Assembly: GCA_948437895.1 (NCBI GenBank)
Contig: CAOJKK010000001.1
Coordinates: 27,163 to 91,162, forward strand
Reading direction: 5' to 3'
From: an uncultured Clostridium sp.
GTDB taxonomy: Bacteria; Bacillota; Clostridia; TANB77; CAG-508
Length of the DNA: 64,000 bases
Shown: positions 1 through 64,000 of the stretch, one piece after another
Numbering within the stretch: the stretch's first letter is position 1
How the letters are laid out: the number at the start of each line of letters is the position of its first letter
The notes under the pieces: generated by a model
Databases searched by the model: none
What the model was told of the DNA's origin: nothing
The model's input: the letters and a program-made list of their open reading frames with translations, nothing else
Made by a program: the position numbers and the translations under genes

Positions 1-512
1 TTACTGGTCTATATTCTTGTGTTATAATTACTCCATATACACCAAATGTCTTTACATTTTCTATATTACCAAAGCTCATTAACTCTATGGGTACAAAGAA
101 GCAGTCCTCTTCTATTTTATACACATAATTTCTTATATTGTTTATATTAATAGACTTTTTATCAATGTATTCTTTGCTTAAAACTCCATACATATTTTTA
201 TTAATATCTTCTTCTCTCATTAAATTAACATAGTTTCCTGAAGCATCATATCCATAGAATGACGAATTGTTTATATTTATTTCACTTAAATATGAATTAA
301 TGCAAGTTCTAATTTCAATGTACTCCTCAGCATTAACTAACTTCTCAGCCTTTTTATTGCTGGTTTCTTTTTCCATTATTTCTATTGCTTCTTTAGTATC
401 TGTTATTCCAGGTCCGCTCTTTCTTTTTAACATTATGAAAATTCCAGCAATTAATATTACTACTGTTACTATTAAAATGATTAATATATTTTTAATCTTT
501 TTCATAAAAACT
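1..512 (-). CDS. hypothetical membrane-anchored protein, partial (C-terminus beyond window start); last gene of T4SS-like cluster
   Basis: Reverse translation from ATG at 510-512 gives MKKIKNILIILIVTVVILIAGIFIMLKRK... (N-terminal TM helix) preceded by AAGGGAG RBS; frame stays open to position 1. Not in ORF track because it runs off the edge. Confidence 0.5.
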
Positions 513-517
513 CCCTT

Positions 518-2128
518 TTACTTTTCTGATATTATTGTAAAATATTGTATTGTTCCCTTGCATCTCTCAAACTCATCTAAATCTTTCCAACCAGTTGCTC
601 CATGACCAGAATCTGATATAAATATTTGTTCTTTACCATTTTCCTCTTTGTAACCTATTATTCCTATCCAATGGACATTTGCAGTATATTGTTGACCACT
701 TTTTCCATACGTTGCTCCTTTGAATCTTATTGCTATATAATTTCCTTTTAGTAAGTTTTCCCTTATATTCTTTGTAGAATATGCATTCTTTCCTGATACC
801 TTTGCAGTTAATCCATATTGATTAAAATATTCATTGGTATTACTATCAACACTTAAAATGTCTGACCAATTTAATGTTCTTCTTAATGCATCATTTGCAT
901 TTCCTCCATTATATCCTGTAGCAATACATGCAGCAACACATTTATTACAATATCCACTCCATTCGCTTCCCATTGAGCTAGCTAATCCTGTTCTAGTCTG
1001 ATTAAATATTGTAAAAGTTCTTCCTGTAATTGTAGAAGTATATGTTCCAATTATATCTCCCTTACCTGTATTAAATTGACCTCCAGCTCTTTCTTTTCCA
1101 TGGAATTGATTATAGTAATCTTTTGCAGCTTTAACTCTTCTATCTGTATGTGCAACAGTCATATCTGGTCTTTCAAACACTGCCATAAATGCCTTTGTAG
1201 CTTCTTCTATATCTTTTGCATCTTTCCATGATGAATATGTATATCCATAATGAGTTCCTGCCATTTGGAATTTAGCATACCCATTTGCTCCTCCACCTTT
1301 TGTTATCTCTCCTATTAAAAACTCAATCTGGGTATCTTCATCTTTCCAATCTTTTCCCTTACTTTTTGCATATTCTATTAATTGTTTTTTTCTTCCAAAT
1401 GACCACTGACAAAGTCCATAACCTTCTCCATTGCTCTCTATAGCATCTGCTCTAAATCCAGATTCACCATATATGTTTCCCATAATAGCTGCAACAGCTT
1501 CTTCACTATATCCTTCTGCTCTTAATGTAAACCATACTTTCTCTTCAAGACTATCTCCATAGATAAAGCTACCAAAATTACTCATATTTGTCTCAAATAA
1601 TCCCTCTATACTTAATTCTGTCACTCCTCTGTTTTTTCCATCATACATATAAAGTAGATATTTTACTGTATCAACAAATTCTAAAGTACTGTCTCTCTCT
1701 TCCATCATCTCATATAGCCAATTATCTATACTATTAATTTGATCTCTTACATTTCTATTATTATTATATGCAACCAAAAACTTCTCATATTTTACAGTTT
1801 CATCTCCATATCCCTTTCCTGGGGTTCCACTTTCTGTTGCATATATATGAGTTTTTGTAATTGGATTTGGATCTGATTTATATTTAATTGTATTTTCAGT
1901 TATATTATTTTCTAAGTCTATTCTTTCAAATCTCTTTATATCTAATTTAGTCACATTACATTCTGAAATTTGATCTTTAGTGTATGCAGTCTCATATTTG
2001 CCATTGTTTAAATTATATGTAAATCTAATACTTGGTATTTCATTTTCAATTGTCGTTACATTTATTTGAGACGGTAATTTACTATGCTCACATTCATATG
2101 TAGTATTTCCGTAATGATGTAGATGCAA
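518..2128 (-). CDS. CwlT-like bifunctional cell-wall hydrolase: muramidase (phage-tail-lysozyme type) plus C-terminal NlpC/P60-CHAP-like cysteine peptidase
   Basis: Middle domain motif GNIYGESGF...GEGYGLCQW matches the CwlT/phage tail lysozyme muramidase signature; C-terminal region has Cys (GYCNKC) and His (HWIGIIGY) of a CHAP/NlpC-P60 fold; position next to VirB6-like gene as in ICEBs1 cwlT, Tn916 orf14, pCW3 tcpG. The 5' end overlaps the upstream ORF by 35 nt; true start uncertain. Confidence 0.75.
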   Translation of the reverse strand: MHLHHYGNTTYECEHSKLPSQINVTTIENEIPSIRFTYNLNNGKYETAYTKDQISECNVTKLDIKRFERIDLENNITENTIKYKSDPNPITKTHIYATESGTPGKGYGDETVKYEKFLVAYNNNRNVRDQINSIDNWLYEMMEERDSTLEFVDTVKYLLYMYDGKNRGVTELSIEGLFETNMSNFGSFIYGDSLEEKVWFTLRAEGYSEEAVAAIMGNIYGESGFRADAIESNGEGYGLCQWSFGRKKQLIEYAKSKGKDWKDEDTQIEFLIGEITKGGGANGYAKFQMAGTHYGYTYSSWKDAKDIEEATKAFMAVFERPDMTVAHTDRRVKAAKDYYNQFHGKERAGGQFNTGKGDIIGTYTSTITGRTFTIFNQTRTGLASSMGSEWSGYCNKCVAACIATGYNGGNANDALRRTLNWSDILSVDSNTNEYFNQYGLTAKVSGKNAYSTKNIRENLLKGNYIAIRFKGATYGKSGQQYTANVHWIGIIGYKEENGKEQIFISDSGHGATGWKDLDEFERCKGTIQYFTIISEK

Positions 2129-3794
2129 TTTTATCTTTAGGTGTAATAGTTATTTCATCATTTCCTGGTATTTCTTCCCATTTTTCTTCGCCTGTAATTG
2201 GATCTACAACATATAGATTTTTTGTTCCAAATTTCAATTTTACTTCTGGTATTGTTATTAAATCTTTATAGTATTTTTCTAGATCATTTTTAAATTTTTT
2301 TACGTTCTTATCTTTTACAGTCTCATTACTATCTGTTATAGTTTCGCTACCAGGTACTTCTGAATAATCATCAGGCATATCTCTTACTGTATCTTTATAT
2401 TCTGGCTCTTGTTCACCACTTAATATTGCATAATCTTTTGTATAATGTGCTAACCATGTATCTGCTTCTGTAACTTCAAAAGAATATGAGTGACTTGTAT
2501 ACTTTCTATCTATTGTAACTTTTTTGTCATTAACTTCATAATTTGTACATGGTTGTCCTTTATCATCTTGTTTATCTCCCAATAAATAATTTTCATTAGA
2601 TTCTATTTCTACTACTGATGCAATTTTATAATCTATTCTTTTTTCATCTTTGCTATATACTGTATAAGTTCTTTCTTCAATAGTATGCGTATATGTCTCT
2701 TCTTCTTGGATATTTATTACAATTTTGCCTCCCATAACATAATCTACTAGTTCCATACAAAAATCCGGTTCTTGAGTTACTACTAATAATTGTACTAGAA
2801 ATTCAAAAGGCATTGTATATTTTCTTATATATTCACCATATGCAATTTCTTCTGTTGTAATAATATATACTTCACCTGTTGTCTTTTCTTTCTCTGACTC
2901 TGGAAGATTCTCTGGGTATTCTCCTTTTACTTCTATTTCTTCCATATCCCATTTCGCAATAACAAGATTTCCTTTATCATTTAATGTAAAATAATTTCTA
3001 ACTTTTTCATCATTAGCAACTACTAATTTGTTAAAATCTGCTGATTGCATATATTCAAGAGTAGTAGAAGTATTACCATTGGTATTAGTTCTCTGAACTA
3101 ATATTACGCCTGATACCTCATTATTATTTTTTTGTGAAAAGTCACTTAATTGCATAGGTGTATATATTCCATTTTTAAATTTTTCTCCATTTCTCCTCAA
3201 ATCTAGGAACTGCGTTGCTGCTTCCGCTCTAATAAATGCTGGAAAACAATGTAGTTGTTCTGCAGTATAATAATCTAAGTTTGCTCCATTATCCATTAGT
3301 GAACCAAGAACTGCAAGTTCAAAATCGCTAAATTCAGATGCTGATCTTGATGTTTCTGCTTCTAATCTCTTTTTTATATTTTCTAAATTTTTAGGATCAT
3401 TATTATATGCAATCTCATATCCATCTTTTTTACTATTAGGTTGAACTACAATTTTATTAATAGTGTTTCCATTATCATCTGTAGTTGTGGTGGAAGTATT
3501 TCCTGTATAAGAAATTTCCATCGCTTGTTGTTTAGAATCATTGACACCATTTTCTTGCCATTTATCTACAACATACACTGCTCCACCAATAAAAATGGTT
3601 AATACAATTACTACTGCCAGAATAGCCAAAAGTGTTACTACTACATGGGGATTTGCTGCCAAGAATTGTATTATCTTCTGTTTTGCCTTCTTTTTCCCCT
3701 CTTCTTTTAGTTTCTCTTTTCCTTTATTCATCTGTTGCTTTGTAAAACTTTGGCTTTGATTTCTCTCTTCTTGTTGTTCGTCCATACTTCTCAC
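2094..3794 (-). CDS. membrane-anchored (single N-proximal TM) protein with large extracytoplasmic domain, T4SS-cluster associated, function unknown
   Basis: 566 aa ORF; charged N-terminus then TM segment VVVTLLAILAVVIVLTIFIGGAVYVV; no recognisable catalytic motif. Confidence 0.5.
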   Translation of the reverse strand: MRSMDEQQEERNQSQSFTKQQMNKGKEKLKEEGKKKAKQKIIQFLAANPHVVVTLLAILAVVIVLTIFIGGAVYVVDKWQENGVNDSKQQAMEISYTGNTSTTTTDDNGNTINKIVVQPNSKKDGYEIAYNNDPKNLENIKKRLEAETSRSASEFSDFELAVLGSLMDNGANLDYYTAEQLHCFPAFIRAEAATQFLDLRRNGEKFKNGIYTPMQLSDFSQKNNNEVSGVILVQRTNTNGNTSTTLEYMQSADFNKLVVANDEKVRNYFTLNDKGNLVIAKWDMEEIEVKGEYPENLPESEKEKTTGEVYIITTEEIAYGEYIRKYTMPFEFLVQLLVVTQEPDFCMELVDYVMGGKIVINIQEEETYTHTIEERTYTVYSKDEKRIDYKIASVVEIESNENYLLGDKQDDKGQPCTNYEVNDKKVTIDRKYTSHSYSFEVTEADTWLAHYTKDYAILSGEQEPEYKDTVRDMPDDYSEVPGSETITDSNETVKDKNVKKFKNDLEKYYKDLITIPEVKLKFGTKNLYVVDPITGEEKWEEIPGNDEITITPKDKIASTSLRKYYI

Positions 3795-3819
3795 CTCCCT
3801 AACTCCAATGTAATTTTTA

Positions 3820-4728
3820 TTATATCTCTACTTCTAAAGTTTCTTTTTGGCCGTTTATATTTATATCTTGAAATACTATTTTTAATATATCTATTTTGGG
3901 TTTATATCCTCTATTAAATTTTATTTTTAATGTCCTACTACTACCTACTGGTATCTCCAACTCATTGTTAGCTATTTCATTTAAAAAAGCTATACTTTTT
4001 AATTCATTTTCATCTTGTAAATATATTGACTTTGCATCTTCTTTTGTATTAAATATTAATTTACTTCCTGATTTATTTTCTACTCTAACTTCATATATTT
4101 CATAATCAATATACATTTTCTTAGAAACTATTGAAACGTTAATACCTAATTCATTTTTCGTTACATTAATTTCTTCTTTTCCTATGAATCTATTTATATT
4201 CAACTTATATTTTCCATCTTCTTTTATAATTGTGTAATATTCTTCTATTGGCATAATATCCTTTTTGCCTGTCGCCAATAAATCTGGCATTATCTCAACT
4301 CTGTATGTATTTCTTGTATTTGTATTTATCCATAGCATACTATCGTAGCTTCTTTTTTCTGTAAAAATCAAATTATAATACTTCTCCTTAAATACATTAA
4401 CTGTTGTATATAATTCATTTTTACACTCCTCAGAAAGCATGTTATATGCTTCTTCAATATTCCCATTATTGCAATAATCAAAGAAATTCTTTATTAAATT
4501 TACAGATTTCTCTGACGTAGTTTCATTTATATCTTCCTTTGTAATAATTGAATATTTATTTGTATTATAAGTAGTAGTGCTACTATTAGCACTACTACTT
4601 TCATCTTTAGCTTTATTCTTATAGTATTTATCTAAAATTTGTATCAATGAAATTACAGCTATAATAATTAGTATAGCAAATATTATTATTCTTTTATTTT
4701 GGTTATACCATCTTACTATCTTGTTCAT
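3820..4728 (-). CDS. hypothetical N-terminally TM-anchored protein (T4SS cluster)
   Basis: 302 aa ORF; N-terminal TM IIIFAILIIIAVISLIQIL followed by S/T-rich linker. Confidence 0.5.
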   Translation of the reverse strand: MNKIVRWYNQNKRIIIFAILIIIAVISLIQILDKYYKNKAKDESSSANSSTTTYNTNKYSIITKEDINETTSEKSVNLIKNFFDYCNNGNIEEAYNMLSEECKNELYTTVNVFKEKYYNLIFTEKRSYDSMLWINTNTRNTYRVEIMPDLLATGKKDIMPIEEYYTIIKEDGKYKLNINRFIGKEEINVTKNELGINVSIVSKKMYIDYEIYEVRVENKSGSKLIFNTKEDAKSIYLQDENELKSIAFLNEIANNELEIPVGSSRTLKIKFNRGYKPKIDILKIVFQDININGQKETLEVEI

Positions 4729-4749
4729 AAATACTATTTTCCTTTCCTA

Positions 4750-7104
4750 TTACAATAGGCTTTCTATGCTCTTCCAGATTTTATCTCCACTTGCTCCTGG
4801 TATTGCTGATTTATATCTCTTCTCAAAGTCTTCTCTTGTCTTTGGATTATTCCATCCACTTCTTCCTATCATGCCAGCTAATTTTATCGCATAGGCTCCT
4901 TCTTGTGGTGATAATCCTTCTTTCATCGCTGATTTTATTTTACTTGTATCTGTTATTCCATTATCTCTATATGTTTGCACTGCATTTCTTATTGCTGTCG
5001 TTCTTTCTCTTCCTTTTTTCCCACTTTCTAATTCACGATCATTTAGCATTCCTCTAAATTCATCACTTTCATAAAATGCCTTATCCATTTTTAAATTGTT
5101 ATATTCGTCTTGTCCTATCGCTCCTTCTTTAAATGTCTCTCTTAAGTTCTTCTCTCCTGATAACAACTTATCTCCTGCATAGTTTGCTCCCATATATCCT
5201 GCTCCCGCTCCTGCTGCTCCATATTGCATTGCTTTTCCTAAATCTCCTGTTGCTATTCCTGCTGCTAATCCTGCACTTCCTAATGTTGCTGCTCCTAATG
5301 CCCCTAGTGCTCCTCTTCTTGCCATCCTTCCTACTGATTTTGCTGTGTTCTTATTTATATATTTTCTTCTTACTGCACTTACTCCATTTCTTATGCTTCT
5401 TCCTCCTCCACTCAAGGCATTTCCCATTGTTGCTCCATGAGTGTTCGCTGTTCTTGCTGATCCAAATCCTCCTCCTGAACTTCCCCCTGAAGCTCCTGAT
5501 GAACTTCCTCCTGCTGTTGTTGAATTTGATCCTCCTGTTCCTATTGTATTTGCATTTGAACTTGCCATTCTTGTAGCTTTAGTTCCTTCTCCTCCTGTTG
5601 CTTTTCCTGCTGCTTGTTTTCCACTTCTATGTCCCATTTTGTTTATTGCATTCATTATTAATGCTCCTCCTGCTGCTGCTCCTATCTGGCCTGCTGAACT
5701 TGCTTTCTCAAATCCAAACATCTTTCTAAAGAACTTCTCTGCTGGAAGTAAGAATCCTATTGCTACTACTGCATATAGTGGATTTTGACTTACTAAACTA
5801 GTTGCTGATGCTACAAACATATAATATAGTAATAAATGCATTGGTTGTAATAGAGCATTAAATGTATATTCTCTTACCCACATTGAAAATGCTTGAGCCT
5901 GCCCATCCTTAATTTTATCTAGTGGATATGTTAATGCTATTAATGGTGCTATCATTGTAAAGAATGCCATATATAACAACCTCTTTAAATATTGTATAGT
6001 AAACATTACTGTATATATAACTAAGACCATATACATAAGCATTTCTGGAAATATCTCACTAAAATCAGTACTATCTCCAACATTATTTCTTAAGTTAGAC
6101 ATTAACACATCTTCTCCATTTGGCCCAATTATGTTTATTGATAAAACATCTGTAATCTTTTGAGTTATTTCTGTTATAAATAGCATTATGTATTGTAAAA
6201 CAAATAAAATACATATTGCTGCTACCCAATCTGCTATCATTTTTTTGTATTTCGCTTTTTCTTGTCCTGTACTACTTACTAATATTCTTATTCCTATATA
6301 TACAAGCACTGATAATAGCCCTACTAATGCTATTGCTCTTAATGCTTTATACCATGTTGCCACTGTATCTTGTAATAGGTAAGCTGAAGAAGCTTTCGTA
6401 ACTGTTTTGTTAAACGTTGTATTTAATCTATATAAGTTCCATTTATTACCTGTACTTGATGTTATAGCATCTATTAACTTTATACCAGAAACGAACCCTC
6501 CTATAAGATTTACATTTGCATAATGCACTTGCAAAAAGTCTTTTACTTCAAGTTTTGCATTTGTATTTATTGCTGTGTACTTTTGTCCATTATATTCCCA
6601 AGTATATATTATATGAGCTTTAGCTGTAGTTAGTTCATACCAGTTATTATCTGTTATCTTTGTATAGCAATATACTTCATCTTTATTAAAATTAGGATCA
6701 CTAAATCCAGGCAAAGAGTCTTTACTATACTCACCCAACTCATCCCATGAAAAGTTCTCATCTGCTATTGTCTCTTTATCACTTTCTTTTGCATTGATAA
6801 AATTAACTTTTAATCCTGCAACCTTCCCTGAAAATATTATTCCAGGTGAATATCTTATGAAAAATGAGTCACTTTCTATTTCTGATATTCCACCATATTT
6901 TATATCTCCTACTCCAGTAAAATATTTTTGTAGCCCCTTTATTACCAAATCAGAAACTGCACATAATAATTGTGATATTGGCTTAAATAATGCTCCTCCA
7001 ACATCTGCTTGTGAAGCTACTGGTGTTATAAAGTTAAATGACATTACTAACAGTATTGCTATTATTATCTTTTTAGTTGTTTCTTTACTTGTAAAAAATT
7101 TCAT
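4750..7104 (-). CDS. VirB6/TcpH/ConG-like polytopic T4SS membrane protein
   Basis: 784 aa; signal peptide, ~5-6 TM helices in the central region, Gly/Ser-rich low-complexity stretch, C-terminal soluble domain; sits between VirB4-like ATPase and hydrolase as in Tn916 orf15/ICEBs1 conG. Confidence 0.6.
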   Translation of the reverse strand: MKFFTSKETTKKIIIAILLVMSFNFITPVASQADVGGALFKPISQLLCAVSDLVIKGLQKYFTGVGDIKYGGISEIESDSFFIRYSPGIIFSGKVAGLKVNFINAKESDKETIADENFSWDELGEYSKDSLPGFSDPNFNKDEVYCYTKITDNNWYELTTAKAHIIYTWEYNGQKYTAINTNAKLEVKDFLQVHYANVNLIGGFVSGIKLIDAITSSTGNKWNLYRLNTTFNKTVTKASSAYLLQDTVATWYKALRAIALVGLLSVLVYIGIRILVSSTGQEKAKYKKMIADWVAAICILFVLQYIMLFITEITQKITDVLSINIIGPNGEDVLMSNLRNNVGDSTDFSEIFPEMLMYMVLVIYTVMFTIQYLKRLLYMAFFTMIAPLIALTYPLDKIKDGQAQAFSMWVREYTFNALLQPMHLLLYYMFVASATSLVSQNPLYAVVAIGFLLPAEKFFRKMFGFEKASSAGQIGAAAGGALIMNAINKMGHRSGKQAAGKATGGEGTKATRMASSNANTIGTGGSNSTTAGGSSSGASGGSSGGGFGSARTANTHGATMGNALSGGGRSIRNGVSAVRRKYINKNTAKSVGRMARRGALGALGAATLGSAGLAAGIATGDLGKAMQYGAAGAGAGYMGANYAGDKLLSGEKNLRETFKEGAIGQDEYNNLKMDKAFYESDEFRGMLNDRELESGKKGRERTTAIRNAVQTYRDNGITDTSKIKSAMKEGLSPQEGAYAIKLAGMIGRSGWNNPKTREDFEKRYKSAIPGASGDKIWKSIESLL

Positions 7105-7131
7105 AACTTTTTACCATATCCTTTCATTTAG

Positions 7132-9105
7132 CTATCCTTCGTTTCTTTTGACTAACTTATTTAAGTTTGTTTCAACAAATTCAAATTCCTTTTTCGTTGG
7201 TGTTATCTGAAGTATTGCTGTATCAGATCCTACTTTTAGTAATCCTTCACCAATTAAACAAGTTACTAGGAAGCTTGCTTCACCTTCGCTTAGTTTAAAT
7301 ACTTCTTTTAAATAATTTATTTCTGATTTATCTTGTGCCAAGAATAGTTTTGTATCTGATGATGTTAAAACAGCTTGTGCCTCTGGATTCTCATAAAAGT
7401 CTTGGAATCTTTGTGAAATAATTGCAAGTGATACGTTTCTCTTTCTAGCACGTCTTGCCATTTTATTTAAGAATTCTACTGCCTCTGGGTAAGGTAACAA
7501 CATCCATGCCTCATCAACTAGAACCCTTTTCTTTGTTGCTTTCTCTCTATCTTCACTATTTTTCTTAACATATTTTTCCCAAATCCAAGAAAGCAAAACT
7601 TGTTGTGCAAGTGGTCTTGCAAATCTTTCTTCTAGTTGAGAAATATCTAAGTTTATAAATGGTGCTCCATCTAACAACTCAAATGTTGATTGTCCATCAA
7701 AATATGCCATTTGTCCATTACATTCTCTTACATATTGTTTCATAACTTTTATTAAATAGCTGTAATGGAATTGATAGTTTTGATCTGTATTCTCTTTTGC
7801 TTTTTTTGCAAGTGTTCTATACCATGATCCTATTGTTGGCATTTCTTTCTTTGCTTTATATAGCGCATCTTTTCTATAGTTACTATCAGATGCTTCATAT
7901 AAACTATCTGGATCGCTAGTAATTCCAATTCTACTATACTCTTCTGCAACTGTTTCTGCAATAATCTGTTTTGTAAGCTCATTTACCTCTTGACTTCTTG
8001 TACTACCTCTAGCCATTGTAAGTAAAGCTTGCGTTACGTCCTCTACTTTATTCTCTACATTTAGAACAGATCTTTCTCTTCCTGTTATCTCATCTTTTAC
8101 TCTTTCTGGCTCTATATCAAATATATTTATTATTGTTTTTGATGTTGGTCCTAAAACAACATTTATTCCACCCAATGCTTCTGCTACGACAGAATACTCA
8201 CCTTCAGCATCCAGCGCCAAACTCTCAATTCCCATAAGAACTGATGATCTCGAAATAAGTGTTTTCATTGTAACAGATTTACCAGCACCAGATTTAGCAA
8301 ATATAACCATATTATAGTTTGTAAGTGATGGATGGAAATTATCAAACAATATTGGCACTCCAGTTTGCTTGTTAAATCCAAGAGGTATTCCTGTTAAATG
8401 TCCAACTTCTGATGTTGTAAATGGAAACACTGTTGCCATTGAGTTACGATCAAATGTATGACTCTTATTTATAGTATTTTTCATCAAAGGTAAATTTGAT
8501 TTGAAAGCTTCTTCTTGAATAGCCCATGCTGATTTTATTCCTACTAAGTTCTTTGACATTTCTGTTGCAAGCAGTTTTGAGTATGCATCTAATGTTTGCA
8601 TATTATATGCAAATAATGTTGCTACAATTGTTGCTTCATATAGCTTATTAAATCCTGCTGCAATCTGGTCTCTTAATTCTTCTGCTTCTAATCTTTTTTG
8701 TGTTATTATACTTTCTCTATTGATATTTCCTCTATCTGCTGCAACAATTCTTTCTGTTTCTAATTGATTAATTGTTTTATTCAATTCAGTTTGTGATCTT
8801 GCTTCTGCTATTGGGTTAATATACACTGATGTATTTATATCTCCAAATAAGTACATATCTCTAAACAGCTCTGGAAATGTACACATACGAGGAAGACTTG
8901 ATACAAAAAAGCTTCTTGCATATCTTGTTGTGTCTGATATTATTTCTAAGTGATCTATGTTAGATGCATCTATTCCAGATGGAGCTATTAATTCTTTTAT
9001 TGTTTTCTTTTTTAGTATTTCTAGCTCTGGTTCTTTTTCTTGTTCAAATCTAAGCATTCTCTCTTGTTCTTCTAGTTCTTGTTGTCTTCTTTTCTTTTTT
9101 GACAT
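7132..9105 (-). CDS. VirB4-family type IV secretion ATPase (ConE/TcpF/Orf16-like)
   Basis: Walker A FAKSGAGKSV, Walker B RVLVDEAWMLL, N-terminal LAPSGID...TRYARSFFVSSLPR motif typical of Gram-positive VirB4 homologues. Nominal start overlaps the upstream ORF by 56 nt in another frame. Confidence 0.8.
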   Translation of the reverse strand: MSKKKRRQQELEEQERMLRFEQEKEPELEILKKKTIKELIAPSGIDASNIDHLEIISDTTRYARSFFVSSLPRMCTFPELFRDMYLFGDINTSVYINPIAEARSQTELNKTINQLETERIVAADRGNINRESIITQKRLEAEELRDQIAAGFNKLYEATIVATLFAYNMQTLDAYSKLLATEMSKNLVGIKSAWAIQEEAFKSNLPLMKNTINKSHTFDRNSMATVFPFTTSEVGHLTGIPLGFNKQTGVPILFDNFHPSLTNYNMVIFAKSGAGKSVTMKTLISRSSVLMGIESLALDAEGEYSVVAEALGGINVVLGPTSKTIINIFDIEPERVKDEITGRERSVLNVENKVEDVTQALLTMARGSTRSQEVNELTKQIIAETVAEEYSRIGITSDPDSLYEASDSNYRKDALYKAKKEMPTIGSWYRTLAKKAKENTDQNYQFHYSYLIKVMKQYVRECNGQMAYFDGQSTFELLDGAPFINLDISQLEERFARPLAQQVLLSWIWEKYVKKNSEDREKATKKRVLVDEAWMLLPYPEAVEFLNKMARRARKRNVSLAIISQRFQDFYENPEAQAVLTSSDTKLFLAQDKSEINYLKEVFKLSEGEASFLVTCLIGEGLLKVGSDTAILQITPTKKEFEFVETNLNKLVKRNEG

Positions 9106-10267
9106 CAGACTCTACCTCCTCTTCTTTTGTGTTTTCTTTTTTAATTCTTTTTACAGCCTCTTTTGCTACATCTTTTCCAACATAATCTTTATTTTCCTTA
9201 ACTATCAATTCAGCTAGTTCTTGAACTAGTTGATCGAAATTTTGCTCTTTCTTCTCAACTATTTTTTGTCTTTCTGATTTAACTTCATCTACTTTTTGTC
9301 TTGCTAACTCTAGAGCTTTTTCCTCTACCGTTTTATTTATTGCTTCCATTTTCTTGTCAAGTACATCTGGTGCCGTAGAGTAAAGTTCTCCATATCCAGC
9401 CCTAAGAGCCTTATCAATTCCATATGTTTCTGATTCATCTCTGTTATATGCAACATATAGCAATTGTGCTAAATCGTTTGAATCCATTACTCTGCATTTC
9501 ATACTACATGCAAATAGAGTTCTTGTTATTGATTGTGCTCTTGTATATAATTCAGAAAATATCATATTCTTTTTCTCTTCTTCATCTAGAAAATTACTTC
9601 CTAGTTCTGAAGCATAATATGGAATTATTATGTAATAATGTTTTCTAAGTACATTTTTATTTAAGCTCATGTTTTCAATATTTGCAACTATATCTTGTCC
9701 ATAATCTAATAAGTTTTGTTGTCTTGCAATTTCAAGTCTAACTTCTTCTAGATCTCTTCTGTCATATCCACCAGCTTGTAACATCTTATTATATTGATTT
9801 TTTCTTCTCTCTAATTCATCTTTTATATCATTTATTTTTTTATTATAATTTTCTATACTGCTTCCAATATTAATTGTTCTTGTTTGAGTATAAATTTGTA
9901 TTGGATGCCTCAAAGTATTTAAGAATTGAATAAATCCTTGTTCAACAGAAACCTTTTCCATTTCTGACATTAAATCATAATTTATTCCCTCACATTCAAT
10001 ACCCATTAAGTATCTTGTCCCATTGTTTTGAACAATCATATTATCTTCTATTTTATCAAACTCCATAAAGTCAAATACAGAAAGTTTAGTATATCCACCT
10101 TGTGTAGAAGTAGTACTTGCTTGACTACTTTTACTTTCACCATTGCTTTCTTTTGTTGATTTTTCATTTTTACTCTTAACAGACATTTGCCAATATATAA
10201 ATGCTAATACTAGGATTGCGAAAAATAAAATTACTACGGCAATTGTTAATATTTGCATTAAATCCAT
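9050..10267 (-). CDS. membrane-anchored T4SS-associated protein with VirB4-N-terminal-like segment and K/E-rich coiled-coil tail; possibly the frameshifted N-terminal part of the VirB4-like gene
   Basis: N-terminal TM (ILTIAVVILFFAILVLAFIYW), segment NMIVQNNGTRYLMGIECEGINYDLMSEME resembling the pre-ATPase region of VirB4 proteins, long charged C-terminal tail. The tail runs into an A6 run where a 1-nt deletion would fuse it in frame with the downstream ATPase ORF. Confidence 0.5.
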   Translation of the reverse strand: MDLMQILTIAVVILFFAILVLAFIYWQMSVKSKNEKSTKESNGESKSSQASTTSTQGGYTKLSVFDFMEFDKIEDNMIVQNNGTRYLMGIECEGINYDLMSEMEKVSVEQGFIQFLNTLRHPIQIYTQTRTINIGSSIENYNKKINDIKDELERRKNQYNKMLQAGGYDRRDLEEVRLEIARQQNLLDYGQDIVANIENMSLNKNVLRKHYYIIIPYYASELGSNFLDEEEKKNMIFSELYTRAQSITRTLFACSMKCRVMDSNDLAQLLYVAYNRDESETYGIDKALRAGYGELYSTAPDVLDKKMEAINKTVEEKALELARQKVDEVKSERQKIVEKKEQNFDQLVQELAELIVKENKDYVGKDVAKEAVKRIKKENTKEEEVESDVKKEKKTTRTRRTRENA

Positions 10268-19132: not shown

Positions 19133-19163
19133 TGCGACAAAAACCCCCGTCCCATTTGTCGCA
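19133..19163. repeat. GC-rich palindromic repeat, family B (TGCGACAAA-loop-TTTGTCGCA), copy 1
   Basis: Near-identical to 33007..33036; 9-bp perfect stem with ACCCCCGTCCCA loop; sits downstream of rpoC. Confidence 0.7.
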
Positions 19164-19202
19164 ATTTAAAAAGAAGAAGATTTTCATCTTCTTCCTAAAA
19201 TA

Positions 19203-22200
19203 TTATTCTACAGATTCTCCTGTTTGTTCTTCTTGTTTTTCTGTATTTATTTTTATATCTCTGTATGCTTGCATTCCTGTTCCTGCTGGAATTAGTTTTC
19301 CTATAATAACATTTTCTTTTAATCCTATTAATGAATCCACTTTTCCTTTTATTGCAGCTTCTGTAAGTACTCTTGTTGTCTCTTGGAATGATGCTGCTGA
19401 TAAGAAACTTTCTGTTGCAAGCGATGCTTTTGTTATACCAAGTAGAGCTCTTGTTCCTGTTGCAGGTCTTAATCCTTCTGCTACCATTTTTTCGTTTTCT
19501 TCATTAAAGTCATTAACATCTACTAATGCCCCTGCAAACATTGATGTATCTCCATTGTCTTCTACTTTTACTTTTTTAAGCATTTGTCTACTTATTACTT
19601 CAATATGTTTGTCATTGATATCAACACCTTGATTTCTATATACTTTTTGTACTTCTGATGTTAAATAGTTAAATACTCCTTCAGGCCCTTTTATAGCTAA
19701 TATTTCGTTTGGATTAATTGATCCTTCTGTAATTGGATCTCCTGCTTTAATTTCGTCACCATCTTTAACTTTTAGTTTTGATCCAAAACTAATTGCATAT
19801 GTTTTTGAGTTGTCTTTGCTTGTTACAGTAACTTCTTTTCTCTTCTTAACTTCTGCAATTTTTACTGTTCCGTCTATTTCAGATATTACAGCTAATCCCT
19901 TTGGTTTTCTAGCTTCAAATAACTCTTCAACCCTAGGTAAACCTTGTGTGATATCTCCTCCAGCTACACCACCTGTATGGAATGTTCTCATTGTAAGCTG
20001 TGTACCAGGCTCACCAATTGATTGTGCAGCAATGATACCAACTGCTTCACCAATATTAACTTCTTTTCTAGTTGCTAAGCCCATACCATAACATTTAGCA
20101 CATACACCATGTTTTGTTTTACATCCTAATACTGAACGTACTTCTACTTTTTCTATTCCAGCATTAACTATTTTATCAGCTATATCTGGAGTAATTAAAG
20201 TATCTGTGTCTACTATTAGTTCATTAGTTTCTGGATTAAGTATGTCATGAAGTGCATATCTACCAACTAATCTTTCATGTAGTTTTTCTATTATTTGTTT
20301 TCCATCTTTTATGTCTTCGATTTCTATTCCTTCTGTTGTTCCACAATCAGGTTCCCTTACAATTATATCTTGAGATACATCTACTAATCTTCTTGTTAAG
20401 TATCCAGAGTCAGCTGTTCTTAAAGCTGTATCTGCTAAACCTTTTCTAGCACCATGTGAAGAAACGAAATATTCTAGAACATCTAACCCTTCTCTGAAGC
20501 ATGATTTGATTGGTATCTCAACTGCTTTACCTGATGTATCAGCCATAAGTCCACGCATACCAGCAATTTGACGTAATTGGTTCATGTTACCCCTTGCTCC
20601 AGATTGCGCCATCATGTATATTGGGTTTAAGTCATCGAAATTATCTTTCATTGCATCTGTAACTTCATTTGTTGCATTTTCCCATACTTTGATTATTGAA
20701 GAATATCTTTCTTCGTCTGTTATTAAACCACGATTATATTGTTTTCTTATTTCTTCTACTTTTTTATCTCCATCTGCTAATATTTTCTTTTTAGCTTCTG
20801 GAACTGCAACATCGTGAACTGACACTGTTATTGCACCTTTTGTAGAATATTTAAATCCTAATGTTTTGATATAGTCTAATAATTCTGCTGATCTGTTTAA
20901 TCCATGTTTATCTATACATTTAGCAATAATTGTTCCTAAGTTCTTCTTCATAACTGGGAAGTCTATTTCTAAGTCAAATTCTTTTTCTGGATCTGTTCTA
21001 TCTACAAATCCTAAATCTTGAGGAATTTCTTCGTTATATATAAGTCTTCCAACTGTTGCTTCTATTGTTTTTGTTTTCTTTTCTCCATCTATTTCCTTTG
21101 TTAATCTTACTTTTACTTTAGCATGTAATCCAACATCTCCATTTTGATAAGCAAGTAATGCTTCATCAATATCTTTGAAATACATACCTTCGCCTTTTTC
21201 ACCATCTATTTGCATTGTTAGATAGTAGCTTCCAAGTATCATATCTTGTGTTGGTACTGTAACTGGTTTACCATCTTGTGGTTTTAAAAGGTTGTTTACA
21301 GATAACATTAAGTATCTAGCTTCTGCTTGTGCTTCTGGAGATAATGGTACGTGAACTGCCATTTGGTCTCCATCGAAGTCAGCATTGAATGCTGTACATA
21401 CTAATGGGTGAAGTTTTATTGCTCTTCCTTCTACTAAAACTGGTTCAAATGCTTGAATACCTAATCTATGTAGTGTTGGAGCACGGTTTAACATTACTGG
21501 ATGATCAGCAATTACTTCTTCTAATATATCCCATACTTCTGGTCTTAATTTTTCTACCATTCTTTTTGCATTTTTTATATTATGAGCAAGACCTCTTCCT
21601 ACTAATTCTCTCATAACAAATGGTTTGAATAGCTCTATTGCCATTTCTTTTGGAAGTCCACATTGGTATATTTTAAGTTCTGGTCCAACTACTATAACTG
21701 AACGTCCTGAATAGTCAACCCTTTTTCCAAGTAAGTTTTGACGGAAACGTCCTTGTTTTCCTTTAAGCATATCTGATAATGATTTTAAAGGTCTGTTTCC
21801 AGCACCTGTTACAGGTCTTCCACGTCTTCCATTGTCTATTAATGCATCTACAGATTCTTGTAACATTCTTTTTTCGTTTCTTACAATTATCTCTGGTGCA
21901 CCTAATTCTAATAATCTTTTTAATCTGTTATTTCTGTTTATAACTCTTCTATATAGATCATTTAAGTCAGATGTTGCAAATCTTCCACCATCTAATTGAA
22001 CCATTGGTCTTATTTCTGGTGGTATTACAGGTATAACATTCATTACCATCCATTCTGGTTTGTTTCCAGATAGTCTAAAACTTTCAACTGTATCTAATCT
22101 TTTAACAAGTTTTGATCTTTTTTGTTCACTTGCTTTTTCTAAGTCTTTTTTTAGTTTAACTGATAATTTATCTAAATCTACTTCTTGTAATAAAGTTCTT

Positions 22201-22742
22201 ATTGCTTCTGCTCCCATTTTAGCTGTAAAAGAACCTCTTCCATATTTTTCTTCAGCTTCTCTATATTCTTTTTCTGTTAATACTTGACATTTTGTAAGGT
22301 CTGTTGTTCCTTTGTCTAATACTATATAAGATGCAAAGTATATAACTTTCTCTAAGCTTCTTGGAGAAATATCTAATACTAATGCAACTCTACTTGGTAT
22401 ACCTTTGAAATACCAAATATGAGCAACTGGTGCAGCAAGTTCAATATGTCCCATTCTTTCACGTCTTACTTTTGATTTTGTTACTTCAACACCACATCTA
22501 TCACATATTATTCCTTTATATCTTACTCTTTTATATTTACCACAATGACATTCCCAGTCTTTTGTAGGACCAAATATTTTTTCACAGAATAAACCATCTT
22601 TTTCTGGTTTTAAAGTTCTATAATTGATAGTCTCTGGTTTTTTCACTTCACCTTTTGACCATTCTCTTATTTTTTCATCTGATGCTAAACCAACTTTTAA
22701 TTTATTGAATATTTCTAATTCATCTTTTACTTCTTTGTTTTC
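19203..22742 (-). CDS. rpoC: DNA-directed RNA polymerase subunit beta prime
   Basis: Unmistakable RpoC sequence ([12 protein letters not shown] etc.); start placed at MENKEVK with AAGGGGGAAAG RBS rather than the upstream ATG at 22799. Confidence 0.95.
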
Positions 22743-22913
22743 CATTAAGGCTCTTTCCCCCTTCAATATTTGAAGAATTCTATTCTTCTTGTAAACCATA
22801 TATATGGCCTAAATCTAAGTACATGCACTCTTTAAAACAAGACATACACTGCTCGAACAATTCCATTTTGTGGTCTTGTTTTAAATCGTACTAAATATTC
22901 AATTATTTATATA

Positions 22914-25900
22914 TTACTCATCTATAATGTCTTCTTCATTCATGATATTGTCTGTTGCAAGTTCATTATCAAAGATTTCATTATCTTCAATTGCTATATC
23001 TTCATCTTCAATGATATCTTCATCAAATTCTTCTTCTATGAAATCTCCTGATAATTCTTCTTCATCAACTACGGCATCTTCTTCAGGCATTACTTTATTT
23101 AAGTCTTCTATATTTAAGTCTATTCCTTCTTCGATATTTTCTTTTAGTTCTAATTCCTCATCGTCTTCAGAATATAAACGTACATCTAATCCTAAACTTT
23201 GTAATTCTTTTACTAATACTTTAAAGCTTTCTGGAACTCCTGGTTCAGGAACATTCTCGCCTTTAACAATTGACTCGTAAGTTTTTACTCTTCCTACAAC
23301 ATCATCAGATTTGATTGTTAAGATTTCTTGAAGTGTGTATGCTGCACCATATGCTTCTAGTGCCCAAACCTCCATCTCTCCAAATCTTTGTCCACCGAAT
23401 TGAGCTTTACCTCCTAAAGGTTGTTGTGTTACTAATGAGTATGGTCCAGTTGAACGAGCATGTATTTTATCATCAACTAAGTGGTGAAGTTTTAACATGT
23501 ACATTACACCAACTGTAATTGGTTTATCAAATGGTTCTCCAGTTCTTCCATCATAAAGAATTGTTTTACCATCTTCTGATAATCCTGATTCTTTTAATAG
23601 TTCAACTATATCTTCTTCTGTTGCACCATCAAATACAGGTGTTGCAACTTTCATTCCTAGTAATCTTGCAGCTGCACCTAAGTGAACCTCTAAAACTTGA
23701 CCAAGGTTCATACGTGAAGGTACACCAAGTGGGTTTAGAACAACATCAACTGGTGTTCCATCTGGCATGAATGGCATGTCTTCAACTGGTAATATTCTTG
23801 AAATAACACCTTTGTTACCATGACGTCCAGCCATCTTATCTCCAACTGATATTTTTCTCTTTTGAGCTATGTATACTCTAATTACTTCATTTACTCCAGG
23901 TCCAAGTTCATCAGAGTTTTCTCTGTTATATACTTTAACATCAACTATTGTTCCTTGTTCTCCATGTGGTACTCTAAGTGATGTATCTCTTACTTCTCTT
24001 GCTTTCTCTCCAAATATTGCACGTAGTAATCTTTCTTCTGCTGATAATTCTGTTTCTCCTTTTGGAGTAACTTTTCCTACTAATATATCACCAGGTCTTA
24101 CTTCTGCACCTATTCTTATGATACCATTTTCGTCTAAGTCTTTTAAGTTTTCTTCACCTATGTTTGGAATGTCTCTTGTTATTTCTTCTGCTCCAAGTTT
24201 TGTGTCTCTACATTCACAATCATATTCTTCTATATGTATAGATGTATAAACATCTTCTTTTACTAATCTTTCACTTAATAGTATAGCATCCTCGTAGTTG
24301 TATCCTTCCCATGTTGTGAATGCTATAAGTACGTTTTTACCAAGTGCCATTTCTCCATTTTGTGTAGAAGGTCCGTCAGCTATAACATCATTTGCTTTTA
24401 CTTTTTCTCCTTTTACAACGATTGGATGTTGATTTATACATGTACCACCATTTGTTCTTTTGAACTTACGTAGTCTGTATATATCTTTTTCACCTGATTT
24501 TGTTTTTATAACGATTTCGTCTCCAGTAACTCTTTCAACTACACCATCATTTTTTGCAAGTACTGTGATTCCAGAATCTTTCGCTGCTCTATATTCAATA
24601 CCTGTTCCAACTATTGGAGAATCTGTAATCATAAGTGGAACTGCTTGACGTTGCATGTTTGCACCCATTAATGCACGGTTAGCATCATCATGCTCTAAGA
24701 ATGGTATCATAGCAGCACCTACAGATACTAATTGTTTAGGTGATACGTCAACGAAGTCTACTTTATCTGCTTCTACTTCTTTGATTTCATCTAAGTATCT
24801 TACTCTTATAAGTTTGTTTTTGAACTTACCTTCTTTTGTCATAGGCTCTGTTGCCTGTGCAATAATGTATTCATCTTCTTCATCAGCTGTCATATATATA
24901 ACTTCATCTGTTATTTTATGTGTTTTTGGATCTACTTTTCTATATGGTGTTTCTACAAATCCATATTCATTGATTACTGCAAATGTTGAAAGTGCAGATA
25001 TTAATCCAATGTTTGGTCCTTCAGGAGACTCTATTGGACAAAGTCTTCCATAGTGAGTATAGTGAACGTCACGAACTTCGAATCCTGCTCTTTCTCTTGA
25101 AAGTCCTCCAGGTCCTAATGCTGAAATTCTTCTTTTATGAGTTAATTCTGATAATGGGTTTGTTTGATCCATAAATTGTGATAATTGTGAACTACCAAAG
25201 AATTCTCTTATTGAAGATGTTATTGGTTTTGTGTTTATTAATGTTTGTGGTGTTATAACATCTAAGTCTTGAATTGTCATTCTCTCACGAACAACTCTTT
25301 CAAGTCTTGTAAGACCAATTCTAAATTGGTTTTGTAATAATTCACCAACACATCTTATACGTCTGTTTCCTAAGTGGTCAATATCATCAATTCTTCCTAA
25401 ATCATATTGTAAGTTTAATAAATAGTTTACTGATGATATCATATCTTCTGTAACGATATGTTTTGGTACTAATTCTTCTTCTCTTTCTTCTATTGCTTTC
25501 TTTAAGTCTTTTTCGTCTGTATTTTCTAATATATTTTTTAATACTTCATAATTTACTAATTCTTTAATGTTGATTCCTAATTTTGCTGTATCAACATATG
25601 CATTTATATCTACTGTTCCATTACCTATTACTCTAACTTTTTTGTCATCTACTTTTACATCTACAATATTTATTCCTAAATCTTGTACTTGTTTTGCTGA
25701 TTCTTTAGATATAACTGTATCTTTTTCTACTAATATTTCTCCAGTTTCACTATTTAATATATCGCTATATGCAACTTGACCTGCTATTCTTGATGCTAAA
25801 TTTAATTTTTTATTAAATTTATATCTTCCTACTTTTGCTAAATCATATCTTCTTGGATCGAAGAATAAGTTATTGAATAAGTTTCTTGCTGCATCAACTG

Positions 25901-26636
25901 TTGGAAGTTCTCCTGGTCTTAATTTTTTGTATATTTCTACAATAGCTTCTTCACTTGTTTTTACTGTGTCTTTTGCTATTGTTGCTAGGATTTTTTCATC
26001 TTCTCCAAATACATCTATTATTTGCTCATCTGAAACTAATCCTATTGCTCTTAAAAGAACTGTTACAGGTAGTTTTCTTGTTCTATCTATTCTTACATAG
26101 AATATATCATTACTATCTGTTTCATATTCTAGCCATGCTCCTCTTATTGGCATAACTGTAGATTTGTATAATTTCTTTCCTGTTTTGTCATAATCTGATT
26201 CATAGTAACATCCTGGTGAACGTACTAATTGACTTACTACAACTCTTTCTGCACCATTTATTACGAATGTACCGCTATCTGTCATTAAAGGGAAATCTCC
26301 TAAATAGATTTCTTGTTCTTTAATTTCTCCAGTCTCACGATTAATAAGCCTTACTTTTACATGTAATCTTGTTGAGTAAGTTGCGTCTCTTTCTTTAGCT
26401 TCTTCTAAAGAGTATTTAGTTTTTTCTTCCATATAATAATCGAAAAATTCAAGAACTAAATTACCAGAATAATCAATGATTGGTGAAATATCTTTTAATA
26501 CTTCTCCTAGACCTTCTTTTATAAACCAATCATATGAATCTTTTTGAACTTGGATAAGGTTTGGTATGTCAACGAAATCTCCTATCCTTGCAAATGTTTT
26601 CCTTGTTGTCTTTTCATAGTTTAAGTCTTTTAACAA
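22914..26636 (-). CDS. rpoB: DNA-directed RNA polymerase subunit beta
   Basis: Unmistakable RpoB sequence; ORF extends to 26684 but likely start is TTG at 26636 nine nt after AAGGAG; acidic C-terminal tail. Confidence 0.95.
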
Positions 26637-27127
26637 ATAAATCAACTCCTTAAATCGCAGTGAGTGGTGGGAAATGATTATCATTTCACTTTACACACTT
26701 TCATCTGTATTTTTTTGAGCAGATATATATTTTTATTAAATAAAGTCCCTCTTAAATATTAATGTATTATATTCCTCAAAACTGTACTGCCCTATATCAA
26801 TTTTGATTCCATATAACCTTATGTAATATTTAATTCCTCTTTATTTAATTTAAAAAATCTTTTTAAGAAACTAAGAGTAATAAGTAATAAACAATACAAA
26901 AAAGTGTAGTAATATTTTATAAACATTTATAAAATCCAATGTTCCCTACACTTTTATTCTATTATTAATTTAACTTACTATATTTTCTATTTTAACCACC
27001 CTTAGTATATAAGAGCTACATATTTTCACTTGCAAAATATGTGCCATATAATAATATCATACGAAAATGTGGCTTGTCAACATTTTTTCAAATTATTTTT
27101 TGCATTCTGTAATCACAAGCTTGAATA

Positions 27128-27156
27128 TTTACAAAATTTACATAAGATGGTATAAT
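27128..27156 (+). promoter_or_regulatory. sigma-A promoter for the WG-repeat gene
   Basis: TTTACA -17- TGGTATAAT (extended -10). Confidence 0.5.
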
Positions 27157-27199
27157 TTAATAGTAACAATTTATAAAATTATTTTAAGGAGAGAACATA

Positions 27200-28024
27200 A
27201 TGCTAAAAATTCAAAAAACAATAGTAAATAAAAACGGAGATCGGTTAGTTTTTGATAATATAACCAAATACGATTACTTTTACCTTACAGAATCAGATAA
27301 TCAGTTTGGAGCTTTAAATTTAGATGGTATAGAAATAATCAAACCTATCTATGACAAGATAATTCCATCAAAATATGGTTTCTACATAGTAGAAAAGAAT
27401 AATTTGCAAGGTCTTATTAGTCCAAGCGGTCTATTAGTTCTTCCTGTAAAGTTTTCATGTATAGATACTTCTTGTAAAGACGAAATGGTAGAGGTTTTAA
27501 TTAATGGCAAGTTTGGCTTCTTTAATATCTTTACGAATTATCTTATAGAACCTATATATGATTTCACAGAGTATTTCTTTAAAGGTATATGTAAAGTAGG
27601 AAGAGATAACAAATTCGGTTTCATAAATAAAAAAGGTATCGAATATATCCCTGTAAAATATGATTTTATCTCAGAGCCTTATTGTCAAGTCTGTAAAACA
27701 ATGATAAAAAATAAATTGGGAGCCATCTCTTTAGATGGTAAAGAATATTTACCATCAATTTATGACGAAGTGCATGGATTTGATTTTGATTTTGGATTTG
27801 CCAAGAAAGAAAATCTCTATATATGCGTAGATAAAACTGGAAAAGAAATTTTCTGTCTTGATAAAACAAAAGGAATCATACGTACAGGGGACGGTTATCA
27901 AAAAACCTTTGATGATAATTACGAAAAGCACTTTAAATTTGATTGTGGTCTTATTGTTACAAAACTATATGGCATATATCATTGTATAAGTGATAATGGT
28001 TATATTTCCGTTGATTTTTACTAA
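27200..28024 (+). CDS. WG (KWG) repeat-containing protein
   Basis: Multiple repeats of the type FGFINKKGIEYIPVKYD / GAISLDGKEYLPSIYDE; AAGGAG RBS. Confidence 0.6.
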   Translation: MLKIQKTIVNKNGDRLVFDNITKYDYFYLTESDNQFGALNLDGIEIIKPIYDKIIPSKYGFYIVEKNNLQGLISPSGLLVLPVKFSCIDTSCKDEMVEVLINGKFGFFNIFTNYLIEPIYDFTEYFFKGICKVGRDNKFGFINKKGIEYIPVKYDFISEPYCQVCKTMIKNKLGAISLDGKEYLPSIYDEVHGFDFDFGFAKKENLYICVDKTGKEIFCLDKTKGIIRTGDGYQKTFDDNYEKHFKFDCGLIVTKLYGIYHCISDNGYISVDFY

Positions 28025-28042
28025 TTTTAGAAATGTTACCAA

Positions 28043-28070
28043 AAAAGCACCTTAATAGGTGCTTTTTTGT
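28043..28070 (+). terminator. rho-independent terminator
   Basis: AAAAGCACC-TTAATA-GGTGCTTTT followed by T-run. Confidence 0.65.
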
Positions 28071-28107
28071 TTCTAAATTATACTCAATTTAGGTAATTAT
28101 TAATTTA

Positions 28108-28172
28108 ATAATCCTTTAGGACGATTCAGGACAGTCCCCTTTTGTCCTTGCTATACAAAAGAGGGACAGTCC
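28108..28172. repeat. GC-rich palindromic repeat related to family A (two direct GGACAGTCCC cores within ACGATTC...GAATCGT inverted repeat)
   Basis: Between convergent genes; shares GTCCC/GGGAC core; abuts the stop codon of the minus-strand gene. Confidence 0.55.
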
Positions 28173-28679
28173 CTAGAATCGTTTATTAATTTTACCTAAA
28201 AATTTCCCTATGTCGTCTGAATCAATTGTTCCATAATTCAAATGCATATAGTTATTGTTTTTAAAGTCAATTTGCCATTCTCCAATAAAATAGCAATCCC
28301 CTCCATTTACTTTCCTACCCAATTCTAATGTAAGAAGTCTTGGTATTCTTTTAGTTAATACCAATGCTAAACATACAGCTTGTCCATAGTCAGTTAATGG
28401 TTTAGGCATAATGAAATTAAATACTTTCATTTCATTATCTAAGATAGAGTATGATATATTAAAATCCTCTGGTTTTATTTCTCTATCTAAATCAATAATA
28501 TCTATTTCATCAGTATATTCTAATTCTAATTTTACTTCATTCCATAATTTACAAAAATACTGTTTCAGAGTTTCTGGTCCTTCATTTAATAATAAATTAG
28601 TTTTCTCCCAATCTTCGAATATTAAGTCCCTTATTTTTTCATGTGCCATAATATAATGAATACTTGATTTGTTTTCCAT
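28173..28679 (-). CDS. hypothetical protein
   Basis: 168 aa ORF, no recognisable motif. Confidence 0.4.
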   Translation of the reverse strand: MENKSSIHYIMAHEKIRDLIFEDWEKTNLLLNEGPETLKQYFCKLWNEVKLELEYTDEIDIIDLDREIKPEDFNISYSILDNEMKVFNFIMPKPLTDYGQAVCLALVLTKRIPRLLTLELGRKVNGGDCYFIGEWQIDFKNNNYMHLNYGTIDSDDIGKFLGKINKRF

Positions 28680-28786
28680 ATTCCCCTCCTGTTTATATAC
28701 TTTTTAGTTTGTACTTTATAATATCATAGTGCAATTTATTTGGAAGATTTTGTCAGGGTTTTATTATGTATTAATAAACATAATTT

Positions 28787-29501
28787 TTAATCCATTAAAT
28801 TAATCCCCATATGTTTTTGCAACTCTTTATTAATTGTTTTTCTTACATAAAGTCCATTTTCGCTACAATATTTCTTTATAGCATTTTCCGTTTCTTCTCC
28901 AAACTTACCATTAGGATTACTGTTAAAGAAGCCTAAATCTTTAAGTTTCTTTTGTATTTCCATTACATCAGAGCCATACATTCCAGATTTTAAATCTCTT
29001 AATCCTTTTCCAAATGCTCCATATACTCCGATCTACAATTGTTACTTTTGTTCCAATTGGTATTATTTTATAAAGCTGGGCAACTTCATCATTATTCATT
29101 CTTATACATCCATGTGAGCTTGCCCATCCCACTGAATTAGGCTCTAGAGTACCATGTATTCCAAACTTACCCCAAGGCACATTTAAGCCCATCCAACTTC
29201 CTCCAAATCCTTCTCCCCATTTTGCTTTTGAAACTATAGTCCAAGTTCCTATCGGAGATGGTGTTGACCATTTTCCTCCTGAGCACTTATATGTTTTTAC
29301 TAGTGTATCATTTTCAAATAAAAATAATTTAGAATCTTCTACATCAACTAATATTTTATATGAACTAACATTATTGGAAGATGCCATTTTAGTTTTATTG
29401 GTTATATCGATTATATTTTTTAATATCATAATTATAGAGATAGTTAATATTATTAAAACTACTATCTTTAATATTGTTTTTAATTTATATACTTTTATCA
29501 T
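28787..29501 (-). pseudogene. L,D-transpeptidase (YkuD domain) with C-terminal peptidoglycan-binding domain, interrupted by a frameshift near 29010
   Basis: ORF 28968..29501 has N-terminal TM and catalytic SSHGCIRM; ORF 28787..28981 is a PG_binding_1 domain (LGFFNSNPNGKFGEETENAIKKY); reading continues GVYGAFGKGLRDLKSGMYGSD in the shifted frame. Confidence 0.6.
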
Positions 29502-29565
29502 AATACAATTATATTAATTTTATATTAATAAATGCATAAATTAATTTGCAGTTTTTTGTTAATTA

Positions 29566-29868
29566 TTAAGTATTGGAAATATTTATTGAATTTAAAATAT
29601 TTCTAGAATGATGGATAACGTTCAAGATATAAACGTTAGAATTAACTTTATATAAAATTCTATATGATTTATAGATTATTTCTCTTAGGTTTATATTATT
29701 GTATTCTGGTATTTTTCTTCCCATATAGGGAAACATTGATAAGTATTCTGTTTTATTTATTATTTCGTCTGTTGTTTTAATTGCATAATATATAGAATCT
29801 CTTGCTATGTACCTTTTAATATCTTCTAGTTCTTCCTCAGCATCCTGTTTGAATATTATACTTTTCAA
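29566..29868 (-). CDS. RelE/ParE-family toxin
   Basis: 100 aa; ParE-like pattern ...YRILYKVNSNVYILNVIHHSRN; TTG start overlapping upstream ORF. Confidence 0.55.
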   Translation of the reverse strand: MKSIIFKQDAEEELEDIKRYIARDSIYYAIKTTDEIINKTEYLSMFPYMGRKIPEYNNINLREIIYKSYRILYKVNSNVYILNVIHHSRNILNSINISNT

Positions 29869-30079
29869 TTCCTAACTCTTTTCTAATTTCATCTATTGTG
29901 TATGATTTGCCTATATCTTGTTCTATTTCCACTTCACCACATGCTACGCATATATTTATTATATCTGCTCTACTTGAATTCGGATTGTTTTTTATCTCTT
30001 TTCTCATTCTGTATAATTCTTCATATGGTAATTTCTTTAACTCTTCTAGTTTCTTTGTATTTTCTTCTACATATGTCAT
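29837..30079 (-). CDS. putative antitoxin partner of the RelE/ParE-like toxin
   Basis: 80 aa ORF immediately upstream, overlapping the toxin by 32 nt. Confidence 0.35.
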   Translation of the reverse strand: MTYVEENTKKLEELKKLPYEELYRMRKEIKNNPNSSRADIINICVACGEVEIEQDIGKSYTIDEIRKELGIEKYNIQTGC

Positions 30080-30181
30080 ATTATCACGACCTTTCTTGTT
30101 ACATTTAATTTATGCATTTATTGTTTTTATTATACATCAAAAGGAAAAAATTGTCAATTGTTTTTTTGACAGTTTTTCTTC

Positions 30182-30727
30182 TTAACCTATGTCTTTATCT
30201 AATTCATCCCATATTACAATCTCATTTTGTTCCAGACTCTTCTTCACATCTATAATTCTTTGATTACTTGAACCTCTAAATCTTAATTTTGGGTCTTTTA
30301 ATTCTTCTACAAATCTTCCATCTACAATAAAATCTATATTGTTTAGCATTTCTTTAGTAGATTCTCTATTTTCCTTTTTAATCATCTCTCCTAAAATCTG
30401 CTTATCAAATGTAAATCCTGTATAGCACCAGATTTTTTTGTCTGGATAAGTTTGTTTAACTTTCTTTATTAATGGAACTAGTCCTTCTTGATTTGTTCTT
30501 TCAAAAGGCTCTCCTCCTAATAAACTTAGTCCCGTTATATATTCTGGTTTCAAATCATCTATTATTTCATTTTGTTCATTTTCCGTGAATTCTTGACCAT
30601 AATTAAAATCCCAAGCTTCTCTATTAAAGCAATTTTTGCAATGATGATTACATCCACTTACAAATAGAGAAACTCTTACACCTGGTCCGTTTGCAACATC
30701 ACATTTTTTTATTTTTGCATATTTCAT
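30182..30727 (-). CDS. nrdG: anaerobic ribonucleoside-triphosphate reductase activating protein (radical SAM)
   Basis: CNHHCKNC radical SAM motif, adjacent to nrdD. Confidence 0.85.
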   Translation of the reverse strand: MKYAKIKKCDVANGPGVRVSLFVSGCNHHCKNCFNREAWDFNYGQEFTENEQNEIIDDLKPEYITGLSLLGGEPFERTNQEGLVPLIKKVKQTYPDKKIWCYTGFTFDKQILGEMIKKENRESTKEMLNNIDFIVDGRFVEELKDPKLRFRGSSNQRIIDVKKSLEQNEIVIWDELDKDIG

Positions 30728-30743
30728 CTATATATCCCTTCTG

Positions 30744-32870
30744 TTACAAGTGCAATACTCTAGATTTTATTTCTTTAGTTTTTCCTTCATTCCAGAAATT
30801 CTCTCCTAAATATCCACATGTACGTCTTGTTACATTCATTTTATTCTTATCTTTATTTCCACAGTTTGGGCATTCCCATTCTAAATCGTCATTTACAATT
30901 ATTTCGCCATCAAATCCACAAACATGACAATAATCAGATTTTGTATTGAATTCTGCATATTGAATATTATCATAGATAAATTTAACAACATCTTCTAATG
31001 CTTTTAAGTTATTTCTCATATTCGGAATTTCTATATATGAAATAGCTCCACCTGATGATAATTGTTGGAATTCACTTTCAAATGCTAATTTTTCAAATGC
31101 ATCTATATCTTCTCTTACATCTACATGATATGAATTTGTATAATATCCTTTATCTGTGATGTCTTTTATTTCTCCAAATCTTTCTTTATCTATTCTTGCA
31201 AAACGATAGCATAAACTTTCTGCTGGTGTTCCATATAGTCCAAATCCTATTCCTGTTTCTTTTTTCCATTTATCTGTTGCATCTCTTAAATGTTTCATTA
31301 CTTTAATTGCAAAATCATGACCTTCAGGAGTTGTATGTGATACACCTTTTACTAGCTTTGTTAATTCATAAATTCCAATATATCCTAATGAAATTGTTGA
31401 ATATCCATCTTTTAACAGTTTATCTATTTTCTCTCCTGAATTCATACGTGCTATTGCACCATATCTCCAGTGTATTGGACTAGTGTTACTCAAAGTTCCA
31501 AGTAGTGCATAGTGTCTGCACATTAATGCTTCTTTGCAAAGTTCCAATCTCTCATTAAATAATTCCCAGAACTTCTCTTCATCTCCATCTGCAATAATAC
31601 CAATTTGAGGTAGGTTAATACTAACAACACCTTGATTAAATCTTCCTTCAAATTTGTAATTACCATTCTCATCTTTCCAAGGAGATAGGAAACTTCTACA
31701 TCCCATTGGACTAAATACATTACCTTCATAATTTTCACACATTTTCTTTGCTGAGATATAGTCTGGATATAGTCTTTTTGAAGAGCATTTTACTGCAAGT
31801 TTTGTTAAGTAATCATATTCTCCACCTTTTAAACAGTTATGCTCATCTAATACATATATTAACTTAGGAAATGCTGGTGTTACATATACACCTTTTTCAT
31901 TTTTTATTCCTTCATATCTTTGTTTAAGTATTTCCTCTATAAGCATTGCATTTTCTTTTATATATGGGTCATCTTTCTTCAAATTCAAGAATAATGTAAC
32001 AAAAGGTGATTGTCCATTTGTTGTCATTAATGTGTTAATTTGGTACTGGATTGTTTGAACACCTGCAGATACTTCTTTTCTTAGTCTTTGGTCTGCAAGT
32101 CTTTCAATCATATCTGGCTCTAATTCATTTCCAAATTCTTTCTCTATTTGACTTCTAAACTTCTCATAGCTCTTTCTTATATATTTTCCTAAATGACTTA
32201 TATCTACAGATTGTCCACCATATTGGTTTGATGCTACTGCTGCTATTATTTGTGTCATAATTGTACATGCTACTTGAAAGCTCTTCGGAGATTCTATTAA
32301 TTTTCCATTCATTACTGTTCCATTATCTAACATATCACCTATATTTATTAAGCAACAATTAAATATTGGTTGCAAAAAGTAATCCATATCATGGAAATGA
32401 AGAATTCCATCTTCATGTGCTTTTGTAATTTTTTCAGGTAATAATATTCTTTTTGTTAAATCTTTTGAAACTTCTCCTGCTATATAGTCTCTTTGAGTTG
32501 ATGCAAGTACTGCATTTTTATTAGAGTTTTCTTCTAATAATTCTTTATTTTGATTTTTTATTAATCCAAGTATTGACTCATCTGTTGTATTTGATTTTCT
32601 AACTAATGCCCTAGTATAACGATAAATCATGTATTTTTTAGCAAGTTCAAATTTCTTTCTATCCATTAATTGCTGTTCTATAATATCTTGAATATCTTCT
32701 ACTAAAATTCTTTTTTTATCAAGGTCTTCTATATATCTTGTTATTTCTCTTATATCTTCTTTAGATAATCTGTCTTTAGATTTCACTTCATTATTAGCCT
32801 TATCTATTGCTGTTTCTATCTTTTCTCTATTATAGTCTACTGCTTTTCCATCTCTTTTTATTACTTTCAA
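30744..32870 (-). CDS. nrdD: anaerobic ribonucleoside-triphosphate reductase (class III)
   Basis: ATP-cone N-terminus, glycyl radical motif RRTCGYLG, C-terminal CPNCG zinc ribbon. Confidence 0.9.
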   Translation of the reverse strand: MKVIKRDGKAVDYNREKIETAIDKANNEVKSKDRLSKEDIREITRYIEDLDKKRILVEDIQDIIEQQLMDRKKFELAKKYMIYRYTRALVRKSNTTDESILGLIKNQNKELLEENSNKNAVLASTQRDYIAGEVSKDLTKRILLPEKITKAHEDGILHFHDMDYFLQPIFNCCLINIGDMLDNGTVMNGKLIESPKSFQVACTIMTQIIAAVASNQYGGQSVDISHLGKYIRKSYEKFRSQIEKEFGNELEPDMIERLADQRLRKEVSAGVQTIQYQINTLMTTNGQSPFVTLFLNLKKDDPYIKENAMLIEEILKQRYEGIKNEKGVYVTPAFPKLIYVLDEHNCLKGGEYDYLTKLAVKCSSKRLYPDYISAKKMCENYEGNVFSPMGCRSFLSPWKDENGNYKFEGRFNQGVVSINLPQIGIIADGDEEKFWELFNERLELCKEALMCRHYALLGTLSNTSPIHWRYGAIARMNSGEKIDKLLKDGYSTISLGYIGIYELTKLVKGVSHTTPEGHDFAIKVMKHLRDATDKWKKETGIGFGLYGTPAESLCYRFARIDKERFGEIKDITDKGYYTNSYHVDVREDIDAFEKLAFESEFQQLSSGGAISYIEIPNMRNNLKALEDVVKFIYDNIQYAEFNTKSDYCHVCGFDGEIIVNDDLEWECPNCGNKDKNKMNVTRRTCGYLGENFWNEGKTKEIKSRVLHL

Positions 32871-33006
32871 AATTAAAACCTCCTTAATTTTGTATGTTCT
32901 AATTATATATGAATAGCTGATAATTTCTGTTGCATTTGCAACTAATATGTTGATTTTTTTATTTTATTATAATATAATTTTATTAAATTATATTTTATAT
33001 TATTAA

Positions 33007-33036
33007 TGCGACAAAACCCCCGTCCCATTTGTCGCA
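33007..33036. repeat. GC-rich palindromic repeat, family B, copy 2
   Basis: TGCGACAAAACCCCCGTCCCATTTGTCGCA; creates a spurious upstream ATG for the Crp-like ORF. Confidence 0.7.
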
Positions 33037-33050
33037 TAGGAGGACATATA

Positions 33051-33668
33051 ATGGATGTTTCAAAACTTGCCCAAAATATATCAAATAATTGTGTAAAAGT
33101 ACAAAAAAAAGAGTTTCCTTCTGGAAGTGTTATTACTACTTATATGGAGAAAAGGAAACAAATTTGTATTTTACTTTCAGGAAAAGCGGATTTAATCAGA
33201 TACGATTTAAAAGGAAATAAAGATATAATTGAACGTTTTAATCAAAACGATATTTTTGGTGAAGTTTTTCATAATGTTAATACAAATAATGAATTATTTG
33301 TTGAAGCTACTAAAAACTGTGAGGTCCTTTTATTCTCTTATGATGACCTTCGTATAAAATGTAGACAAAACTGCCCATTTCATACTACTCTGATTTCAAG
33401 TATACTAGAGCTTGTATTAAATAATACTATTTCTCAAAATACTAGAATAGAAATCTTATCTAAAAGAAGTATTAGAGAAAAGCTACTTAGTTATTTTAAT
33501 ATTTTATCTAGTAAGTCTTTTAGTAAGAATATATCACTTCCGTTTTCTTTAACAGCACTAGCAGATTATTTGAGCGTTGATAGAAGTGCTATGATGAGAG
33601 AAATTAGAAATTTAATGGATGAAGGATTTATCTCAAAACAGGGGAATAGAATAAAGTTATTATATTAA
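33051..33668 (+). CDS. Crp/Fnr family transcriptional regulator
   Basis: cNMP-binding-like N-terminal domain and C-terminal HTH (LTALADYLSVDRSAMMREIRNL); AGGAGGA RBS before ATG at 33051. The ORF-track start at 33006 lies in the repeat. Confidence 0.7.
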   Translation: MDVSKLAQNISNNCVKVQKKEFPSGSVITTYMEKRKQICILLSGKADLIRYDLKGNKDIIERFNQNDIFGEVFHNVNTNNELFVEATKNCEVLLFSYDDLRIKCRQNCPFHTTLISSILELVLNNTISQNTRIEILSKRSIREKLLSYFNILSSKSFSKNISLPFSLTALADYLSVDRSAMMREIRNLMDEGFISKQGNRIKLLY

Positions 33669-33701
33669 AAAACTGTCAAATCGAATTGACAGTTTTTATT
33701 T

Positions 33702-35165
33702 CTATTTTTTTATTTTTTCTTCAAATCTATCTTTCTTTATTTCTTTAGGTACTTCTACCGGGTATTTGCCTGTAAAGCATCCCATACAGAAGTCTTCCAT
33801 ATTGCACTCTTTAACTATTTCTCTTAAATTTTCAATGCTTAGATATTCCAAGCTATCTGCATCTATAATTTGTCTTATTTCTTCCACTGATCTACCATTT
33901 GCAATTAGGTTTTCTTTATTGTCTATATCTGTTCCGAAATAGCAAACATCTATAAATGCTGGTGATGCAATTCTTAAATGTACTTCTTTAGCTCCTGCTT
34001 TTCTTAAAGTTTTTACAATACCTGTTAAAGTAGTTCCTCTAACTATTGAATCATCTATTAAAACTATTTTTTTACCTCTTATACTATTTTTTAATGGATT
34101 TAGTTTTAGTGCAACTAATTTTGTTCTTTTATTTTGTGTGTTTTGTATAAATGTTCTTCCTATGTATTTACTTTTTGTAAATACCAAGTCATATGGAATT
34201 TTGGATTCCTTTGAATAACCTAAAGCTGCATCTACACCAGAATCTGGTACAGCAGCAACAATGTCTGCATCTGTTGGTAATTGTTTTGCTAAATATCTTC
34301 CTGCTTTTTCTCTAAATTCATGTACACTCATTCCTTCTAATATTGAGTCTGGTCTTGCAAAATATATATATTCAAATACACACATTCCTTTTTTCTCTTT
34401 GCTATCATATTCTATAGATTCTATTTTACCATCTTTTACAACGATTATTTCTCCAGGTTTTACATCTCTTATAAATTCTGCTCCACATATATCTAAAGCA
34501 CAACTTTCAGATGCAAATATAATCTTATCATCAAGTTTTCCCATACATAATGGTTTAAATCCTTGTGGATCTCTTGCAGCTATTAACTTTTGTGGTGACA
34601 TTAACACTAATGAATAAGCTCCTTTTAATACTTTCATTGTATTAGCTATTGCTTCTTCTGTAGATTTTGCTTTTAATCTTTCTCTTACTATTACATGACA
34701 TATTACTTCTGTATCATTAGTAGTAGTAAATATTGCTCCATTATCTTCTAATTCTTGTTTTAAATCAATAGCATTTGTAATGTTTCCATTATGGGCTAAT
34801 GCTAAATTACCTTTTTTATGTCTTATTACCATTGGTTGAGCATTTTCCTTTCTAGATGCACCTGTGGTTGAGTATCTTACATGTCCAATTGCCATGTTTC
34901 CCTCTGGTAATTTACCAACTACTTCATTTGTAAATACTTCTGATACTAATCCCTGATCTTTATGAAATGAAATTACTCCGTCTGTATTAACTGCTATTCC
35001 ACAGCTTTCTTCTCCTCTATGTTGAAGTCCTGATAATCCTACACATGTTATATATGCTAACTTTTCTGGTTTTGGAGAATATACTCCAAACACTCCACAT
35101 TCTTCTTTAATTTCATCAAACATTAAAAGTTCCTCCATCCATTTTACATCCATTTTGAAAATCAC
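33702..35165 (-). CDS. purF: amidophosphoribosyltransferase
   Basis: Ntn Cys (CGVFGV), PRTase motif, C-terminal Fe-S cysteines; start may be the downstream Met (MFDEIKEECGVFG). Confidence 0.9.
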   Translation of the reverse strand: MIFKMDVKWMEELLMFDEIKEECGVFGVYSPKPEKLAYITCVGLSGLQHRGEESCGIAVNTDGVISFHKDQGLVSEVFTNEVVGKLPEGNMAIGHVRYSTTGASRKENAQPMVIRHKKGNLALAHNGNITNAIDLKQELEDNGAIFTTTNDTEVICHVIVRERLKAKSTEEAIANTMKVLKGAYSLVLMSPQKLIAARDPQGFKPLCMGKLDDKIIFASESCALDICGAEFIRDVKPGEIIVVKDGKIESIEYDSKEKKGMCVFEYIYFARPDSILEGMSVHEFREKAGRYLAKQLPTDADIVAAVPDSGVDAALGYSKESKIPYDLVFTKSKYIGRTFIQNTQNKRTKLVALKLNPLKNSIRGKKIVLIDDSIVRGTTLTGIVKTLRKAGAKEVHLRIASPAFIDVCYFGTDIDNKENLIANGRSVEEIRQIIDADSLEYLSIENLREIVKECNMEDFCMGCFTGKYPVEVPKEIKKDRFEEKIKK

Positions 35166-35289
35166 TTTTAATTATAATTGGTATTTACAAAAAAGTACAG
35201 TCTTTTTTTAAAATTGACATTATTTTCTTATAATGCTATAATTTTCCCATATTTAAACACGAGTTTATAACTCAAATGGAGGTTTTAAA

Positions 35290-35870
35290 ATGTACAATTT
35301 AGTTTTATTTGCTTCTCGGTAATGGCACAACTCTTCAAAGTGTTATAGATAACATAGCAAATGGAACACTAAATGCAAAAATAAATTTAGTTGTTTCTGA
35401 TAATAAAGATGCATATGCACTTAAAAGAGCTGAAGAAAGTAATATTCCTACTTATATAATAGAAAATAAAACATCAGAGGAAATAGATGTAGAATTAGAA
35501 AATGTATTAAAAAAATATGATATAGATTTAATAGTTTTAGCCCGGATATTTAAAATTAATAGGAAAAAGATTAGTAAATAACTATACTATTATTAATACA
35601 CATCCATCACTTCTTCCTAAATTTGGTGGAAAAGGTATGTATGGTATGAATGTTCACAGAGCAGTCGTTGGATCTAAAGAAAAGATTAGTGGCCCTACAG
35701 TTCACTATGTAAATGATAAATATGACGAAGGAAATATAATATCACAAACAGTAGTTGAGTTAGATGAAAATGAAACTCCTGATAGTTTATCAGCTAAGGT
35801 TCAAGCTGTAGAAAAAATTCAACTTACAAAAGTTTTAAAAGAGTTTATATGTAAAAAGAACAAAGCATAA
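35290..35870 (+). pseudogene. purN: phosphoribosylglycinamide formyltransferase carrying two single-base frameshifts (near 35318 and 35565)
   Basis: MYNLVLFAS then, in shifted frame, GNGTTLQSVIDNI...; after ...LARIFKI the frame shifts again in an A-run to ...GKRLVNNYTIINTHPSLLPKFGG... All three pieces match PurN consensus. Confidence 0.7.
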
Positions 35871-35903
35871 ATTAACTGCTTTGTTCTTTTTTATTTTCTA
35901 AAC

Positions 35904-35962
35904 ATATGCATATTCTGGGACAAAATGTCCCAGTCAGAAACGTCCCTTTTGGGACATTAGTT
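35904..35962. repeat. GC-rich palindromic repeat, family A, copy 1 (TGGGACAAAATGTCCCA + GTCCCTTTTGGGAC hairpins)
   Basis: ~90% identical to 46124..46182; between convergent purN and ftsH; its terminal TTA supplies the ftsH stop codon. Confidence 0.7.
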
Positions 35963-37762
35963 AAAAATCTCTTGGAATTCGTCTCCATCGATTTTTTCTT
36001 TTTCTAATAGTCTTTCTGCTACTGCTGTTAGTTTATCCATATTGTTGCTTAAAATCTCTCTAGCTGTAGTATACGCTTTGTCAATAATTCTTTTTACTTC
36101 TTCGTCTATTAGGCTAGCTGTTTCTTCGCTATAGTCTTTTGATTGTGCTAAGTCTCTACCTAAGAATACTTCTCCTCCATCAGAACCGAATGTAATTGTT
36201 CCTACTCTTTCACTCATTCCGTATTTTGTTACCATTTCTCTTGCAATCTTTGTTGCTCTTTCGATATCATTACTTGCTCCTGTAGATATATCATCTAATG
36301 CTAAGCTTTCTGCTACTCTACCACCTAATAATGATACGATATTTTCTTCCATTTCTGATTTAGACATGAAGTTTTTATCTTCATCTGGTTTATACATTGT
36401 GTATCCACCAGCCATACCACGTGGCACTATTGATATTTGATGTACATTATCTTGTGTAGGTAAGAATCTACTTACAACAGCATGACCAGCTTCATGGAAT
36501 GCTACTAATTTATTTTCTTTTTCACTTCTTACTCTACTCTTCTTTTCTGGTCCCATTGTTACTTTTATCATTGCATCTTCAATTTCAGCCATTCCAATTT
36601 CGTTTTTATTTCTTCTTGCTGCAAGAAGTGCTGCTTCGTTTAATACATTCTCTAAATCTGCTCCAGCAAATCCTGCTGTGTTTTTTGCTATTGTTCTTAA
36701 ATCTACATCATCTGCTATTCTTTTCTTTCTGCTATGAACTTCTAATATTTCTTCTCTAGCTTTTACATCTGGTGCTGATACTACTATTTGTCTATCAAAT
36801 CTACCTGGACGTAGTAATGCTTTATCTAATACGTCTGGTCTGTTTGTTGCAGCAAGTACTATAACACCTTCATTTGTACCAAATCCGTCCATTTCAACTA
36901 ATAATTGATTTAATGTTTGTTCTCTTTCATCATGTCCTCCACCAAGTCCTGCACCTCTTTGACGTCCAACTGCATCTATCTCGTCTATAAATATTATACA
37001 AGGAGCATTTCTTTTTGCTTGTTCGAATAAATCTCTTACTCTTGATGCACCAACACCAACAAACATTTCAACGAAATCAGAACCACTTATTATAAAGAAT
37101 GGTACTCCTGCTTCTCCTGCTACTGCTTTAGCAAGTAATGTTTTACCTGTACCTGGTTGACCAACCAATAAAACACCTTTTGGAATTCTTGCACCCATAT
37201 CTGTAAACTTCTTAGGTGATTTTAAGAATTCTACTATTTCTTGTAATTCTTCTTTTTCTTCATCTACTCCAGCTACATCATTAAAAGTAATTTTAGTTTT
37301 TTCTGTTGTACCCATCATTCTTGCTCTACTTTTTCCGAATGACATAGTTTTGTTTCCAGCTCCACCTTGATTATTTCCCATAATTAAGAACCAGAATAGG
37401 AAGAAAATTATTACTATTCCAAATGGTGATAATAAACTTAATATTGTAATTATTGTTGATTGTGATTTTTCTTCTAATGTGAAGCTTCCTTCTGCTAAAT
37501 AATTACTTATTCTATCCATAAAGCTATCTACACTTGGTATATTAACTTCTTTTTCAAATTTCGGATTATCTTTTAATGTAACATATGCTTTTACACCATC
37601 TGATGTAAGCTCTATATTTTCAACTTTTCCACTTTCTATTGCAAGCATTAATTCTGAATATTTCATTTTGTTTTGAGAATTATCCATTACTGAGGATATT
37701 ACTACTATAAATATGATTCCTAAAATTAACCACATTGCTAATGTTTTCAAACTCTTCTTCAT
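35957..37762 (-). CDS. ftsH: ATP-dependent zinc metalloprotease FtsH
   Basis: N-terminal TMs, Walker [18 protein letters not shown] zinc motif. Confidence 0.95.
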
Positions 37763-37888
37763 TTCAAATCTCCTTTAAACATCTTTTATTATGTATGAAA
37801 TATAACATATCGAATTTTTAATTACAATACTTTTTGGTAAAGTTTTTTCTTGCAATCCCTTGTGTATCAAGGTTTTGCTTACGGAAGC

Positions 37889-38875
37889 TTAACCTAAAGC
37901 TATAAAAAAAATTTTCCCTTTTTTTACTAAAACTTTTAAATTTTTAATAGGGCTTAAATATTTATTACCAATATTATTATTACATAGTTCTATAATGTCA
38001 TCTATATTAACTTTTTCTATTCCTGTTGTAGATGATAAAAGTTCATTAATAGTATATAGTATAACCCTTCTTTTTATTACTAATTCTAATTTATTAAAGT
38101 CTTTTAAATTTAATACATAACTATTATTTGCTTTTTCTAATAGTAACTTATTAAATTCATTTTCTGTTACTTTATTTAAGTATTCATTCTCTTCGTTTGC
38201 AACTTCTGATAATCTATTTATTGTTTTTATTATATTAGGATTAAATTCTTGTTTTATATACGGAATAACGATATTCCTGATTTTGTTTCTTGTATAAATA
38301 TTCTCATTGTTTGATTTATCTATTCTTGGTTCTAATTTATTGGTTTTACAATACTCTTCTATTTCTTCTCTTGATGTATTTATTAATGGTCTAATATACA
38401 TGTTATCTCTTATTGCTTCAATTCCTTTTAGTCCTGAAGTTCCGCTTCCTCTTAAAATATTCATTAATATAGTTTCTACTTTATCATTATTATTATGCGC
38501 TGTTGCTATTTTATTTGAATTTGTTTTTTCTAAAATTTCATTAAAAAATTCATATCTTATTTGTCTTCCAGTTTCTTCTGTTCCTCTTTTTAAATTATTT
38601 GCAATTTCTACTACATCTATTCTTTTTATATAACATTCTATTCCTAGATTTTTGCAAAACTCTTTTACGTATTCAGTCTCTTCATCTGCTTCTTCTCTTA
38701 TCATATGATTTATATGTGCTACATAAATTTTAAAATTTAATTCATTTTTTATTTCATTTAATATATGTAATAGACAAATTGAATCTGGTCCACCAGATAC
38801 CCCTATTACTATAGAATCGTTTTCTTTTATTAGTTTATATTTTTTTATTGTATCGATTACTTGTTCTTTTAACAT
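37889..38875 (-). CDS. tilS: tRNA(Ile)-lysidine synthetase
   Basis: PP-loop VSGGPDSICLLHIL. Confidence 0.85.
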   Translation of the reverse strand: MLKEQVIDTIKKYKLIKENDSIVIGVSGGPDSICLLHILNEIKNELNFKIYVAHINHMIREEADEETEYVKEFCKNLGIECYIKRIDVVEIANNLKRGTEETGRQIRYEFFNEILEKTNSNKIATAHNNNDKVETILMNILRGSGTSGLKGIEAIRDNMYIRPLINTSREEIEEYCKTNKLEPRIDKSNNENIYTRNKIRNIVIPYIKQEFNPNIIKTINRLSEVANEENEYLNKVTENEFNKLLLEKANNSYVLNLKDFNKLELVIKRRVILYTINELLSSTTGIEKVNIDDIIELCNNNIGNKYLSPIKNLKVLVKKGKIFFIALG

Positions 38876-38895
38876 ATTTTCTCCTATTTTAATTT

Positions 38896-38917
38896 AGGGT
38901 TGCCTAAAAGCAACCCT
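38896..38917 (-). terminator. hairpin (AGGGTTGC-CTAAAA-GCAACCCT) between dnaB and tilS; possible attenuator/processing structure
   Basis: Perfect 8-bp GC-containing stem 5 nt after dnaB stop; no clear U-run. Confidence 0.3.
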
Positions 38918-38921
38918 AATA

Positions 38922-40254
38922 TTATTCTCTATATTTTTCTATATTAACAAATTTAGTATAACTTCCAAGCCACAATAATTCTACTGTTCCTGTTGATCCA
39001 CCTCTATGTTTTGCCATAATTACTTCTGCTATATTTTTCTTTTCTGAATCTGGGTTATAGTAATCATCTCTATATAAAAACATTACTATATCAGCATCTT
39101 GTTCTATCGCTCCAGATTCACGAAGGTCTGAAAGCATTGGTCTATGATCTGTTCTTTGTTCTGCAGCCCTTGATAATTGTGATAATGCAATTACTGGAAC
39201 ATCTAATTCTTTTGCTAATATTTTAAGTGATCTACTTATTTCAGAAATTTCTTGTTCACGACTAGAATTTCTTTTTCCTGTTCCTTGTATTAATTGTAAA
39301 TAATCTATTACTACAAGTCCTATATTTTTTTCCATCTTTAGTTTTCTACATTTTGCCCTTATTTCTGTAATGCTTATTCCCGGTGTATCATCAATGTATA
39401 TAGGTGCTTCTGAAAGAGGTCCTAAAGCTGTTGCAAGTTTTACCCAATCATCTTCTTCAATTTTTCCTGTTCTTATTTTATTGCTATCAACCATAGCCTC
39501 ACTGCAAAGCATTCTGTTTACAAGCTGACTCTTTGACATTTCAAGGTTAAATATTACAACTGGAACCTTTGCTTGAAGTGCTGCGTTTGTTGCTATATTT
39601 AATGCAAATGCAGATTTACCCATAGCTGGTCTTGCAGCAACTAATACTAAATCAGAATTATGAAGCCCGAGCTGTTTTATAGTCTAAATCTGCAAATCCT
39701 GTTGGAATACCTGTTATTGGCTCTTTTTGATTATATAGTTTTTCTATCTCTGCAAAGCTCTCTACCAAAATATCTTTTAATGCAGCATATCCTTTTTGAT
39801 TCTTCCCTTGTGAAATCTCGAATACCTTTTTTTCAGCTTGATCAAGAATGGCATCTAGCTCTTCCGTCTGATCATATCCTAAATCTATAAGTTCATTAGA
39901 AGCTTTTATTAATCTTCTTAAGACTGATTTCTCTTCAACTATTTTTATATATCTGTCTACATTTGCAGTTGTTGGAACTTTATCTGGTAATACTGCCAAA
40001 TATTCTAATCCTCCAACAGCTTCAAGCTTTCCTAAAGATGTTAATTCTGATTTAACTGTAATTATATCTATAGGTTCTGCTCTATTATATAAGTTTAATA
40101 TTGCTTCATATATTGTTTTATTATCTTGTCTATAGAAATCATCTGGTTTTAATACTTCAACGCTATCAATTACTGCATCCTTATCTGTAAGCATACTTCC
40201 TATTACTGCTTGTTCTGCATCAATATCATGTGGTGGTATTTTTCCTAACTCCAT
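38922..40254 (-). pseudogene. dnaB: replicative DNA helicase DnaB interrupted by a single-base frameshift near 39640 (probably a sequence error)
   Basis: ORF 39658..40254 is the DnaB N-terminal domain, ORF 38922..39623 the RecA-like C-terminal domain; the shifted frame across the gap reads [27 protein letters not shown], the DnaB Walker A region. Confidence 0.85.
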
Positions 40255-40267
40255 TTTATTCTCCTTT

Positions 40268-40352
40268 ATTTGTAAGGGGACGCATCTTTCCCCTTGGTCT
40301 CTCTATAGGGATAAGATACATCCCCATCCTTAAACCCCTAGTGATGTCAATA
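40268..40352 (-). repeat. ~85-bp structured intergenic element, family C, copy 1 (rplI-dnaB spacer)
   Basis: Near-identical to 55165..55256; contains hairpins AAGGGGA-CGCATCTT-TCCCCTT and TAAGGAT-N13-ATCCTTA plus a GTGATGTCA tail. Confidence 0.65.
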
Positions 40353-40361
40353 TTCAAAATC

Positions 40362-40808
40362 TTACTCTGCTTTTATATCTAGAGCTAGATTAGCTGATAC
40401 TCCATCTCCGAATTTAATATCTACTGAAAATCTTCCAATATTTTTTATTGTTTCTTTTAAGATTATCTTCTTCTTATCTATTTCCATTTTATATTGTTTT
40501 TTTAATTCTTCTGATATTTCTTTAGAAGTAACTCCTCCAAATATTTTTCCATTCGCTCCTGCTTTTACTTTTATTTCTAAAGTTATATCTTTCAATTTAT
40601 CTGCTTGTTTTTTAAATTCTTCTATCTCTAAATTCTTTTTATGTTTTTGAGAATCCTTTTTGGCTTGCAACTTTAATAAATTATCTTTAGTTGCTTCTAA
40701 TGCTAAATTTTTAGGAAATAAAAAGTTTCTTGCATATCCATCATTTGCATTTATTATCTCATCTTTCTTTCCTACATTTTTTATATCTTGTAATAATATA
40801 ACTTTCAT
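40362..40808 (-). CDS. rplI: 50S ribosomal protein L9
   Basis: [36 protein letters not shown]... Confidence 0.9.
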
Positions 40809-40960
40809 TTAACCTCTCCTTTTATATACCTCTAGTGAATTCTATCACATTTACAAGAGTTTATCAAGTTTTGTATGTTTTTTTGAAAGTAATAAAGGTA
40901 CATTTATATGCATAATATTACTCCTAAGGTAAATATTGATTTATAAATTATTGTTTCTTC

Positions 40961-40989
40961 TTGACGTAATTTGTAGATTAACATATAAT
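40961..40989 (+). promoter_or_regulatory. sigma-A promoter for the PAPS-reductase/ParB-like operon
   Basis: TTGACG -17- TATAAT. Confidence 0.5.
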
Positions 40990-41017
40990 TAGCATGAAAG
41001 GAAGTTGAATTTTACCT

Positions 41018-50880: not shown

Positions 50881-52182
50881 TTAATGCTCATATATATTTC
50901 CAATATCTTTTCTATAGTCTAAGTTTTCATCTAAGTTTCCCTTCATAGAGTTATATACTCTTTCTTTTGCTTCTTCTAATGTTGTACCAGAAGTAGTTAA
51001 ACCAAATAATCTTGAATTACTTACTGATGAGTATGTATTTCCTTCTACATTTTTGGTATTCGCAAAATATATTTTTACTCCTTGCTTTTCTATTTCCTCT
51101 TTGTTTAATGTAAATACTAATGGTTCTTTTCTATTTTCAACTGCATATTCTTTTGTTACTACATATACAGTAAATGTATAATTGCTTTTAAATTTACAAT
51201 TATCTTTATTTAGTGTCTTGTTAAATATATTTTCCATTACTTCTGTAAATGGTGTTTCCAATGAGTTTAAAACATTTAATGCCTCTGGATCACCAAATCT
51301 GGCATTGAATTCAATGAATTTTATTCCATTATTTGTTTTGAAAAATCCTCCATATATTACTCCATTAAATTCAATAGAATCTTTGTTGATATATTTTAAT
51401 GTGTTTTTTATAAGCTCTGCACATTCATCAATATCTTTTTGCTCTAAGAATGGTAATTTTCCATCTTCAAAACTCAAGCATCCCATTCCACCTGTTCCAG
51501 GTCCTTTATCTTCATCAAATCTATATGGGTAATCAAAAGTTGTTGGTGTAACTACGATATTTTCTCCATCTGTTAGAGCCATTACTGTAAATTCTCTTCC
51601 TTCAATTTTATCTTGAACAATTACATTTCCACTTGATTCTAAACAGCTTTTAGCATATTCATATCCTTCTTCTTTTCCCTTGAAATGAATTCCGCCTACT
51701 TTTACACCTTTTCCTCCTGTTAGTCCTTCTGGTTTTACAACAAAGCTATCATCTTCATATTTATCAATAATTGCTTTTAATTCATTTGAATCTGTTATAT
51801 TGTAGTTTTTTATTATCATATCAGGTGCTAGTTTTTCTACTATATCTAATGCGTATGTTTTACTCCATTCTATTTTTGACCCTTTTGATGTTGGTCCAAA
51901 TGTTTTTAATCCTAACTCTCTTGCAACATCAATTAATCCATCTTGTAATAAATTATCACTACTTATTACACATGTAGTTATATCGTTTTCTTTAATAAAA
52001 CTTCTTACTACATCTTTATTAAATGGATCATCAACTATATATTTTCCATTTGATTTTTTTACACTTCCTATTATGCTTGGATTTTCATATGGACATACTG
52101 TATAAAGTTCGTACCCTTTGCTTATGTATTCTGCAAGAACTGCTTCTCTTCCACCATTCCCTAACAATAAACATTTTTCCAT
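50881..52182 (-). CDS. purD: phosphoribosylamine--glycine ligase (ATP-grasp), divergent
   Basis: LLGNGGREAVLA, VVKPEGLTGGKGV, DKGPGTGGMG, NARFGDPE motifs. Confidence 0.75.
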   Translation of the reverse strand: MEKCLLLGNGGREAVLAEYISKGYELYTVCPYENPSIIGSVKKSNGKYIVDDPFNKDVVRSFIKENDITTCVISSDNLLQDGLIDVARELGLKTFGPTSKGSKIEWSKTYALDIVEKLAPDMIIKNYNITDSNELKAIIDKYEDDSFVVKPEGLTGGKGVKVGGIHFKGKEEGYEYAKSCLESSGNVIVQDKIEGREFTVMALTDGENIVVTPTTFDYPYRFDEDKGPGTGGMGCLSFEDGKLPFLEQKDIDECAELIKNTLKYINKDSIEFNGVIYGGFFKTNNGIKFIEFNARFGDPEALNVLNSLETPFTEVMENIFNKTLNKDNCKFKSNYTFTVYVVTKEYAVENRKEPLVFTLNKEEIEKQGVKIYFANTKNVEGNTYSSVSNSRLFGLTTSGTTLEEAKERVYNSMKGNLDENLDYRKDIGNIYEH

Positions 52183-52342
52183 TTTATTTCTCCTTTTTTG
52201 TTTTTATATATTTTATCAGTAATAAAAATTTTTTTCAACATTTCTATAAAAACCTATTGACTTTTTTAATTCTTAACTGTAAAATATTTTTACCGATAGC
52301 GAACAGCTATTTGTGGAACATATTTTTTGTAGGGGGGCAAAT

Positions 52343-52870
52343 ATGAGTGTTTTAAAGTTTAGAAAAACAGTAAATAATCAAACATATTTAACAGTTAGTG
52401 TTCTAGGAAAAAGTTTAAAATTGAATATAAAATATACAAATACTGCAACTGTTGAATTAAATAAGAAAGATTATGAAATTGACTTGTTTTTGCCTAAAGC
52501 ATACAAAAATATTGAAAATATTGATATAGTAAATATGGCTATTCAAAAATTATATAATACAATTGCTGAAACAGAAATTGAATATGCTATGGAAGTAGCA
52601 AGACATATATTAAAATTTGCTCCAGATGATTACTCCATAAAAAGACTAAATGGCGAATTCTACAAATGTTCAAAAAACAAAATAACAATAAATCCTGATA
52701 TAGTTAGATTTAATAGAGAAATAATAAATACTACAATAATCCAAGCATTCTGTAAAACAAAACACAGACCTAACTCTATTGCATATAAAGAACTTTTAAA
52801 TAATGCAATGAATACTTATGAGATATATAAGAAAAAAGAAAATAAGATTAGAATACTAAAAGTTTCATAA
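52343..52870 (+). CDS. hypothetical protein
   Basis: AGGGGGG RBS 5 nt before ATG at 52343 (ORF track starts at 52313). Confidence 0.4.
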   Translation: MSVLKFRKTVNNQTYLTVSVLGKSLKLNIKYTNTATVELNKKDYEIDLFLPKAYKNIENIDIVNMAIQKLYNTIAETEIEYAMEVARHILKFAPDDYSIKRLNGEFYKCSKNKITINPDIVRFNREIINTTIIQAFCKTKHRPNSIAYKELLNNAMNTYEIYKKKENKIRILKVS

Positions 52871-52915
52871 ATAGATTAAGAGCTTCCATTTTAGGAAGCT
52901 CTTTTGAGATAAATT

Positions 52916-53212
52916 TTACCAAAAGATTTTACTCTCTTTAAGAGTAATTATTTCCTTTTGGCTCTCTGTGAACTCGTACCAAATCTTTCCGTAGTTATCT
53001 ACAACGTGCGCCATAAATTCGATAAATTTTACTTTTATCTTAGGCTCTTCGTTGATTCTTTTTATAATTTCTCGGTCAAATTTTGGTTCAAGCCCTCGCC
53101 CCTGAATCTCTGCGAACTTCAATCCCCACTCCTGCATAATAGCATTAGCAATTGGATCTATTGCATCGCTTAATTCCCGCGCTACTTGATTTCTTTCTTT
53201 CGATACTGCCAT
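52916..53212 (-). CDS. small hypothetical protein with atypically GC-rich codon usage
   Basis: 98 aa ORF; many GCG/CGG/GGG/CGA codons rare in the rest of the window. Confidence 0.4.
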   Translation of the reverse strand: MAVSKERNQVARELSDAIDPIANAIMQEWGLKFAEIQGRGLEPKFDREIIKRINEEPKIKVKFIEFMAHVVDNYGKIWYEFTESQKEIITLKESKIFW

Positions 53213-53461
53213 AATAATTTACCTCCAATAATTTCTGTAATATAACGTATGGCTATTTATATTACGAATTGTGTCAAATATTTGACTACAAGATAATTAT
53301 ATCATTTTTTACATAATAAGTAAATACAGGTTTTCCATTTATACCTTACTGTGTAACAGAAATGTAATATAAGTTTAATCTTTATGAAATATTTTTCCAT
53401 GCTTTATATTATATAATATTTGTATATATTAGAATACTAAAGAATAAAGGAGTTCGTTGAA

Positions 53462-54586
53462 TTGGCTACTTTCTCAAGATTAAAGAAAGAAGGTATTGAA
53501 GTTGTTTCACAACTAGATACTTTGAAAGTAAATACTATAGCAATTAATGTTGCAAGCAAATTATGCCTCGCTTTTCCTGAACACAATTTAAATAAAAGTG
53601 AGCTATTTGAGTCCCTTTCAAGACTTAATATGTATATTGCAAAAATGCCTCCAGATTCCTCAGGAGCTAAGTATTTCTATAAAGATAATTCTATATATTT
53701 TAATGAAACATCAGATATTAATGAGCTATCTACATTAGCAGTTCACGAATGCATTCATTACATTCAAGAACTTCGTGATAGTAATAATAACGTCTCTAAA
53801 ATGGGATTATATAACCCTTCATACAATTCAGGCCTTGCTATAAATGAAGCTGCAGTCCAACTTATGGCCTCAGAAGCAAATATGAATGAATTTTCAAAGG
53901 AGACATATTATGGAATTTCAATAAGTACAATTAGTCCAGATTATTATCCATTACAATGTGCTCTTTTAAATCAGATTTCATATTTTACTGGAACATATCC
54001 TTTATATCATAGTACACTTAATAGTAATGATGTATTTAAAAATACTTTTATATTGAAATCAGATAAAAAGACATATTCAGCAATATTAAAGAATTTTGAT
54101 AATTTATTATCATTAGAAAACAACTTAAATTATTATACAATCGAATTACAATATACTGATAAGATTAGTTCTATTAAGTTGTTGAATAAATTAATAAATG
54201 AGACTAAAGAGGATATAAAATCATTATTTTTTAAAACTCAAAATTTAATTATGCTTAAATGTTTCAAAAATGAATTTAATAGTATTAGAAATTTAGAAGA
54301 TATAAAAGAATTTAATTCTAAATTGTATAACTATAAAAATATGATTGGATTTTCTGACGAATATACATTTTATAATGAGTTCTACCGTAGCATGATGAAT
54401 GTTATTGAAGAGAAAAAAGCATATATAGAACAATATGGAGAAATAAACTTATTTGAAAATGTTAATACTAGTCTTATGCTAGTTGATACAACTAAAAATA
54501 CTTTTTCTTTTATAACTACATTTGTAAGTAAAATAAAGAAACTATTTAGACTTAATAAGTCTTCAGAAAGCATAAATGATTTATAA
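53462..54586 (+). CDS. hypothetical protein with HExxH motif (putative zinc metalloprotease)
   Basis: AVHECIHYIQE contains HExxH. Confidence 0.4.
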   Translation: MATFSRLKKEGIEVVSQLDTLKVNTIAINVASKLCLAFPEHNLNKSELFESLSRLNMYIAKMPPDSSGAKYFYKDNSIYFNETSDINELSTLAVHECIHYIQELRDSNNNVSKMGLYNPSYNSGLAINEAAVQLMASEANMNEFSKETYYGISISTISPDYYPLQCALLNQISYFTGTYPLYHSTLNSNDVFKNTFILKSDKKTYSAILKNFDNLLSLENNLNYYTIELQYTDKISSIKLLNKLINETKEDIKSLFFKTQNLIMLKCFKNEFNSIRNLEDIKEFNSKLYNYKNMIGFSDEYTFYNEFYRSMMNVIEEKKAYIEQYGEINLFENVNTSLMLVDTTKNTFSFITTFVSKIKKLFRLNKSSESINDL

Positions 54587-54607
54587 TTAATTTAAGGTAA
54601 TGTCAAT

Positions 54608-55150
54608 TTATTTAGACATTACCTCTTTTAAATCTTTCCAAAAATCTATTTTCTTAGTATCATCTCTAAGTAGTGCTGCTGGATGGAATGTTGGCAAATA
54701 CTTTATTCCATCTCTTTCAAACCATTTCCCTCTACTTGCTGTTATTCCATATTCTTTCCCTAGTATGTTTTTTAACGCTACACTACCTAATAGTATAATT
54801 ATTTCTGGATTTACTAATTTTATTTGGGCTTCTAAATATTCTCTGCAACAATCTGCTTCATCATACTCTGGATTTCTATTATTAGGTGGTCTGCATTTTA
54901 CTATATTTGCTATATATACTTCTTCTCTTTTTATTCCTATCCCTTGAAATGCTTTGTCCATCAACTGACCAGCTTTCCCTACAAAAGGTATTCCTTGTAT
55001 ATCTTCATCTGCTCCTGGTCCCTCGCCTATAAGCATTATTCTTGCATTCTTATTCCCTGTACCAATTACTACATTGTGTCTATTATTACACAATTTGCAT
55101 TTAGTACAATTTTTACATTCATTTTCTAACTCTTCCCATGTTTGATACAT
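54608..55150 (-). CDS. uracil-DNA glycosylase, family 4
   Basis: GEGPGADEDIQGIPFVGKAGQLM family-4 UDG motif and N-terminal Cys cluster. Confidence 0.8.
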   Translation of the reverse strand: MYQTWEELENECKNCTKCKLCNNRHNVVIGTGNKNARIMLIGEGPGADEDIQGIPFVGKAGQLMDKAFQGIGIKREEVYIANIVKCRPPNNRNPEYDEADCCREYLEAQIKLVNPEIIILLGSVALKNILGKEYGITASRGKWFERDGIKYLPTFHPAALLRDDTKKIDFWKDLKEVMSK

Positions 55151-55164
55151 ATTTTACTCCTTTT

Positions 55165-55256
55165 CTTGTAAGGGGACGCATCTTTCCCCTTGGTCTTTCT
55201 CTAAGGATAAGATACATCCCCATCCTTATCATCTGGTGATGTCAGTTTTCATATTT
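55165..55256 (-). repeat. ~90-bp structured intergenic element, family C, copy 2
   Basis: CTTGTAAGGGGACGCATCTTTCCCCTTGGTCT...GGATAAGATACATCCCCATCCTTATCATCTGGTGATGTCAGTTTTC, about 90% identical to copy 1. Confidence 0.65.
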
Positions 55257-55262
55257 TATTTA

Positions 55263-56678
55263 CTATAATAAACACATTAATGCTGTGTTTCTTCCCGCTT
55301 CTATTCCGTCTTTTCTATATGAATGGATTATATCACTATTACAAAAACTACAAATTTTACTATCAACAATGTTTTCTTCTAATATTCCTTGTTTTAATAG
55401 TAGGTTTTTATTTATTTCTACAGTATTTATGAAGTAACTATTAGTTTCTTTGTTGTATTTAATAATCTCATCTATATTATTCATAGATTTAAACTCATTA
55501 TAGAATAGGTCTCTTACATCTTTTTGAACCTCAAAATGACACTCTCTAATTGTTGGACCAATTATGCATATTATATCTTCTGTATTACAGCTATATCTCT
55601 TTTTCATAAATTCTATTGCTTTTTCTGCTATTCTCTTTACAGTTCCTTGCCATCCTGAATGAATATTTCCAATAATTCTTTTATTCTTATCAAATAAATA
55701 TATCGGCGTACAATCTGCGAATGTTAAAGATAGTATTTTATTCTTTTTGTCAGTTACCAGTCCATCTACATCTTCTAATTCTTTAGGAAATACTCCAATC
55801 TCTTCCGCTACTTCTTTCACATTGTTTGTATGTGTTTGATATGGTCTTACTATATTCTTGCTATCTAGTTTTAATAATTCACATGCTAATTTGTAATTAC
55901 TATCAAATTTTTCTTTTCCCTCTTTGTATGTGTCATTACTACCAAAATCAAGTGGCTTTAATGTAAATGCATGCGATAAAACATCACTGTATTTTAGTAA
56001 TCTTTTGAACTGCAAAATTCTTGAGTTTTCATCTTGAATTATAACTACTTCATCATTTATTATTTTACTTCCTATTATTTCTTTTATATCTTCTACTATT
56101 TTTTCTAAACTGTATTTATTATTATTTACAATTACAATATTAGAATTTTTAATATAGAAATCATTTTCAGGTTGAGCACTTATTCTATCTGTAGCACAGT
56201 CTTCATCTATATTATCCCTTAGACAAATTCTTTCCATTTTTATATCTTCATCTGCTATCACTGATATTACTATATCACACATCTCATTTAATTTACTTTC
56301 AATTAAAAGAGGTGCGTCAATTATAACTGTTTTATCTCTATTTAAACTTACTCTTTTACTTATCTCTTCTACTACATATTTGAATGTAAGTAAATTTAAC
56401 ATTTCTCTTTTTTCTTTGTCTGCAAATATTATACTTGCAAGTTTTGATTTATCTATTTCTCCGTTTTCTAATAAAATGCCTTTTCCAAACTCTTTTACTA
56501 TTTCTTTAAAATAAACTTCACCTGGCATAGACATCTCTTTTACTACTTTATCTGCATCTATAACACATGTATCAGGGTCTGTCCCTTTTGCGACATTTTG
56601 TCGCATTGGGACTGTCCCCAATGCACTGCTTATTGATGTTTTACCGCTTCCAGAGTTCCCAGTTATACCTATTATCAT
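55263..56678 (-). CDS. coaE: fused dephospho-CoA kinase / YfiH(PgeF)-family purine nucleoside phosphorylase-like protein, with a palindromic repeat inserted in frame after the P-loop
   Basis: N-terminus MIIGITGNSGSGKTS (CoaE P-loop), ...VIDADK; C-terminal half has PgeF motifs (PYQTHTNNV, LTFADCTPIYLFD, GNIHSGWQG, CSFC). Confidence 0.75.
   Translation of the reverse strand: MIIGITGNSGSGKTSISSALGTVPMRQNVAKGTDPDTCVIDADKVVKEMSMPGEVYFKEIVKEFGKGILLENGEIDKSKLASIIFADKEKREMLNLLTFKYVVEEISKRVSLNRDKTVIIDAPLLIESKLNEMCDIVISVIADEDIKMERICLRDNIDEDCATDRISAQPENDFYIKNSNIVIVNNNKYSLEKIVEDIKEIIGSKIINDEVVIIQDENSRILQFKRLLKYSDVLSHAFTLKPLDFGSNDTYKEGKEKFDSNYKLACELLKLDSKNIVRPYQTHTNNVKEVAEEIGVFPKELEDVDGLVTDKKNKILSLTFADCTPIYLFDKNKRIIGNIHSGWQGTVKRIAEKAIEFMKKRYSCNTEDIICIIGPTIRECHFEVQKDVRDLFYNEFKSMNNIDEIIKYNKETNSYFINTVEINKNLLLKQGILEENIVDSKICSFCNSDIIHSYRKDGIEAGRNTALMCLL
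56575..56622. repeat. intragenic copy of the GTCCC/GGGAC - TGCGACA/TGTCGCA palindromic element, inserted in frame in coaE
   Basis: GGGTCTGTCCCTTTTGCGACATTTTGTCGCATTGGGACTGTCCCCA; nested inverted repeats; translates to SALGTVPMRQNVAKGTDPD between the P-loop and the VIDADK motif. Confidence 0.7.
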
Positions 56679-56707
56679 AGTTACCTTCCTTTAAAATTTA
56701 AGTTTTT

Positions 56708-56765
56708 TATGACTAGATAATATCATAAAAGCAGATAATTTTCAATTAATTATCTGCTCTATATA
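56708..56765 (-). terminator. ~57-bp direct repeat copy 1 containing an 11-bp-stem terminator hairpin (AGCAGATAATT-TTCAATT-AATTATCTGCT)
   Basis: Identical apart from 2 mismatches to 58965..59020; downstream of the GNAT gene. Confidence 0.65.
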
Positions 56766-56778
56766 TTTTAATTTGTCT

Positions 56779-57291
56779 TCATATTCCAAATACTTTATCA
56801 TATTCAACTATTCCTTTTATTGCTTTTGCATTTTCATTTAGCTTTATAGCCATAAAGAATTCATCTTCCACATCAAATGGTGCTTTTATATTATATTTGC
56901 TTGCAAGAATATACCCTGATTTAGAATAATATTTATTACTTCCTAAAACAACAGAATAATTATAATTTAACTGTTTTGCAATTCTATGCCCTTCAGTAAT
57001 TAATCTCATACCGATACCTTTTCTTTGGTATTCTGGTAATACTGCCAATGGTGCTAGCGCTAATTCTGTACTATCCCCAATTTTAATTTTAGTAAATAAA
57101 ATATAACCTATAATTTTATTTTCATATACTGCTACTAACGATAATTCAGGAATAAATGAATTACTTTCTCTTAATTTAATAACTAAATCTTGTTCATTTC
57201 CATCCCTATGCTCTGCTTTCTCAAATGCAATTTTTATAACATTATATACTTGTTTATAATCATTCATATTTTCTTGTCTTATTTCTAACAC
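56779..57291 (-). CDS. GNAT family N-acetyltransferase
   Basis: QRKGIGMRLI acetyl-CoA binding motif. Confidence 0.8.
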   Translation of the reverse strand: MLEIRQENMNDYKQVYNVIKIAFEKAEHRDGNEQDLVIKLRESNSFIPELSLVAVYENKIIGYILFTKIKIGDSTELALAPLAVLPEYQRKGIGMRLITEGHRIAKQLNYNYSVVLGSNKYYSKSGYILASKYNIKAPFDVEDEFFMAIKLNENAKAIKGIVEYDKVFGI

Positions 57292-57316
57292 TTTAATTAC
57301 TCCTTAAAATTGTAAA

Positions 57317-57787
57317 TCATCTTTGTTTATTATCTTTCCACTCATGATATAAAATATCTTTTAAAACTAGCATACTGTCTAAAGGATTAAAACCATTTTC
57401 TTCTTGTAATTTAATAAACATTTCTCTAATTTTACTTGCATACTCTTCTATATTTACTTGCTTTTGATATTTTGCAAGTACTGGATATTTCTTGCTCCAA
57501 GCATTTGTCCAATCTATCTTTGCTTCTTTTTCTTCGTTAGTATTTTTAATAACTTGTTCAATTTCTTTTAAGTCTACATCAAATTCAATTAGCTCATCTA
57601 AAGATAAATTATAAAGTTTTGCTAATTTCTTTGCTTGATAAATATCTGGTACAGTTTCATCTGTTTCCCACTTTGAAATGGTTTGTCTACTTACACCTAA
57701 TTTTTCAGCAACTGTTTCTTGCGATAATCCTACTTTTTTCCTTGATTGAAATAAATTATTTCCTAAATTCATTTTATCCACCTCCAA
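57317..57787 (-). CDS. XRE-family HTH transcriptional regulator
   Basis: LSQETVAEKLGVSRQTISKWE helix-turn-helix. Confidence 0.75.
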   Translation of the reverse strand: MEVDKMNLGNNLFQSRKKVGLSQETVAEKLGVSRQTISKWETDETVPDIYQAKKLAKLYNLSLDELIEFDVDLKEIEQVIKNTNEEKEAKIDWTNAWSKKYPVLAKYQKQVNIEEYASKIREMFIKLQEENGFNPLDSMLVLKDILYHEWKDNKQR

Positions 57788-57891
57788 ATTAAGTGTACAG
57801 TATTAATCAATTCTTTTCTATCAATTATCCCTTACAATTCTGCTATTTTTATTAACATATTCAACTCTACAAATTGTAATTTATATTTACT

Positions 57892-58350
57892 TCATATTAT
57901 TTTTTCCATAATATAATTTGTCAAAAATAATCCTTTTCGTTCAACTTGTTGCTCTTTTATAACTTTATAACCTCTTTTTTCAAAAAATGTTTTTGCTGTA
58001 ATAGAAGATTGTGTAATAACTTTACCTTTTAATATTTTTTGTTCCAATCTATTACAGATCGCTGTTGCAACTCCTCTATTTTGATAATCTTTATGAACAA
58101 ATAATCTATCTAAATATCCAATTTCATCTATATCTCCAAAACCAATTATAGTATTATTTTCTTCAGCAACAATGGAATAATGTTTCAATAAAGATTCTCC
58201 CCATACTTCTATATCAATGTCTTTTCTCACCCACGCATTAACTTGCTCTTGACTATAATCTTTTATATTCACTGAATGAACAGTATTAAAAAACAATTCA
58301 AATACTTCTTTACAGTCCTCTGGTCTATATTCTCTTATTCTCATTTGCAC
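57892..58350 (-). CDS. GNAT family N-acetyltransferase
   Basis: YQNRGVATAICNRL motif. Confidence 0.75.
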   Translation of the reverse strand: MQMRIREYRPEDCKEVFELFFNTVHSVNIKDYSQEQVNAWVRKDIDIEVWGESLLKHYSIVAEENNTIIGFGDIDEIGYLDRLFVHKDYQNRGVATAICNRLEQKILKGKVITQSSITAKTFFEKRGYKVIKEQQVERKGLFLTNYIMEKII

Positions 58351-58402
58351 TAAAAACTCCTCAACATCTTACTATTTATCTAATTTCTATAAATTTCAGT
58401 TT

Positions 58403-58840
58403 CTATAATACGTTATTTTCCACCAAATTATTAAATTTTATATATACTTCCTCATACTTCTTTTTTAAATTTATAGGCTTTAATGTCCTATCAGTAAAGC
58501 AATGTTTTGACCATGCTTCTATAACTTCCTTCCCTGTCTTTTTATCTATCATTTTGTAAGATACCTTCATTCTAACGCCATTAAATTCTATGATTTTTGG
58601 ACTGATAATTATTATATTTCCACTTGTAACATGATATTTGTATTTACAATAAATTTCTAGTGTTGGAATTGTTAATCCTATTTCTTCCATCTTTTCCATA
58701 GAGATATTTTGATGATCCATCCATCTGCATCTTGCCTCTTCTAAAAATCTAACATAATTTGAGTGATGTACAACTCCCATCTTATCAGTTTCATAATAGT
58801 TTATCTTTCTTTCATATTTAAAATCCATAATGTCCTCCAA
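58403..58840 (-). CDS. hotdog-fold acyl-CoA thioesterase (YbgC/4HBT-like)
   Basis: YYETDKMGVVHHSNYVRFLEEAR motif. Confidence 0.7.
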   Translation of the reverse strand: MEDIMDFKYERKINYYETDKMGVVHHSNYVRFLEEARCRWMDHQNISMEKMEEIGLTIPTLEIYCKYKYHVTSGNIIIISPKIIEFNGVRMKVSYKMIDKKTGKEVIEAWSKHCFTDRTLKPINLKKKYEEVYIKFNNLVENNVL

Positions 58841-58852
58841 TTACTCCTATAT

Positions 58853-58945
58853 TTATCTTAATACTTCCAATAATTCTGTTACTGTTTTTGGTACATAGCT
58901 TATTGGTGTTTTACCATTTCTAGAGTTTTCAATTATACATATATT
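58853..58945 (-). pseudogene. remnant of a coaD 3' end (about 30 codons)
   Basis: Minus-strand translation ...NICIIENSRNGKTPISYVPKTVTELLEVLR* parallels the real CoaD C-terminus ...DKYVPKAVAELLESLR*; nucleotide similarity to 61761..61800. Confidence 0.5.
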
Positions 58946-58964
58946 CCTTTTAATTTATGTATTG

Positions 58965-59020
58965 TATGACCAGATAATATCATAAGAGCAGATAATTTTC
59001 AATTAATTATCTGCTCTATA
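58965..59020 (-). terminator. ~57-bp direct repeat copy 2 with the same terminator hairpin
   Basis: TATGACCAGATAATATCATAAGAGCAGATAATTTTCAATTAATTATCTGCTCTATA. Confidence 0.65.
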
Positions 59021-59032
59021 TTAAGTAGTTAA

Positions 59033-60004
59033 TTATCTTTCAACTATTTCTAATCCACACATATTACTTGTATCGCAAAAAATAATCTTTTTTTCTTTTT
59101 TTAAAGTTAAAGTAATTGAAGAAGAAATACTTTCAAAAATATCTTTTGTCATTTTTCCTTTGACTGGTGCAGCCAATTTAAGCCCTCTGCTATATTCTGA
59201 TTTTATATTTAAGCTGTATAAACCTTTTTTTAGTGTTATATTGAACCAATCTTCTTTAATATCACATTCTATTAATTTAGCATTATTATAAGTAGTAAAT
59301 TTAAATTCTTTATTATCAATTAGTAAAACACATATAAGTCCTTTAAATGTAAATAATTTAAAAGGTATATCTGCTACTGACAGCATAAAACTAGCATTTG
59401 TCTTCTGAAAATCATTGCCTTGACACCAAATGTATGATTTCGGAAATGAACATCCCCAATCTTTTTCGATATAACCTTTATCATTATTAAAGTAAATCGT
59501 TTCATCATTTATATTAATACAACCATTTATGGTATTTTGCATACTAATAATTCCATGATTACATTCCATAAATGGGATATATGAGAAAGGTCCCATTATA
59601 TTCGGCATAAAAATATTAGTATTAATATTCTTGCTATCAGAATATTTTATATGTCCATGTATTTTAAGATTTTGAGATTCATCTTCTATGTTTATATTAA
59701 TATCTTCTTTTGAAAAACTATTATTACCGATTTTAATACAAAAAGGGTTATAATTAAATTGAAAATCTTTAATATTGTAATTTACAAAATAAGACATATT
59801 GTTAGTAATTATTTGTATAAAGGCTTTAGCGCCTTTATCATCAACATTAATTCCTGGAATAAAAGAAATTCCTCTTTGAAAATTTGTATTTTTAAAATAC
59901 CAACCCTCAAAGTAGTTTTTATTTTTATTCAAATATTTCTCGCCCTGAAATAGCTCTGTATTTTTCATTAATAATAATTTGTTCATATTATGTATTATTT
60001 TCAA
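59033..60004 (-). CDS. hypothetical protein
   Basis: 323 aa ORF, no assigned motif. Confidence 0.45.
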   Translation of the reverse strand: MKIIHNMNKLLLMKNTELFQGEKYLNKNKNYFEGWYFKNTNFQRGISFIPGINVDDKGAKAFIQIITNNMSYFVNYNIKDFQFNYNPFCIKIGNNSFSKEDININIEDESQNLKIHGHIKYSDSKNINTNIFMPNIMGPFSYIPFMECNHGIISMQNTINGCININDETIYFNNDKGYIEKDWGCSFPKSYIWCQGNDFQKTNASFMLSVADIPFKLFTFKGLICVLLIDNKEFKFTTYNNAKLIECDIKEDWFNITLKKGLYSLNIKSEYSRGLKLAAPVKGKMTKDIFESISSSITLTLKKEKKIIFCDTSNMCGLEIVER

Positions 60005-60055
60005 AATATAGAATAATATTCTAATTGAATAAAATCTGTCATATTATATCTTTTA

Positions 60056-64000: not shown

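What the first reader, a model, noticed from the sequence alone, without database searches (positions are those of the whole stretch)
19133..19163. Family B repeat: perfect 9-bp stem hairpin with C-rich loop, present both downstream of rpoC and in a divergent promoter region
TGCGACAAA(A)CCCCCGTCCCATTTGTCGCA occurs at 19133..19163 and at 33007..33036. The first copy is 40 nt downstream of the rpoC stop. The second lies between nrdD and a Crp/Fnr regulator.

Identical sequence in functionally different contexts argues for a mobile or selfish palindromic element rather than a dedicated terminator. The copy after rpoC also lacks a U tract. In both places the element creates a spurious ATG-initiated ORF (MRQKPP.../MRQNPRP...) that could mislead gene callers.
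Basis: seen in the sequence. Interest (0 to 1): 0.55.

Follow-up and report, generated by a model that had tools for sequence, protein, structure and literature searches.

The report
Recently inserted short palindromic DNA repeat
A 31-base hairpin-forming repeat sits in two unrelated gene spacers of this AT-rich gut Clostridia genome but is missing from the same spots in near-identical relatives, so it behaves like a small selfish DNA insertion, not a terminator or regulatory site.

Summary
(A)TGCGACAAA-[A]ACCCCCGTCCCA-TTTGTCGCA occurs at 19133-19163 and 33007-33036, and no shuffle of the window produced a match.

It is not the rpoC terminator. A canonical hairpin with a T tract lies at 19171-19196, between the rpoC stop and the element.

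Both copies are absent from the orthologous spacers of close relatives:
- rpoC-prs spacer: absent where prs is 99%, 93% and 92% identical.
- nrdD-crp spacer: absent where Crp is 98% identical and the flanks are almost identical.

In other relatives, the same position upstream of crp holds different palindromic insertions.

The element shares two sequence modules, GCGACA/TGTCGC and GGGAC/GTCCC, with other small GC-rich palindromes in the window. One of these is a 33-nt in-frame insertion in coaE that is itself present or absent among homologues. The modules also appear in Collinsella hairpins.

Best reading: a recently spread, non-autonomous mini-palindrome that resembles REP elements or GC clusters. 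It lacks the REP end tags, and it shows no target-site duplication. No transposase is encoded in the window.

The genome-wide copy number and the mobilising enzyme could not be determined.

The parts
19133..19163 (.). Family B hairpin, copy 1. It lies in the spacer between the rpoC terminator and the prs promoter.
   Evidence: Exact match. Fold -10.2 kcal/mol on the plus strand and -12.8 on the minus strand. Absent at this site in L199 (prs 99% identical), L200 (93%) and L142 (92%).
33006..33037 (.). Family B hairpin, copy 2 (10-bp stem including a flanking A-T pair). It lies between a promoter-like site for crp (32950-32978) and the crp ribosome-binding site, 1 nt before AGGAGG.
   Evidence: Exact match. 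Promoter scan. Present in 5 same-species assemblies. Absent in L150 and L151, Crp 98% identical, whose flanks are otherwise nearly identical.
19171..19196 (-). Canonical intrinsic terminator of rpoC: 11-pair stem, 4-nt loop, T tract. It is not part of the repeat. It shows that the repeat is not needed to terminate rpoC.
   Evidence: Terminator scan. The same hairpin is conserved in L199, which lacks the repeat.
19057..19085 (-). Promoter-like site for prs: TTGAAA, 17-nt spacer, TG-TAAAAT. It lies downstream of the repeat on the minus strand.
   Evidence: Conserved in relatives that lack the repeat.
56575..56619 (-). Related composite palindrome, GGGGACAGTCCC-AA-TGCGACAAAATGTCGCA-AAA-GGGACAGACCC. 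It is inserted in frame in the coaE-pgeF fusion gene and encodes GTVPMRQNVAKGT.
   Evidence: The filled alleles (window, L198) differ from the empty allele (L197) by a 33-nt gap. Fold -24.4 kcal/mol.
35913..35960 (-). Related double hairpin (ATGTCCCAAAAGGGACGT ... TGGGACATTTTGTCCCA) starting at the ftsH stop codon. The positionally equivalent hairpin in L157 is TGCGACATTTTGTCGCA.
   Evidence: (repeat family D6).
46137..46180 (-). Second copy of the same double hairpin (91% identical), downstream of the 244-aa gene at 46178-46912.
28110..28180 (.). Related MITE-like palindrome of about 70 nt, with arms GATTC-AGGACAGTCCCCTTTTGT ... ACAAAAGAGGGACAGTCCC-TAGAATC. The same family occurs upstream of prs in L144 and upstream of crp in L152, L155 and L156.

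Best explanation
Family B is a 31-bp non-coding, non-autonomous palindromic repeat. It was added recently to at least two intergenic spacers in the lineage of this strain, an uncultured gut Clostridia with 29% G+C.

It belongs to a modular set of small GC-rich palindromes in this lineage. The set is built from two arm types joined by short A/T runs: GCGACA...TGTCGC and GGGAC.GTCCC. In Family B a half GGGAC module sits inside the loop of the GCGACA hairpin; on the minus strand the element reads TGCGACAAA-T-GGGACGGGGG-TT-TTTGTCGCA.

Shown here:
- The two copies are identical at unrelated loci.
- Both are absent from the orthologous sites of relatives whose neighbouring proteins are 98-99% identical.
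- Different palindromes occupy the same crp-proximal site in other strains.
- A related composite is an in-frame insertion in coaE that is present or absent among homologues.
- The element is neither rpoC's terminator nor a conserved operator.

Inferred:
- The element spreads as DNA. The likeliest route is a single-stranded hairpin intermediate handled in trans, by a HUH/Y1-type enzyme or by template switching during replication or repair.
- It lands in spacers where it does little harm.
- Once transcribed it forms a stable stem-loop. In the crp 5' leader, or after a stop codon, that stem-loop may incidentally stabilise the mRNA.
For: Exact duplication, with none of 100 shuffles matching. The repeat unit is confined to the hairpin.

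rpoC-prs spacer: L199 (prs 99% identical) keeps the same rpoC terminator and prs promoter but lacks the element. L200 and L142 also lack it.

nrdD-crp spacer: L150 and L151 (Crp 98% identical) differ from the window by only 2 SNPs over about 120 nt, then lack the hairpin (37-nt gap), and are identical again from AGGAGG onward.

Same site in other relatives:
- L156, L155 and L152 carry a GGGACAGTCCC-type palindrome of about 90 nt.
- L154 encodes the same Crp protein as L156 but carries a different insert of about 170 nt with terminal inverted repeats.
- L153 encodes the same Crp protein as L152 and is empty.

coaE: filled and empty alleles are interspersed among homologues of 67-89% identity. 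The difference is a 33-nt DNA gap.

Shared modules: the window composite, L157, L152 and Collinsella loci.

A relative (L147, L157) carries dense REP-like hairpins with GTAG tags, 16 in 21 kb, so this lineage does host palindromic repeat systems.

No Rfam family matches. rpoC's own terminator is present.
Against: - Only two copies are visible, and the rest of the genome could not be searched.
- No target-site duplication is evident.
- At the crp locus about 22 nt to the left of the hairpin also differ between the filled and empty alleles, so the event was not a clean cut-and-paste insertion.
- No transposase was found among the window's ORFs.
- Polarity, insertion here versus deletion in the relatives, rests on parsimony alone.
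- Some related hairpins are positionally conserved with a compensatory G/C swap, as at the ftsH 3' end. Part of the family may therefore be kept for a structural role and may not be purely selfish.
Confidence: 0.68

Rival explanations
1. The hairpin exists mainly for an RNA-level function. It could be a 3'-end or 5'-end stabiliser, a backup terminator after rpoC, or a translational modulator in the crp leader. On this view the two copies are maintained for that function.
For: The stem-loop is stable on both strands. Copy 2 lies in the predicted crp 5' leader, directly before the ribosome-binding site. Related hairpins sit right after stop codons, and one shows a compensatory G/C swap between relatives. 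The Collinsella hairpins with the same stem lie 4-13 nt after stop codons.
Against: Neither strand has a U tract after the hairpin. rpoC already has a canonical terminator. Relatives at 98-99% protein identity do without the element at both loci. In the leader fold the ribosome-binding site stays unpaired, so no obvious switch exists. The two contexts place opposite strands of the element in the likely transcripts: the G-rich strand after rpoC and the C-rich strand before crp.
Confidence: 0.15
2. It is an operator, an inverted-repeat binding site for a transcription factor such as the adjacent Crp/Fnr-family protein or a nucleotide-metabolism regulator. Such a factor would co-regulate prs and nrdD/crp.
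For: The repeat is a perfect 9-bp inverted repeat. Both copies lie 122-137 nt upstream of minus-strand nucleotide-metabolism genes (prs, nrdD) and in the same orientation.
Against: The element is absent from the orthologous promoter regions of close relatives, whereas a different palindrome, GTTGCAWTTGCAAC (32929-32942), is conserved there. The 12-13-nt spacer is GC-rich and identical between copies, which an operator spacer has no need to be. Copy 1 lies about 48 nt upstream of the prs -35 box, just after a terminator.
Confidence: 0.05
3. It is the core of a small regulatory RNA whose C-rich loop (CCCCCGUCCC) pairs with G-rich ribosome-binding sites, in the manner of the C-rich-loop sRNAs of Firmicutes and Actinobacteria.
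For: A C-rich unpaired loop on a stable stem is striking in a 29% G+C genome.
Against: Neither copy has a dedicated promoter-plus-terminator unit. Rfam gives no match even at permissive thresholds. Only 30 nt are shared between copies. The element is absent in close relatives.
Confidence: 0.03
4. It is a chance match, an assembly artefact, or a DNA-uptake-type signal.
For: Only two copies were seen.
Against: None of 100 shuffles gave a match. The crp-locus copy recurs in five independent assemblies. TTTGTCGCA occurs only 5 times in 64 kb, always inside these palindromes, which is far too rare for an uptake signal.
Confidence: 0.01

Closest known systems
REP elements and REPINs (repetitive extragenic palindromes; GTAG- or CGTC-tagged, PMC3733652; REPIN/RAYT systems, PMC3116915)
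   Same: Both are 20-40-bp extragenic hairpin repeats dispersed between genes. [quoted passage not shown] A relative of this organism (L147, L157) carries classical-looking hairpin pairs with GTAG tags.
   Different: Family B has no unpaired GTAG or CGTC tag at either end; CGTC occurs only inside the loop. Both copies are singletons, not inverted dimers. The 12-13-nt loop is conserved and C-rich. No RAYT gene was seen. The copy number seen is 2, not tens to thousands. The REP survey I read never mentions Firmicutes, Clostridia or Actinobacteria in its main text.
GC clusters of yeast mitochondrial genomes (e.g. GC42; PMC4478555)
   Same: Both are short GC-rich hairpin elements scattered in a very AT-rich genome. 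Both show presence/absence polymorphism between close strains. Both show merger and shuffling of palindromic units into nested or adjacent combinations. In both, the mobilising mechanism is unclear.
   Different: This is an analogy only. The host (bacterium versus organelle) and the sequences are different. GC clusters carry putative AG target-site duplications, and none was seen here.
Bacterial MITEs and Rickettsia palindromic elements (review PMC10969869)
   Same: Both are non-autonomous palindromic insertions. They can land in frame inside genes and be tolerated, as the related coaE composite here is. The roughly 70-90-nt GGGACAGTCCC elements of this lineage look MITE-like, with inverted terminal arms.
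   Different: At 31 nt, Family B is far below MITE size (from my own knowledge, typically above 50 nt). It shows no target-site duplication and has no recognisable parent insertion sequence.
Collinsella/Coriobacteriaceae hairpins TGCGACAAA-GGGAC.GTCCC-TTTGTCGCA (unnamed as far as I know; seen)
   Same: They have the identical 9-bp stem and GGGAC.G at the start of the loop. They occur at several different loci across the Collinsella contigs sampled, mostly 4-13 nt after stop codons. The module order TAGGGACAGTCCCCG(A)TGCGACA is shared 22 of 23 nt with a contig (L157) from a relative of this organism.
   Different: In Collinsella the inner module is a full palindrome, giving a 13-bp stem with a 3-nt loop. 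Family B has only a half module (GGGACGGGGG), which leaves a large loop. The stem identity was partly imposed by my search pattern. The host belongs to a different phylum with 55-64% G+C.

Membership tests
REP / REPIN (tagged palindromic repeats) | Short (20-40 bp) imperfect or perfect hairpin, extragenic | tested here: met
   30-31 nt, 9-bp stem, both copies intergenic.
REP / REPIN (tagged palindromic repeats) | Unpaired GTAG or CGTC tetranucleotide at one end of the hairpin (PMC3733652) | tested here: not met
   Flanks are TAT|A...A|ATT at copy 1 and TTA|A...T|AGG at copy 2. Neither strand has GTAG/CTAC or a terminal CGTC. CGTC occurs only inside the loop.
REP / REPIN (tagged palindromic repeats) | Many copies per genome, often as inverted dimers | tested here: inconclusive
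   2 singleton copies in 64 kb and no dimers. The genome-contig scan was saturated by Collinsella hits.
REP / REPIN (tagged palindromic repeats) | A cognate RAYT (Y1/HUH transposase) gene in the genome, flanked by the repeats | not testable with these tools
   No transposase-like ORF appears among the 59 ORFs of the window or in a Pfam scan of the 10 unassigned ones. The whole genome is unavailable.
MITE | Terminal inverted repeats plus target-site duplication, and a length of tens to hundreds of bp | tested here: not met
   The element is the inverted repeat itself, only 31 nt long. The filled versus empty comparison shows no direct repeat at the junctions.
Intrinsic (Rho-independent) terminator | GC-rich stem-loop followed directly by a U tract | tested here: not met
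   The scan reports no terminator at either copy. The only terminator found is the separate hairpin at 19171-19196.
Transcription-factor operator (Crp/Fnr-type or other) | Conservation of the site in orthologous regulatory regions | tested here: not met
   Absent in L150, L151, L153 and L157 at crp, and in L199, L200 and L142 at prs.
Known RNA families (Rfam 15) | Score at or near a family's gathering threshold | tested here: not met
   No hits at gathering thresholds in the whole window. The permissive search of each locus gave only chance-level hits far below threshold.
Modular GC-rich palindromes of this lineage (defined here) | Arms GCGACA/TGTCGC and/or GGGAC/GTCCC joined by 2-4 A/T, nested or adjacent; presence/absence polymorphism between close relatives | tested here: met
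   Family B carries the GCGACA arms and a half GGGAC module. Both loci are polymorphic.

The most novel reading that the evidence does not exclude
Family B may be one visible member of a previously undescribed family of modular mini-palindromes shared across phyla by gut bacteria: AT-rich uncultured Clostridia, and Collinsella and Coriobacteriaceae. The modules are GCGACA-N3/4-TGTCGC and (CTA)GGGAC-N-GTCCC(TAG). They nest, swap and flip. They insert next to stop codons, into 5' leaders, and in frame into genes such as coaE. This would be a bacterial counterpart of the yeast mitochondrial GC clusters, moved by machinery that is neither a classical RAYT/REP system nor an IS-derived MITE system.
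Probability: 0.3. Interest if true: 0.7.

Novelty: new variant of a known kind. Interest (0 to 1): 0.45.

Why it matters
For annotation, the element creates false ATG starts: a 15-residue extension of Crp and a 166-aa antisense ORF in rpoC. It could also be mistaken for rpoC's terminator.

Biologically, it shows that small GC-rich hairpin repeats are actively gained, or lost, between near-identical strains of an uncultured gut Clostridia lineage. This happens at recurrent hot spots and even inside a coding gene.

If the module sharing with Collinsella reflects a common mobilising process, it would point to a type of miniature mobile DNA in gut bacteria that lacks the hallmarks of REP/RAYT and MITE systems. 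It would also supply natural presence/absence markers for strain typing.

Tried and rejected
- Genome-contig scan with TGCGACAAA-N8-16-TTTGTCGCA. No fetched locus had the Family B loop.
- Metagenome-contig scan with CCCGTCCCATTTGTCGCA. It returned 8 unrelated, chance-like hits.
- Viral-contig scans. These gave nothing related or chance-level hits.
- BLAST of the hairpin against the phage and plasmid collections. Only 17-18-nt chance matches.
- Rfam at gathering threshold on the whole window, and in permissive mode on both loci. Nothing.
- Full-text literature search for the sequence strings. Only primers.
- Similarity of the flanks of the two copies, testing for a larger unit. Not significant.
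- Pairing between the C-rich loop and the ribosome-binding site in the crp leader. Not predicted.
- Transposase in the window. None found.
- DNA-uptake-signal reading. Rejected because the 9-mer occurs only 5 times in 64 kb.
- CGTC-tagged REP membership. Rejected because CGTC is internal, the loop is too long, and there is no CCA tail after the stem.

Full report
**Observation.** The sequence is exactly as described. TGCGACAAAAACCCCCGTCCCATTTGTCGCA lies at 19133-19163, and the same sequence with one A fewer lies at 33007-33036. The gapped pattern matched twice in the window and never in 100 dinucleotide-preserving shuffles. No further copy exists in the window within 3 mismatches. The window is 28.9% G+C, so the loop CCCCCGTCCC stands out. 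The stem is 9 bp, or 10 bp in copy 2. Predicted RNA hairpin energies are -10.2 to -12.8 kcal/mol on either strand, with z-scores from -2.5 to -5.4. The 60-nt flanks of the two copies are no more alike than shuffled AT-rich sequence. The repeat unit is therefore the hairpin alone.

**Context of copy 1.** rpoC (19203-22799) and prs (18064-19011) are both on the minus strand. Reading that strand, the order is:
- the rpoC stop codon;
- a canonical intrinsic terminator at 19196-19171 (11-pair stem, 4-nt loop, T tract);
- the Family B hairpin;
- about 48 nt further on, a strong promoter-like site for prs (TTGAAA, 17-nt spacer, TG-TAAAAT).

The repeat sits in the dead space between a terminator and the next promoter. 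Neither strand has a U tract after the repeat.

**Context of copy 2.** nrdD (30744-32870, minus) and a 205-aa Crp/Fnr-family gene diverge from this spacer. The real start of the Crp/Fnr gene is 33051, with AGGAGG 7 nt upstream. A promoter-like site for crp (TTGATT, 17-nt spacer, TATAAT) lies at 32950-32978. This puts the hairpin in the inferred 5' leader, ending 1 nt before AGGAGG. Folding the leader keeps the hairpin intact and leaves the ribosome-binding site unpaired. The ATG inside the element opens an in-frame ORF (33006) that would add MRQNPRPICRIGGHI to Crp. Most listed homologues (116 of 120) are 205 aa, and those read start MD[VI]S/T. Copy 1 likewise opens a 166-aa ORF antisense to rpoC.

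**Comparative test, crp locus.** The exact Crp protein occurs on seven short contigs from seven samples. The five that reach the spacer all carry the element with identical flanks, which rules out an assembly artefact. Contigs L150 and L151 encode a Crp 98% identical. Their spacer differs from the window by 2 SNPs over the first 120 nt or so, through the promoter. They then lack the hairpin (37-nt gap) and are identical again from AGGAGG onward. About 22 nt to the left of the hairpin also differ between the two alleles, and no target-site duplication is visible. The event was therefore not a clean cut-and-paste insertion, and this remains unexplained.

More distant relatives show that the same crp-proximal position is a hot spot:
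- L156, L155 and L152 (Crp 91-93% identical) carry a palindrome of about 90 nt with arms GGAAAAT-TC-AGGACAGTCCC.
- L154 encodes the same Crp protein as L156 but carries a different insert of about 170 nt with long terminal inverted repeats.
- L153 encodes the same Crp protein as L152 and is empty.
- L157 and L158 (89%) carry none of these elements at that position.

What is conserved in all these spacers is a different palindrome, GTTGCAWTTGCAAC (window 32929-32942). That is the better operator candidate.

**Comparative test, prs locus.** L199 (prs 99% identical) has the same rpoC 3' end, the same terminator hairpin and the same prs promoter and leader. It has no Family B element. L200 (93%) and L142 (92%) also lack it. 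L144 (prs 94%) instead carries the GGGACAGTCCC-type palindrome upstream of prs, while L143, L145 and L146, which encode the identical prs protein, do not. By parsimony, both Family B copies are recent gains in the window's lineage. This fits with their differing by only one base in a homopolymer run. A local BLAST found Family B only in same-species DNA and not in about 128 kb from related species.

**Relatives of the element inside the window.** The 9-mer TTTGTCGCA occurs five times in the window against 0.23 expected. The fifth occurrence is at 56597, inside the coaE-pgeF fusion gene. There the minus strand reads GGGGACAGTCCC-AA-TGCGACAAAATGTCGCA-AAA-GGGACAGACCC, a nested palindrome (-24.4 kcal/mol) that encodes GTVPMRQNVAKGT.

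Among homologues of this protein, filled alleles (89, 84, 82, 77, 73 and 67% identity) and empty alleles (87, 86, 72, 70% and lower) are interspersed. At the DNA level the empty allele (L197) differs from the filled alleles (window, L198) by a 33-nt gap. In addition, an adjacent 11-mer, AGGGACAGACC, aligns to AGAAAAAGAAC in the empty allele. This is a tolerated in-frame palindromic insertion in a loop following the P-loop.

Other members of the set in the window are:
- a palindrome of about 70 nt at 28110-28180, with GGACAGTCCCCTTTTGT arms;
- a double hairpin at 35913-35960, starting at the ftsH stop codon, with a 91%-identical second copy at 46137-46180.

At the ftsH 3' end, the positionally equivalent hairpin varies between relatives:
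- TGGGACATTTTGTCCCA in the window;
- TGCGACATTTTGTCGCA in L157;
- TGCGACAAAATGTCGCA, with the loop flipped, in L152;
- a decayed form in L155 and L156.

This is a compensatory G/C swap plus a loop inversion. It indicates either selection on structure or gene conversion among family copies.

Family B fits this set as a GCGACA hairpin whose loop holds half of a GGGAC module. Its right half, CGTCCCATTTGTCGCA, matches the junction GCGTCCCTTTTG... seen in L152 and the window's ACGTCCCTTTTGGGACA.

**Link to another phylum.** My single genome-contig scan was saturated by Collinsella and Coriobacteriaceae hits of the form TGCGACAAA-GGGAC.GTCCC-TTTGTCGCA. These lie at several distinct loci, typically 4-13 nt after a stop codon. 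The stem identity was imposed by my pattern. The loop start GGGAC.G and the adjacent module were not. Collinsella loci L033, L024, L074, L075 and L081 read CTAGGGACAGTCCCCGATGCGACA.... L157, a contig from a relative of this organism, reads TTAGGGACAGTCCCCG-TGCGACA..., which is 22 of 23 nt identical. This is too long a match to be chance. It suggests that the same modules circulate in unrelated gut bacteria. I could not establish how.

**What it is not.**
- It matches no Rfam family, even at permissive thresholds.
- It is not a canonical terminator.
- It is not a conserved operator.
- It is not a tagged REP in the sense of PMC3733652. There is no terminal GTAG or CGTC tag, the copies are not dimers, and the loop is longer than in CGTC families.
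- It is not a MITE. It is only 31 nt long and has no target-site duplication.
- No transposase was recognised among the window's 59 ORFs. Most are housekeeping genes, plus a conjugation-like block at 518-12909 inferred from synteny with L147. A Pfam scan of the ten unassigned ORFs gave no Y1, DDE or serine recombinase hit.

A relative (L147 and L157, from JGI sample 3300029305) does carry dense, classical-looking hairpin pairs with GTAG tags: GTAG-GGGTCGC...GCGACCC followed by GGGGCGCC...GGCGCCCC-CTAC, 16 GC-rich hairpins in 21 kb. REP-type systems therefore exist in this lineage, but Family B does not carry their signature.

**Most likely mechanism.**
- Shown: recent presence/absence at two loci; copy identity; recurrent insertion hot spots; module sharing with an in-frame insertion.
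- Inferred: spread as DNA through a hairpin or single-stranded intermediate, catalysed in trans or arising by template switching; tolerance because the landing sites are neutral; possible incidental effects of the transcribed stem-loop on mRNA stability.

The whole window has negative GC skew on the plus strand, and both copies share one orientation. This is compatible with strand-specific insertion, but with two copies it has no statistical weight. The closest functional analogy is the GC clusters of yeast mitochondria. These are also short GC-rich hairpins in an AT-rich genome, polymorphic between strains, with merging and shuffling units and an unresolved mechanism (PMC4478555).

**Limits.** The caps on genome, metagenome, protein-search and contig look-ups were exhausted. 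The polarity of the events rests on parsimony over a handful of relatives.

Noticed in passing
window 19171-19196 (minus): A canonical rpoC terminator (AGGAAGAAGAT-GAAA-ATCTTCTTCTT followed by a T tract) lies between the rpoC stop and the Family B hairpin.
   Followed up: yes
window 56575-56619 (minus), inside the coaE-pgeF fusion gene 55263-56678: A nested palindrome is inserted in frame and encodes GTVPMRQNVAKGT. Homologues of 67-89% identity either have it or lack it. At the DNA level it is a 33-nt gap relative to L197.
   Followed up: yes
window 28110-28180; L144 1-55; L152 1-20; L155 1-20; L156 1990-2060; L157 2490-2560: A MITE-like palindrome family of about 70-90 nt with arms ...GATTC-AGGACAGTCCCCTTTTGT / ACAAAAGAGGGACAGTCCC-TAGAATC.... 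It is present or absent upstream of prs and crp in different strains. In L156 the insert is bracketed by the direct repeat AATTTAT (read by eye).
   Followed up: partly
window 35913-35960 and 46137-46180: Two copies (91% identical) of a double hairpin lie immediately after stop codons, of ftsH and of the 244-aa gene. The ftsH copy has variants in relatives with a compensatory G/C swap (GGGACA to GCGACA) and a flipped loop.
   Followed up: partly
window minus strand, about 40252-40350, 55148-55260 and 62250-62340: Three copies of a leader-like element of about 110 nt end at the start codons of the dnaB N-terminal fragment, a family-4 uracil-DNA glycosylase and coaD. Each begins (T/C)TGACATCAC(C/T)AG and contains GGGGAUGUAUCUU...AAGAUGCGUCCCC. 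Rfam gave no match for the one copy searched (40200-40420, permissive mode); the whole-window gathering scan also gave none. It may be an undescribed cis-regulatory RNA or promoter cassette.
   Followed up: partly
window 32929-32942: The palindrome GTTGCATTTGCAAC in the nrdD-crp spacer is conserved as GTTGCAWTTGCAAC in all relatives examined (L150, L153, L154, L156, L157). It is the likely real operator of this divergent region.
   Followed up: partly
L154 about 9790-9960 (NCBI GCA_947623865.1): An insert of about 170 nt with long terminal inverted repeats (TCTAGAAAAGGTTATATTTATTTGTTTC ... GAAACAAATAAATAAACCTTTTCTAGA) lies at the same crp-proximal site that holds a different palindrome in L156, which encodes the same Crp protein.
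   Followed up: partly
L147 420-500, 8610-8690, 9790-9880, 11710-11790, 13720-13810, 16590-16890; L157 1500-1570, 6040-6065, 11440-11510, 13930-13960: A relative (JGI sample 3300029305, about 30% G+C) is packed with REP/BIME-like GC-rich hairpins: GTAG-GGGTCGCAC..GGCGACCC paired with GGGGCGCC..GGCGCCCC-CTAC. L147 has 16 in 21 kb.
   Followed up: partly
window 56695-56764 and 58952-59021: A 70-nt repeat (93% identical) contains a terminator-like hairpin, AGCAGATAATT...AATTATCTGCT, downstream of two minus-strand genes.
   Followed up: no
window 38922-39623 and 39658-40254; 35309-35581: dnaB appears split into two ORFs (198 and 233 aa, against 443 aa in L157). purN appears truncated or split (90 aa; L121 also calls two fragments). 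These may be frameshifts, pseudogenes or assembly errors.
   Followed up: no
window 518-12909: A block of large minus-strand ORFs is followed by four tandem paralogous small secreted-protein genes (repeat D1, 10800-12680). By synteny with L147, which has TrbC, TraC-like and TraG-like genes, it is probably a conjugative type IV secretion region.
   Followed up: no
L001-L120 (Collinsella and Coriobacteriaceae loci): The 29-nt perfect palindrome TGCGACAAAGGGAC.GTCCCTTTGTCGCA and variants (TGTGACAAA..., GGTGACAGA...) recur at several distinct loci, mostly 4-13 nt after stop codons and without a T tract. This is a REP-like hairpin family that I have not seen described.
   Followed up: partly

Follow-up and report, generated by a model that had tools for sequence, protein, structure and literature searches.

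Two genes on the minus strand of the window (the whole 64,000-nt stretch of DNA analysed here) end within copies of a short twin-hairpin repeat, referred to as Family A, and both take their stop codon from the repeat itself. We consider these elements to be, probably, REP-type non-autonomous hairpin repeats tied to a Y1 transposase of the RAYT/TIRYT type. An earlier note, made from the letters of the window alone, had called them REP-like, and this description is borne out by the related genomes, where the family is multi-copy and flanks a single-copy Y1/HUH transposase gene in inverted orientation. The use of the repeat as a stop codon is a family-wide property. Stop donation, placement at 3′ ends and in-frame copies have already been described for REPs, while the family and its hosts are new.

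Two copies at the ends of ftsH and a sortase gene

When aligned in register, positions 35902–35959 and 46123–46180 are identical at 52 of 58 positions, which agrees with the ≈90% identity given in the earlier note. The coordinate pairs of that note are shifted by 1 nt relative to one another and, if aligned literally, agree at only 22/59 positions. A repeat search of the window paired positions 35890–35962 with 46111–46183 (85% over 73 nt). The form proposed for the elements, ACAT(A/T)TGCATATT-TGGGACAAAATGTCCCA-...-GTCCCTTTT(G/A)GGACATTA, was found to be exact in both copies. Each consists of a left module, ACAT(A/T)TGCATATT, a 7–8 bp hairpin (TGGGACA-AAA-TGTCCCA), a 10-nt linker with GAAAC at its end, and a second hairpin, GTCCC-TTTT-(G/A)GGAC, followed by ATTA. 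In copy 1 the order is the left module ACATATGCATATT, hairpin 1, the linker AGTCAGAAAC, hairpin 2 and the terminal TTA.

There are exactly two occurrences of the core GGGACAAAATGTCCC in the window; with up to three mismatches allowed, the matches number 6 against 0.46 expected. Palindromes of the type GGGAC-N1-8-GTCCC are found four times and GTCCC-N1-8-GGGAC once, where shuffles expect 0.00. The earlier note had considered that the similarity might stem from a local segmental duplication including the flanking genes. The flanks of the two copies are unrelated, and the copies therefore do not go back to such a duplication.

The copy at the ftsH site is identical in seven independent metagenome contigs of the same species and the copy at the sortase site in two (L112 and L113), so neither of them is an assembly artefact. 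These short contigs were found via exact-protein look-ups with L9, the sortase, a cNMP-binding protein and a PurN fragment; they confirmed both known copies and contained no new ones, and the look-ups with FtsH, IspH and TilS gave no match. Short-read assemblies pass straight through both copies, which suggests that the copy number in the window's species is low. Two clear copies are visible in the 64-kb window. A tRNA search of the window gave no matches.

Both copies are located between convergent genes, as the earlier note had stated. Copy 1 lies between purN (two plus-strand ORFs with Formyl_trans_N) and ftsH on the minus strand, and copy 2 between a plus-strand HD-domain ORF (45221–46012) and the minus-strand sortase gene. 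Each minus-strand ORF ends on the last three bases of the repeat, where the terminal TTA is read as TAA, again in agreement with the earlier claim. The position of the FtsH stop is orthologous in the FtsH proteins of the two related genomes described below (MAGs A and B). Placement between convergent genes thus holds for both window copies but does not define the family, since copies inside operons are equally common in the relatives.

The two hairpins of each copy fold with z-scores of −3 to −5 relative to shuffles on both strands; the ability to form stable stem-loops is a feature of REPs. In copy 1 the stop-proximal hairpin of the minus-strand RNA takes in the two A's of the UAA stop codon. 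Copy 2 has a G-to-A substitution in the corresponding stem (AGGAC), which gives a mismatch on the plus strand and a U.G wobble in the minus-strand RNA.

To the left of each element a terminator hairpin ends the convergent plus-strand gene. The one at copy 1 has the purN stop codon in its loop and was missed by the terminator scanner, presumably on account of its 9-nt loop (the limit of the scanner is 3–8 nt). As the elements lie between stop codon and terminator, they represent the first ≈55 nt of the ftsH and sortase 3′ UTRs. The scan made no call on either element, separate canonical hairpins being found 10–25 nt further on, and the elements are not terminators themselves since neither of their hairpins is followed by a U-run.

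Table 1. Positions of the repeats, hairpins and stop codons in the window, and of the transposase gene in a related genome.
Feature	Position	Strand	Details
Family A copy 1	35902..35959	+	nhmmer profile match 35914-35959, E=6.3e-13
Family A copy 2	46123..46180	+	nhmmer profile match 46136-46180, E=9.5e-13
ftsH TAA stop (terminal TTA of the element)	35957..35959	-	ORF 35957-37762; Pfam Peptidase_M41 + AAA + FtsH_ext
Sortase TAA stop (terminal TTA of the element)	46178..46180	-	ORF 46178-46912; Pfam Sortase
Copy 1 hairpin CTGGGACA-AAA-TGTCCCAG	35915..35933		8-bp stem; folding, both strands
Copy 1 stop-proximal hairpin	35939..35958	-	+ strand 5 bp GTCCC/GGGAC; minus-strand RNA 8 bp AAUGUCCC/GGGACGUU
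Copy 2 hairpin TGGGACA-AAA-TGTCCCA	46137..46153		folding
Copy 2 stop-proximal hairpin	46160..46179	-	minus strand -19.2 vs + strand -15.1 kcal/mol
Bidirectional terminator-like hairpin AAAAAGAACAAAGCA / TGCTTTGTTCTTTTT, left of copy 1	35853..35891		read by eye
Bidirectional intrinsic terminator, directly left of copy 2	46079..46112		scanner; 15-bp stem, T-runs on both strands
Long single hairpin of inverted GGGACAGTCCC units	28119..28184		30 bp; -32 kcal/mol, z -5.7
Intragenic in-frame hairpin repeat GGGGACAGTCCC..GCGACAAAATGTCGC..GGGAC	56574..56625	-	weak profile match, E=0.014
Y1 transposase gene, 262 aa	L019 6878-7666 (MAG A)		Pfam Y1_Tnp, E=1.5e-17

A third, diverged relative with the same placement had been proposed at 28108–28172. 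The placement was found as described, with a terminator, a repeat and a CTA stop: the TAG stop codon of ORF 28173–28679, which has no Pfam match, is read from CTA at 28173–28175 and overlaps the last GTCCC of the long hairpin. Membership of the family could not be upheld, as the site forms one long hairpin and the family profile (nhmmer) found nothing there at E ≤ 1. What the site shares with the family is only the GGGAC/GTCCC motif vocabulary, without demonstrable membership. Units of the GGGACAGTCCC type are joined to Family A units in another genome, MAG D (L043).

The window also contains an in-frame hairpin repeat within a gene. The ORF concerned (55263–56678) is a CoaE-YfiH fusion. The repeat falls within its CoaE domain, folds with −26 kcal/mol (z −5.0) and coincides with a 12-residue insertion relative to the solved CoaE structures 2if2 and 6n39. 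Its GCGACAAAATGTCGC is a compensated form of the central palindrome of the family, and a compensatory change from GGGAC/GTCCC to GCGAC/GTCGC can be seen by eye in this copy.

Gene boundaries in related genomes

The earlier note had suggested a genome-wide pattern search. Run over one genome per species with the pattern GGGACAAAATGTCCC-N4-14-GTCCC, such a search gave 96 loci. Most of the loci come from two low-GC Clostridia MAGs, MAG A (JAAWDR01) and MAG B (CAOKJC01), a few from three other Clostridia MAGs, and 16 from Collinsella tanakaei (63% GC). The nhmmer profile was built from 78 copies, and profile copies number at least 41 in MAG A and at least 37 in MAG B. The window's species is more distant, its ftsH DNA being ≈75% identical to that of MAGs A and B.

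The consensus of the Clostridia copies reads (TA)AGATGT-GTCCCCAATGGGAC-AAAAT-GTCCC-AAACAGAAAC-GTCCCCAATGGGAC-ATTA, with a linker that can also be written AAA(A/C)AGAAAC. It is made up of two hairpins in the same orientation and a central palindrome, and grows or shrinks by a unit of 34 nt. Where the relatives have the first hairpin arm, which carries GGGGACAC, the window copies show another left module instead. The version found in C. tanakaei, likewise multi-copy, has kept the GTCCC/GGGAC framework and the central ACAAAATGT, and its linker is GC-rich. The base of the central hairpin shows, by eye, a compensatory change from T-A in the Clostridia to G-C in Collinsella. The plasmids of PLSDB gave no match to the consensus. 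A scan of viral contigs gave 6 matches, most of which are ATGTCCC arrays resembling iterons on GC-rich contigs that are unrelated, and two JGI metagenome scans, both without the window's species, gave 0 and 2 matches, one of them a tandem variant with 46% GC.

A convergent ORF stops exactly at the terminal triplet in 10 of the 41 copies in MAG A and 10 of the 37 in MAG B, usually on TTA and once each on TCA and CTA. In eight more copies of MAG A and four more of MAG B the convergent ORF stops 11 nt within the element, and these copies have the loop variant CCCTA rather than CCCCA, creating an in-frame TAG, in 12/12 cases. The association of CCCTA with an internal stop is 8/8 vs. 0/33 in MAG A (p = 1e-8) and 4/6 vs. 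0/31 in MAG B (p = 2e-4). At one orthologous pair of sites (L030/L033), the ORF of one species stops at the internal TAG and that of the other species at the terminal TAA. Rarely, the ORF continues 15 codons into the element or passes completely through it. Copies without an adjacent gene end still keep the TTA, which therefore belongs to the element.

At the right end (...GGGACA), ≈25 copies are followed by GGAGG within 0–8 nt and by ATG at +10 to +24. At the left end, upstream stop codons are found 0–9 nt away in about a dozen copies, and divergent starts at 17–47 nt. In the relatives, operon-internal copies, lying either way round relative to transcription, and copies immediately upstream of a Shine-Dalgarno sequence are just as common, while copies between divergent genes are rare. 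In-frame copies inside genes add 12–20 residues (CoaE in the window; L035 and L049). A bias in orientation, which the earlier note had thought worth looking for, did not appear: orientation is split 44 vs. 40 relative to the gene-strand majority and 24/24 and 16/20 relative to the sign of the GC skew, both of which are proxies for replication.

A Y1/HUH transposase and evidence for movement

A weak tblastn lead, obtained with approximate sequences of IS200, IS608 and the E. coli RAYT as queries, led to a transposase ORF in MAG A (Table 1). Its best NCBIfam model is that of the REP-associated tyrosine transposase (NF047646), with scores of 69.4 and 63 bits, which are under the curated cut-off of 80; the IS200 model gives 20–24 bits on the same transposases. 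The HUH (NHVHLVI) and Tyr (RYIHQNP) motifs are invariant among 24 homologues. The AlphaFold model (pLDDT 83.7) has its top PDB match (E = 1.1e-5, TMt 0.67) in 4er8, the complex of E. coli TnpA-REP with a REP hairpin, which outranks the IS608, ISDra2 and IS200 transposases in the fold search. A phmmer search with the transposase gave no match among PDB sequences. The proteins are 259–289 aa long and the C-terminal half is all-helical in the AlphaFold model, with HTH_26 (E = 0.0038, under the cut-off) as the sole Pfam match for a C-terminal HTH.

The transposase gene is flanked by inverted Family A elements in six genomes (L019, L080, L105, L106, L107, and L108) and occupies a syntenic slot in the order mreB, radical-SAM gene, small ORF, transposase, radA and disA. 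In four genomes beyond MAGs A and B, transposases with 59–69% sequence identity were found in the same slot. The homologue in a further genome, MAG C (52% identity), has another palindromic repeat on its two sides, likewise inverted, and the Collinsella homologue (36% identity) adjoins copies of the Collinsella type. Single copy, conserved synteny and inverted cognate flanks together make this the arrangement that defines a REPtron or TIRtron. A homologue search gave 3,516 proteins, and most clusters are found on one to few contigs, many of which are ≈1 kb, as would be expected if repeats enclose the gene. No transposase gene is present in the 64-kb window, and the transposase system may be inactive or lost in the window's genome. 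A split radA in MAG A was also considered as a case of intragenic insertion and was rejected, as it has two frameshifts and no element.

Orthologous sites differ in whether they carry the element. At the 3′ end of ftsH the window carries an element and MAG A one that has diverged, and MAG B has none. At the 3′ end of the sortase gene only the window has an element; the orthologues in MAGs A and B have none after the stop codon. In MAG C, an exact empty site was identified (...TTATTAATG...), where two genes overlap with the stop on the start codon (TAATG). The same junction is filled in MAGs A and B and reads TTATTA, the element, (T/C)GGAGGAAAA-TTA and then ATG; the insert comprises the element together with a new Shine-Dalgarno sequence and spacer, with TTA bounding both sides. 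Between orthologous sites there are also length differences of exactly one 34-nt unit, giving a solo hairpin, the standard form or a doubled one. According to a model of insertion just inside the stop codon, an old stop triplet would remain at the left edge; it was present in 10/19 vs. 12/55 cases, which is weak support (p = 0.02 pooled, with orthologues that are non-independent).

From these observations we infer mobilisation by the Y1 transposase, the association of element and enzyme being correlative. The family would be recognised in the form of single-stranded DNA hairpins and owe its spread to a Y1/HUH transposase of the RAYT/TIRYT type, domesticated and present in single copy, that the relatives encode upstream of radA. 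Copies would survive only at sites where they are harmless to genes, and the surviving ones would hence lie exactly at gene boundaries. Each window copy may have landed on the stop codon of the minus-strand gene, its own TTA now serving as the TAA and the remainder of the element making up the initial 55 nt of the 3′ UTR, ahead of a pre-existing bidirectional terminator. Once transcribed, the element would fold into two stable hairpins, the first of which would include the two A's of the stop codon. By analogy with the REPs of E. coli it probably influences 3′-end stability or termination efficiency, and on the same analogy the most likely effect at the RNA level would be ribosome stalling at the stop codon and lowered expression. 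E. coli REPs located within ≈15 nt of a stop codon reportedly stall terminating ribosomes and lower expression.

Alternative explanations and known systems

The twin hairpins could also be primarily an RNA element of 3′ UTRs and intercistronic regions that is selected by the host for stabilisation of the upstream mRNA, protection of processed ends or tuning of translation termination, with an incidental link to the transposase; a mobile origin may coexist with such a role. This explanation appears unlikely to us, even though several features of the window copies fit it. Both lie in the transcribed stretch from stop codon to terminator, and both fold better in the mRNA sense, with −23.5 kcal/mol (z −5.1) for the minus-strand RNA vs. 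−21.5 kcal/mol for the plus strand in copy 1 and −19.2 vs. −15.1 kcal/mol in copy 2, where the stem substitution is a U.G wobble on the mRNA strand only. They are also fixed, being identical in 7 and 2 independent samples, and the rarity of copies between divergent genes would be expected of an RNA element as well. The relatives, however, show both orientations to the transcript about equally, in-frame copies occur within coding sequence, and presence differs between close lineages at essential genes. The flanking of the transposase gene in six genomes is likewise difficult to reconcile with selection for RNA function, and the missing U-runs argue against a terminator alone. Rfam has no family that matches the window at the gathering threshold, and a permissive search of 35800–36020 gave sub-threshold noise only.

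A MITE that duplicates TA or TTA and is moved by a DDE transposase (IS630/Tc1-like; cf. RUP and Correia) would explain the flanking TTA as a target duplication. Many copies do read TTA, then AGATG...GGGACA and then TTA, the left-flank triplet is TTA, TCA or CTA in 22 of 74 copies compared with a background of 7%, the ends share an imperfect inverted TGTCCC/GGGACA, and the filled site in MAGs A and B has TTA on both sides. We nevertheless judge this origin improbable, as most copies are without the left-flank TTA and those of the Shine-Dalgarno type are without the right-hand TA; a minority of copies have TTA or TA on both flanks. Moreover, the hairpin units form direct rather than inverted repeats, an unsystematic look through ≈700 kb of loci revealed no IS with matching ends, and the sole transposase found consistently beside the elements is the Y1 enzyme.

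The similarity might also be put down to chance or to a local segmental duplication, or the elements taken for operator sites of a protein, in view of the mere two clear copies in the window, the near-perfect palindrome of the central 15-mer (as used by dimeric DNA-binding proteins) and the iteron-like ATGTCCC arrays in some phage contigs, but all three are extremely improbable: shuffles expect 0 matches, the flanks are unrelated and well over a hundred copies exist in other genomes, which refutes chance and duplication, and a placement downstream of genes and behind terminators is wrong for an operator.

For Family A as a REP-type repeat, the closest known system is the TIRtron with its TIRYT gene (Di Nocera et al., 2013; PMC3733652), because the left end of the element reads GGGGACAC on the bottom strand and its transposase is a long protein whose C-terminal half is helical. 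According to the available portion of that survey, TIRYTs are RAYT-like genes flanked by inverted repeats that share GGGGWSAS, and these repeats may form moderately abundant families. In the classification of Quentin et al. (2018; PMC6006769), TIRYTs correspond to TnpA-REP subclass 2.1, whose members are long, end in an HTH domain (Bac_DnaA_C, HTH_23, or HTH_28) and have “no REP-like sequences” nearby. Family A shares with TIRtrons a single-copy RAYT-like Y1/HUH gene that is longer than classical RAYTs and has an extra helical C-terminal region, inverted flanks with GGGGWSAS, into which the reverse strand of the consensus left end (ATTGGGGACACATCT) fits, and a flanking repeat that is also dispersed genome-wide as a family.

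There are also differences from TIRtrons. The published examples in the available portion of the survey are from taxa such as Stenotrophomonas, Koribacter and Pseudomonas and are “moderately abundant” (PMC3733652), and a word search of that portion found no mention of Firmicutes, Clostridia or Actinobacteria. The repeats of Family A, in contrast, are short, self-complementary REP-like hairpins that dominate in low-GC Clostridia MAGs and also occur in Collinsella. Subclass 2.1 genes are described as being without adjacent REP-like sequences (PMC6006769), whereas Family A flanks its gene; the C-terminal HTH of its transposase is only weakly detectable (HTH_26), and the copies in the window have no GGGGACAC arm. 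One RAYT group has been found to be present in Clostridia as well (Bertels et al., 2017; PMC5581495).

The REPtrons of Escherichia and Pseudomonas resemble Family A in several ways. Both have short hairpins in high copy number between convergent or co-directional genes and close to 3′ ends, a cognate and vertically inherited single-copy Y1 transposase with inverted flanking copies, and a cognate palindrome that differs by lineage, and the top fold match of the transposase is the E. coli TnpA-REP 4er8. The GTAG tag at the 5′ foot of REPs is absent from Family A, where the feet are AGATGT/GTCCC and GAAAC/GTCCC in the relatives and ATATTC/TGGGAC and GAAAC/GTCCC in the window. The inverted doublet of REPINs is absent as well, as the hairpin units are arranged head-to-tail and a direct unit of 34 nt expands and contracts. 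The hosts also differ, those of Family A being Bacillota and Actinomycetota.

REPs, including conv-REPs, are described in the available portion of the survey as lying mainly between convergent and unidirectional ORFs and within 20 bp of 3′ ends; GTAG REPs frequently supply the stop codon through their termini, and REPs can be in frame within genes (PMC3733652). Family A thus resembles GTAG REPs, intragenic REPs and Rickettsia palindromic elements (RPEs) in that its terminus is the stop codon of the abutting ORF and that in-frame copies occur. GTAG REPs provide TAG, however, whereas Family A provides TAA through its terminal TTA and, in another frame, TAG through its loop variant. A subset of Family A also abuts a Shine-Dalgarno sequence, and the two arrived together in the one empty/filled comparison.

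The CGTC REPs (CGTC-1 to -4, Neisseria dRS3, and Rickettsia RPE-4/-6) are described, again in the portion available, as having an unpaired CGTC tag, a stem of 8–9 bp starting from two A-T pairs, a loop of 4–5 nt and a CCA tail (PMC3733652). The units of Family A are likewise preceded by CGTC or TGTC (AAACGTCCC, TGTGTCCC) and have 4-nt loops, and the bottom-strand stem is 8 bp long and starts with two A-T pairs. Going by this textual description the two are set apart, since in Family A CGTC/TGTC lies within the stem and a CCA tail is missing. A dedicated transposase is furthermore reported to be lacking for CGTC REPs, whereas Family A flanks one. Elements derived from IS200/IS605 (PATE-like, IS608-type) differ from Family A in that the latter shows no orientation bias of the lagging-strand type in the proxy tests.

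As a rather speculative extension, the family could act as a transposable “gene-boundary module” with an end that carries either stop codons in two frames (the terminal TTA and the CTA loop variant) or a ready-made Shine-Dalgarno sequence and spacer. Such a module could enter even the narrowest gene junctions of compact genomes, including those where a stop and a start codon overlap, and leave both genes functional; it would thereby uncouple genes that are translationally coupled. If the cognate enzyme is the Y1 transposase fixed upstream of radA and belongs to subclass 2.1 (TIRYT), Family A would be the first high-copy REP-like population linked to that subclass and, should the same reading be true, the first characterised example of a REP/RAYT-type system among Gram-positive bacteria of the gut (Clostridia and Collinsella).

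Studies of REPs and RAYTs have almost wholly concerned Proteobacteria, and the surveys, as far as the available portions go, describe no REP-like families in Firmicutes (PMC3733652; PMC6006769). Family A widens the known host range of these long-lived intragenomic replicators, as its hairpins represent the main dispersed repeat in several low-GC Clostridia of the gut, recur in Collinsella and flank a syntenic single-copy Y1 transposase gene. The family also offers a natural substrate for the study of TIRYT-type enzymes. In the annotation of such genomes, C-termini, stop codons and ribosome-binding sites supplied by the repeats are to be expected. For assembly, related MAGs appear to break at Family A elements, and many of the transposase homologues are known from contigs of ≈1 kb only.

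Repeats upstream of dnaB and the glycosylase gene

Each of the two copies of an 81-nt repeat in the window is located immediately 5' of a Shine-Dalgarno sequence, one belonging to dnaB and the other to a uracil-DNA glycosylase gene. The repeat contains GGGGA/TCCCC hairpins, and its AAGATGCGTCCCC segment resembles the left end of Family A, the REP-like twin-hairpin repeat. The orthologous glycosylase site in MAGs A and B, two low-GC Clostridia relatives with many Family A copies, is occupied by a Family A element. The insertion of ≈88 nt 5' of dnaB is polymorphic and recently mobile, since it is found in the same-species contig L111 yet is missing in two others, L109 and L110.

Coordinates of features in the window and in contigs from other genomes
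Feature	Location	Positions	Remarks
81-nt repeat	window	40252-40332, 55148-55228	copies 90% identical
70-nt direct repeat	window	56695-56764, 58952-59021	copies 93% identical
226-nt unit, four copies	window	10800-12680	61-85% identical; spacings 422, 384, 849 nt
purN (Formyl_trans_N)	window	35309-35870 (+)	frameshift near 35560-35580
dnaB	window	38922-40254 (-)	1-nt frame change around 39655-39665
DnaB N-domain ORF	window	39658-40254 (-)	
DnaB_C ORF	window	38922-39623 (-)	
CoaE fusion ORF	window	55263-56678 (-)	
Hairpin repeat	window	56574-56625	within the CoaE part
dnaB-tilS site without gene pair	window	38875-38922	
dnaB-tilS gene pair	L109	4805-5474	
dnaB-tilS gene pair	L110	3406-4075	
Palindrome arrays	L063 (MAG C)	3150-3430, 4280-4440	inverted

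Related modules and palindromes in other genomes

A second module of ≈50 nt, TAAGATAGCCGTTCGAGCAAAGCGAGTTACGGATATCTTATGCAGAGC, with an 11-bp stem, is found in MAG B (L007, L023, L064, L081, L101, and L074), where it either takes the place of the Family A left hairpin arm or lies within the loop of a hairpin. The 3' portion of this module, TTATGCAGAGC-TGGGAC, is similar to the left module of the Family A copies in the window, ATATGCATATTC-TGGGAC.

In MAG C, a further Clostridia genome, the homolog of the Y1/HUH transposase is bracketed by inverted arrays of another palindrome, GGACCTGGTCC with GGGACCAAACGGACC units, which suggests that the cognate repeat family was swapped in this lineage. The actinobacterium Collinsella tanakaei has a multi-copy, GC-rich version of the Family A architecture, CCTGTCCCAAATGGGGACAAAATGTCCCCTGGCACCCCCGTCCCCAGAGAGGACA (L015, L017, L020, L037, L039, L050, L051, L053, L058, L079, and L099). 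A Y1 transposase (36% identical) adjoins a tandem pair of these copies in L053. Together, these data suggest spread across phyla among gut bacteria.

Split genes and further features of the window

The frameshift in purN yields ORFs of 90 and 77 aa. Because seven independent short-read assemblies of the species share this split, an assembly error is excluded; the split marks a pseudogene or, alternatively, a recoding site. The normally essential dnaB is likewise divided into two ORFs, and ORF calling gave the same pair in three independent Logan contigs (L109-L111). Between dnaB and tilS, other strains of the species (L109 and L110) contain a nucleotidyltransferase/NTase-substrate-binding gene pair that is absent from the window.

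Dephospho-CoA kinase (CoaE) is fused to a YfiH/Cu-oxidase_4 domain in a single ORF, where a hairpin repeat encodes a 12-residue insertion. The 70-nt direct repeat, located 5' of two minus-strand genes, includes a terminator-like hairpin (AGCAGATAATT...AATTATCTGCT). The four 226-nt units probably represent consecutive small genes that are paralogs of one another.

What the first reader, a model, noticed from the sequence alone, without database searches (positions are those of the whole stretch)
55165..55256. Family C: ~90-bp conserved structured element in three minus-strand intergenic spacers (candidate small RNA or processing signal)
Copies lie at 40268..40352 (rplI-dnaB), 55165..55256 (coaE/pgeF-udg) and 62252..62345 (addB-coaD). 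All are in the same orientation relative to transcription and sit between co-directional genes. They contain two hairpins (AAGGGGA...TCCCCTT; TAAGGAT...ATCCTTA) and a conserved GGTGATGTCAGTTTTC tail.

The GGGGAC/GTCCCC core links this family to families A and B. The element also produces a false 26-codon N-terminal extension on the coaD ORF.
Basis: seen in the sequence. Interest (0 to 1): 0.6.

Follow-up and report, generated by a model that had tools for sequence, protein, structure and literature searches.

The report
Mobile RNA hairpin before ribosome-binding sites
A roughly 88-base repeated element, absent from RNA databases, sits just upstream of the ribosome-binding site of many housekeeping genes in a group of uncultured gut and rumen Clostridia, comes and goes between strains, and folds on the mRNA strand into one conserved hairpin that probably marks or protects the start of each coding unit in an operon.

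Summary
There are exactly three copies in the window, all on the minus strand: 40268-40357, 55165-55250 and 62255-62340. A covariance model scores them 71-100 bits.

The family has about 35 copies in at least 8 AT-rich uncultured Clostridia genomes. It has no Rfam, phage or plasmid match.

Comparative data support one long-range 12-bp helix, GGGGAYRUAUCU / AGAURYGUCCCC, with compensatory changes and U·G pairs that make it specific to the gene-sense strand. It is flanked by a near-invariant unpaired 5' box UGACAUCAC, a loop GAC and a 3' NUAC.

Every copy is sense to, and a few bases upstream of, a Shine-Dalgarno sequence. Sites include many ribosomal-protein operon spacers, fusA-tuf, ftsA-ftsZ, secA, recN, and pheS/thrS downstream of their T-boxes.

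Two of the three window sites are empty in other strains that carry identical flanking proteins. No terminal inverted repeats or target duplications were found.

Orthologous copies are conserved as well as, or better than, the adjacent ribosomal-protein coding sequence.

My best reading is a mobile, co-transcribed "cistron-leader" hairpin acting on mRNA processing, stability or RBS insulation. That function is inferred, not shown. It is a new variant of interspersed-repeat RNA elements. Interest is moderately high.

The parts
55165..55250 (-). Copy 2 (the finding), 86 nt, short form. Runs from GAAAAC-UGACAUCAC to CCCC-UUAC-AAG. Lies between the coaE/pgeF-like fusion gene and udg.
   Evidence: R1 scores it 100.2 bits. 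Its boundaries come from the empty allele L033, whose spacer is 21 nt against 112 nt here. RNA MFE is -29.7 kcal/mol, z -4.8; the antisense strand gives only -22.7, z -1.9.
55236..55244 (-). Copy 2: near-invariant unpaired 5' box UGACAUCAC.
   Evidence: It is exact in 34 of 35 family members. That includes 5 of the 6 copies found without requiring an exact box; the sixth reads UGACAUUAC.
55210..55221 (-). Copy 2: 5' arm of helix P1, GGGGAUGUAUCU.
   Evidence: Pairs with 55172-55183. Across the family P1 is 97% paired, and 5 pairs show changes on both sides.
55184..55209 (-). Copy 2: 26-nt P1 loop, UAUCCUUAGAGAAAGACCAAGGGGAA, with the conserved C-rich start, a conserved G and GAC.
   Evidence: Near-invariant columns in A3. 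In this copy an inner UCCUU/AGGGG helix is predicted, but it is not conserved family-wide.
55172..55183 (-). Copy 2: 3' arm of helix P1, AGAUGCGUCCCC.
   Evidence: The ATG CGT CCC CTT ACA within and after it gives spurious 'MRPLT' ORF extensions in related loci.
55165..55171 (-). Copy 2: conserved 3' tail UUAC-AAG. The host Shine-Dalgarno AAAAGGAG (55157-55164) follows directly, and the udg start codon is at 55148-55150.
   Evidence: The SD is also present in the empty allele, so it is not part of the element.
40268..40357 (-). Copy 1, about 88-90 nt, short form, between rplI and dnaB. Box is at 40341-40349. P1 arms are 40314-40325 and 40276-40287. UUAC is at 40272-40275.
   Evidence: R1 scores it 86.8 bits. 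The spacer is filled in the window, L029 and L032 (107 nt). It is empty (19 nt) in L028, L030 and L031, which carry an identical RplI protein. L029/L032 carry a C-to-T change in the 3' arm that keeps pairing as G·U.
62255..62340 (-). Copy 3, about 86 nt, the most divergent copy, between the addB-like gene and coaD. Box is at 62326-62334. P1 arms are 62302-62313 (GGGGACAUUGCU) and 62264-62275 (AGGUGUGUCCCC). AUAC is at 62260-62263.
   Evidence: R1 scores it 70.9 bits. It carries the compensated P1 variant, U·G to C-G and G-C to A-U. Only filled alleles were seen: L040-L042.

Best explanation
Family C is a short (about 86-90 nt; about 110 nt in a 'long form'), non-coding, interspersed repeat. 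It is gained and lost at individual sites in a clade of AT-rich uncultured Clostridia.

It is always co-transcribed with the gene downstream of it and acts at the RNA level. Its transcript has an A-rich single-stranded lead-in with the near-invariant box UGACAUCAC. Then comes one stable 12-15-bp hairpin (P1, a GGGGA/UCCCC clamp at its base). Then a short UUAC(A) tail ends 10-17 nt before the host's own Shine-Dalgarno core.

Proposed mechanism (inferred). The element works as a 'cistron leader' or punctuation module in polycistronic mRNAs and 5' UTRs. An endonuclease or RNA-binding factor recognises the single-stranded box. The P1 hairpin then stops 5'-to-3' decay and shields the ribosome-binding site from upstream sequence context. 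Each downstream cistron would thereby get a defined, stable, translatable 5' end.

Shown: family membership, the P1 helix with covariation, strand specificity, strict position and orientation, the presence/absence polymorphism, and sequence constraint.

Inferred: processing, stabilisation, any trans factor, and the way copies spread.
For: 1. It is real and multi-genome.
- There are 3 window copies at 71-100 bits.
- About 32 further copies occur in low-GC MAGs and metagenome contigs.

2. One helix is conserved.
- P1 is 97.1% paired over 32 sequences. 5 of its 12 pairs have changes on both sides. None of 500 shuffles reached the covariation score, and slid controls pair only 38-59%.

3. It is strand-specific.
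- Two conserved U·G pairs would be A·C on the other strand.
- Sense folds give z -4.8, -2.8 and -2.1. Antisense folds give z -1.9, -1.4 and -0.15.
- A strain SNP turns G-C into G·U, which keeps the pair.

4. Position is strict.
- All 35 copies are sense to the downstream gene.
- In 26 copies the model ends 3-23 nt before the start codon.
- Where a T-box or, in L025, an L10 leader is present, the element lies between it and the SD.
- In L007/L010 it starts just after a TTGACA-17-TACAAT promoter match that I read by eye.

5. Contexts are verified by Pfam: L6, L18, S5, L24, S17, S14, S7, EF-Tu, L1, L10, L7/L12, FtsZ, SpoIIGA, SecA, PheS, ThrS and others.

6. Sites gain or lose the element.
- Empty and filled alleles with identical flanking proteins exist at rplI-dnaB and coaE-udg.
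- Occupancy of ribosomal-protein spacers differs between species.
- L006 and L025 place the element on opposite sides of the L10 leader.

7. It is under constraint.
- Orthologous copies are 80-98% identical, against 83-98% for the adjacent downstream coding sequence. At S8-L6 the figures are 97.9% against 83-86%.

8. The setting fits.
- The other ribosomal-protein spacers in the same genomes carry unrelated, strongly folding hairpin inserts. Orthologous S14-S8 hairpins of 27-30 bp differ in sequence between species, with z -5 to -6.
- This suggests that in this lineage an intercistronic hairpin as such is tolerated or selected.
Against: - There are no transcript, 5'-end or cleavage data, so processing and stabilisation are unproven.
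- A simple protective hairpin does not explain the near-invariant unpaired UGACAUCAC, the loop GAC or the 3' UAC. These point to a specific partner that I could not identify.
- P1 (12-16 bp) is short for RNase III.
- The box lies 12-17 nt from the hairpin foot. That is far for a 5' stabiliser unless trimming occurs.
- Two sites are dispensable in some strains, so any function is not essential at every site.
- In the window, orientation relative to transcription is confounded with orientation relative to the probable leading strand. A DNA-level (single-strand) explanation of the strand bias is therefore not excluded.
- The box, GGGGA and GUCCCC were part of the search pattern, so their invariance is partly by construction. 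The six copies found without the exact pattern largely keep them.
Confidence: 0.45

Rival explanations
1. A protein-binding (or ligand- or ribosome-binding) translational operator. The box UGACAUCAC, the loop GAC, the 3' UAC and the P1 clamp together form the binding site for one trans-acting factor. That factor would co-regulate a growth-related regulon (ribosomal proteins, EF-Tu, FtsZ, SecA, aminoacyl-tRNA synthetases, DnaB) at the level of translation initiation. The regulon would be spread by a mobile element.
For: - Unpaired nucleotides are conserved at least as strongly as the helix.
- Orthologous copies are as conserved as coding sequence over their whole length.
- The gene set is dominated by translation and cell-growth functions.
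- The position is fixed 10-17 nt upstream of the SD core.
- In the long form, an upstream SD-like box can pair with the P1 3' arm as an alternative partner. Cognate duplexes average -10.3 kcal/mol against -7.9 for non-cognate ones, z -2 to -4. The local structure could therefore switch.
Against: - No candidate factor was identified.
- The SD is not sequestered in the predicted folds.
- Targets also include udg, coaD, recN and a DUF84 gene.
- Sites are dispensable between strains.
- There is no match to any riboswitch or leader family.
- The alternative pairing is absent from the three window copies.
Confidence: 0.2
2. A purely selfish DNA element moved as single-stranded DNA, for example by an HUH/Y1 (IS200/IS605- or REP/RAYT-like) or another TIR-less, duplication-less system. 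On this reading the hairpin is a DNA recognition structure, and any effect on the mRNA is incidental.
For: - Presence/absence alleles exist.
- There are no terminal inverted repeats and no target-site duplication; the permutation test gives p = 0.16. Both absences are typical of IS200/IS605 and IS110-type elements (general knowledge).
- Truncated and tandem copies occur in L015.
- The structure is strand-specific, and the orientation coincides with the probable leading strand.
- Other repeat families share the same spacers.
- Assemblies break inside the element.
Against: - Conserved U·G pairs and a G-C to G·U SNP fit RNA better than DNA.
- 35 of 35 copies are gene-sense and RBS-adjacent, at about 26 independent sites. 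Classical interspersed repeats are instead enriched between convergent genes (PMC3049150).
- Orthologous copies persist across genera with coding-like conservation, inside the most strongly selected operons.
- No transposase was seen next to any copy. None was searched for systematically.
Confidence: 0.2
3. A new class of self-cleaving ribozyme, or a dedicated RNase P-like or other endonuclease substrate, that cuts operon transcripts into monocistronic units.
For: - A compact size of about 75 nt, a helix with covariation, and clusters of near-invariant unpaired nucleotides are the usual signature of small ribozymes.
- It is multi-copy and intergenic.
- Its placement between cistrons resembles engineered ribozyme insulators.
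Against: - Only one helix is supported. The candidate pseudoknot (UCACU/AGUGA) occurs in about half the copies and shows no covariation.
- No hit to hammerhead, hairpin, twister, pistol, hatchet or HDV models, even at E up to 10.
- A resemblance to the hairpin-ribozyme substrate, recalled from memory, fails at the essential G+1 position.
- ARAGORN sees nothing tRNA-like.
Confidence: 0.07
4. An independently transcribed small RNA gene.
For: It is a conserved structured sequence in intergenic DNA.
Against: - No sense-strand promoter-like or terminator-like site lies in or beside the copies.
- P1 is not followed by a U-tract.
- The spacers are fully occupied between an upstream stop codon (2-25 nt away) and the downstream SD.
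Confidence: 0.03

Closest known systems
Small interspersed repeats that are co-transcribed and fold as RNA: pneumococcal BOX/RUP/SPRITE, Bacillus cereus bcr1-bcr18, enterobacterial ERIC, Neisseria Correia elements
   Same: - Size of 80-150 nt, many copies per genome, intergenic, and variable between strains.
- Stable predicted RNA structure.
- Often part of UTRs or operon spacers.
- Some affect mRNA half-life or are RNase targets. PMC3446304 links bcr3 to longer half-lives and reports bcr10/bcr18 with conserved structure in 5' UTRs. PMC3049150 and PMC2229807 review ERIC/RNase E and Correia/RNase III.
   Different: - No terminal inverted repeats or target duplication.
- Strictly one orientation, always a few bases 5' of a Shine-Dalgarno. 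BOX/RUP/SPRITE are enriched between convergent genes (PMC3049150).
- Concentrated inside ribosomal-protein operons.
- Retained at orthologous sites across genera with coding-like conservation.
REP/BIME elements and IS200/IS605-derived palindrome elements (RAYT or TnpA-Y1 mobilised)
   Same: - Short GC-clamped hairpin in an otherwise AT-rich spacer.
- No TIR or TSD.
- Strand-specific structure.
- Known to act as mRNA stability determinants inside operons (general knowledge, for example malE-malF).
   Different: - REPs are 20-40 nt near-perfect palindromes. They lie mostly 3' of genes and occur in both orientations.
- This element is about 88 nt with a 26-30-nt loop, long conserved unpaired parts and U·G pairs, and sits 5' of genes.
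- No RAYT/TnpA link was tested.
Intercistronic processing elements: phage T7 early-mRNA RNase III sites, the plastid intercistronic expression element (IEE, PMC2230500), and mitochondrial tRNA punctuation
   Same: A repeated, recognisable RNA signal between cistrons of a polycistronic transcript. In those systems it yields stable, translatable monocistronic units. The placement between nearly consecutive ribosomal-protein genes looks alike.
   Different: - Cleavage is not shown here.
- P1 is shorter than canonical RNase III substrates.
- There is no similarity to tRNA.
- The element is mobile and dispensable at some sites.
5' stabilisers of Firmicute mRNAs (5' stem-loops as in the aprE or ermC leaders; STAB-SD of cryIIIA)
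   Same: - A stable hairpin, and in the long form an upstream SD-like box, placed 5' of the real RBS.
- This is the geometry known to block 5'-to-3' decay by RNase J1 (general knowledge).
   Different: - Those are single-gene features without a conserved family sequence.
- This is a dispersed family with a near-invariant extra motif (UGACAUCAC).

Membership tests
Any Rfam 15 family (riboswitches, leaders, ribozymes, sRNAs) | Score at or above the family's gathering threshold | tested here: not met
   There were no matches in the window. In 22 related loci only unrelated families hit: T-box, L10 leader, OLE, tRNA, rRNA and skipping-rope. With E up to 10 on 55100-55320, only chance-level hits appeared. 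The best was Plastid-psbJ-3 at 22 bits against a threshold of 61.7.
MITE (miniature inverted-repeat transposable element) | Terminal inverted repeats | tested here: not met
   The ends GAAAACUGAC... and ...CCCCUUACAAG are not inverted repeats. The only inverted repeat is the internal P1.
MITE | Target-site duplication flanking the insert | tested here: not met
   Neither empty/filled pair shows a clean duplication. Cognate left and right flanks share no more sequence than non-cognate ones: mean 4.6 nt against 4.4 nt, permutation p = 0.16.
MITE / interspersed mobile repeat in general | Multi-copy, non-coding, with presence/absence polymorphism at otherwise identical loci | tested here: met
   There are 3 copies in 64 kb and 2-5 per sampled MAG. 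Empty alleles exist at 2 of 3 window sites. Occupancy of ribosomal-protein spacers differs between species.
REP/BIME (RAYT-associated) | Short (20-40 nt) near-perfect palindrome, often in inverted pairs, with a RAYT gene in the genome | tested here: inconclusive
   The architecture does not fit: a 12-bp stem with a 26-30-nt loop plus about 35 nt of conserved unpaired flank. The presence of a RAYT was not examined.
Riboswitch / gene-specific cis-regulatory leader | Association with one functional gene class, and an expression platform (terminator or SD-sequestering helix) | tested here: not met
   Downstream genes are heterogeneous: ribosomal proteins, tuf, ftsZ, secA, recN, udg, coaD, dnaB, por. 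There is no U-tract terminator. The SD is unpaired in the predicted folds.
Intrinsic terminator | GC-rich hairpin followed directly by a U-run on the transcribed strand | tested here: not met
   P1 is followed by UUACAAAU... and the SD. The scan finds terminator-like sites only on the antisense strand of copy 2.
Known small self-cleaving ribozymes (hammerhead, hairpin, twister, twister-sister, pistol, hatchet, HDV-like) | Match to the family's covariance model or catalytic core | tested here: not met
   No such family is listed even at E up to 10. CUGACAU differs from the hammerhead CUGANGA core at G8/A9. UGACA-U lacks the hairpin ribozyme's essential G+1. Both motif comparisons were made by eye against cores recalled from memory.
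RNase III intercistronic processing site (T7 R1.1-type) | About two helical turns (about 20 bp or more) of dsRNA; cleavage by RNase III | tested here: inconclusive
   P1 is 12 bp, or 13-16 bp with copy-specific extensions. Neighbouring non-family-C spacers do carry 27-30-bp hairpins. Cleavage cannot be tested here.
tRNA-like punctuation element (RNase P/Z substrate) | tRNA-like fold or acceptor/T-arm minihelix with a 3' NCCA-type tail | tested here: not met
   ARAGORN finds nothing in the window. The 3' tail is NUAC, not CCA. P1 length varies from 12 to 15 bp.

The most novel reading that the evidence does not exclude
The element is the recognition signal of a lineage-specific mRNA 'punctuation' system. 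A dedicated endonuclease, or the RNA itself acting as a new self-cleaving ribozyme, would cut at or near the invariant UGACAUCAC box. Ribosomal-protein and other housekeeping operons would thereby be converted into hairpin-capped monocistronic mRNAs. The signal would be spread by a mobile element and complemented by other hairpin families in the remaining spacers. This would be a bacterial analogue of mitochondrial tRNA punctuation or plastid intercistronic processing.
Probability: 0.15. Interest if true: 0.85.

Novelty: new variant of a known kind. Interest (0 to 1): 0.6.

Why it matters
Ribosomal-protein operons are among the most compact and conserved transcription units in bacteria, and their genes are normally separated by a few bases and translationally coupled. 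In this clade of gut and rumen Clostridia most of these spacers instead hold 90-180-nt structured inserts. Family C is the best-defined of them.

- It has a covarying helix.
- It has near-invariant unpaired motifs.
- It has a strict position before the ribosome-binding site.
- It is conserved like coding sequence.
- It is nevertheless polymorphic between strains.

If it acts on RNA, it would be a natural counterpart of the synthetic 'insulator' and tunable-intergenic-region parts used to balance expression within operons. It would also be an example of a mobile element wiring a growth-related set of genes to a common post-transcriptional signal.

The natural filled and empty alleles (rplI-dnaB, coaE-udg) offer a ready-made experiment.

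It also has practical value for annotation. The element creates false N-terminal extensions ('MRPLT...', and the 26-codon coaD extension) and breaks metagenome assemblies.

Tried and rejected
It pairs in 52% of cells, equal to the controls. Rejected as a family structure.
- Inner helix P1b (YCC/GGR). Only two pairs are common and the helix is 51% paired overall. Not established.
- Extension of P1 by GUA/UAC across a U·U mismatch. 11 of 32 sequences are unpaired at the middle pair. Weak.
- Pseudoknot between the 5' box flank (UCACU + UUCAC) and the loop (AGUGA + GUGGA). It is 74% paired, the 5' strand is invariant so there is no covariation, and the pairing is absent in the three window copies. 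Left open.
- All-against-all column-pair scan for further helices. Nothing consistent beyond P1.
- Upstream SD-like box pairing with the P1 3' arm. It is real in about 20 long-form copies, mostly in ribosomal-protein operons, and partly covaries. It is absent from the window copies. I report it as suggestive only.
- Conserved mini-ORF (MKTDITR*). An in-frame AUG is present in only about 8 of 34 copies, by eye. Rejected.
- Internal sigma-70 promoter (the TTGACA in copy 1). No -10 element lies at a usable spacing (and by eye). Rejected.
- Target-site duplication of GAAAA. It looks striking in copies 2 and 3, but is not significant across the family.
- K-turn, loop E, CsrA (GGA), TRAP, MazF (UACAU) and hammerhead/hairpin-ribozyme core motifs were compared by eye against consensus sequences recalled from memory. 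None fits consistently.
- Complementarity of the box to the 16S rRNA 3' region. The box has the same sense as AUCAC(C) of the 16S tail, not the complement, and no convincing pairing was found (from memory, not tested against this organism's rRNA).
- Searches of viral contigs, phage records and plasmid records gave no copies.
- A literature search for the sequence motif returned only unrelated primer hits. Searches on intercistronic structured or repeat elements in ribosomal-protein operons found no description of this family.
- Homology with families A/B. The model R1 does not detect them.
Full report
**1. What is in the window.**

On the minus strand, the three spacers rplI-dnaB, coaE/pgeF-udg and addB-like-coaD each contain a related stretch of about 86-90 nt. 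Copies 1 and 2 are about 90% identical over 81 nt. Copy 3 is more divergent.

A covariance model built later from the wider family (R1) scores the copies 86.8, 100.2 and 70.9 bits. With filters off it finds nothing else in the 64 kb. The next sense-strand hit is at E = 0.16, and the intermediate hits are the antisense images of copies 1 and 2.

Rfam has no match at gathering thresholds in the window. Only noise appears at E up to 10 around copy 2. ARAGORN finds no tRNA or tmRNA.

- Ribosomal_L9 and DnaB.
- A CoaE + Cu-oxidase_4 (PgeF/YfiH-type) fusion and UDG.
- A PD-(D/E)XK nuclease and a cytidylyltransferase.

The 26-codon extension on coaD is a GTG ORF that runs through the element. The SD-preceded ATG is at 62237.

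**2. The family outside the window.**

I scanned one genome per species with TGACATCAC-N(8-18)-TGGGGA-N(36-42)-GTCCCC. This returned 19 stretches. Four are chance hits in high-GC DNA. The other fifteen come from low-GC (27-33%) uncultured 'Clostridia bacterium' or 'Clostridium sp.' MAGs of gut and rumen origin, with 2-4 hits per MAG. Two of those contigs are binned as Bacilli and Muribaculaceae.

A metagenome scan added 7 contigs. A relaxed regular expression and the covariance model found further copies that had not been required to match the exact pattern. The total is about 35 copies. Viral contigs, phage records and plasmid records hold none.

Because retrieval required the box, GGGGA and GTCCCC, their invariance is partly by construction. 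Of the six copies found without the exact pattern, five have an exact UGACAUCAC and one has UGACAUUAC. Two vary in GUCCCC, reading GUCACC and GUCCCU.

**3. Structure.**

RNAalifold on 23 and then 32 sequences gives a single helix, P1. GGGGAYRUAUCU pairs with AGAURYGUCCCC and closes a loop of 26-30 nt.

Counted on the 32-sequence alignment:
- P1 is 97.1% paired.
- Five of its twelve pairs show changes on both sides. For example, G-C becomes A-U in 11 sequences, and U-A becomes G-C or C-G in 8.
- None of 500 column shuffles reaches the covariation score.
- Sliding the partner by 1-3 columns drops pairing to 38-59%.

Two positions are predominantly U·G (19 and 29 of 32 sequences). They would be A·C on the other strand. 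Accordingly the sense strand of the three window copies folds at z = -4.8, -2.8 and -2.1, and the antisense strand at z = -1.9, -1.4 and -0.15.

They are alternative pairings available in copies 1 and 2 because several G-rich and C-rich segments are present.

I also tested three further helices. None is established.
- An inner helix: 51% paired.
- A GUA/UAC extension of P1: weak.
- A pseudoknot between the box flank and the loop: 74% paired, no covariation, absent from the window copies.

An all-pairs column scan found no other consistent helix.

The supported anatomy therefore runs as follows:
- an A-rich lead-in (RAAAAY);
- the box UGACAUCAC;
- 11-17 variable nucleotides;
- the P1 5' arm;
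- a loop with a C-rich start, a conserved G and GAC;
- the P1 3' arm;
- N-UAC-A.

**4. Position and context.**

All 35 copies are in the sense orientation of the gene that follows. In 26 of them the model ends 3-23 nt before an SD-preceded start codon. The base of P1 lies 10-17 nt from the SD core, which I counted by hand from the flanks. The upstream stop codon is 2-26 nt from the model start in most intercistronic cases.

Pfam confirms these downstream genes: L6, L18, S5, L24, S17, S14, S7, EF-Tu, L1, L10, L7/L12, FtsZ, SpoIIGA, SecA, PheS, ThrS, an FtsQ-type protein, a ferredoxin-type PFOR subunit and a DUF84 NTPase. It also confirms the upstream partners S2, MurA-like and PFOR gamma.

Where another leader exists, the arrangement is as follows:
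- Downstream of the T-box and directly before pheS or the thrS operon in L008, L013 and L024.
- Downstream of the L10 leader in L025.
- Upstream of the L10 leader in L006, which implies separate insertions in the same spacer.

In L007 and L010 the element begins just after a perfect TTGACA-17-TACAAT promoter match that I read by eye, so there it is a 5'-UTR element. No sense-strand promoter-like or terminator-like site lies in or next to the window copies.

**5. Gain and loss.**

I looked up contigs that encode exactly the window's RplI. In three assemblies rplI and dnaB are 19 nt apart. In two others, as in the window, they are 107 nt apart. The alignment shows the 88-nt difference is the element. 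The SD (AAAGGAG) is present in the empty allele.

Likewise one assembly with an identical Udg has a 21-nt coaE-udg spacer against 112 nt in the window. There the last four codons of the upstream gene also differ, which is locally raised divergence next to the indel. Several short contigs end inside the element, as expected for a repeat.

Neither junction shows terminal inverted repeats or a clean duplication. A permutation test of left and right flank sharing across the family is not significant (p = 0.16). A truncated second copy follows a full one in L015.

Occupancy of the spc-operon spacers differs between four related species. The element is therefore gained and lost, by a mechanism I could not identify.

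**6. Constraint.**

For orthologous pairs in different MAGs the element is 80-98% identical. The adjacent downstream coding sequence is 83-98% identical, and upstream sequence, where it is coding, 85-91%. At S8-L6 the element and the 40 nt before it are 98% identical, against 83-86% for rpsH and rplF.

The fusA-tuf copies in L016 and L026 differ by the compensated P1 variant. A strain SNP in copy 1 converts G-C to G·U.

This argues for selection on the sequence and on P1. Concerted evolution among copies cannot be fully excluded.

**7. Long form and neighbours.**

About 20 copies, mostly in ribosomal-protein operons, carry an additional SD-like box: GGAAGCAU, GGAGAUAAACUU or GGUGGUACA. It lies 6-10 nt upstream of the A-rich lead-in.

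The box resembles the P1 5' arm and can pair with the P1 3' arm at -8 to -14 kcal/mol, z -2 to -4. The cognate arm is the best partner in 6 of 10 representatives. In L002 the same outer clamp encloses an unrelated GC-rich interior. The three window copies lack this box. I treat the alternative pairing as suggestive only.

The other spacers of the same operons hold unrelated, strongly folding inserts, none of which is in Rfam:
- 27-30-bp purine-repeat hairpins at the orthologous S14-S8 site in three species, with different sequences (z -4.8 to -6.2).
- Rod-like AAATGAAAA...TTTTGATTT elements.

Family C is thus one of several hairpin families occupying intercistronic spacers in this lineage.

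**8. Interpretation.**

The facts fit an interspersed, mobile, non-coding element whose selected form is an RNA hairpin on the mRNA. The hairpin is placed as the first feature of the downstream cistron's leader. The most economical mechanism is an intercistronic or 5'-UTR processing-and-stability module, for three reasons:
- It gives a single-stranded, sequence-specific entry site followed by a hairpin.
- Such a hairpin blocks 5'-to-3' decay, the known behaviour of 5' stem-loops and of STAB-SD in Firmicutes. This rests on established knowledge, not on a test here.
- It would insulate the ribosome-binding site from upstream context.

The near-invariant unpaired motifs imply a specific partner, either a nuclease or a binding protein, or less likely a tertiary fold with catalytic activity. 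I could not identify one. This keeps the operator and ribozyme rivals alive.

A purely DNA-level selfish element is disfavoured by four observations: the U·G pairs, the gene-sense and RBS-adjacent placement at about 26 independent sites, the contrast with classical repeats that accumulate between convergent genes (PMC3049150), and the coding-like conservation. In the window, however, gene direction and the likely leading strand coincide, so it is not excluded.

**9. Comparison with known systems and novelty.**

The closest kinds are these:
- Co-transcribed interspersed repeats: BOX/RUP/SPRITE (PMC3049150), bcr elements (PMC3446304), and ERIC and Correia (reviewed in PMC2229807 and PMC3184786).
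- REP elements.
- Intercistronic processing signals, namely T7 RNase III sites and the plastid IEE (PMC2230500).

Family C meets the general definition of a mobile interspersed repeat. It fails the MITE criteria of TIR and TSD, does not fit REP architecture, and matches no Rfam family.

Three features set it apart: strict orientation and RBS-proximal placement, enrichment inside ribosomal-protein operons, and deep conservation combined with strain-level polymorphism. I rate it a new variant of a known kind, with interest 0.6. The function is unproven, but the pattern is unusual and directly testable with natural filled and empty alleles.

Noticed in passing
window 38922-40254 (minus strand), frameshift near 39660-39666: dnaB is split into a 198-aa N-terminal ORF and a 233-aa C-terminal ORF. 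One extra base is responsible (...ACA GCT C GGG CTT CAT..., giving a rare CGG codon in frame 0). The downstream frame reads the expected [19 protein letters not shown]. The same 198-aa N-terminal ORF is called in five independent assemblies, and the 233-aa C-terminal ORF in the four whose contigs reach it. The split is therefore real. It may be a programmed +1 frameshift or a split gene.
   Followed up: partly
L017, L002, L001 (spc-operon loci), e.g. L017:4095-4240(-), L002:3368-3515(+), L001:1012-1150(+), L001:5040-5125(+): Most spacers of the ribosomal-protein operons in related MAGs hold 100-180-nt hairpin-forming inserts from families unrelated to family C. They include 27-30-bp purine-repeat hairpins at the orthologous S14-S8 site, with a different sequence in each species (z -4.8 to -6.2). 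None is in Rfam.
   Followed up: partly
L002:1390-1535 (+), L29-S17 spacer: The outer clamp is the same as in long-form family C (GGUAGGAAGCAU ... AUGCAUCCCC), but it encloses a different GC-rich interior of about 110 nt (MFE -51.6 kcal/mol, z -3.4). This may be a composite or cargo-carrying relative.
   Followed up: no
Similar GGGAC/GTCCC elements occur in ribosomal-protein spacers of related MAGs. The family-C model does not detect them.
   Followed up: partly
window 56695-56764 and 58952-59021: Two 70-nt copies, 93% identical, contain the hairpin AGCAGATAATTTTCAATTAATTATCTGCT. They also carry promoter-like TTGAAA-17-TATTAT matches with an upstream TG on the minus strand.
   Followed up: no
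L019:2072-2667 (+), then 2881-2965 and 3025-3558: An OLE RNA (RF01071, 358 bits) is present in a roe-deer rumen Clostridia MAG. A degenerate family-C copy (34.5 bits, lacking the box) follows it, and then a 178-aa hydrophobic ORF with no Pfam hit, which may be OapA-like.
   Followed up: no
L015:5762-5830 (+): Directly after a full copy lies a fragment of a P1 3' arm (UGUGUCCCCUUAC). It is followed by a second UGACAUCACUAGGUAGUAAUGGGAGGG whose GGGAGGG serves as the SD of spoIIGA. This is a truncated or rearranged tandem copy.
   Followed up: partly
L001:1667-2239, L002:5192-5725, L012:4810-5343 and other downstream ORFs: The P1 3' arm reads ATG CGT CCC CTT ACA. ORF finders therefore prepend a spurious 'MRPLTN...' extension to the downstream gene. 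This is the same artefact as the coaD extension in the window.
   Followed up: yes
L024:2536-3136 (-): The DUF84 NTPase gene between the two family-C copies appears as two overlapping ORFs of 102 and 130 aa. This suggests another frameshift or an assembly error.
   Followed up: no
window 41018-43197 (+); L027-L030: Next to rplI lies a three-gene cluster that varies in its neighbours between strains. It encodes a PAPS-reductase/DUF3440 protein (436 aa), a 123-aa ORF and a ParB_N protein. The first and last look IbrA/IbrB-like.
   Followed up: no

What the first reader, a model, noticed from the sequence alone, without database searches (positions are those of the whole stretch)
56575..56622. 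Palindromic repeat element inserted in frame inside coaE, directly after the P-loop
The 48-nt sequence GGGTCTGTCCCTTTTGCGACATTTTGTCGCATTGGGACTGTCCCCA combines the GTCCC/GGGAC and TGCGACA/TGTCGCA half-sites found in the intergenic repeat families A and B. It sits inside the coaE-pgeF coding sequence and adds about 16 residues (ALGTVPMRQNVAKGTD) between GSGKTS and VIDADK without breaking the frame.

In-frame intragenic spread of a palindromic element is reminiscent of Rickettsia RPEs and is unusual for Firmicutes. Its position next to the nucleotide-binding loop raises the question of whether CoaE activity is retained.
Basis: seen in the sequence. Interest (0 to 1): 0.7.

Follow-up and report, generated by a model that had tools for sequence, protein, structure and literature searches.

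The report
Mobile palindromic repeat inside coaE gene
A 46-base GC-rich nested palindrome, belonging to an undescribed repeat family scattered through uncultured low-GC gut Clostridia, sits in frame inside the essential coaE gene and adds a floppy 11-residue loop without visibly damaging the enzyme, much like the palindromic elements known from Rickettsia.

Summary
Window 56575-56620 is a nested palindrome, unique in the window, and folds far better than shuffles (z -6.2). It lies in frame in a coaE-pgeF fusion gene (55263-56678, minus strand).

Orthologues 86-87% identical lack it (460 vs 471 aa). Others carry it with a nearly identical nucleotide core (39/40), although the rest of the gene is only 76% identical. 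One lineage carries a decayed copy.

The same ~46-nt element occurs elsewhere in related metagenome-assembled genomes. It is in frame in nadD, in a different reading frame. It also occurs at seven non-coding sites, each abutting the upstream gene's stop codon. The consensus has no stop codon in any of the six frames.

AlphaFold2 places the insert in a low-confidence loop between helix α1 and strand β2. The rest of the CoaE and PgeF folds are confident and match solved structures.

Presence or absence disagrees with the gene tree in three filled/empty pairs. This indicates recent gain and/or transfer of the allele between lineages. No transposase was found.

This is a new member of the known kind "in-frame palindromic selfish repeats". 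Its mobilisation mechanism is unknown.

The parts
55263..56678 (-). coaE-pgeF fusion gene (471 aa) that hosts the element
   Evidence: ORF. Pfam CoaE 3.6e-36 and Cu-oxidase_4 3.8e-56. AF2 mean pLDDT is 93.6. Foldseek matches YfiH/PgeF and dephospho-CoA kinase structures.
56575..56621 (-). The palindromic element, reading on the coding strand TTGGGGACAGTCCCAATGCGACAAAATGTCGCAAAAGGGACAGACCC
   Evidence: Exact unique match. It aligns with 16 other copies from related genomes. nhmmer E = 9e-8 against the family profile.
56589..56605 (.). Inner palindrome, 7-bp arms TGCGACA/TGTCGCA with a 3-nt spacer
   Evidence: The pairs hold in 95.8% of cells across 17 copies.
56581..56585 (.). Outer stem arm GTCCC (+ strand)
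   Evidence: helix 1, 95.3% of cells paired.
56608..56612 (.). Outer stem arm GGGAC (+ strand), partner of 56581-56585
56603..56624 (.). Alternative left-end palindrome GCATTGGGAC-TGTCCCCAATGC. It gives the GGGGACAGTCCCC module shared with the repeat at 28128-28173.
   Evidence: Reported as an 8-bp hairpin. The module is seen.
56574..56621 (-). Codons 20-35 (LGTVPMRQNVAKGTDP), the peptide encoded by the element
   Evidence: Translation. PDB CoaE alignments open a 12-residue gap here. Insert-free orthologues read SISKLLEKELNTY.
56583..56606 (-). Codons 25-32, the segment with AF2 pLDDT below 50 (predicted disordered loop)
   Evidence: helix 13-21, strand 37-41, residues 25-32 below 50.
19133..19163 (.). 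Related intergenic repeat with the same GCGACA arms around a CCCCCGTCCC core
33007..33036 (.). Second copy of that repeat, immediately upstream of the ribosome-binding site of a Crp-family gene
28128..28173 (.). Related intergenic repeat carrying GGACAGTCCCC and GGGACAGTCCC modules
   Evidence: nhmmer E = 0.33.
35916..35956 (.). Related intergenic repeat TGGGACAAAATGTCCCA + AGAAACGTCCC + GGGACA. Its inner hairpin is the same as the element's except for G/C swaps in both arms.
   Evidence: (family D7).
46137..46177 (.). Second copy of the D7 repeat

Best explanation
The sequence is one copy of a short (~46 nt) GC-rich nested-palindrome repeat family, which behaves as non-autonomous mobile DNA. 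The consensus is ATTGGGGACAGTCCCC-ATGCGACA-WWWW-GTCGCA-AAAGGGACATAT. The family is dispersed in a clade of uncultured gut Clostridia with about 28% G+C.

**Shown:**
- This copy landed in the coaE domain of a coaE-pgeF fusion gene, at the C-terminal end of helix α1.
- It replaced a few native codons and added a net 11 residues. These are translated as LGTVPMRQNVAKGTDP.

**Inferred:**
- The copy persists for two reasons. The element has no stop codon in any frame, and the insertion point is a helix-to-strand connecting loop on the side of the P-loop kinase fold away from the active site. The enzyme therefore still works.
- Once in a gene, the copy can stay intact, flip its loop (AAAA<->TTTT), be passed between related lineages by homologous recombination, or decay under AT mutational pressure into an ordinary loop peptide.
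- The mobilising enzyme and insertion chemistry are unknown. Action in trans by a hairpin-recognising enzyme on single-stranded DNA (a Y1/HUH transposase of the RAYT or IS200 type) is a guess, not a result.
For: **Insertion polymorphism**
- Proteins 86-87% identical (P0005, P0006; 460 aa) lack the segment. P0002-4, 7, 9-11, 16 and 119 carry it.
- DNA of three filled/empty pairs was read: L002 vs L001, L004 vs L149, L153 vs L154.

**Dispersal**
- The same composite occurs in frame in nadD (L055, L010, decaying in L152). There it is read in a different frame as IGDSPHATKCRKRD.
- It also occurs at seven distinct non-coding sites: after smc, after ruvC, two spacers in L048, and in L033, L067 and L097.

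**Nucleotide rather than protein conservation**
- The core is 39/40 identical between the window and L004, while the rest of the gene is 76% identical.
- Non-coding and coding copies share the same core.

**Compatibility with coding**
- The consensus is open in all six frames. Only 0.1% of window 46-mers and 0.4% of composition-matched shuffles are.

**Tolerance by the protein**
- AF2 mean pLDDT is 93.6, and only residues 25-32 fall below 50, between helix 13-21 and strand 37-41.
- The model matches CoaE structures with TM up to 0.82 and PgeF structures with TM 0.85.
- Invariant catalytic columns (G7, G10, G12, K13, D43 and others) are kept.

**Life cycle**
- A decayed copy sits at the same place in L006/P0037 and P0041.
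- Loop flips occur in L150 coaE (MRHFVA) and in nadD proteins P0132-134 (ATFCRK).
- L153 carries the insert together with flanking codons typical of another clade, while the rest of its gene is 90% identical to the empty L154. This indicates a recombination tract.

**Discordance with the gene tree**
-.
Against: - No transposase and no target-site duplication were found. Native nucleotides are replaced rather than duplicated.
- In nadD the element occupies a block of exactly the same length (39 nt) as an unrelated-looking sequence in close relatives. That looks like conversion or replacement rather than simple insertion.
- Only one full copy lies in the 64-kb window, and copy number per genome could not be measured.
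- All evidence comes from metagenome assemblies. Translation of the insert and CoaE activity are inferred, not measured.
- The strong nucleotide conservation could also reflect a host function.
Confidence: 0.8

Rival explanations
1. The palindrome is mainly a functional cis-element: a binding site for a dimeric DNA-binding protein, or an mRNA hairpin that sets mRNA stability or translation. On this view selection maintains it, and the coaE and nadD copies are selected regulatory sites rather than selfish insertions.
For: - The core is almost invariant across lineages whose housekeeping genes are only 76% identical.
- The element is built from repeated TG[C/G]GACA half-sites. Arrays of these also occur just upstream of genes (window 33007 and 35916; L021; L054).
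- All seven non-coding copies abut a stop codon. That position suits control of the mRNA 3' end or of translation termination.
- Two paired changes keep the inner stem. One of them, in L152, was read directly.
Against: - The copy is absent from close relatives with no sign of compensation.
- The palindrome is allowed to decay completely in L006 and P0041 and partly in L153 and L152, while the peptide-length insert stays.
- No Rfam family matches.
- No T-run follows the hairpin on the coding strand.
- Covariation support is weak because most pairs never vary.
- Host use and selfish spread are not mutually exclusive, as REP elements show.
Confidence: 0.12
2. There was a single ancient insertion. 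The patchy distribution comes only from allele exchange by homologous recombination and from decay, so the element is no longer mobile.
For: - All filled coaE alleles sit at the same place and in the same frame. The two filled/empty pairs compared at the junction both show net +33 nt.
- L153 shows a recombination tract that carries the insert plus flanking codons of another clade.
- The right end of the decayed L006 copy (CACATCCTGATA) resembles the main-clade type.
Against: - L004 has native flanks identical to its empty sister L149. Its right end (GGGACACATTTTTAT) is unlike the main-clade coaE copies and closer to the non-coding consensus (GGGACATATnTTT). This points to a separate donor.
- The element sits at about ten unrelated loci with near-identical cores, so it spread recently somewhere.
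- L002 (filled) and L001 (empty) are 95% identical in the rest of the gene, which indicates recent change of state.
Confidence: 0.05
3. The sequence is an assembly or sequencing artefact, or a chance palindrome in a lineage-specific loop.
For: - The window comes from a metagenome-type assembly.
- dnaB in the same window carries an apparent 1-nt frameshift.
- L005 has a frameshift just upstream of the element.
Against: - The same insert is present in at least six independent assemblies from different samples.
- The full string has zero expected chance matches.
- The fold z-score is -6.2.
Confidence: 0.01

Closest known systems
Rickettsia palindromic elements (RPE; Ogata et al. 2000, as summarised in PMC10969869)
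   Same: - Palindromic repeats dispersed in an AT-rich genome.
- Many copies are inserted in frame into unrelated housekeeping genes and translated as extra peptide segments that fit the host protein fold.
- No transposase has been identified.
- Copies decay in place.
   Different: - RPEs are about 100-150 bp and restricted to Rickettsia, according to the review read. This element is about 46 nt and occurs in Clostridia.
- No sequence relationship is expected, and none was tested.
- Only two host genes have been found so far, against dozens for RPEs.
- This element is stop-free in all six frames.
- Its non-coding copies abut stop codons.
REP / REPIN elements mobilised by RAYT transposases (PMC3116915, PMC2817692)
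   Same: - Short GC-rich imperfect palindromes.
- Highly conserved within a lineage.
- Usually located just downstream of genes.
- Non-autonomous.
- Modular or mosaic arrangements occur.
   Different: - REPs are extragenic by definition. They carry a conserved 5' GTAG-type tetranucleotide and occur with a single-copy RAYT gene flanked by REPs.
- Here there is no GTAG.
- No RAYT or IS200-type gene was found in 314 kb of sampled low-GC DNA.
- Two copies are intragenic.
Bacterial MITEs with intragenic in-frame copies (ERIC, QMITE1 of Coxiella, Anabaena MITEs; PMC10969869)
   Same: Small non-autonomous repeats that can create in-frame fusions with host ORFs.
   Different: - MITEs have terminal inverted repeats plus target-site duplications and are usually 100-400 bp.
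- Here no duplication is seen, and native bases are lost at the junction.
GC-rich palindromic clusters in AT-rich yeast mitochondrial genomes, including the translationally bypassed 'byp' elements of Magnusiomyces (from memory, not checked here)
   Same: Short GC-rich hairpin elements that spread in a very AT-rich genome and land inside protein-coding genes.
   Different: - Byps interrupt the frame and are skipped by the ribosome.
- Here every intact copy in a gene is in frame and stop-free. Its amino-acid sequence drifts as a translated loop would.

Membership tests
RPE-like in-frame palindromic selfish repeats (behavioural class) | Repeat with strong self-complementarity | tested here: met
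   The fold is -28.3 kcal/mol with z = -6.2. Across 17 copies, 95.6% of stem cells are paired.
RPE-like in-frame palindromic selfish repeats (behavioural class) | Multiple copies at non-orthologous loci | tested here: met
   Copies occur in coaE, in nadD and at seven non-coding sites in related MAGs. Copy number within a single genome is known only as at least 4, in BRZ_NF__bin38: L010, L067 and two copies in L048.
RPE-like in-frame palindromic selfish repeats (behavioural class) | In-frame copies in protein-coding genes, absent from orthologues | tested here: met
   For coaE, 471 aa against 460 aa, with empty-site DNA read. For nadD the copy uses another frame.
RPE-like in-frame palindromic selfish repeats (behavioural class) | Insert sits where the protein fold tolerates it | tested here: met
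   In the AF2 model only residues 25-32 have low confidence, in the α1-β2 loop. The fold matches CoaE structures. Enzyme activity was not measured.
Rickettsia RPE families proper | Sequence homology to RPE consensus sequences; host is Rickettsia; length about 100-150 bp | tested here: not met
   The host is a low-GC Clostridia MAG lineage (record titles) and the length is about 46 nt. Sequence comparison with RPE consensus sequences was not run.
REP/REPIN-RAYT | Extragenic location at high copy number | tested here: inconclusive
   Seven non-coding copies were found but two are intragenic. Genome-wide copy number is not measurable with the data held (one search was truncated).
REP/REPIN-RAYT | Conserved 5' GTAG-type tetranucleotide next to the hairpin | tested here: not met
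   The alignment of 17 copies shows ATTGGGGAC or ATAGGGAC at the 5' end, with no GTAG.
REP/REPIN-RAYT | Cognate RAYT (Y1 transposase) gene in the genome, flanked by the repeats | tested here: inconclusive
Whole genomes were not available.
MITE | Target-site duplication flanking the element | tested here: not met
   Filled versus empty coaE sites show 9 or 15 native nucleotides replaced and no duplicated flank.
MITE | Terminal inverted repeats shared with a parent insertion sequence | not testable with these tools
   The arms are inverted repeats, but no parent insertion sequence could be searched for in complete genomes.
IS200/IS605-derived palindrome-associated elements | Insertion 3' of a fixed tetra- or pentanucleotide, in one orientation, without duplication | tested here: inconclusive
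   Left flanks end in ATT or ATA, often preceded by TGA or TAA. The sample of about 10 sites is too small to define a motif.
Known structured RNA families (Rfam 15) | Match to a covariance model | tested here: not met
   There were no hits at gathering thresholds in the window and none at E <= 1 in 56450-56750.

The most novel reading that the evidence does not exclude
The element is a coding-compatible selfish DNA with real target preference. It has evolved to lack stops in all six frames. It enters or converts the same short site in coaE, and a site in nadD, independently in different lineages. Elsewhere it lands exactly at stop codons. It does this by a mechanism that replaces a block of target DNA rather than cutting and pasting, for example hairpin-templated repair or conversion by an unknown enzyme. 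That would be a mode of spread not described for bacterial repeats.
Probability: 0.2. Interest if true: 0.8.

Novelty: new member of a known kind. Interest (0 to 1): 0.6.

Why it matters
- **Wider occurrence of the phenomenon.** In-frame colonisation of essential genes by palindromic repeats is best known from Rickettsia. This finding shows it also happens in free-living, very AT-rich gut Clostridia known only from metagenomes.
- **A compact study system.** The element is 46 nt. Filled, empty, loop-flipped, recombined and decayed alleles are all available. This lets one ask how such elements move, why they are tolerated, and how they seed new loop sequences in enzymes.
- **A practical consequence for annotation.** Gene callers already truncate some of these coaE genes at the ATG or GTG inside the element (P0008 and P0012 start at MRQNVAKG). 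In at least P0008 this follows an upstream frameshift.

Tried and rejected
- **Peptide search of the protein database.** I queried with a concatenate of the twelve possible element-encoded peptides to find other host genes. Only 23 candidates shared words and none scored. This is a failure of the method for short segments, not evidence of absence.
- **Genome-collection scan with the 17-mer TGCGACAAAATGTCGCA.** It is therefore not a census.
- **Metagenome scan with GGGACAGTCCCNNTGCGACA.** It found six low-GC loci at three distinct sites. It also found 19 high-GC contigs carrying an unrelated repeat that shares only the left module, which I treated as coincidental.
- **Viral contigs and plasmids.** No copies, so there is no sign of a phage or plasmid vector.
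- **Y1 transposase search by tblastn.** Nothing was found.
- **Rfam.** Nothing was found.
- **AddB genes split in L005, L006 and L150.** I checked whether they hide another copy. For the two junctions inspected (L005, L006), the L005 split looks like a 1-nt indel and no copy of the element lies there.
- **Translational bypass or excision of the insert.** Rejected because all intact genic copies are in frame and stop-free, and their amino acids drift as translated sequence does.
- **Organism name.** It could not be recovered.
Full report
**1. The observation**

The quoted string is 46 nt long. It occurs exactly once in the window, at 56575-56620 on the + strand, and none of 100 shuffles gave a match. 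Its architecture is nested:
- An inner perfect palindrome, TGCGACA-TTT-TGTCGCA (56589-56605), is unique in the window.
- GTCCC (56581-56585) and GGGAC (56608-56612) enclose it.
- The left end on the coding strand is itself a palindrome, GCATTGGGGACAGTCCCAATGC (56603-56624).

The coding-strand RNA folds at -28.3 kcal/mol, against -13.2 +/- 2.4 for shuffles (z = -6.2). The element is about 56% G+C, in a window of 28.9% G+C.

It lies in a 471-aa ORF on the minus strand (55263-56678). That ORF is a fusion of dephospho-CoA kinase (Pfam CoaE, aa 1-188) and the peptidoglycan editing factor domain (Cu-oxidase_4/PgeF, aa 252-468).

The half-sites recur in several intergenic repeats of the window: 19133-19163 and 33007-33036, 28128-28173, and 35916-35956 and 46137-46177. 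None of these is a full copy of the element.

**2. It is an insertion relative to orthologues**

Solved CoaE structures align with a 12-residue gap opposite GTVPMRQNVAKG. Among 120 listed homologues of the fusion protein:
- The closest ones of 468-472 aa carry GTVPMRQNVAKGTD-like segments: P0002-4, 7, 9-11, 16 and 119.
- Equally close ones of 459-462 aa read GKTSISKLL-EKE-LNTYIIDAD instead. P0005 and P0006 are 86-87% identical to the window protein.

I fetched DNA for five further filled alleles (L002/L003, L004, L005, L150, L153), three empty alleles (L001, L149, L154) and one decayed allele (L006).

In the two filled/empty pairs compared at the junction, the filled allele is 33 nt longer:
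- L001 vs L002: 9 native nucleotides (GAAAAAGAA) are replaced by 42.
- L149 vs L004: 15 native nucleotides are replaced by 48.

No target-site duplication is present. The net gain is therefore 11 residues, not 16.

**3. The conservation is at the nucleotide level**

The 40-nt core is 39/40 identical between the window and L004. The rest of the gene is 76% identical. In L006 (P0037), and by its protein sequence also in P0041, a segment of the same length sits at the same place. In L006 the palindrome has decayed to GGAAACAGTCACCATTGGGCATTTTGACAAATTTGGAGCAC.

L153 has lost the left arm of the inner stem. L150 has the four loop bases inverted (AAAA to TTTT), which changes MRQNVA to MRHFVA.

**4. 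It belongs to a dispersed family**

Every hit in low-GC Clostridia MAGs carried the inner palindrome within related repeat sequence, and most carried the full composite. A metagenome scan with the left module added three more sites. The oriented copies align over about 46 nt.

Two copies (L055, L010) lie in frame in a 177-aa gene of the cytidylyltransferase family. Its best solved relatives are nicotinate-nucleotide adenylyltransferases (NadD). There the element is read in a different frame, as IGDSPHATKCRKRD.

Among the 120 listed NadD orthologues:
- Many carry this peptide or graded derivatives of it (GDSFHATKCCKKD, ENSPYQAKCCIEK and others).
- Some have the loop-flipped form (ATFCRK).
- Close relatives (84% identical) have an unrelated-looking segment of the same length (HKSEFAKETNREK).

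At the DNA level, L055 and L151 differ by a 39-nt block between near-identical flanks.

Seven other sites are non-coding:
- after smc (L124/L143/L145 and L126/L141);
- after ruvC (L147);
- in two short spacers, one of them just upstream of a pyrD-like gene (L048, two copies);
- in L033, L067 and L097.

No copy was found in viral contigs or plasmids. No paper in the searchable library contains the motif in a bacterial context.

**5. Why it is tolerated**

The consensus has no stop codon in any of the six frames. Only 0.1% of window 46-mers and 0.4% of composition-matched shuffles share this property.

An AlphaFold2 model built on 58 orthologues has mean pLDDT 93.6. Helix α1 spans residues 13-21 and strand β2 spans 37-41. 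Only residues 25-32, inside the insert, fall below pLDDT 50. The model superposes on solved PgeF/YfiH structures (TM 0.85) and on dephospho-CoA kinases (TM up to 0.82, rmsd 2.2 Å). The P-loop and the DAD motif are among the invariant columns.

By the standard topology of P-loop kinases, α1 starts at the phosphate-binding loop and runs away from it. The α1-β2 connection therefore lies on the face opposite the active site. This step is inferred from established knowledge of the fold and was not measured on the model.

The nadD copy also sits between a helix and the following strand (IMGSD).

**6. Dynamics**

Presence or absence disagrees with the phylogeny of the rest of the gene (nucleotide identities; rough NJ protein tree):
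- Empty L001 is 95% identical to filled L002. It is nested among filled alleles (window 92%, L005 91%).
- Filled L004 is 87% identical to empty L149, but only 76-77% identical to the main-clade filled alleles.
- Filled L153 is 90% identical to empty L154, but only 79% identical to the main-clade filled alleles.

Empty alleles keep an ancestral-looking EKE/KKE/RKE stretch that filled alleles lack. They were therefore not produced by excision.

L153 carries the insert together with flanking codons (SI|LGTV...LNTYII) that are typical of another clade. This indicates transfer of the filled allele by a short homologous-recombination tract.

L004 keeps flanks identical to its empty sister. Its right end (GGGACACATTTTTAT) is closer to the non-coding consensus than to the other coaE copies, which suggests a separate acquisition.

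I conclude that recent change of state is certain. The shares due to new insertion, conversion and allele exchange remain open.

**7. Mechanism**

- **Shown:** a dispersed, conserved, nested palindrome; in-frame genic copies in two genes and two frames; no target duplication; replacement of native bases; loop inversion in place; decay in place.
- **Inferred:** spread as non-autonomous DNA mobilised in trans, and survival of genic copies only where they are in frame, stop-free and in a permissive loop.
- **Not found:** any transposase. tblastn with IS608 and IS200 TnpA sequences on 314 kb gave nothing convincing.

Stem pairs are kept in 95.6% of cells across 17 copies, but almost all pairs are invariant. 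Only two paired changes are seen, one of them GCGACA/GTCGC to GCAACA/GTTGC in L152. Covariation therefore says little.

A host function, as a protein-binding site or an mRNA hairpin, cannot be excluded and is the main rival. Against it stand the absence of the element from close relatives and its free decay. For it stand the extreme conservation and the stop-codon position of the non-coding copies.

**8. Comparison with known systems**

In behaviour this matches Rickettsia palindromic elements. RPEs are dispersed palindromes inserted in frame into unrelated housekeeping genes and compatible with the host fold (review PMC10969869). It is not a member of those families, because host, length and presumably sequence all differ.

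It resembles REP/REPIN elements in size, GC-richness and position downstream of genes. However, it lacks the GTAG signature, and no RAYT gene was seen. It fails the MITE criterion of a target-site duplication.

I file it as a new member of the known kind "in-frame palindromic selfish repeats". Three features deserve follow-up:
- It is open in all six frames.
- The same coaE site is occupied in lineages whose relatives are empty.
- All non-coding copies abut a stop codon.

**9. Limits**

- All sequences are metagenome assemblies.
- The organism could not be named.
- Genome-wide copy number is unknown.
- Translation of the insert and enzyme activity are inferred.
- The search for further host genes failed for technical reasons.

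Noticed in passing
L033 ~1811-1862; L097 ~470-520; L124 3598-3645 (also L143, L145, L126, L141); L147 1368-1417; L067 1955-2005; L048 3286-3334 and 2443-2487: All seven distinct non-coding copies of the element start 0-1 nt from the in-frame stop codon of the upstream gene. The junctions read TGA|TTGGGGAC, TAG|GGACAG, TAA|TGGAGAC, or TAG|GGTGCGTCCC at the other end. In the ATAGGGAC variant the stop codon is formed by the element's own first bases. The smc and ruvC genes end in nearly identical GAAATTG[A/T]AATAG.
   Followed up: partly
L055 1649-1708 vs L151 (nadD at 10001-10534) and L152 10266-10325: In nadD the element occupies a 39-nt block. In 84%-identical relatives this block is replaced by an unrelated-looking sequence of exactly the same length between near-identical flanks. 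This looks like block conversion rather than simple insertion. L152 shows a decaying copy in which paired changes in both arms (GCGACA to GCAACA, TGTCGC to TGTTGC) keep the inner stem.
   Followed up: partly
window 38922-40254 (-), around 39665-39675: dnaB is split into two ORFs, with the N-terminal domain at 39658-40254 and DnaB_C at 38922-39623. The cause is an apparent single extra base (GCTCGGGCTT). Removing one base restores ...[21 protein letters not shown].... This is probably an assembly error, but it could be a real frameshift.
   Followed up: partly
window 40252-40332 and 55148-55228: An 81-nt repeat (90% identical) with two GGGGA...TCCCC hairpins lies directly upstream of the ribosome-binding sites of dnaB and of the uracil-DNA glycosylase gene. 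There is no Rfam match. The pgeF-UDG spacer varies in length among relatives (about 22 nt in L002, about 115 nt in L001 and L005), so this may be another mobile or regulatory repeat.
   Followed up: no
window 56695-56764 and 58952-59021: A 70-nt direct repeat (93% identical, containing a terminator-like hairpin) brackets a 2.2-kb block of four genes encoding a GNAT, an XRE-type HTH protein, a second GNAT and a thioesterase. In relatives (L004, L005, L006, L150, L153) coaE follows coaD directly, so this block looks like an inserted cassette.
   Followed up: no
window 35890-35962 and 46111-46183; L021 ~930-1080; L054 ~495-545: A second repeat type has the form TG[C/G]GACAAAATGTC[G/C]CA + nnAGAAACGTCCC + another [C/G]GACA half-site. 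In L021 and L054 it lies just upstream of gene starts, and in L054 it runs into the radA start codon. The G/C swaps occur in both arms, so the hairpin is kept.
   Followed up: no
L125, L127-L140, L142, L144, L146, L148 (metagenome contigs of 58-70% G+C): A repeat in an unrelated high-GC organism shares the palindrome GGGGACAGTCCCC followed by TGCGACA. Its form is TTCAAAAAAG-GGGACAGTCCCC[C/G]TGCGACA...GGAAGGGGACAGTCCCC, and it is present on many contigs of a few samples. This is probably coincidence amplified by a local repeat family.
   Followed up: no
L124 3646-3680 and ~3790 (also L143, L145): Another GC-rich repeat, CTGTAGGGGCGGAATCCATTTCCGCCC, begins with a REP-like GTAG. It lies immediately next to the element downstream of smc. 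It is absent from the otherwise identical site in L126 and L141.
   Followed up: no
L005 4937-5000: The coaE allele of L005 has a frameshift in the P-loop codons (GGTTCACGG instead of GGAAGCGG) just upstream of the element. The gene was therefore called from the GTG inside the element (P0008 starts at MRQNVAKG). This is either a sequencing error or a pseudogene.
   Followed up: partly
proteins P0132, P0185, P0219 (nadD orthologues): Some nadD orthologues carry extra THRVHG-like repeats (for example TRDTHRVHGTHRAHSTHH) directly adjacent to the element-derived peptide. This suggests further repeat expansion at the same spot.
   Followed up: no

Follow-up and report, generated by a model that had tools for sequence, protein, structure and literature searches.

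The interval between coaD and coaE in the window (the whole 64,000-nt stretch of DNA that was analyzed) probably holds two alternative fillings of a single gene-turnover hotspot, cargo A and cargo B, brought into a head-to-tail arrangement by illegitimate recombination. On the coding (minus) strand, the order is coaD with its 3′ end (X1), cargo A, one copy of a repeat element (R2), a chimera of a coaE 5′ remnant (Y2) and a coaD 3′ remnant (X2), cargo B, the other copy of the repeat (R1) and finally coaE with its 5′ end (Y1) (Table 1). The ABC gene of cargo A starts 25 nt past the coaD stop, and the 90% cluster of coaD has 58 members. Because the interiors of cargo A and cargo B have nothing in common, a plain tandem duplication is excluded. 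Genes between 50.8 and 63.6 kb (purD, hypotheticals, UDG, coaE-pgeF, the cargo, coaD and addB) include no integrase, transposase or other recombinase. The GC content of the cassettes (23 to 28%) matches that of the surroundings, so it gives no hint of a distant origin and fits exchange among relatives. No special function is evident for the cargo genes (thioesterase, GNATs, XRE, ABC transporter). Interpretation of the XRE-GNAT pair as a toxin-antitoxin system was rejected, as the 170-aa GNAT occurs in the relative L017 without an XRE gene. An insertion sequence, composite transposon or MITE was also rejected: there is no transposase in or beside the cassette, which is bounded by direct repeats containing pieces of host genes.

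Table 1. Features of the coaD-coaE interval, in the order of the coding strand (positions are those of the window)
Feature	Position	Strand	Evidence or remarks
coaD (pantetheine-phosphate adenylyltransferase), left core gene of the hotspot	61761..62237	-	TIGR01510, 152.7 bits (cutoff 103.3); Pfam CTP_transf_like
X1, functional copy of the duplicated coaD 3′ end (last 45 nt)	61761..61805	-	
Cargo block A, whole	59033..61735	-	
Cargo A: ABC ATPase	60860..61735	-	Pfam
Cargo A: ABC-2 permease	60056..60847	-	Pfam
Cargo A: 317-aa tocopherol-cyclase-like ORF	59033..59986	-	Pfam
R2	58967..59035	-	Hairpin with 13-bp stem at 58985..59017, overlapping a promoter-like site; covariance model 85.8 bits
R2 promoter-like site	-35 at 59002; -10 ending 58974		-35 TTGAAA in the hairpin loop; -10 TATTAT with upstream TG
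Y2, decayed copy of coaE codons 3-17 (P-loop region)	58898..58942	-	82% identical to 56628..56672
X2, decayed copy of the last 14 coaD codons and stop, joined in frame to Y2	58853..58897	-	86% identical to 61756..61805
Cargo block B, whole	56779..58828	-	
Cargo B: YbgC/FadM-like acyl-CoA thioesterase (hotdog, 4HBT/YbgC-like)	58403..58828	-	Pfam and NCBIfam
Cargo B: GNAT, 150 aa	57892..58344	-	Pfam and NCBIfam
Cargo B: XRE-family regulator (HTH)	57317..57772	-	Pfam and NCBIfam
Cargo B: GNAT, 170 aa	56779..57291	-	Pfam and NCBIfam
R1, immediately upstream of coaE	56710..56778	-	Hairpin 56730..56758; covariance model 88.6 bits
R1 promoter-like site	-35 at 56745; -10 ending 56717		
coaE-pgeF fusion (dephospho-CoA kinase and peptidoglycan editing factor), right core gene of the hotspot	55263..56678	-	Pfam CoaE and Cu-oxidase_4; TIGR00152, 116.9 bits (cutoff 65.55); TIGR00726, 148.4 bits (cutoff 141.15)
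Y1, functional copy of coaE codons 3-17	56628..56672	-	

The structure that carries this reading is the chimera between the two cargo blocks. The initial annotation had noticed a coaD remnant of about 30 codons (58853..58945). The match to the coaD 3′ end is real (86% identity over 50 nt), although it accounts for only the 14 codons and stop of X2, the remainder being coaE codons 3 to 17. The coaE part (ICIIENSRNGKTPIS) is fused in frame to the coaD part (YVPKTVTELLEVLR, followed by the stop), which places the novel joint between 58898 and 58897, where coaE codon 17 meets coaD codon −15. This order is opposite to the native adjacency of coaD and coaE and is thus the signature of a head-to-tail joint. 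Similarly, the 57-bp direct repeat reported earlier proved real but is only part of a longer homology: beyond R, the two copies share a spacer of ∼50 nt down to the coaE ribosome-binding site and then a 45-nt stretch from the 5′ end of coaE. The duplication thus took in a block larger than R. A 12- to 13-nt deletion in copy 2 took out the coaE ribosome-binding site and ATG, and seven of the eight differences between Y2 and Y1 are changes from G/C to A/T, resembling decay in place. X2 carries TTGGAAG, as do the coaD alleles of L021, L028 and L002, where X1 has TTAGAAT; likewise, its flank (AGTAATT) is that of other alleles and differs from the flank of X1 (ATTTAAG). Judged by these two to three informative sites and a short flank, X2 may not derive from the coaD end of this genome itself.

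The position of the joint bears directly on how the cassette arrived. It lies ∼100 nt downstream of R2, in coding remnants outside R, with homology to R, spacer and coaE 5′ end on one side and to the coaD 3′ end on the other. Since it joins both flanks head to tail at this distance from R2, the duplication of R is a by-product of the duplication of the R-spacer-coaE-5′ block. The original proposal, in which homologous recombination between terminator copies already present captured or duplicated the cassette, is contradicted by this position and is now very improbable. It could draw on the 96% identity of the R copies over 57 nt and on hairpins at rearrangement endpoints (the terminator of the 170-aa GNAT in L017 shares AGAGCAGAT with R at the point where homology to the window ends), but exchange between R copies cannot make a fusion of coaE 5′ to coaD 3′, and the homology passes through R into coaE. 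Recombination between R1 and R2 that deletes the cassette may occur in principle, given a perfect block of 35 nt within the 57 nt; no deletion or amplification allele of the cassette was seen.

Many metagenomic contigs of relatives end just after coaD or inside R, which indicates that assemblers struggle at this locus, and one could imagine two strain variants wrongly chained through R. Such an artifact is extremely unlikely: no assembler can make an in-frame chimera that is decayed and bears a deletion and substitutions of its own, and an independent ENA assembly (L016) spans positions 58263..59533 of the window, including the junction, with two mismatches over 1,271 nt. The junction is real. 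The decay of the scar (∼15%) suggests long-standing stability of the arrangement.

From this scar we infer both the pathway of recombination and its direction. Cargo A (ABC ATPase, permease, 317-aa ORF and R) would represent one allele of the interval and cargo B (thioesterase, GNAT, XRE, GNAT and R) another, brought together by recombination between this chromosome and DNA of a related strain. One end would have paired by ordinary homology, in coaE and beyond if B was the incoming allele, or in coaD and addB if A was. The other end would have been joined illegitimately, with codon 17 of coaE from one allele fused to codon −15 of coaD from the other. Equivalently, a fragment that stretched from the coaD 3′ end to the coaE 5′ end could have circularized and then undergone a single homologous crossover. 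Either route would duplicate the R-spacer-coaE-5′ block together with the coaD 3′ end, which is why the cassette is now bracketed by copies of R; the repeats would be a product of the event and not its substrate. The coding remnants have decayed toward A/T and lost the ribosome-binding site and ATG. No microhomology of 3 to 10 nt was found at the joint (ATAAGC/TATGTA, compared with GATAAA/TATGTG and ATAAGC/AGTGCA, shares no bases); it may have been erased by decay or may never have existed. Sliding-window identity along coaE and coaD against relatives gave no clear homologous crossover point. Neither parental allele was found intact among the contexts of relatives, be it coaD-A-R-coaE without B or coaD followed by the thioesterase block, R and coaE.

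Comparison with relatives shows how variable the site is. The order addB-coaD, then coaE/pgeF-UDG-purD, is kept in L001 to L003, L006, L017, L021 and L028, with flanks ∼90 to 97% identical at the nucleotide level among relatives. What lies between coaD and coaE differs among close relatives, with at least eight distinct contents when the empty site is counted. In the empty site (L006) the coaE ribosome-binding site directly follows the coaD stop. Elsewhere the interval holds noncoding palindromic inserts (L001, L003), a 163-aa membrane ORF (L002), GNAT-GNAT-AraC (the L017 group), hydrolase-DUF5131 (L018, L032, L033), XRE-IS (L021 to L026), another gene (L028/L029), a 69-aa gene (L004/L005) or a Zn-ribbon protein (L037/L038). 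An acquired 2.2-kb cassette at a site that differs between genomes, as first suggested, is supported by this presence/absence comparison, and in this uncultured lineage of Clostridia the coaD-coaE interval is a hotspot of gene turnover. Pieces of cargo A and of cargo B recur separately in other genomes: L017 has, in its coaD-coaE islet, a GNAT with 96% amino-acid identity to the 170-aa GNAT of cargo B, and the 3′ end of ORF323 is tied to R both by a remnant adjoining R and coaE in L017 and by the order ORF323-ferritin-R in L020. The arrangement of R1, spacer and coaE is also found in L017, L037 and L007.

The empty site also invites a different history, in which a local tandem duplication of ∼100 to 200 nt across the coaD 3′ end and coaE 5′ end came first and A plus R and B plus R were then inserted independently into the two gaps. 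With X and Y just 0 to 15 nt apart in the empty site, a short duplication would give exactly the joint observed, and the site accepts many different insertions. We nevertheless regard this as quite unlikely: R and the ∼50-nt spacer are homologous in both copies but absent from the empty site, so two arrivals with identical right-hand ends would be needed, and X2 resembles a coaD allele other than X1. The joining of two alleles is preferred.

The two copies of R are direct repeats, as originally described, at 56708..56764 and 58965..59021, 2,257 nt apart and with 2 mismatches in 57 positions. The 64-kb window contains exactly two copies of a 31-nt core (0 expected from shuffles), and a covariance model of R recovered only these two as strong matches there, the next and unrelated one scoring 25.6 bits. 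The mismatch rate in R (2/57) is lower than in the adjoining duplicated remnants (18/112; Fisher P = 0.02), so R is better conserved than its neighbors. Outside the window, R was found on other metagenomic contigs, where the genes preceding it include a VOC gene, an EamA transporter and a tet-type gene; in every context it lies directly 3′ of a co-oriented stop codon. Its 25-nt core is identical across 11 contexts, the copies having been gathered by exact match to that core. The original proposal was to be given up if R proved a common terminator of many unrelated loci, without synteny variation. Half of this holds, as R does follow unrelated genes on other contigs; however, it is not common in the window, and synteny around it varies. 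A permissive Rfam scan of 50 to 64 kb gave two sub-threshold chance matches, and R belongs to no described RNA family. A longer form of R in L008 has inverted ends (ACAAATTAC/GTAATTTGT), with no definable target-site duplication.

The hairpin in each repeat copy was confirmed (11 to 13 bp). Its stem of 12 to 13 bp has only three G-C pairs and is followed by a U-rich run (UUUUAUGAUAUU in R1, UCUUAUGAUAUU in R2); fold z-scores of the copies are −3.7 and −4.8, and a terminator consensus scan flagged the hairpin on the plus strand only. Covariation in the hairpin was uninformative because the copies had been chosen by their exact 25-nt core; only single-sided changes were seen, at the stem base. 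Both copies also contain TTGAAA-17-TATTAT (with the upstream TG, TTGAAA-17-TGnTATTAT), 10 of 12 matches to a Sigma-70/SigA-type promoter, and the pattern is kept in 9 of 11 R copies; L010, in which R has no co-oriented gene after it, has lost it. On the strength of these consensus matches and their conservation, R is likely a terminator-like hairpin overlapping a near-consensus promoter-like site. It would act as terminator for the preceding gene and promoter for the next, R2 ending transcription of the 317-aa ORF and driving the thioesterase-GNAT(-XRE-GNAT) block, and this predicted dual role is the likely reason that both copies are near-intact while the coding remnants decayed. R would then be a compact terminator-plus-promoter that gives newly acquired genes ready-made transcription signals, and it could serve as a genetic part for Clostridia.

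The recurrence of R raises the question of whether R itself is a recombination site, or a portable element between cassettes, acted on by a dedicated recombinase or by recurrent exchange within R, so that the window would hold two cassettes of an integron-like array. Several observations point this way. On five other metagenomic contigs the identical 25-nt core and conserved flanks follow unrelated genes, and R is a point at which flanks are exchanged (L008 and L009 agree on the right side but not on the left, L010 and L011 on the left but not on the right). L008 has a single VOC gene between two R copies, its extended R has the terminal inverted repeats given above, and the right end of that element (ATAGTAATTTGT) recurs behind the coaD stop of several alleles. 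One deletion in L017 has an endpoint exactly at the hairpin base. Nevertheless, we consider a role of R as the site unlikely for this locus: the novel joint of the window lies in coding remnants away from R, no recombinase gene is encoded nearby, R lacks the attC core of integrons (GTTRRRY) and has a predicted promoter of its own, and there are just two copies in 64 kb. Extended R had no BLAST match in plasmid or phage collections, and its core had no exact match in viral contigs. Neither ACAAATTAC nor AAATAGTAATTT was enriched in the window, so they cannot be called a genome-wide site. By the same measure it is improbable that the extended R of ∼100 nt is a portable module combining terminator, promoter and recombination linker, with which an uncultured Clostridia lineage shuffles individual genes or small operons between loci and strains; if it were, it would amount to an integron-like cassette economy without an integron integrase, with coaD-coaE as one docking point.

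With head-to-tail joining of two alleles as the preferred explanation, the locus is of interest because remnants of both flanking core genes survive at the joint, which allows a base-by-base reconstruction of the event: apparently, two accessory-gene alleles that are alternatives at one hotspot were stacked rather than exchanged. To our knowledge, few natural cases show allele stacking this directly. The locus also holds a trap for annotation, as an apparent coaD fragment is in fact a coaE-coaD chimera, and repeats resembling recombination substrates appear to be by-products. This is ordinary, if unusually legible, genome plasticity and leaves current concepts unchanged.

Among known systems, integron attC cassette arrays resemble the locus in their co-oriented genes with a recurring imperfect-palindrome element between them, and R occurs after unrelated genes on other contigs with its flanks swapping. 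In contrast to integrons, there is no integrase here, R lacks attC cores (RYYYAAC ... GTTRRRY) and is conserved in sequence and not just in structure, it holds a predicted promoter, the joint is outside R, and the cassettes comprise several genes. Hot spots of horizontal gene transfer between core genes (Oliveira et al. 2017, PMC5635113) are likewise short core-gene intervals that concentrate accessory turnover, most alleles having no obvious mobile-element gene. The coaD-coaE interval is a hot spot in that sense, with positionally conserved bounding genes and many gene sets plus an empty state. It differs in being a very tight site, with cargo starting within ∼5 to 12 nt of the coaD stop, and in the recurrent R element that forms the right edge of many alleles.

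For the joining event itself, both candidate pathways have been demonstrated experimentally. An Escherichia coli conjugation study (PMC3240628) documents homology-facilitated illegitimate recombination (see also de Vries & Wackernagel 2002, Prudhomme et al. 2002 and Meier & Wackernagel 2003, as cited in PMC5361080) as well as circularization followed by a single crossover, the latter yielding the same tandem structure. In homology-facilitated illegitimate recombination, as proposed here, one incoming end is anchored by homology in a conserved flank and the other is joined illegitimately, so that foreign genes end up beside the anchor and the new joint falls in unrelated sequence. The present case differs in that it is read from a decayed scar with no visible microhomology at the joint, and in that the illegitimate partner would be the other flank of the same locus, giving a head-to-tail pair of alleles and not a simple insertion. 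Type VI secretion effector-immunity arrays of Vibrio cholerae and orphan Rhs/CDI 3′ ends (PMC5361080), for which arrays a displacement model was proposed, also show successive modules stacked at one locus with orphan fragments of flanking genes left between modules, explained by an anchor of homology and an illegitimate end. Unlike those arrays, the cargo of the coaD-coaE interval is metabolic and regulatory and not made up of toxin-immunity pairs, and a single stacking event is visible, with remnants of both flanks preserved at its joint.

All genes between 54.6 and 63.6 kb lie on the minus strand, and assignment with Pfam and NCBIfam placed two unrelated gene blocks between coaD and coaE: cargo A (ABC ATPase, permease and a 317-aa ORF, “ORF323”) and cargo B (thioesterase, GNAT, XRE, GNAT). 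The gene downstream of these blocks encodes CoaE dephospho-CoA kinase and the peptidoglycan editing factor PgeF (YfiH/DUF152) as one 460-471-aa protein, a fusion kept in hundreds of Clostridia-like metagenomic proteins (homologues P0001-P0120).

Features of the coaD-coaE region and of the associated repeats (window coordinates unless a contig is named)
Feature	Position	Strand	Remark
addB-like nuclease	63617..62349	-	
~95-nt element, first copy	62238-62348	-	addB/coaD gap, upstream of coaD
coaD	62237..61761	-	above curated equivalog cut-off
ABC ATPase	61735..60860	-	cargo A
ABC-2 permease	60847..60056	-	cargo A
317-aa tocopherol-cyclase-like ORF (ORF323)	59986..59033	-	cargo A
Repeat copy R2	59035..58967	-	
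~95-nt coding remnant (chimera)	58942..58853	-	
YbgC-like thioesterase	58828..58403	-	cargo B
GNAT, 150 aa	58344..57892	-	cargo B
XRE regulator	57772..57317	-	cargo B
GNAT, 170 aa	57291..56779	-	cargo B
Repeat copy R1	56778..56710	-	
coaE-pgeF fusion gene	56678..55263	-	CoaE and PgeF each above curated equivalog cut-off
Palindrome in coaE	56570-56625	-	GGGGACAGTCCC..GCGACAAAATGTCGC..GGGACAGACCC; codons ~19-38
~95-nt element, second copy	55151-55262	-	coaE-pgeF/UDG gap, upstream of UDG
Uracil-DNA glycosylase (UDG)	55150..54608	-	
GGGAC(N)GTCCC-type palindromes	28128-28173, 35917-35931, 46138-46152, 55169-55192		intergenic
(AT)ACAAATTACAATTT / AAATTGTAATTTGT motif	57867-57886; L001 ~5118-5133, ~5236-5250; L003 ~9806-9822, ~9968-9985; L033 ~5000-5015		window site between GNAT150 and XRE, within cassette

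The two near-identical hairpin repeats reported in the initial annotation are real: R1 and R2 differ at 2 of 57 positions, share a perfect block of 35 nt and each carry a hairpin of 12-13 bp. The repeat core occurs twice in 64 kb (none expected), and a covariance-model search of the 64 kb returned no third copy. Homology does not stop at the hairpin and runs on through a ~25-nt spacer into the coaE 5′ end. Likewise, the remnant first read as a coaD 3′ end is one only over its final 45-50 nt (86% identity); the 45 nt preceding these (58898..58942) match the coaE 5′ end (56628..56672) at 82% identity. Translation of this chimera (...ICIIENSRNGKTPIS|YVPKTVTELLEVLR*) joins coaE codons 3-17 (P-loop region) in frame to the final 14 codons and stop of coaD, and this copy lacks the coaE RBS and ATG owing to a deletion of 12-13 nt. 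We regard the chimera as real because an independent ENA assembly (L016) has the same layout of ORF323 3′ end, R2, chimera and thioesterase; with 2 mismatches in 1271 nt, this matching junction rules out an assembly artefact.

With X denoting the coaD 3′ end and Y the R-spacer-coaE 5′ end (1, copy at the functional gene; 2, copy at the chimera), the locus reads X1, cargo A, Y2|X2, cargo B, Y1, and where coaD and coaE abut (contig L006) X precedes Y. Judged from this order, a Y|X joint marks a head-to-tail junction, derived from a tandem or a circle junction. Simple duplication of a segment was ruled out: the interiors of cargo A and cargo B have no similarity and are therefore not a duplicated segment. 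The locus is best described, from its layout, as two different fillings of one site arranged in tandem. Cassette insertion had been rightly recognized, and its mediation by terminator repeats is unsupported; R is a passenger in the event, or at most part of the homologous anchor, because the novel joint falls outside it.

In the event that we propose, DNA of a related strain carrying another filling would have recombined with this chromosome, one donor end using a homology anchor in a flanking core gene and the other forming an illegitimate joint between coaE codon 17 and coaD codon -15. No less possible is circularization of a fragment with coaD 3′ sequence at one end and coaE 5′ sequence at the other, which was then integrated by a single crossover within homology of R-coaE-5′ (or of the coaD 3′ end). 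Each outcome, an illegitimate end or circularization with crossover, is experimentally documented for linear DNA entering bacteria (PMC3240628), and the scar agrees with an illegitimate head-to-tail joint, formed by HFIR or by circle integration. The Y2|X2 joint shows no visible microhomology. A GC-rich palindromic insertion that is polymorphic in coaE lies 8 nt downstream of the joint; this closeness may be coincidence, or may mean that the DNA broke, or homology ended, at the palindrome. Since the structure is symmetric, either block, A or B, could equally be the resident one. The ~15% decay of the scar speaks for an old, stable arrangement. Later deletion via the R1/R2 repeats, of which no case was seen, is possible.

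The duplicated pieces differ in their likely origin. X2 has TTGGAAG, a state also found in L021, L028 and L002, where coaD of this genome has TTAGAAT, and the downstream flank of X2 contains AGTAATT, resembling ATAGTAATTT after coaD in L018, L021 and L028 (X1 is followed by ATTTAAG). Because two of the X2/X1 differences go against A/T mutation bias, X2 probably descends from the allele of another strain, on thin evidence of 2-3 sites and a short flank. Seven of the eight Y2/Y1 differences are G/C to A/T, and the divergence of Y2 looks like decay in place. Base composition of both cargos matches the surroundings, consistent with exchange among close relatives.

To describe the interval in relatives, each contig was anchored by its coaD protein (90% or more identity to that of the window) or its coaE-pgeF protein (66-89% identity); flanks of closer relatives had ~90-97% nucleotide identity. 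The site is empty in L006, with the coaE RBS directly after the coaD stop. Elsewhere it holds palindromic non-coding inserts (L001, L003), a 163-aa membrane ORF (L002), alpha/beta hydrolase plus DUF5131 (L018, L032, L033), a 71-aa XRE gene plus IS (L021-26), another gene (L028/29), an unknown gene, R and a 69-aa gene (L004/5), or a zinc-ribbon membrane protein plus R (L037/38). In L017 and several partial contigs it holds GNAT175, GNAT170 and AraC/GyrI, then an ORF323 3′ remnant, a ferritin-like gene-start remnant and R. Many relatives' assemblies break directly after coaD or within R, as expected of a strain-variable locus, and the interval is an HGT hotspot between core genes as defined previously (PMC5635113). 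Components of both cargos also occur apart in other contigs: the window GNAT170 and its L017 counterpart have 96% identity, and ORF323 lies with R in L020 (as ORF323-ferritin-R) and, as a remnant, with R-coaE in L017. In L020 the AraC-ORF323-ferritin-R series is intact, and the gene after it is not coaE. In L017 (12660-12820) a frameshifted ORF323 3′ remnant, together with the ferritin-like gene's RBS and ATG, is joined directly to the R-hairpin base; set against L020 1-1260, these remnants show that the islet has undergone nested deletions. In the empty-site relative (L006 7789-7880) the coaE 5′ end reads GNSGSRKNIDIGDSP...* in place of the P-loop GNSGSGKT, an apparent frameshift with the gene called from a later start (447 aa), which could be sequencing error or a damaged kinase domain.

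R has TTGAAA in the hairpin loop, then after 17 nt TATTAT preceded by TG, and a U-rich run follows the hairpin. Because of these -35/-10-like boxes and the hairpin with its U-rich run, R is plausibly the terminator of the upstream gene overlapping a strong promoter of the downstream gene; R2 would end ORF323 transcription and drive the thioesterase block. The window copies of R have diverged significantly less than the adjoining duplicated sequence (2/57 against 18/112 mismatches; P = 0.02), which argues that both are functional, or homogenized. Scanned with the 25-nt core, JGI metagenomes yielded five additional R-bearing contigs. The gene preceding R there encodes a VOC/glyoxalase protein, a small membrane protein (adjoining an XRE gene and IS110 transposase), an EamA transporter (twice), or a tet-type ribosomal-protection protein, with an ant(6)-like nucleotidyltransferase gene in its vicinity (by-eye calls from ORF translations). 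The last (L012 10394-10462, on 687-kb contig ERZ791891 NODE-1) has R immediately 3′ of a 640-aa tet(M)/tet(O)-type gene, with a PadR-like regulator and a VOC gene also nearby, again called by eye. R always has the orientation of the preceding gene. Conservation beyond the core covers ~18 nt on the left and the -10 region on the right. The sequences on either side of R swap between contigs: L008 and L009 have only the right side of R in common, and L010 and L011 only the left. L008 has one VOC gene between two R copies (1-60 and 510-600), each extended as ACAAATTACAAATTATAGGG, hairpin, then CTTTTATGATAATATACAAACTATAAAATAGTAATTTGT, with ends ACAAATTAC/GTAATTTGT forming inverted repeats. In L018, L021 and L028 the right end, ATAGTAATTTGT, is found after the stop codon of coaD as well. 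From this distribution, R is a dispersed module at cassette boundaries and not unique to the coaD-coaE locus. One deletion endpoint in L017 lies exactly at the R-hairpin base, and homology between L017 and the window downstream of GNAT170 stops at a common AGAGCAGAT; rearrangement endpoints of this lineage thus do fall at hairpin bases. There is a slight hint that R might act as a portable terminator-promoter linker organizing cassette exchange.

Other repeats accompany the region. GC-rich palindromes (GGGAC.GTCCC) appear to be a small dispersed family in this genome (GC ~26%), with six matches to GGGACAGTCCC in the window against 0.04 expected. One lies in frame within coaE just past the P-loop, putting ~21 residues in place of ~10 (+11 residues); the alleles of the window, L004, L017, L001 and L006 carry it, and the 460-aa alleles of L007, L037, L003 and L002 lack it. 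Palindromic elements insert into coding genes in Rickettsia, and the coaE palindrome resembles these. A ~95-nt element without an Rfam match begins GAAAACTGACATCACCAGAT and stops at the RBS of the next gene; its two copies (direct orientation, ~80% identity) enclose the whole coaD-islet-coaE segment, and it is missing from most relatives, where addB abuts coaD and the coaE-UDG gap is 22 nt. Gene boundaries of the variable regions repeatedly carry a motif, AAATTACAATTT, in the near-palindromic form (AT)ACAAATTACAATTT / AAATTGTAATTTGT, which resembles the extended R left end, lies on both sides of the non-coding coaD-coaE insert in L001 and L003, and is not enriched across the window overall.

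An integron was rejected, as there is no integrase among the genes between 50.8 and 63.6 kb and R, unlike attC sites, lacks attC cores, is conserved in sequence and contains a candidate promoter. A transposon or composite element was likewise rejected: there is no transposase, and the flanking repeats of the window cassette, unlike those of a composite transposon, include host gene fragments. A parallel to the proposed event is seen at Vibrio T6SS and Rhs loci, where stacked modules with orphaned gene ends have been explained by the same logic (PMC5361080).
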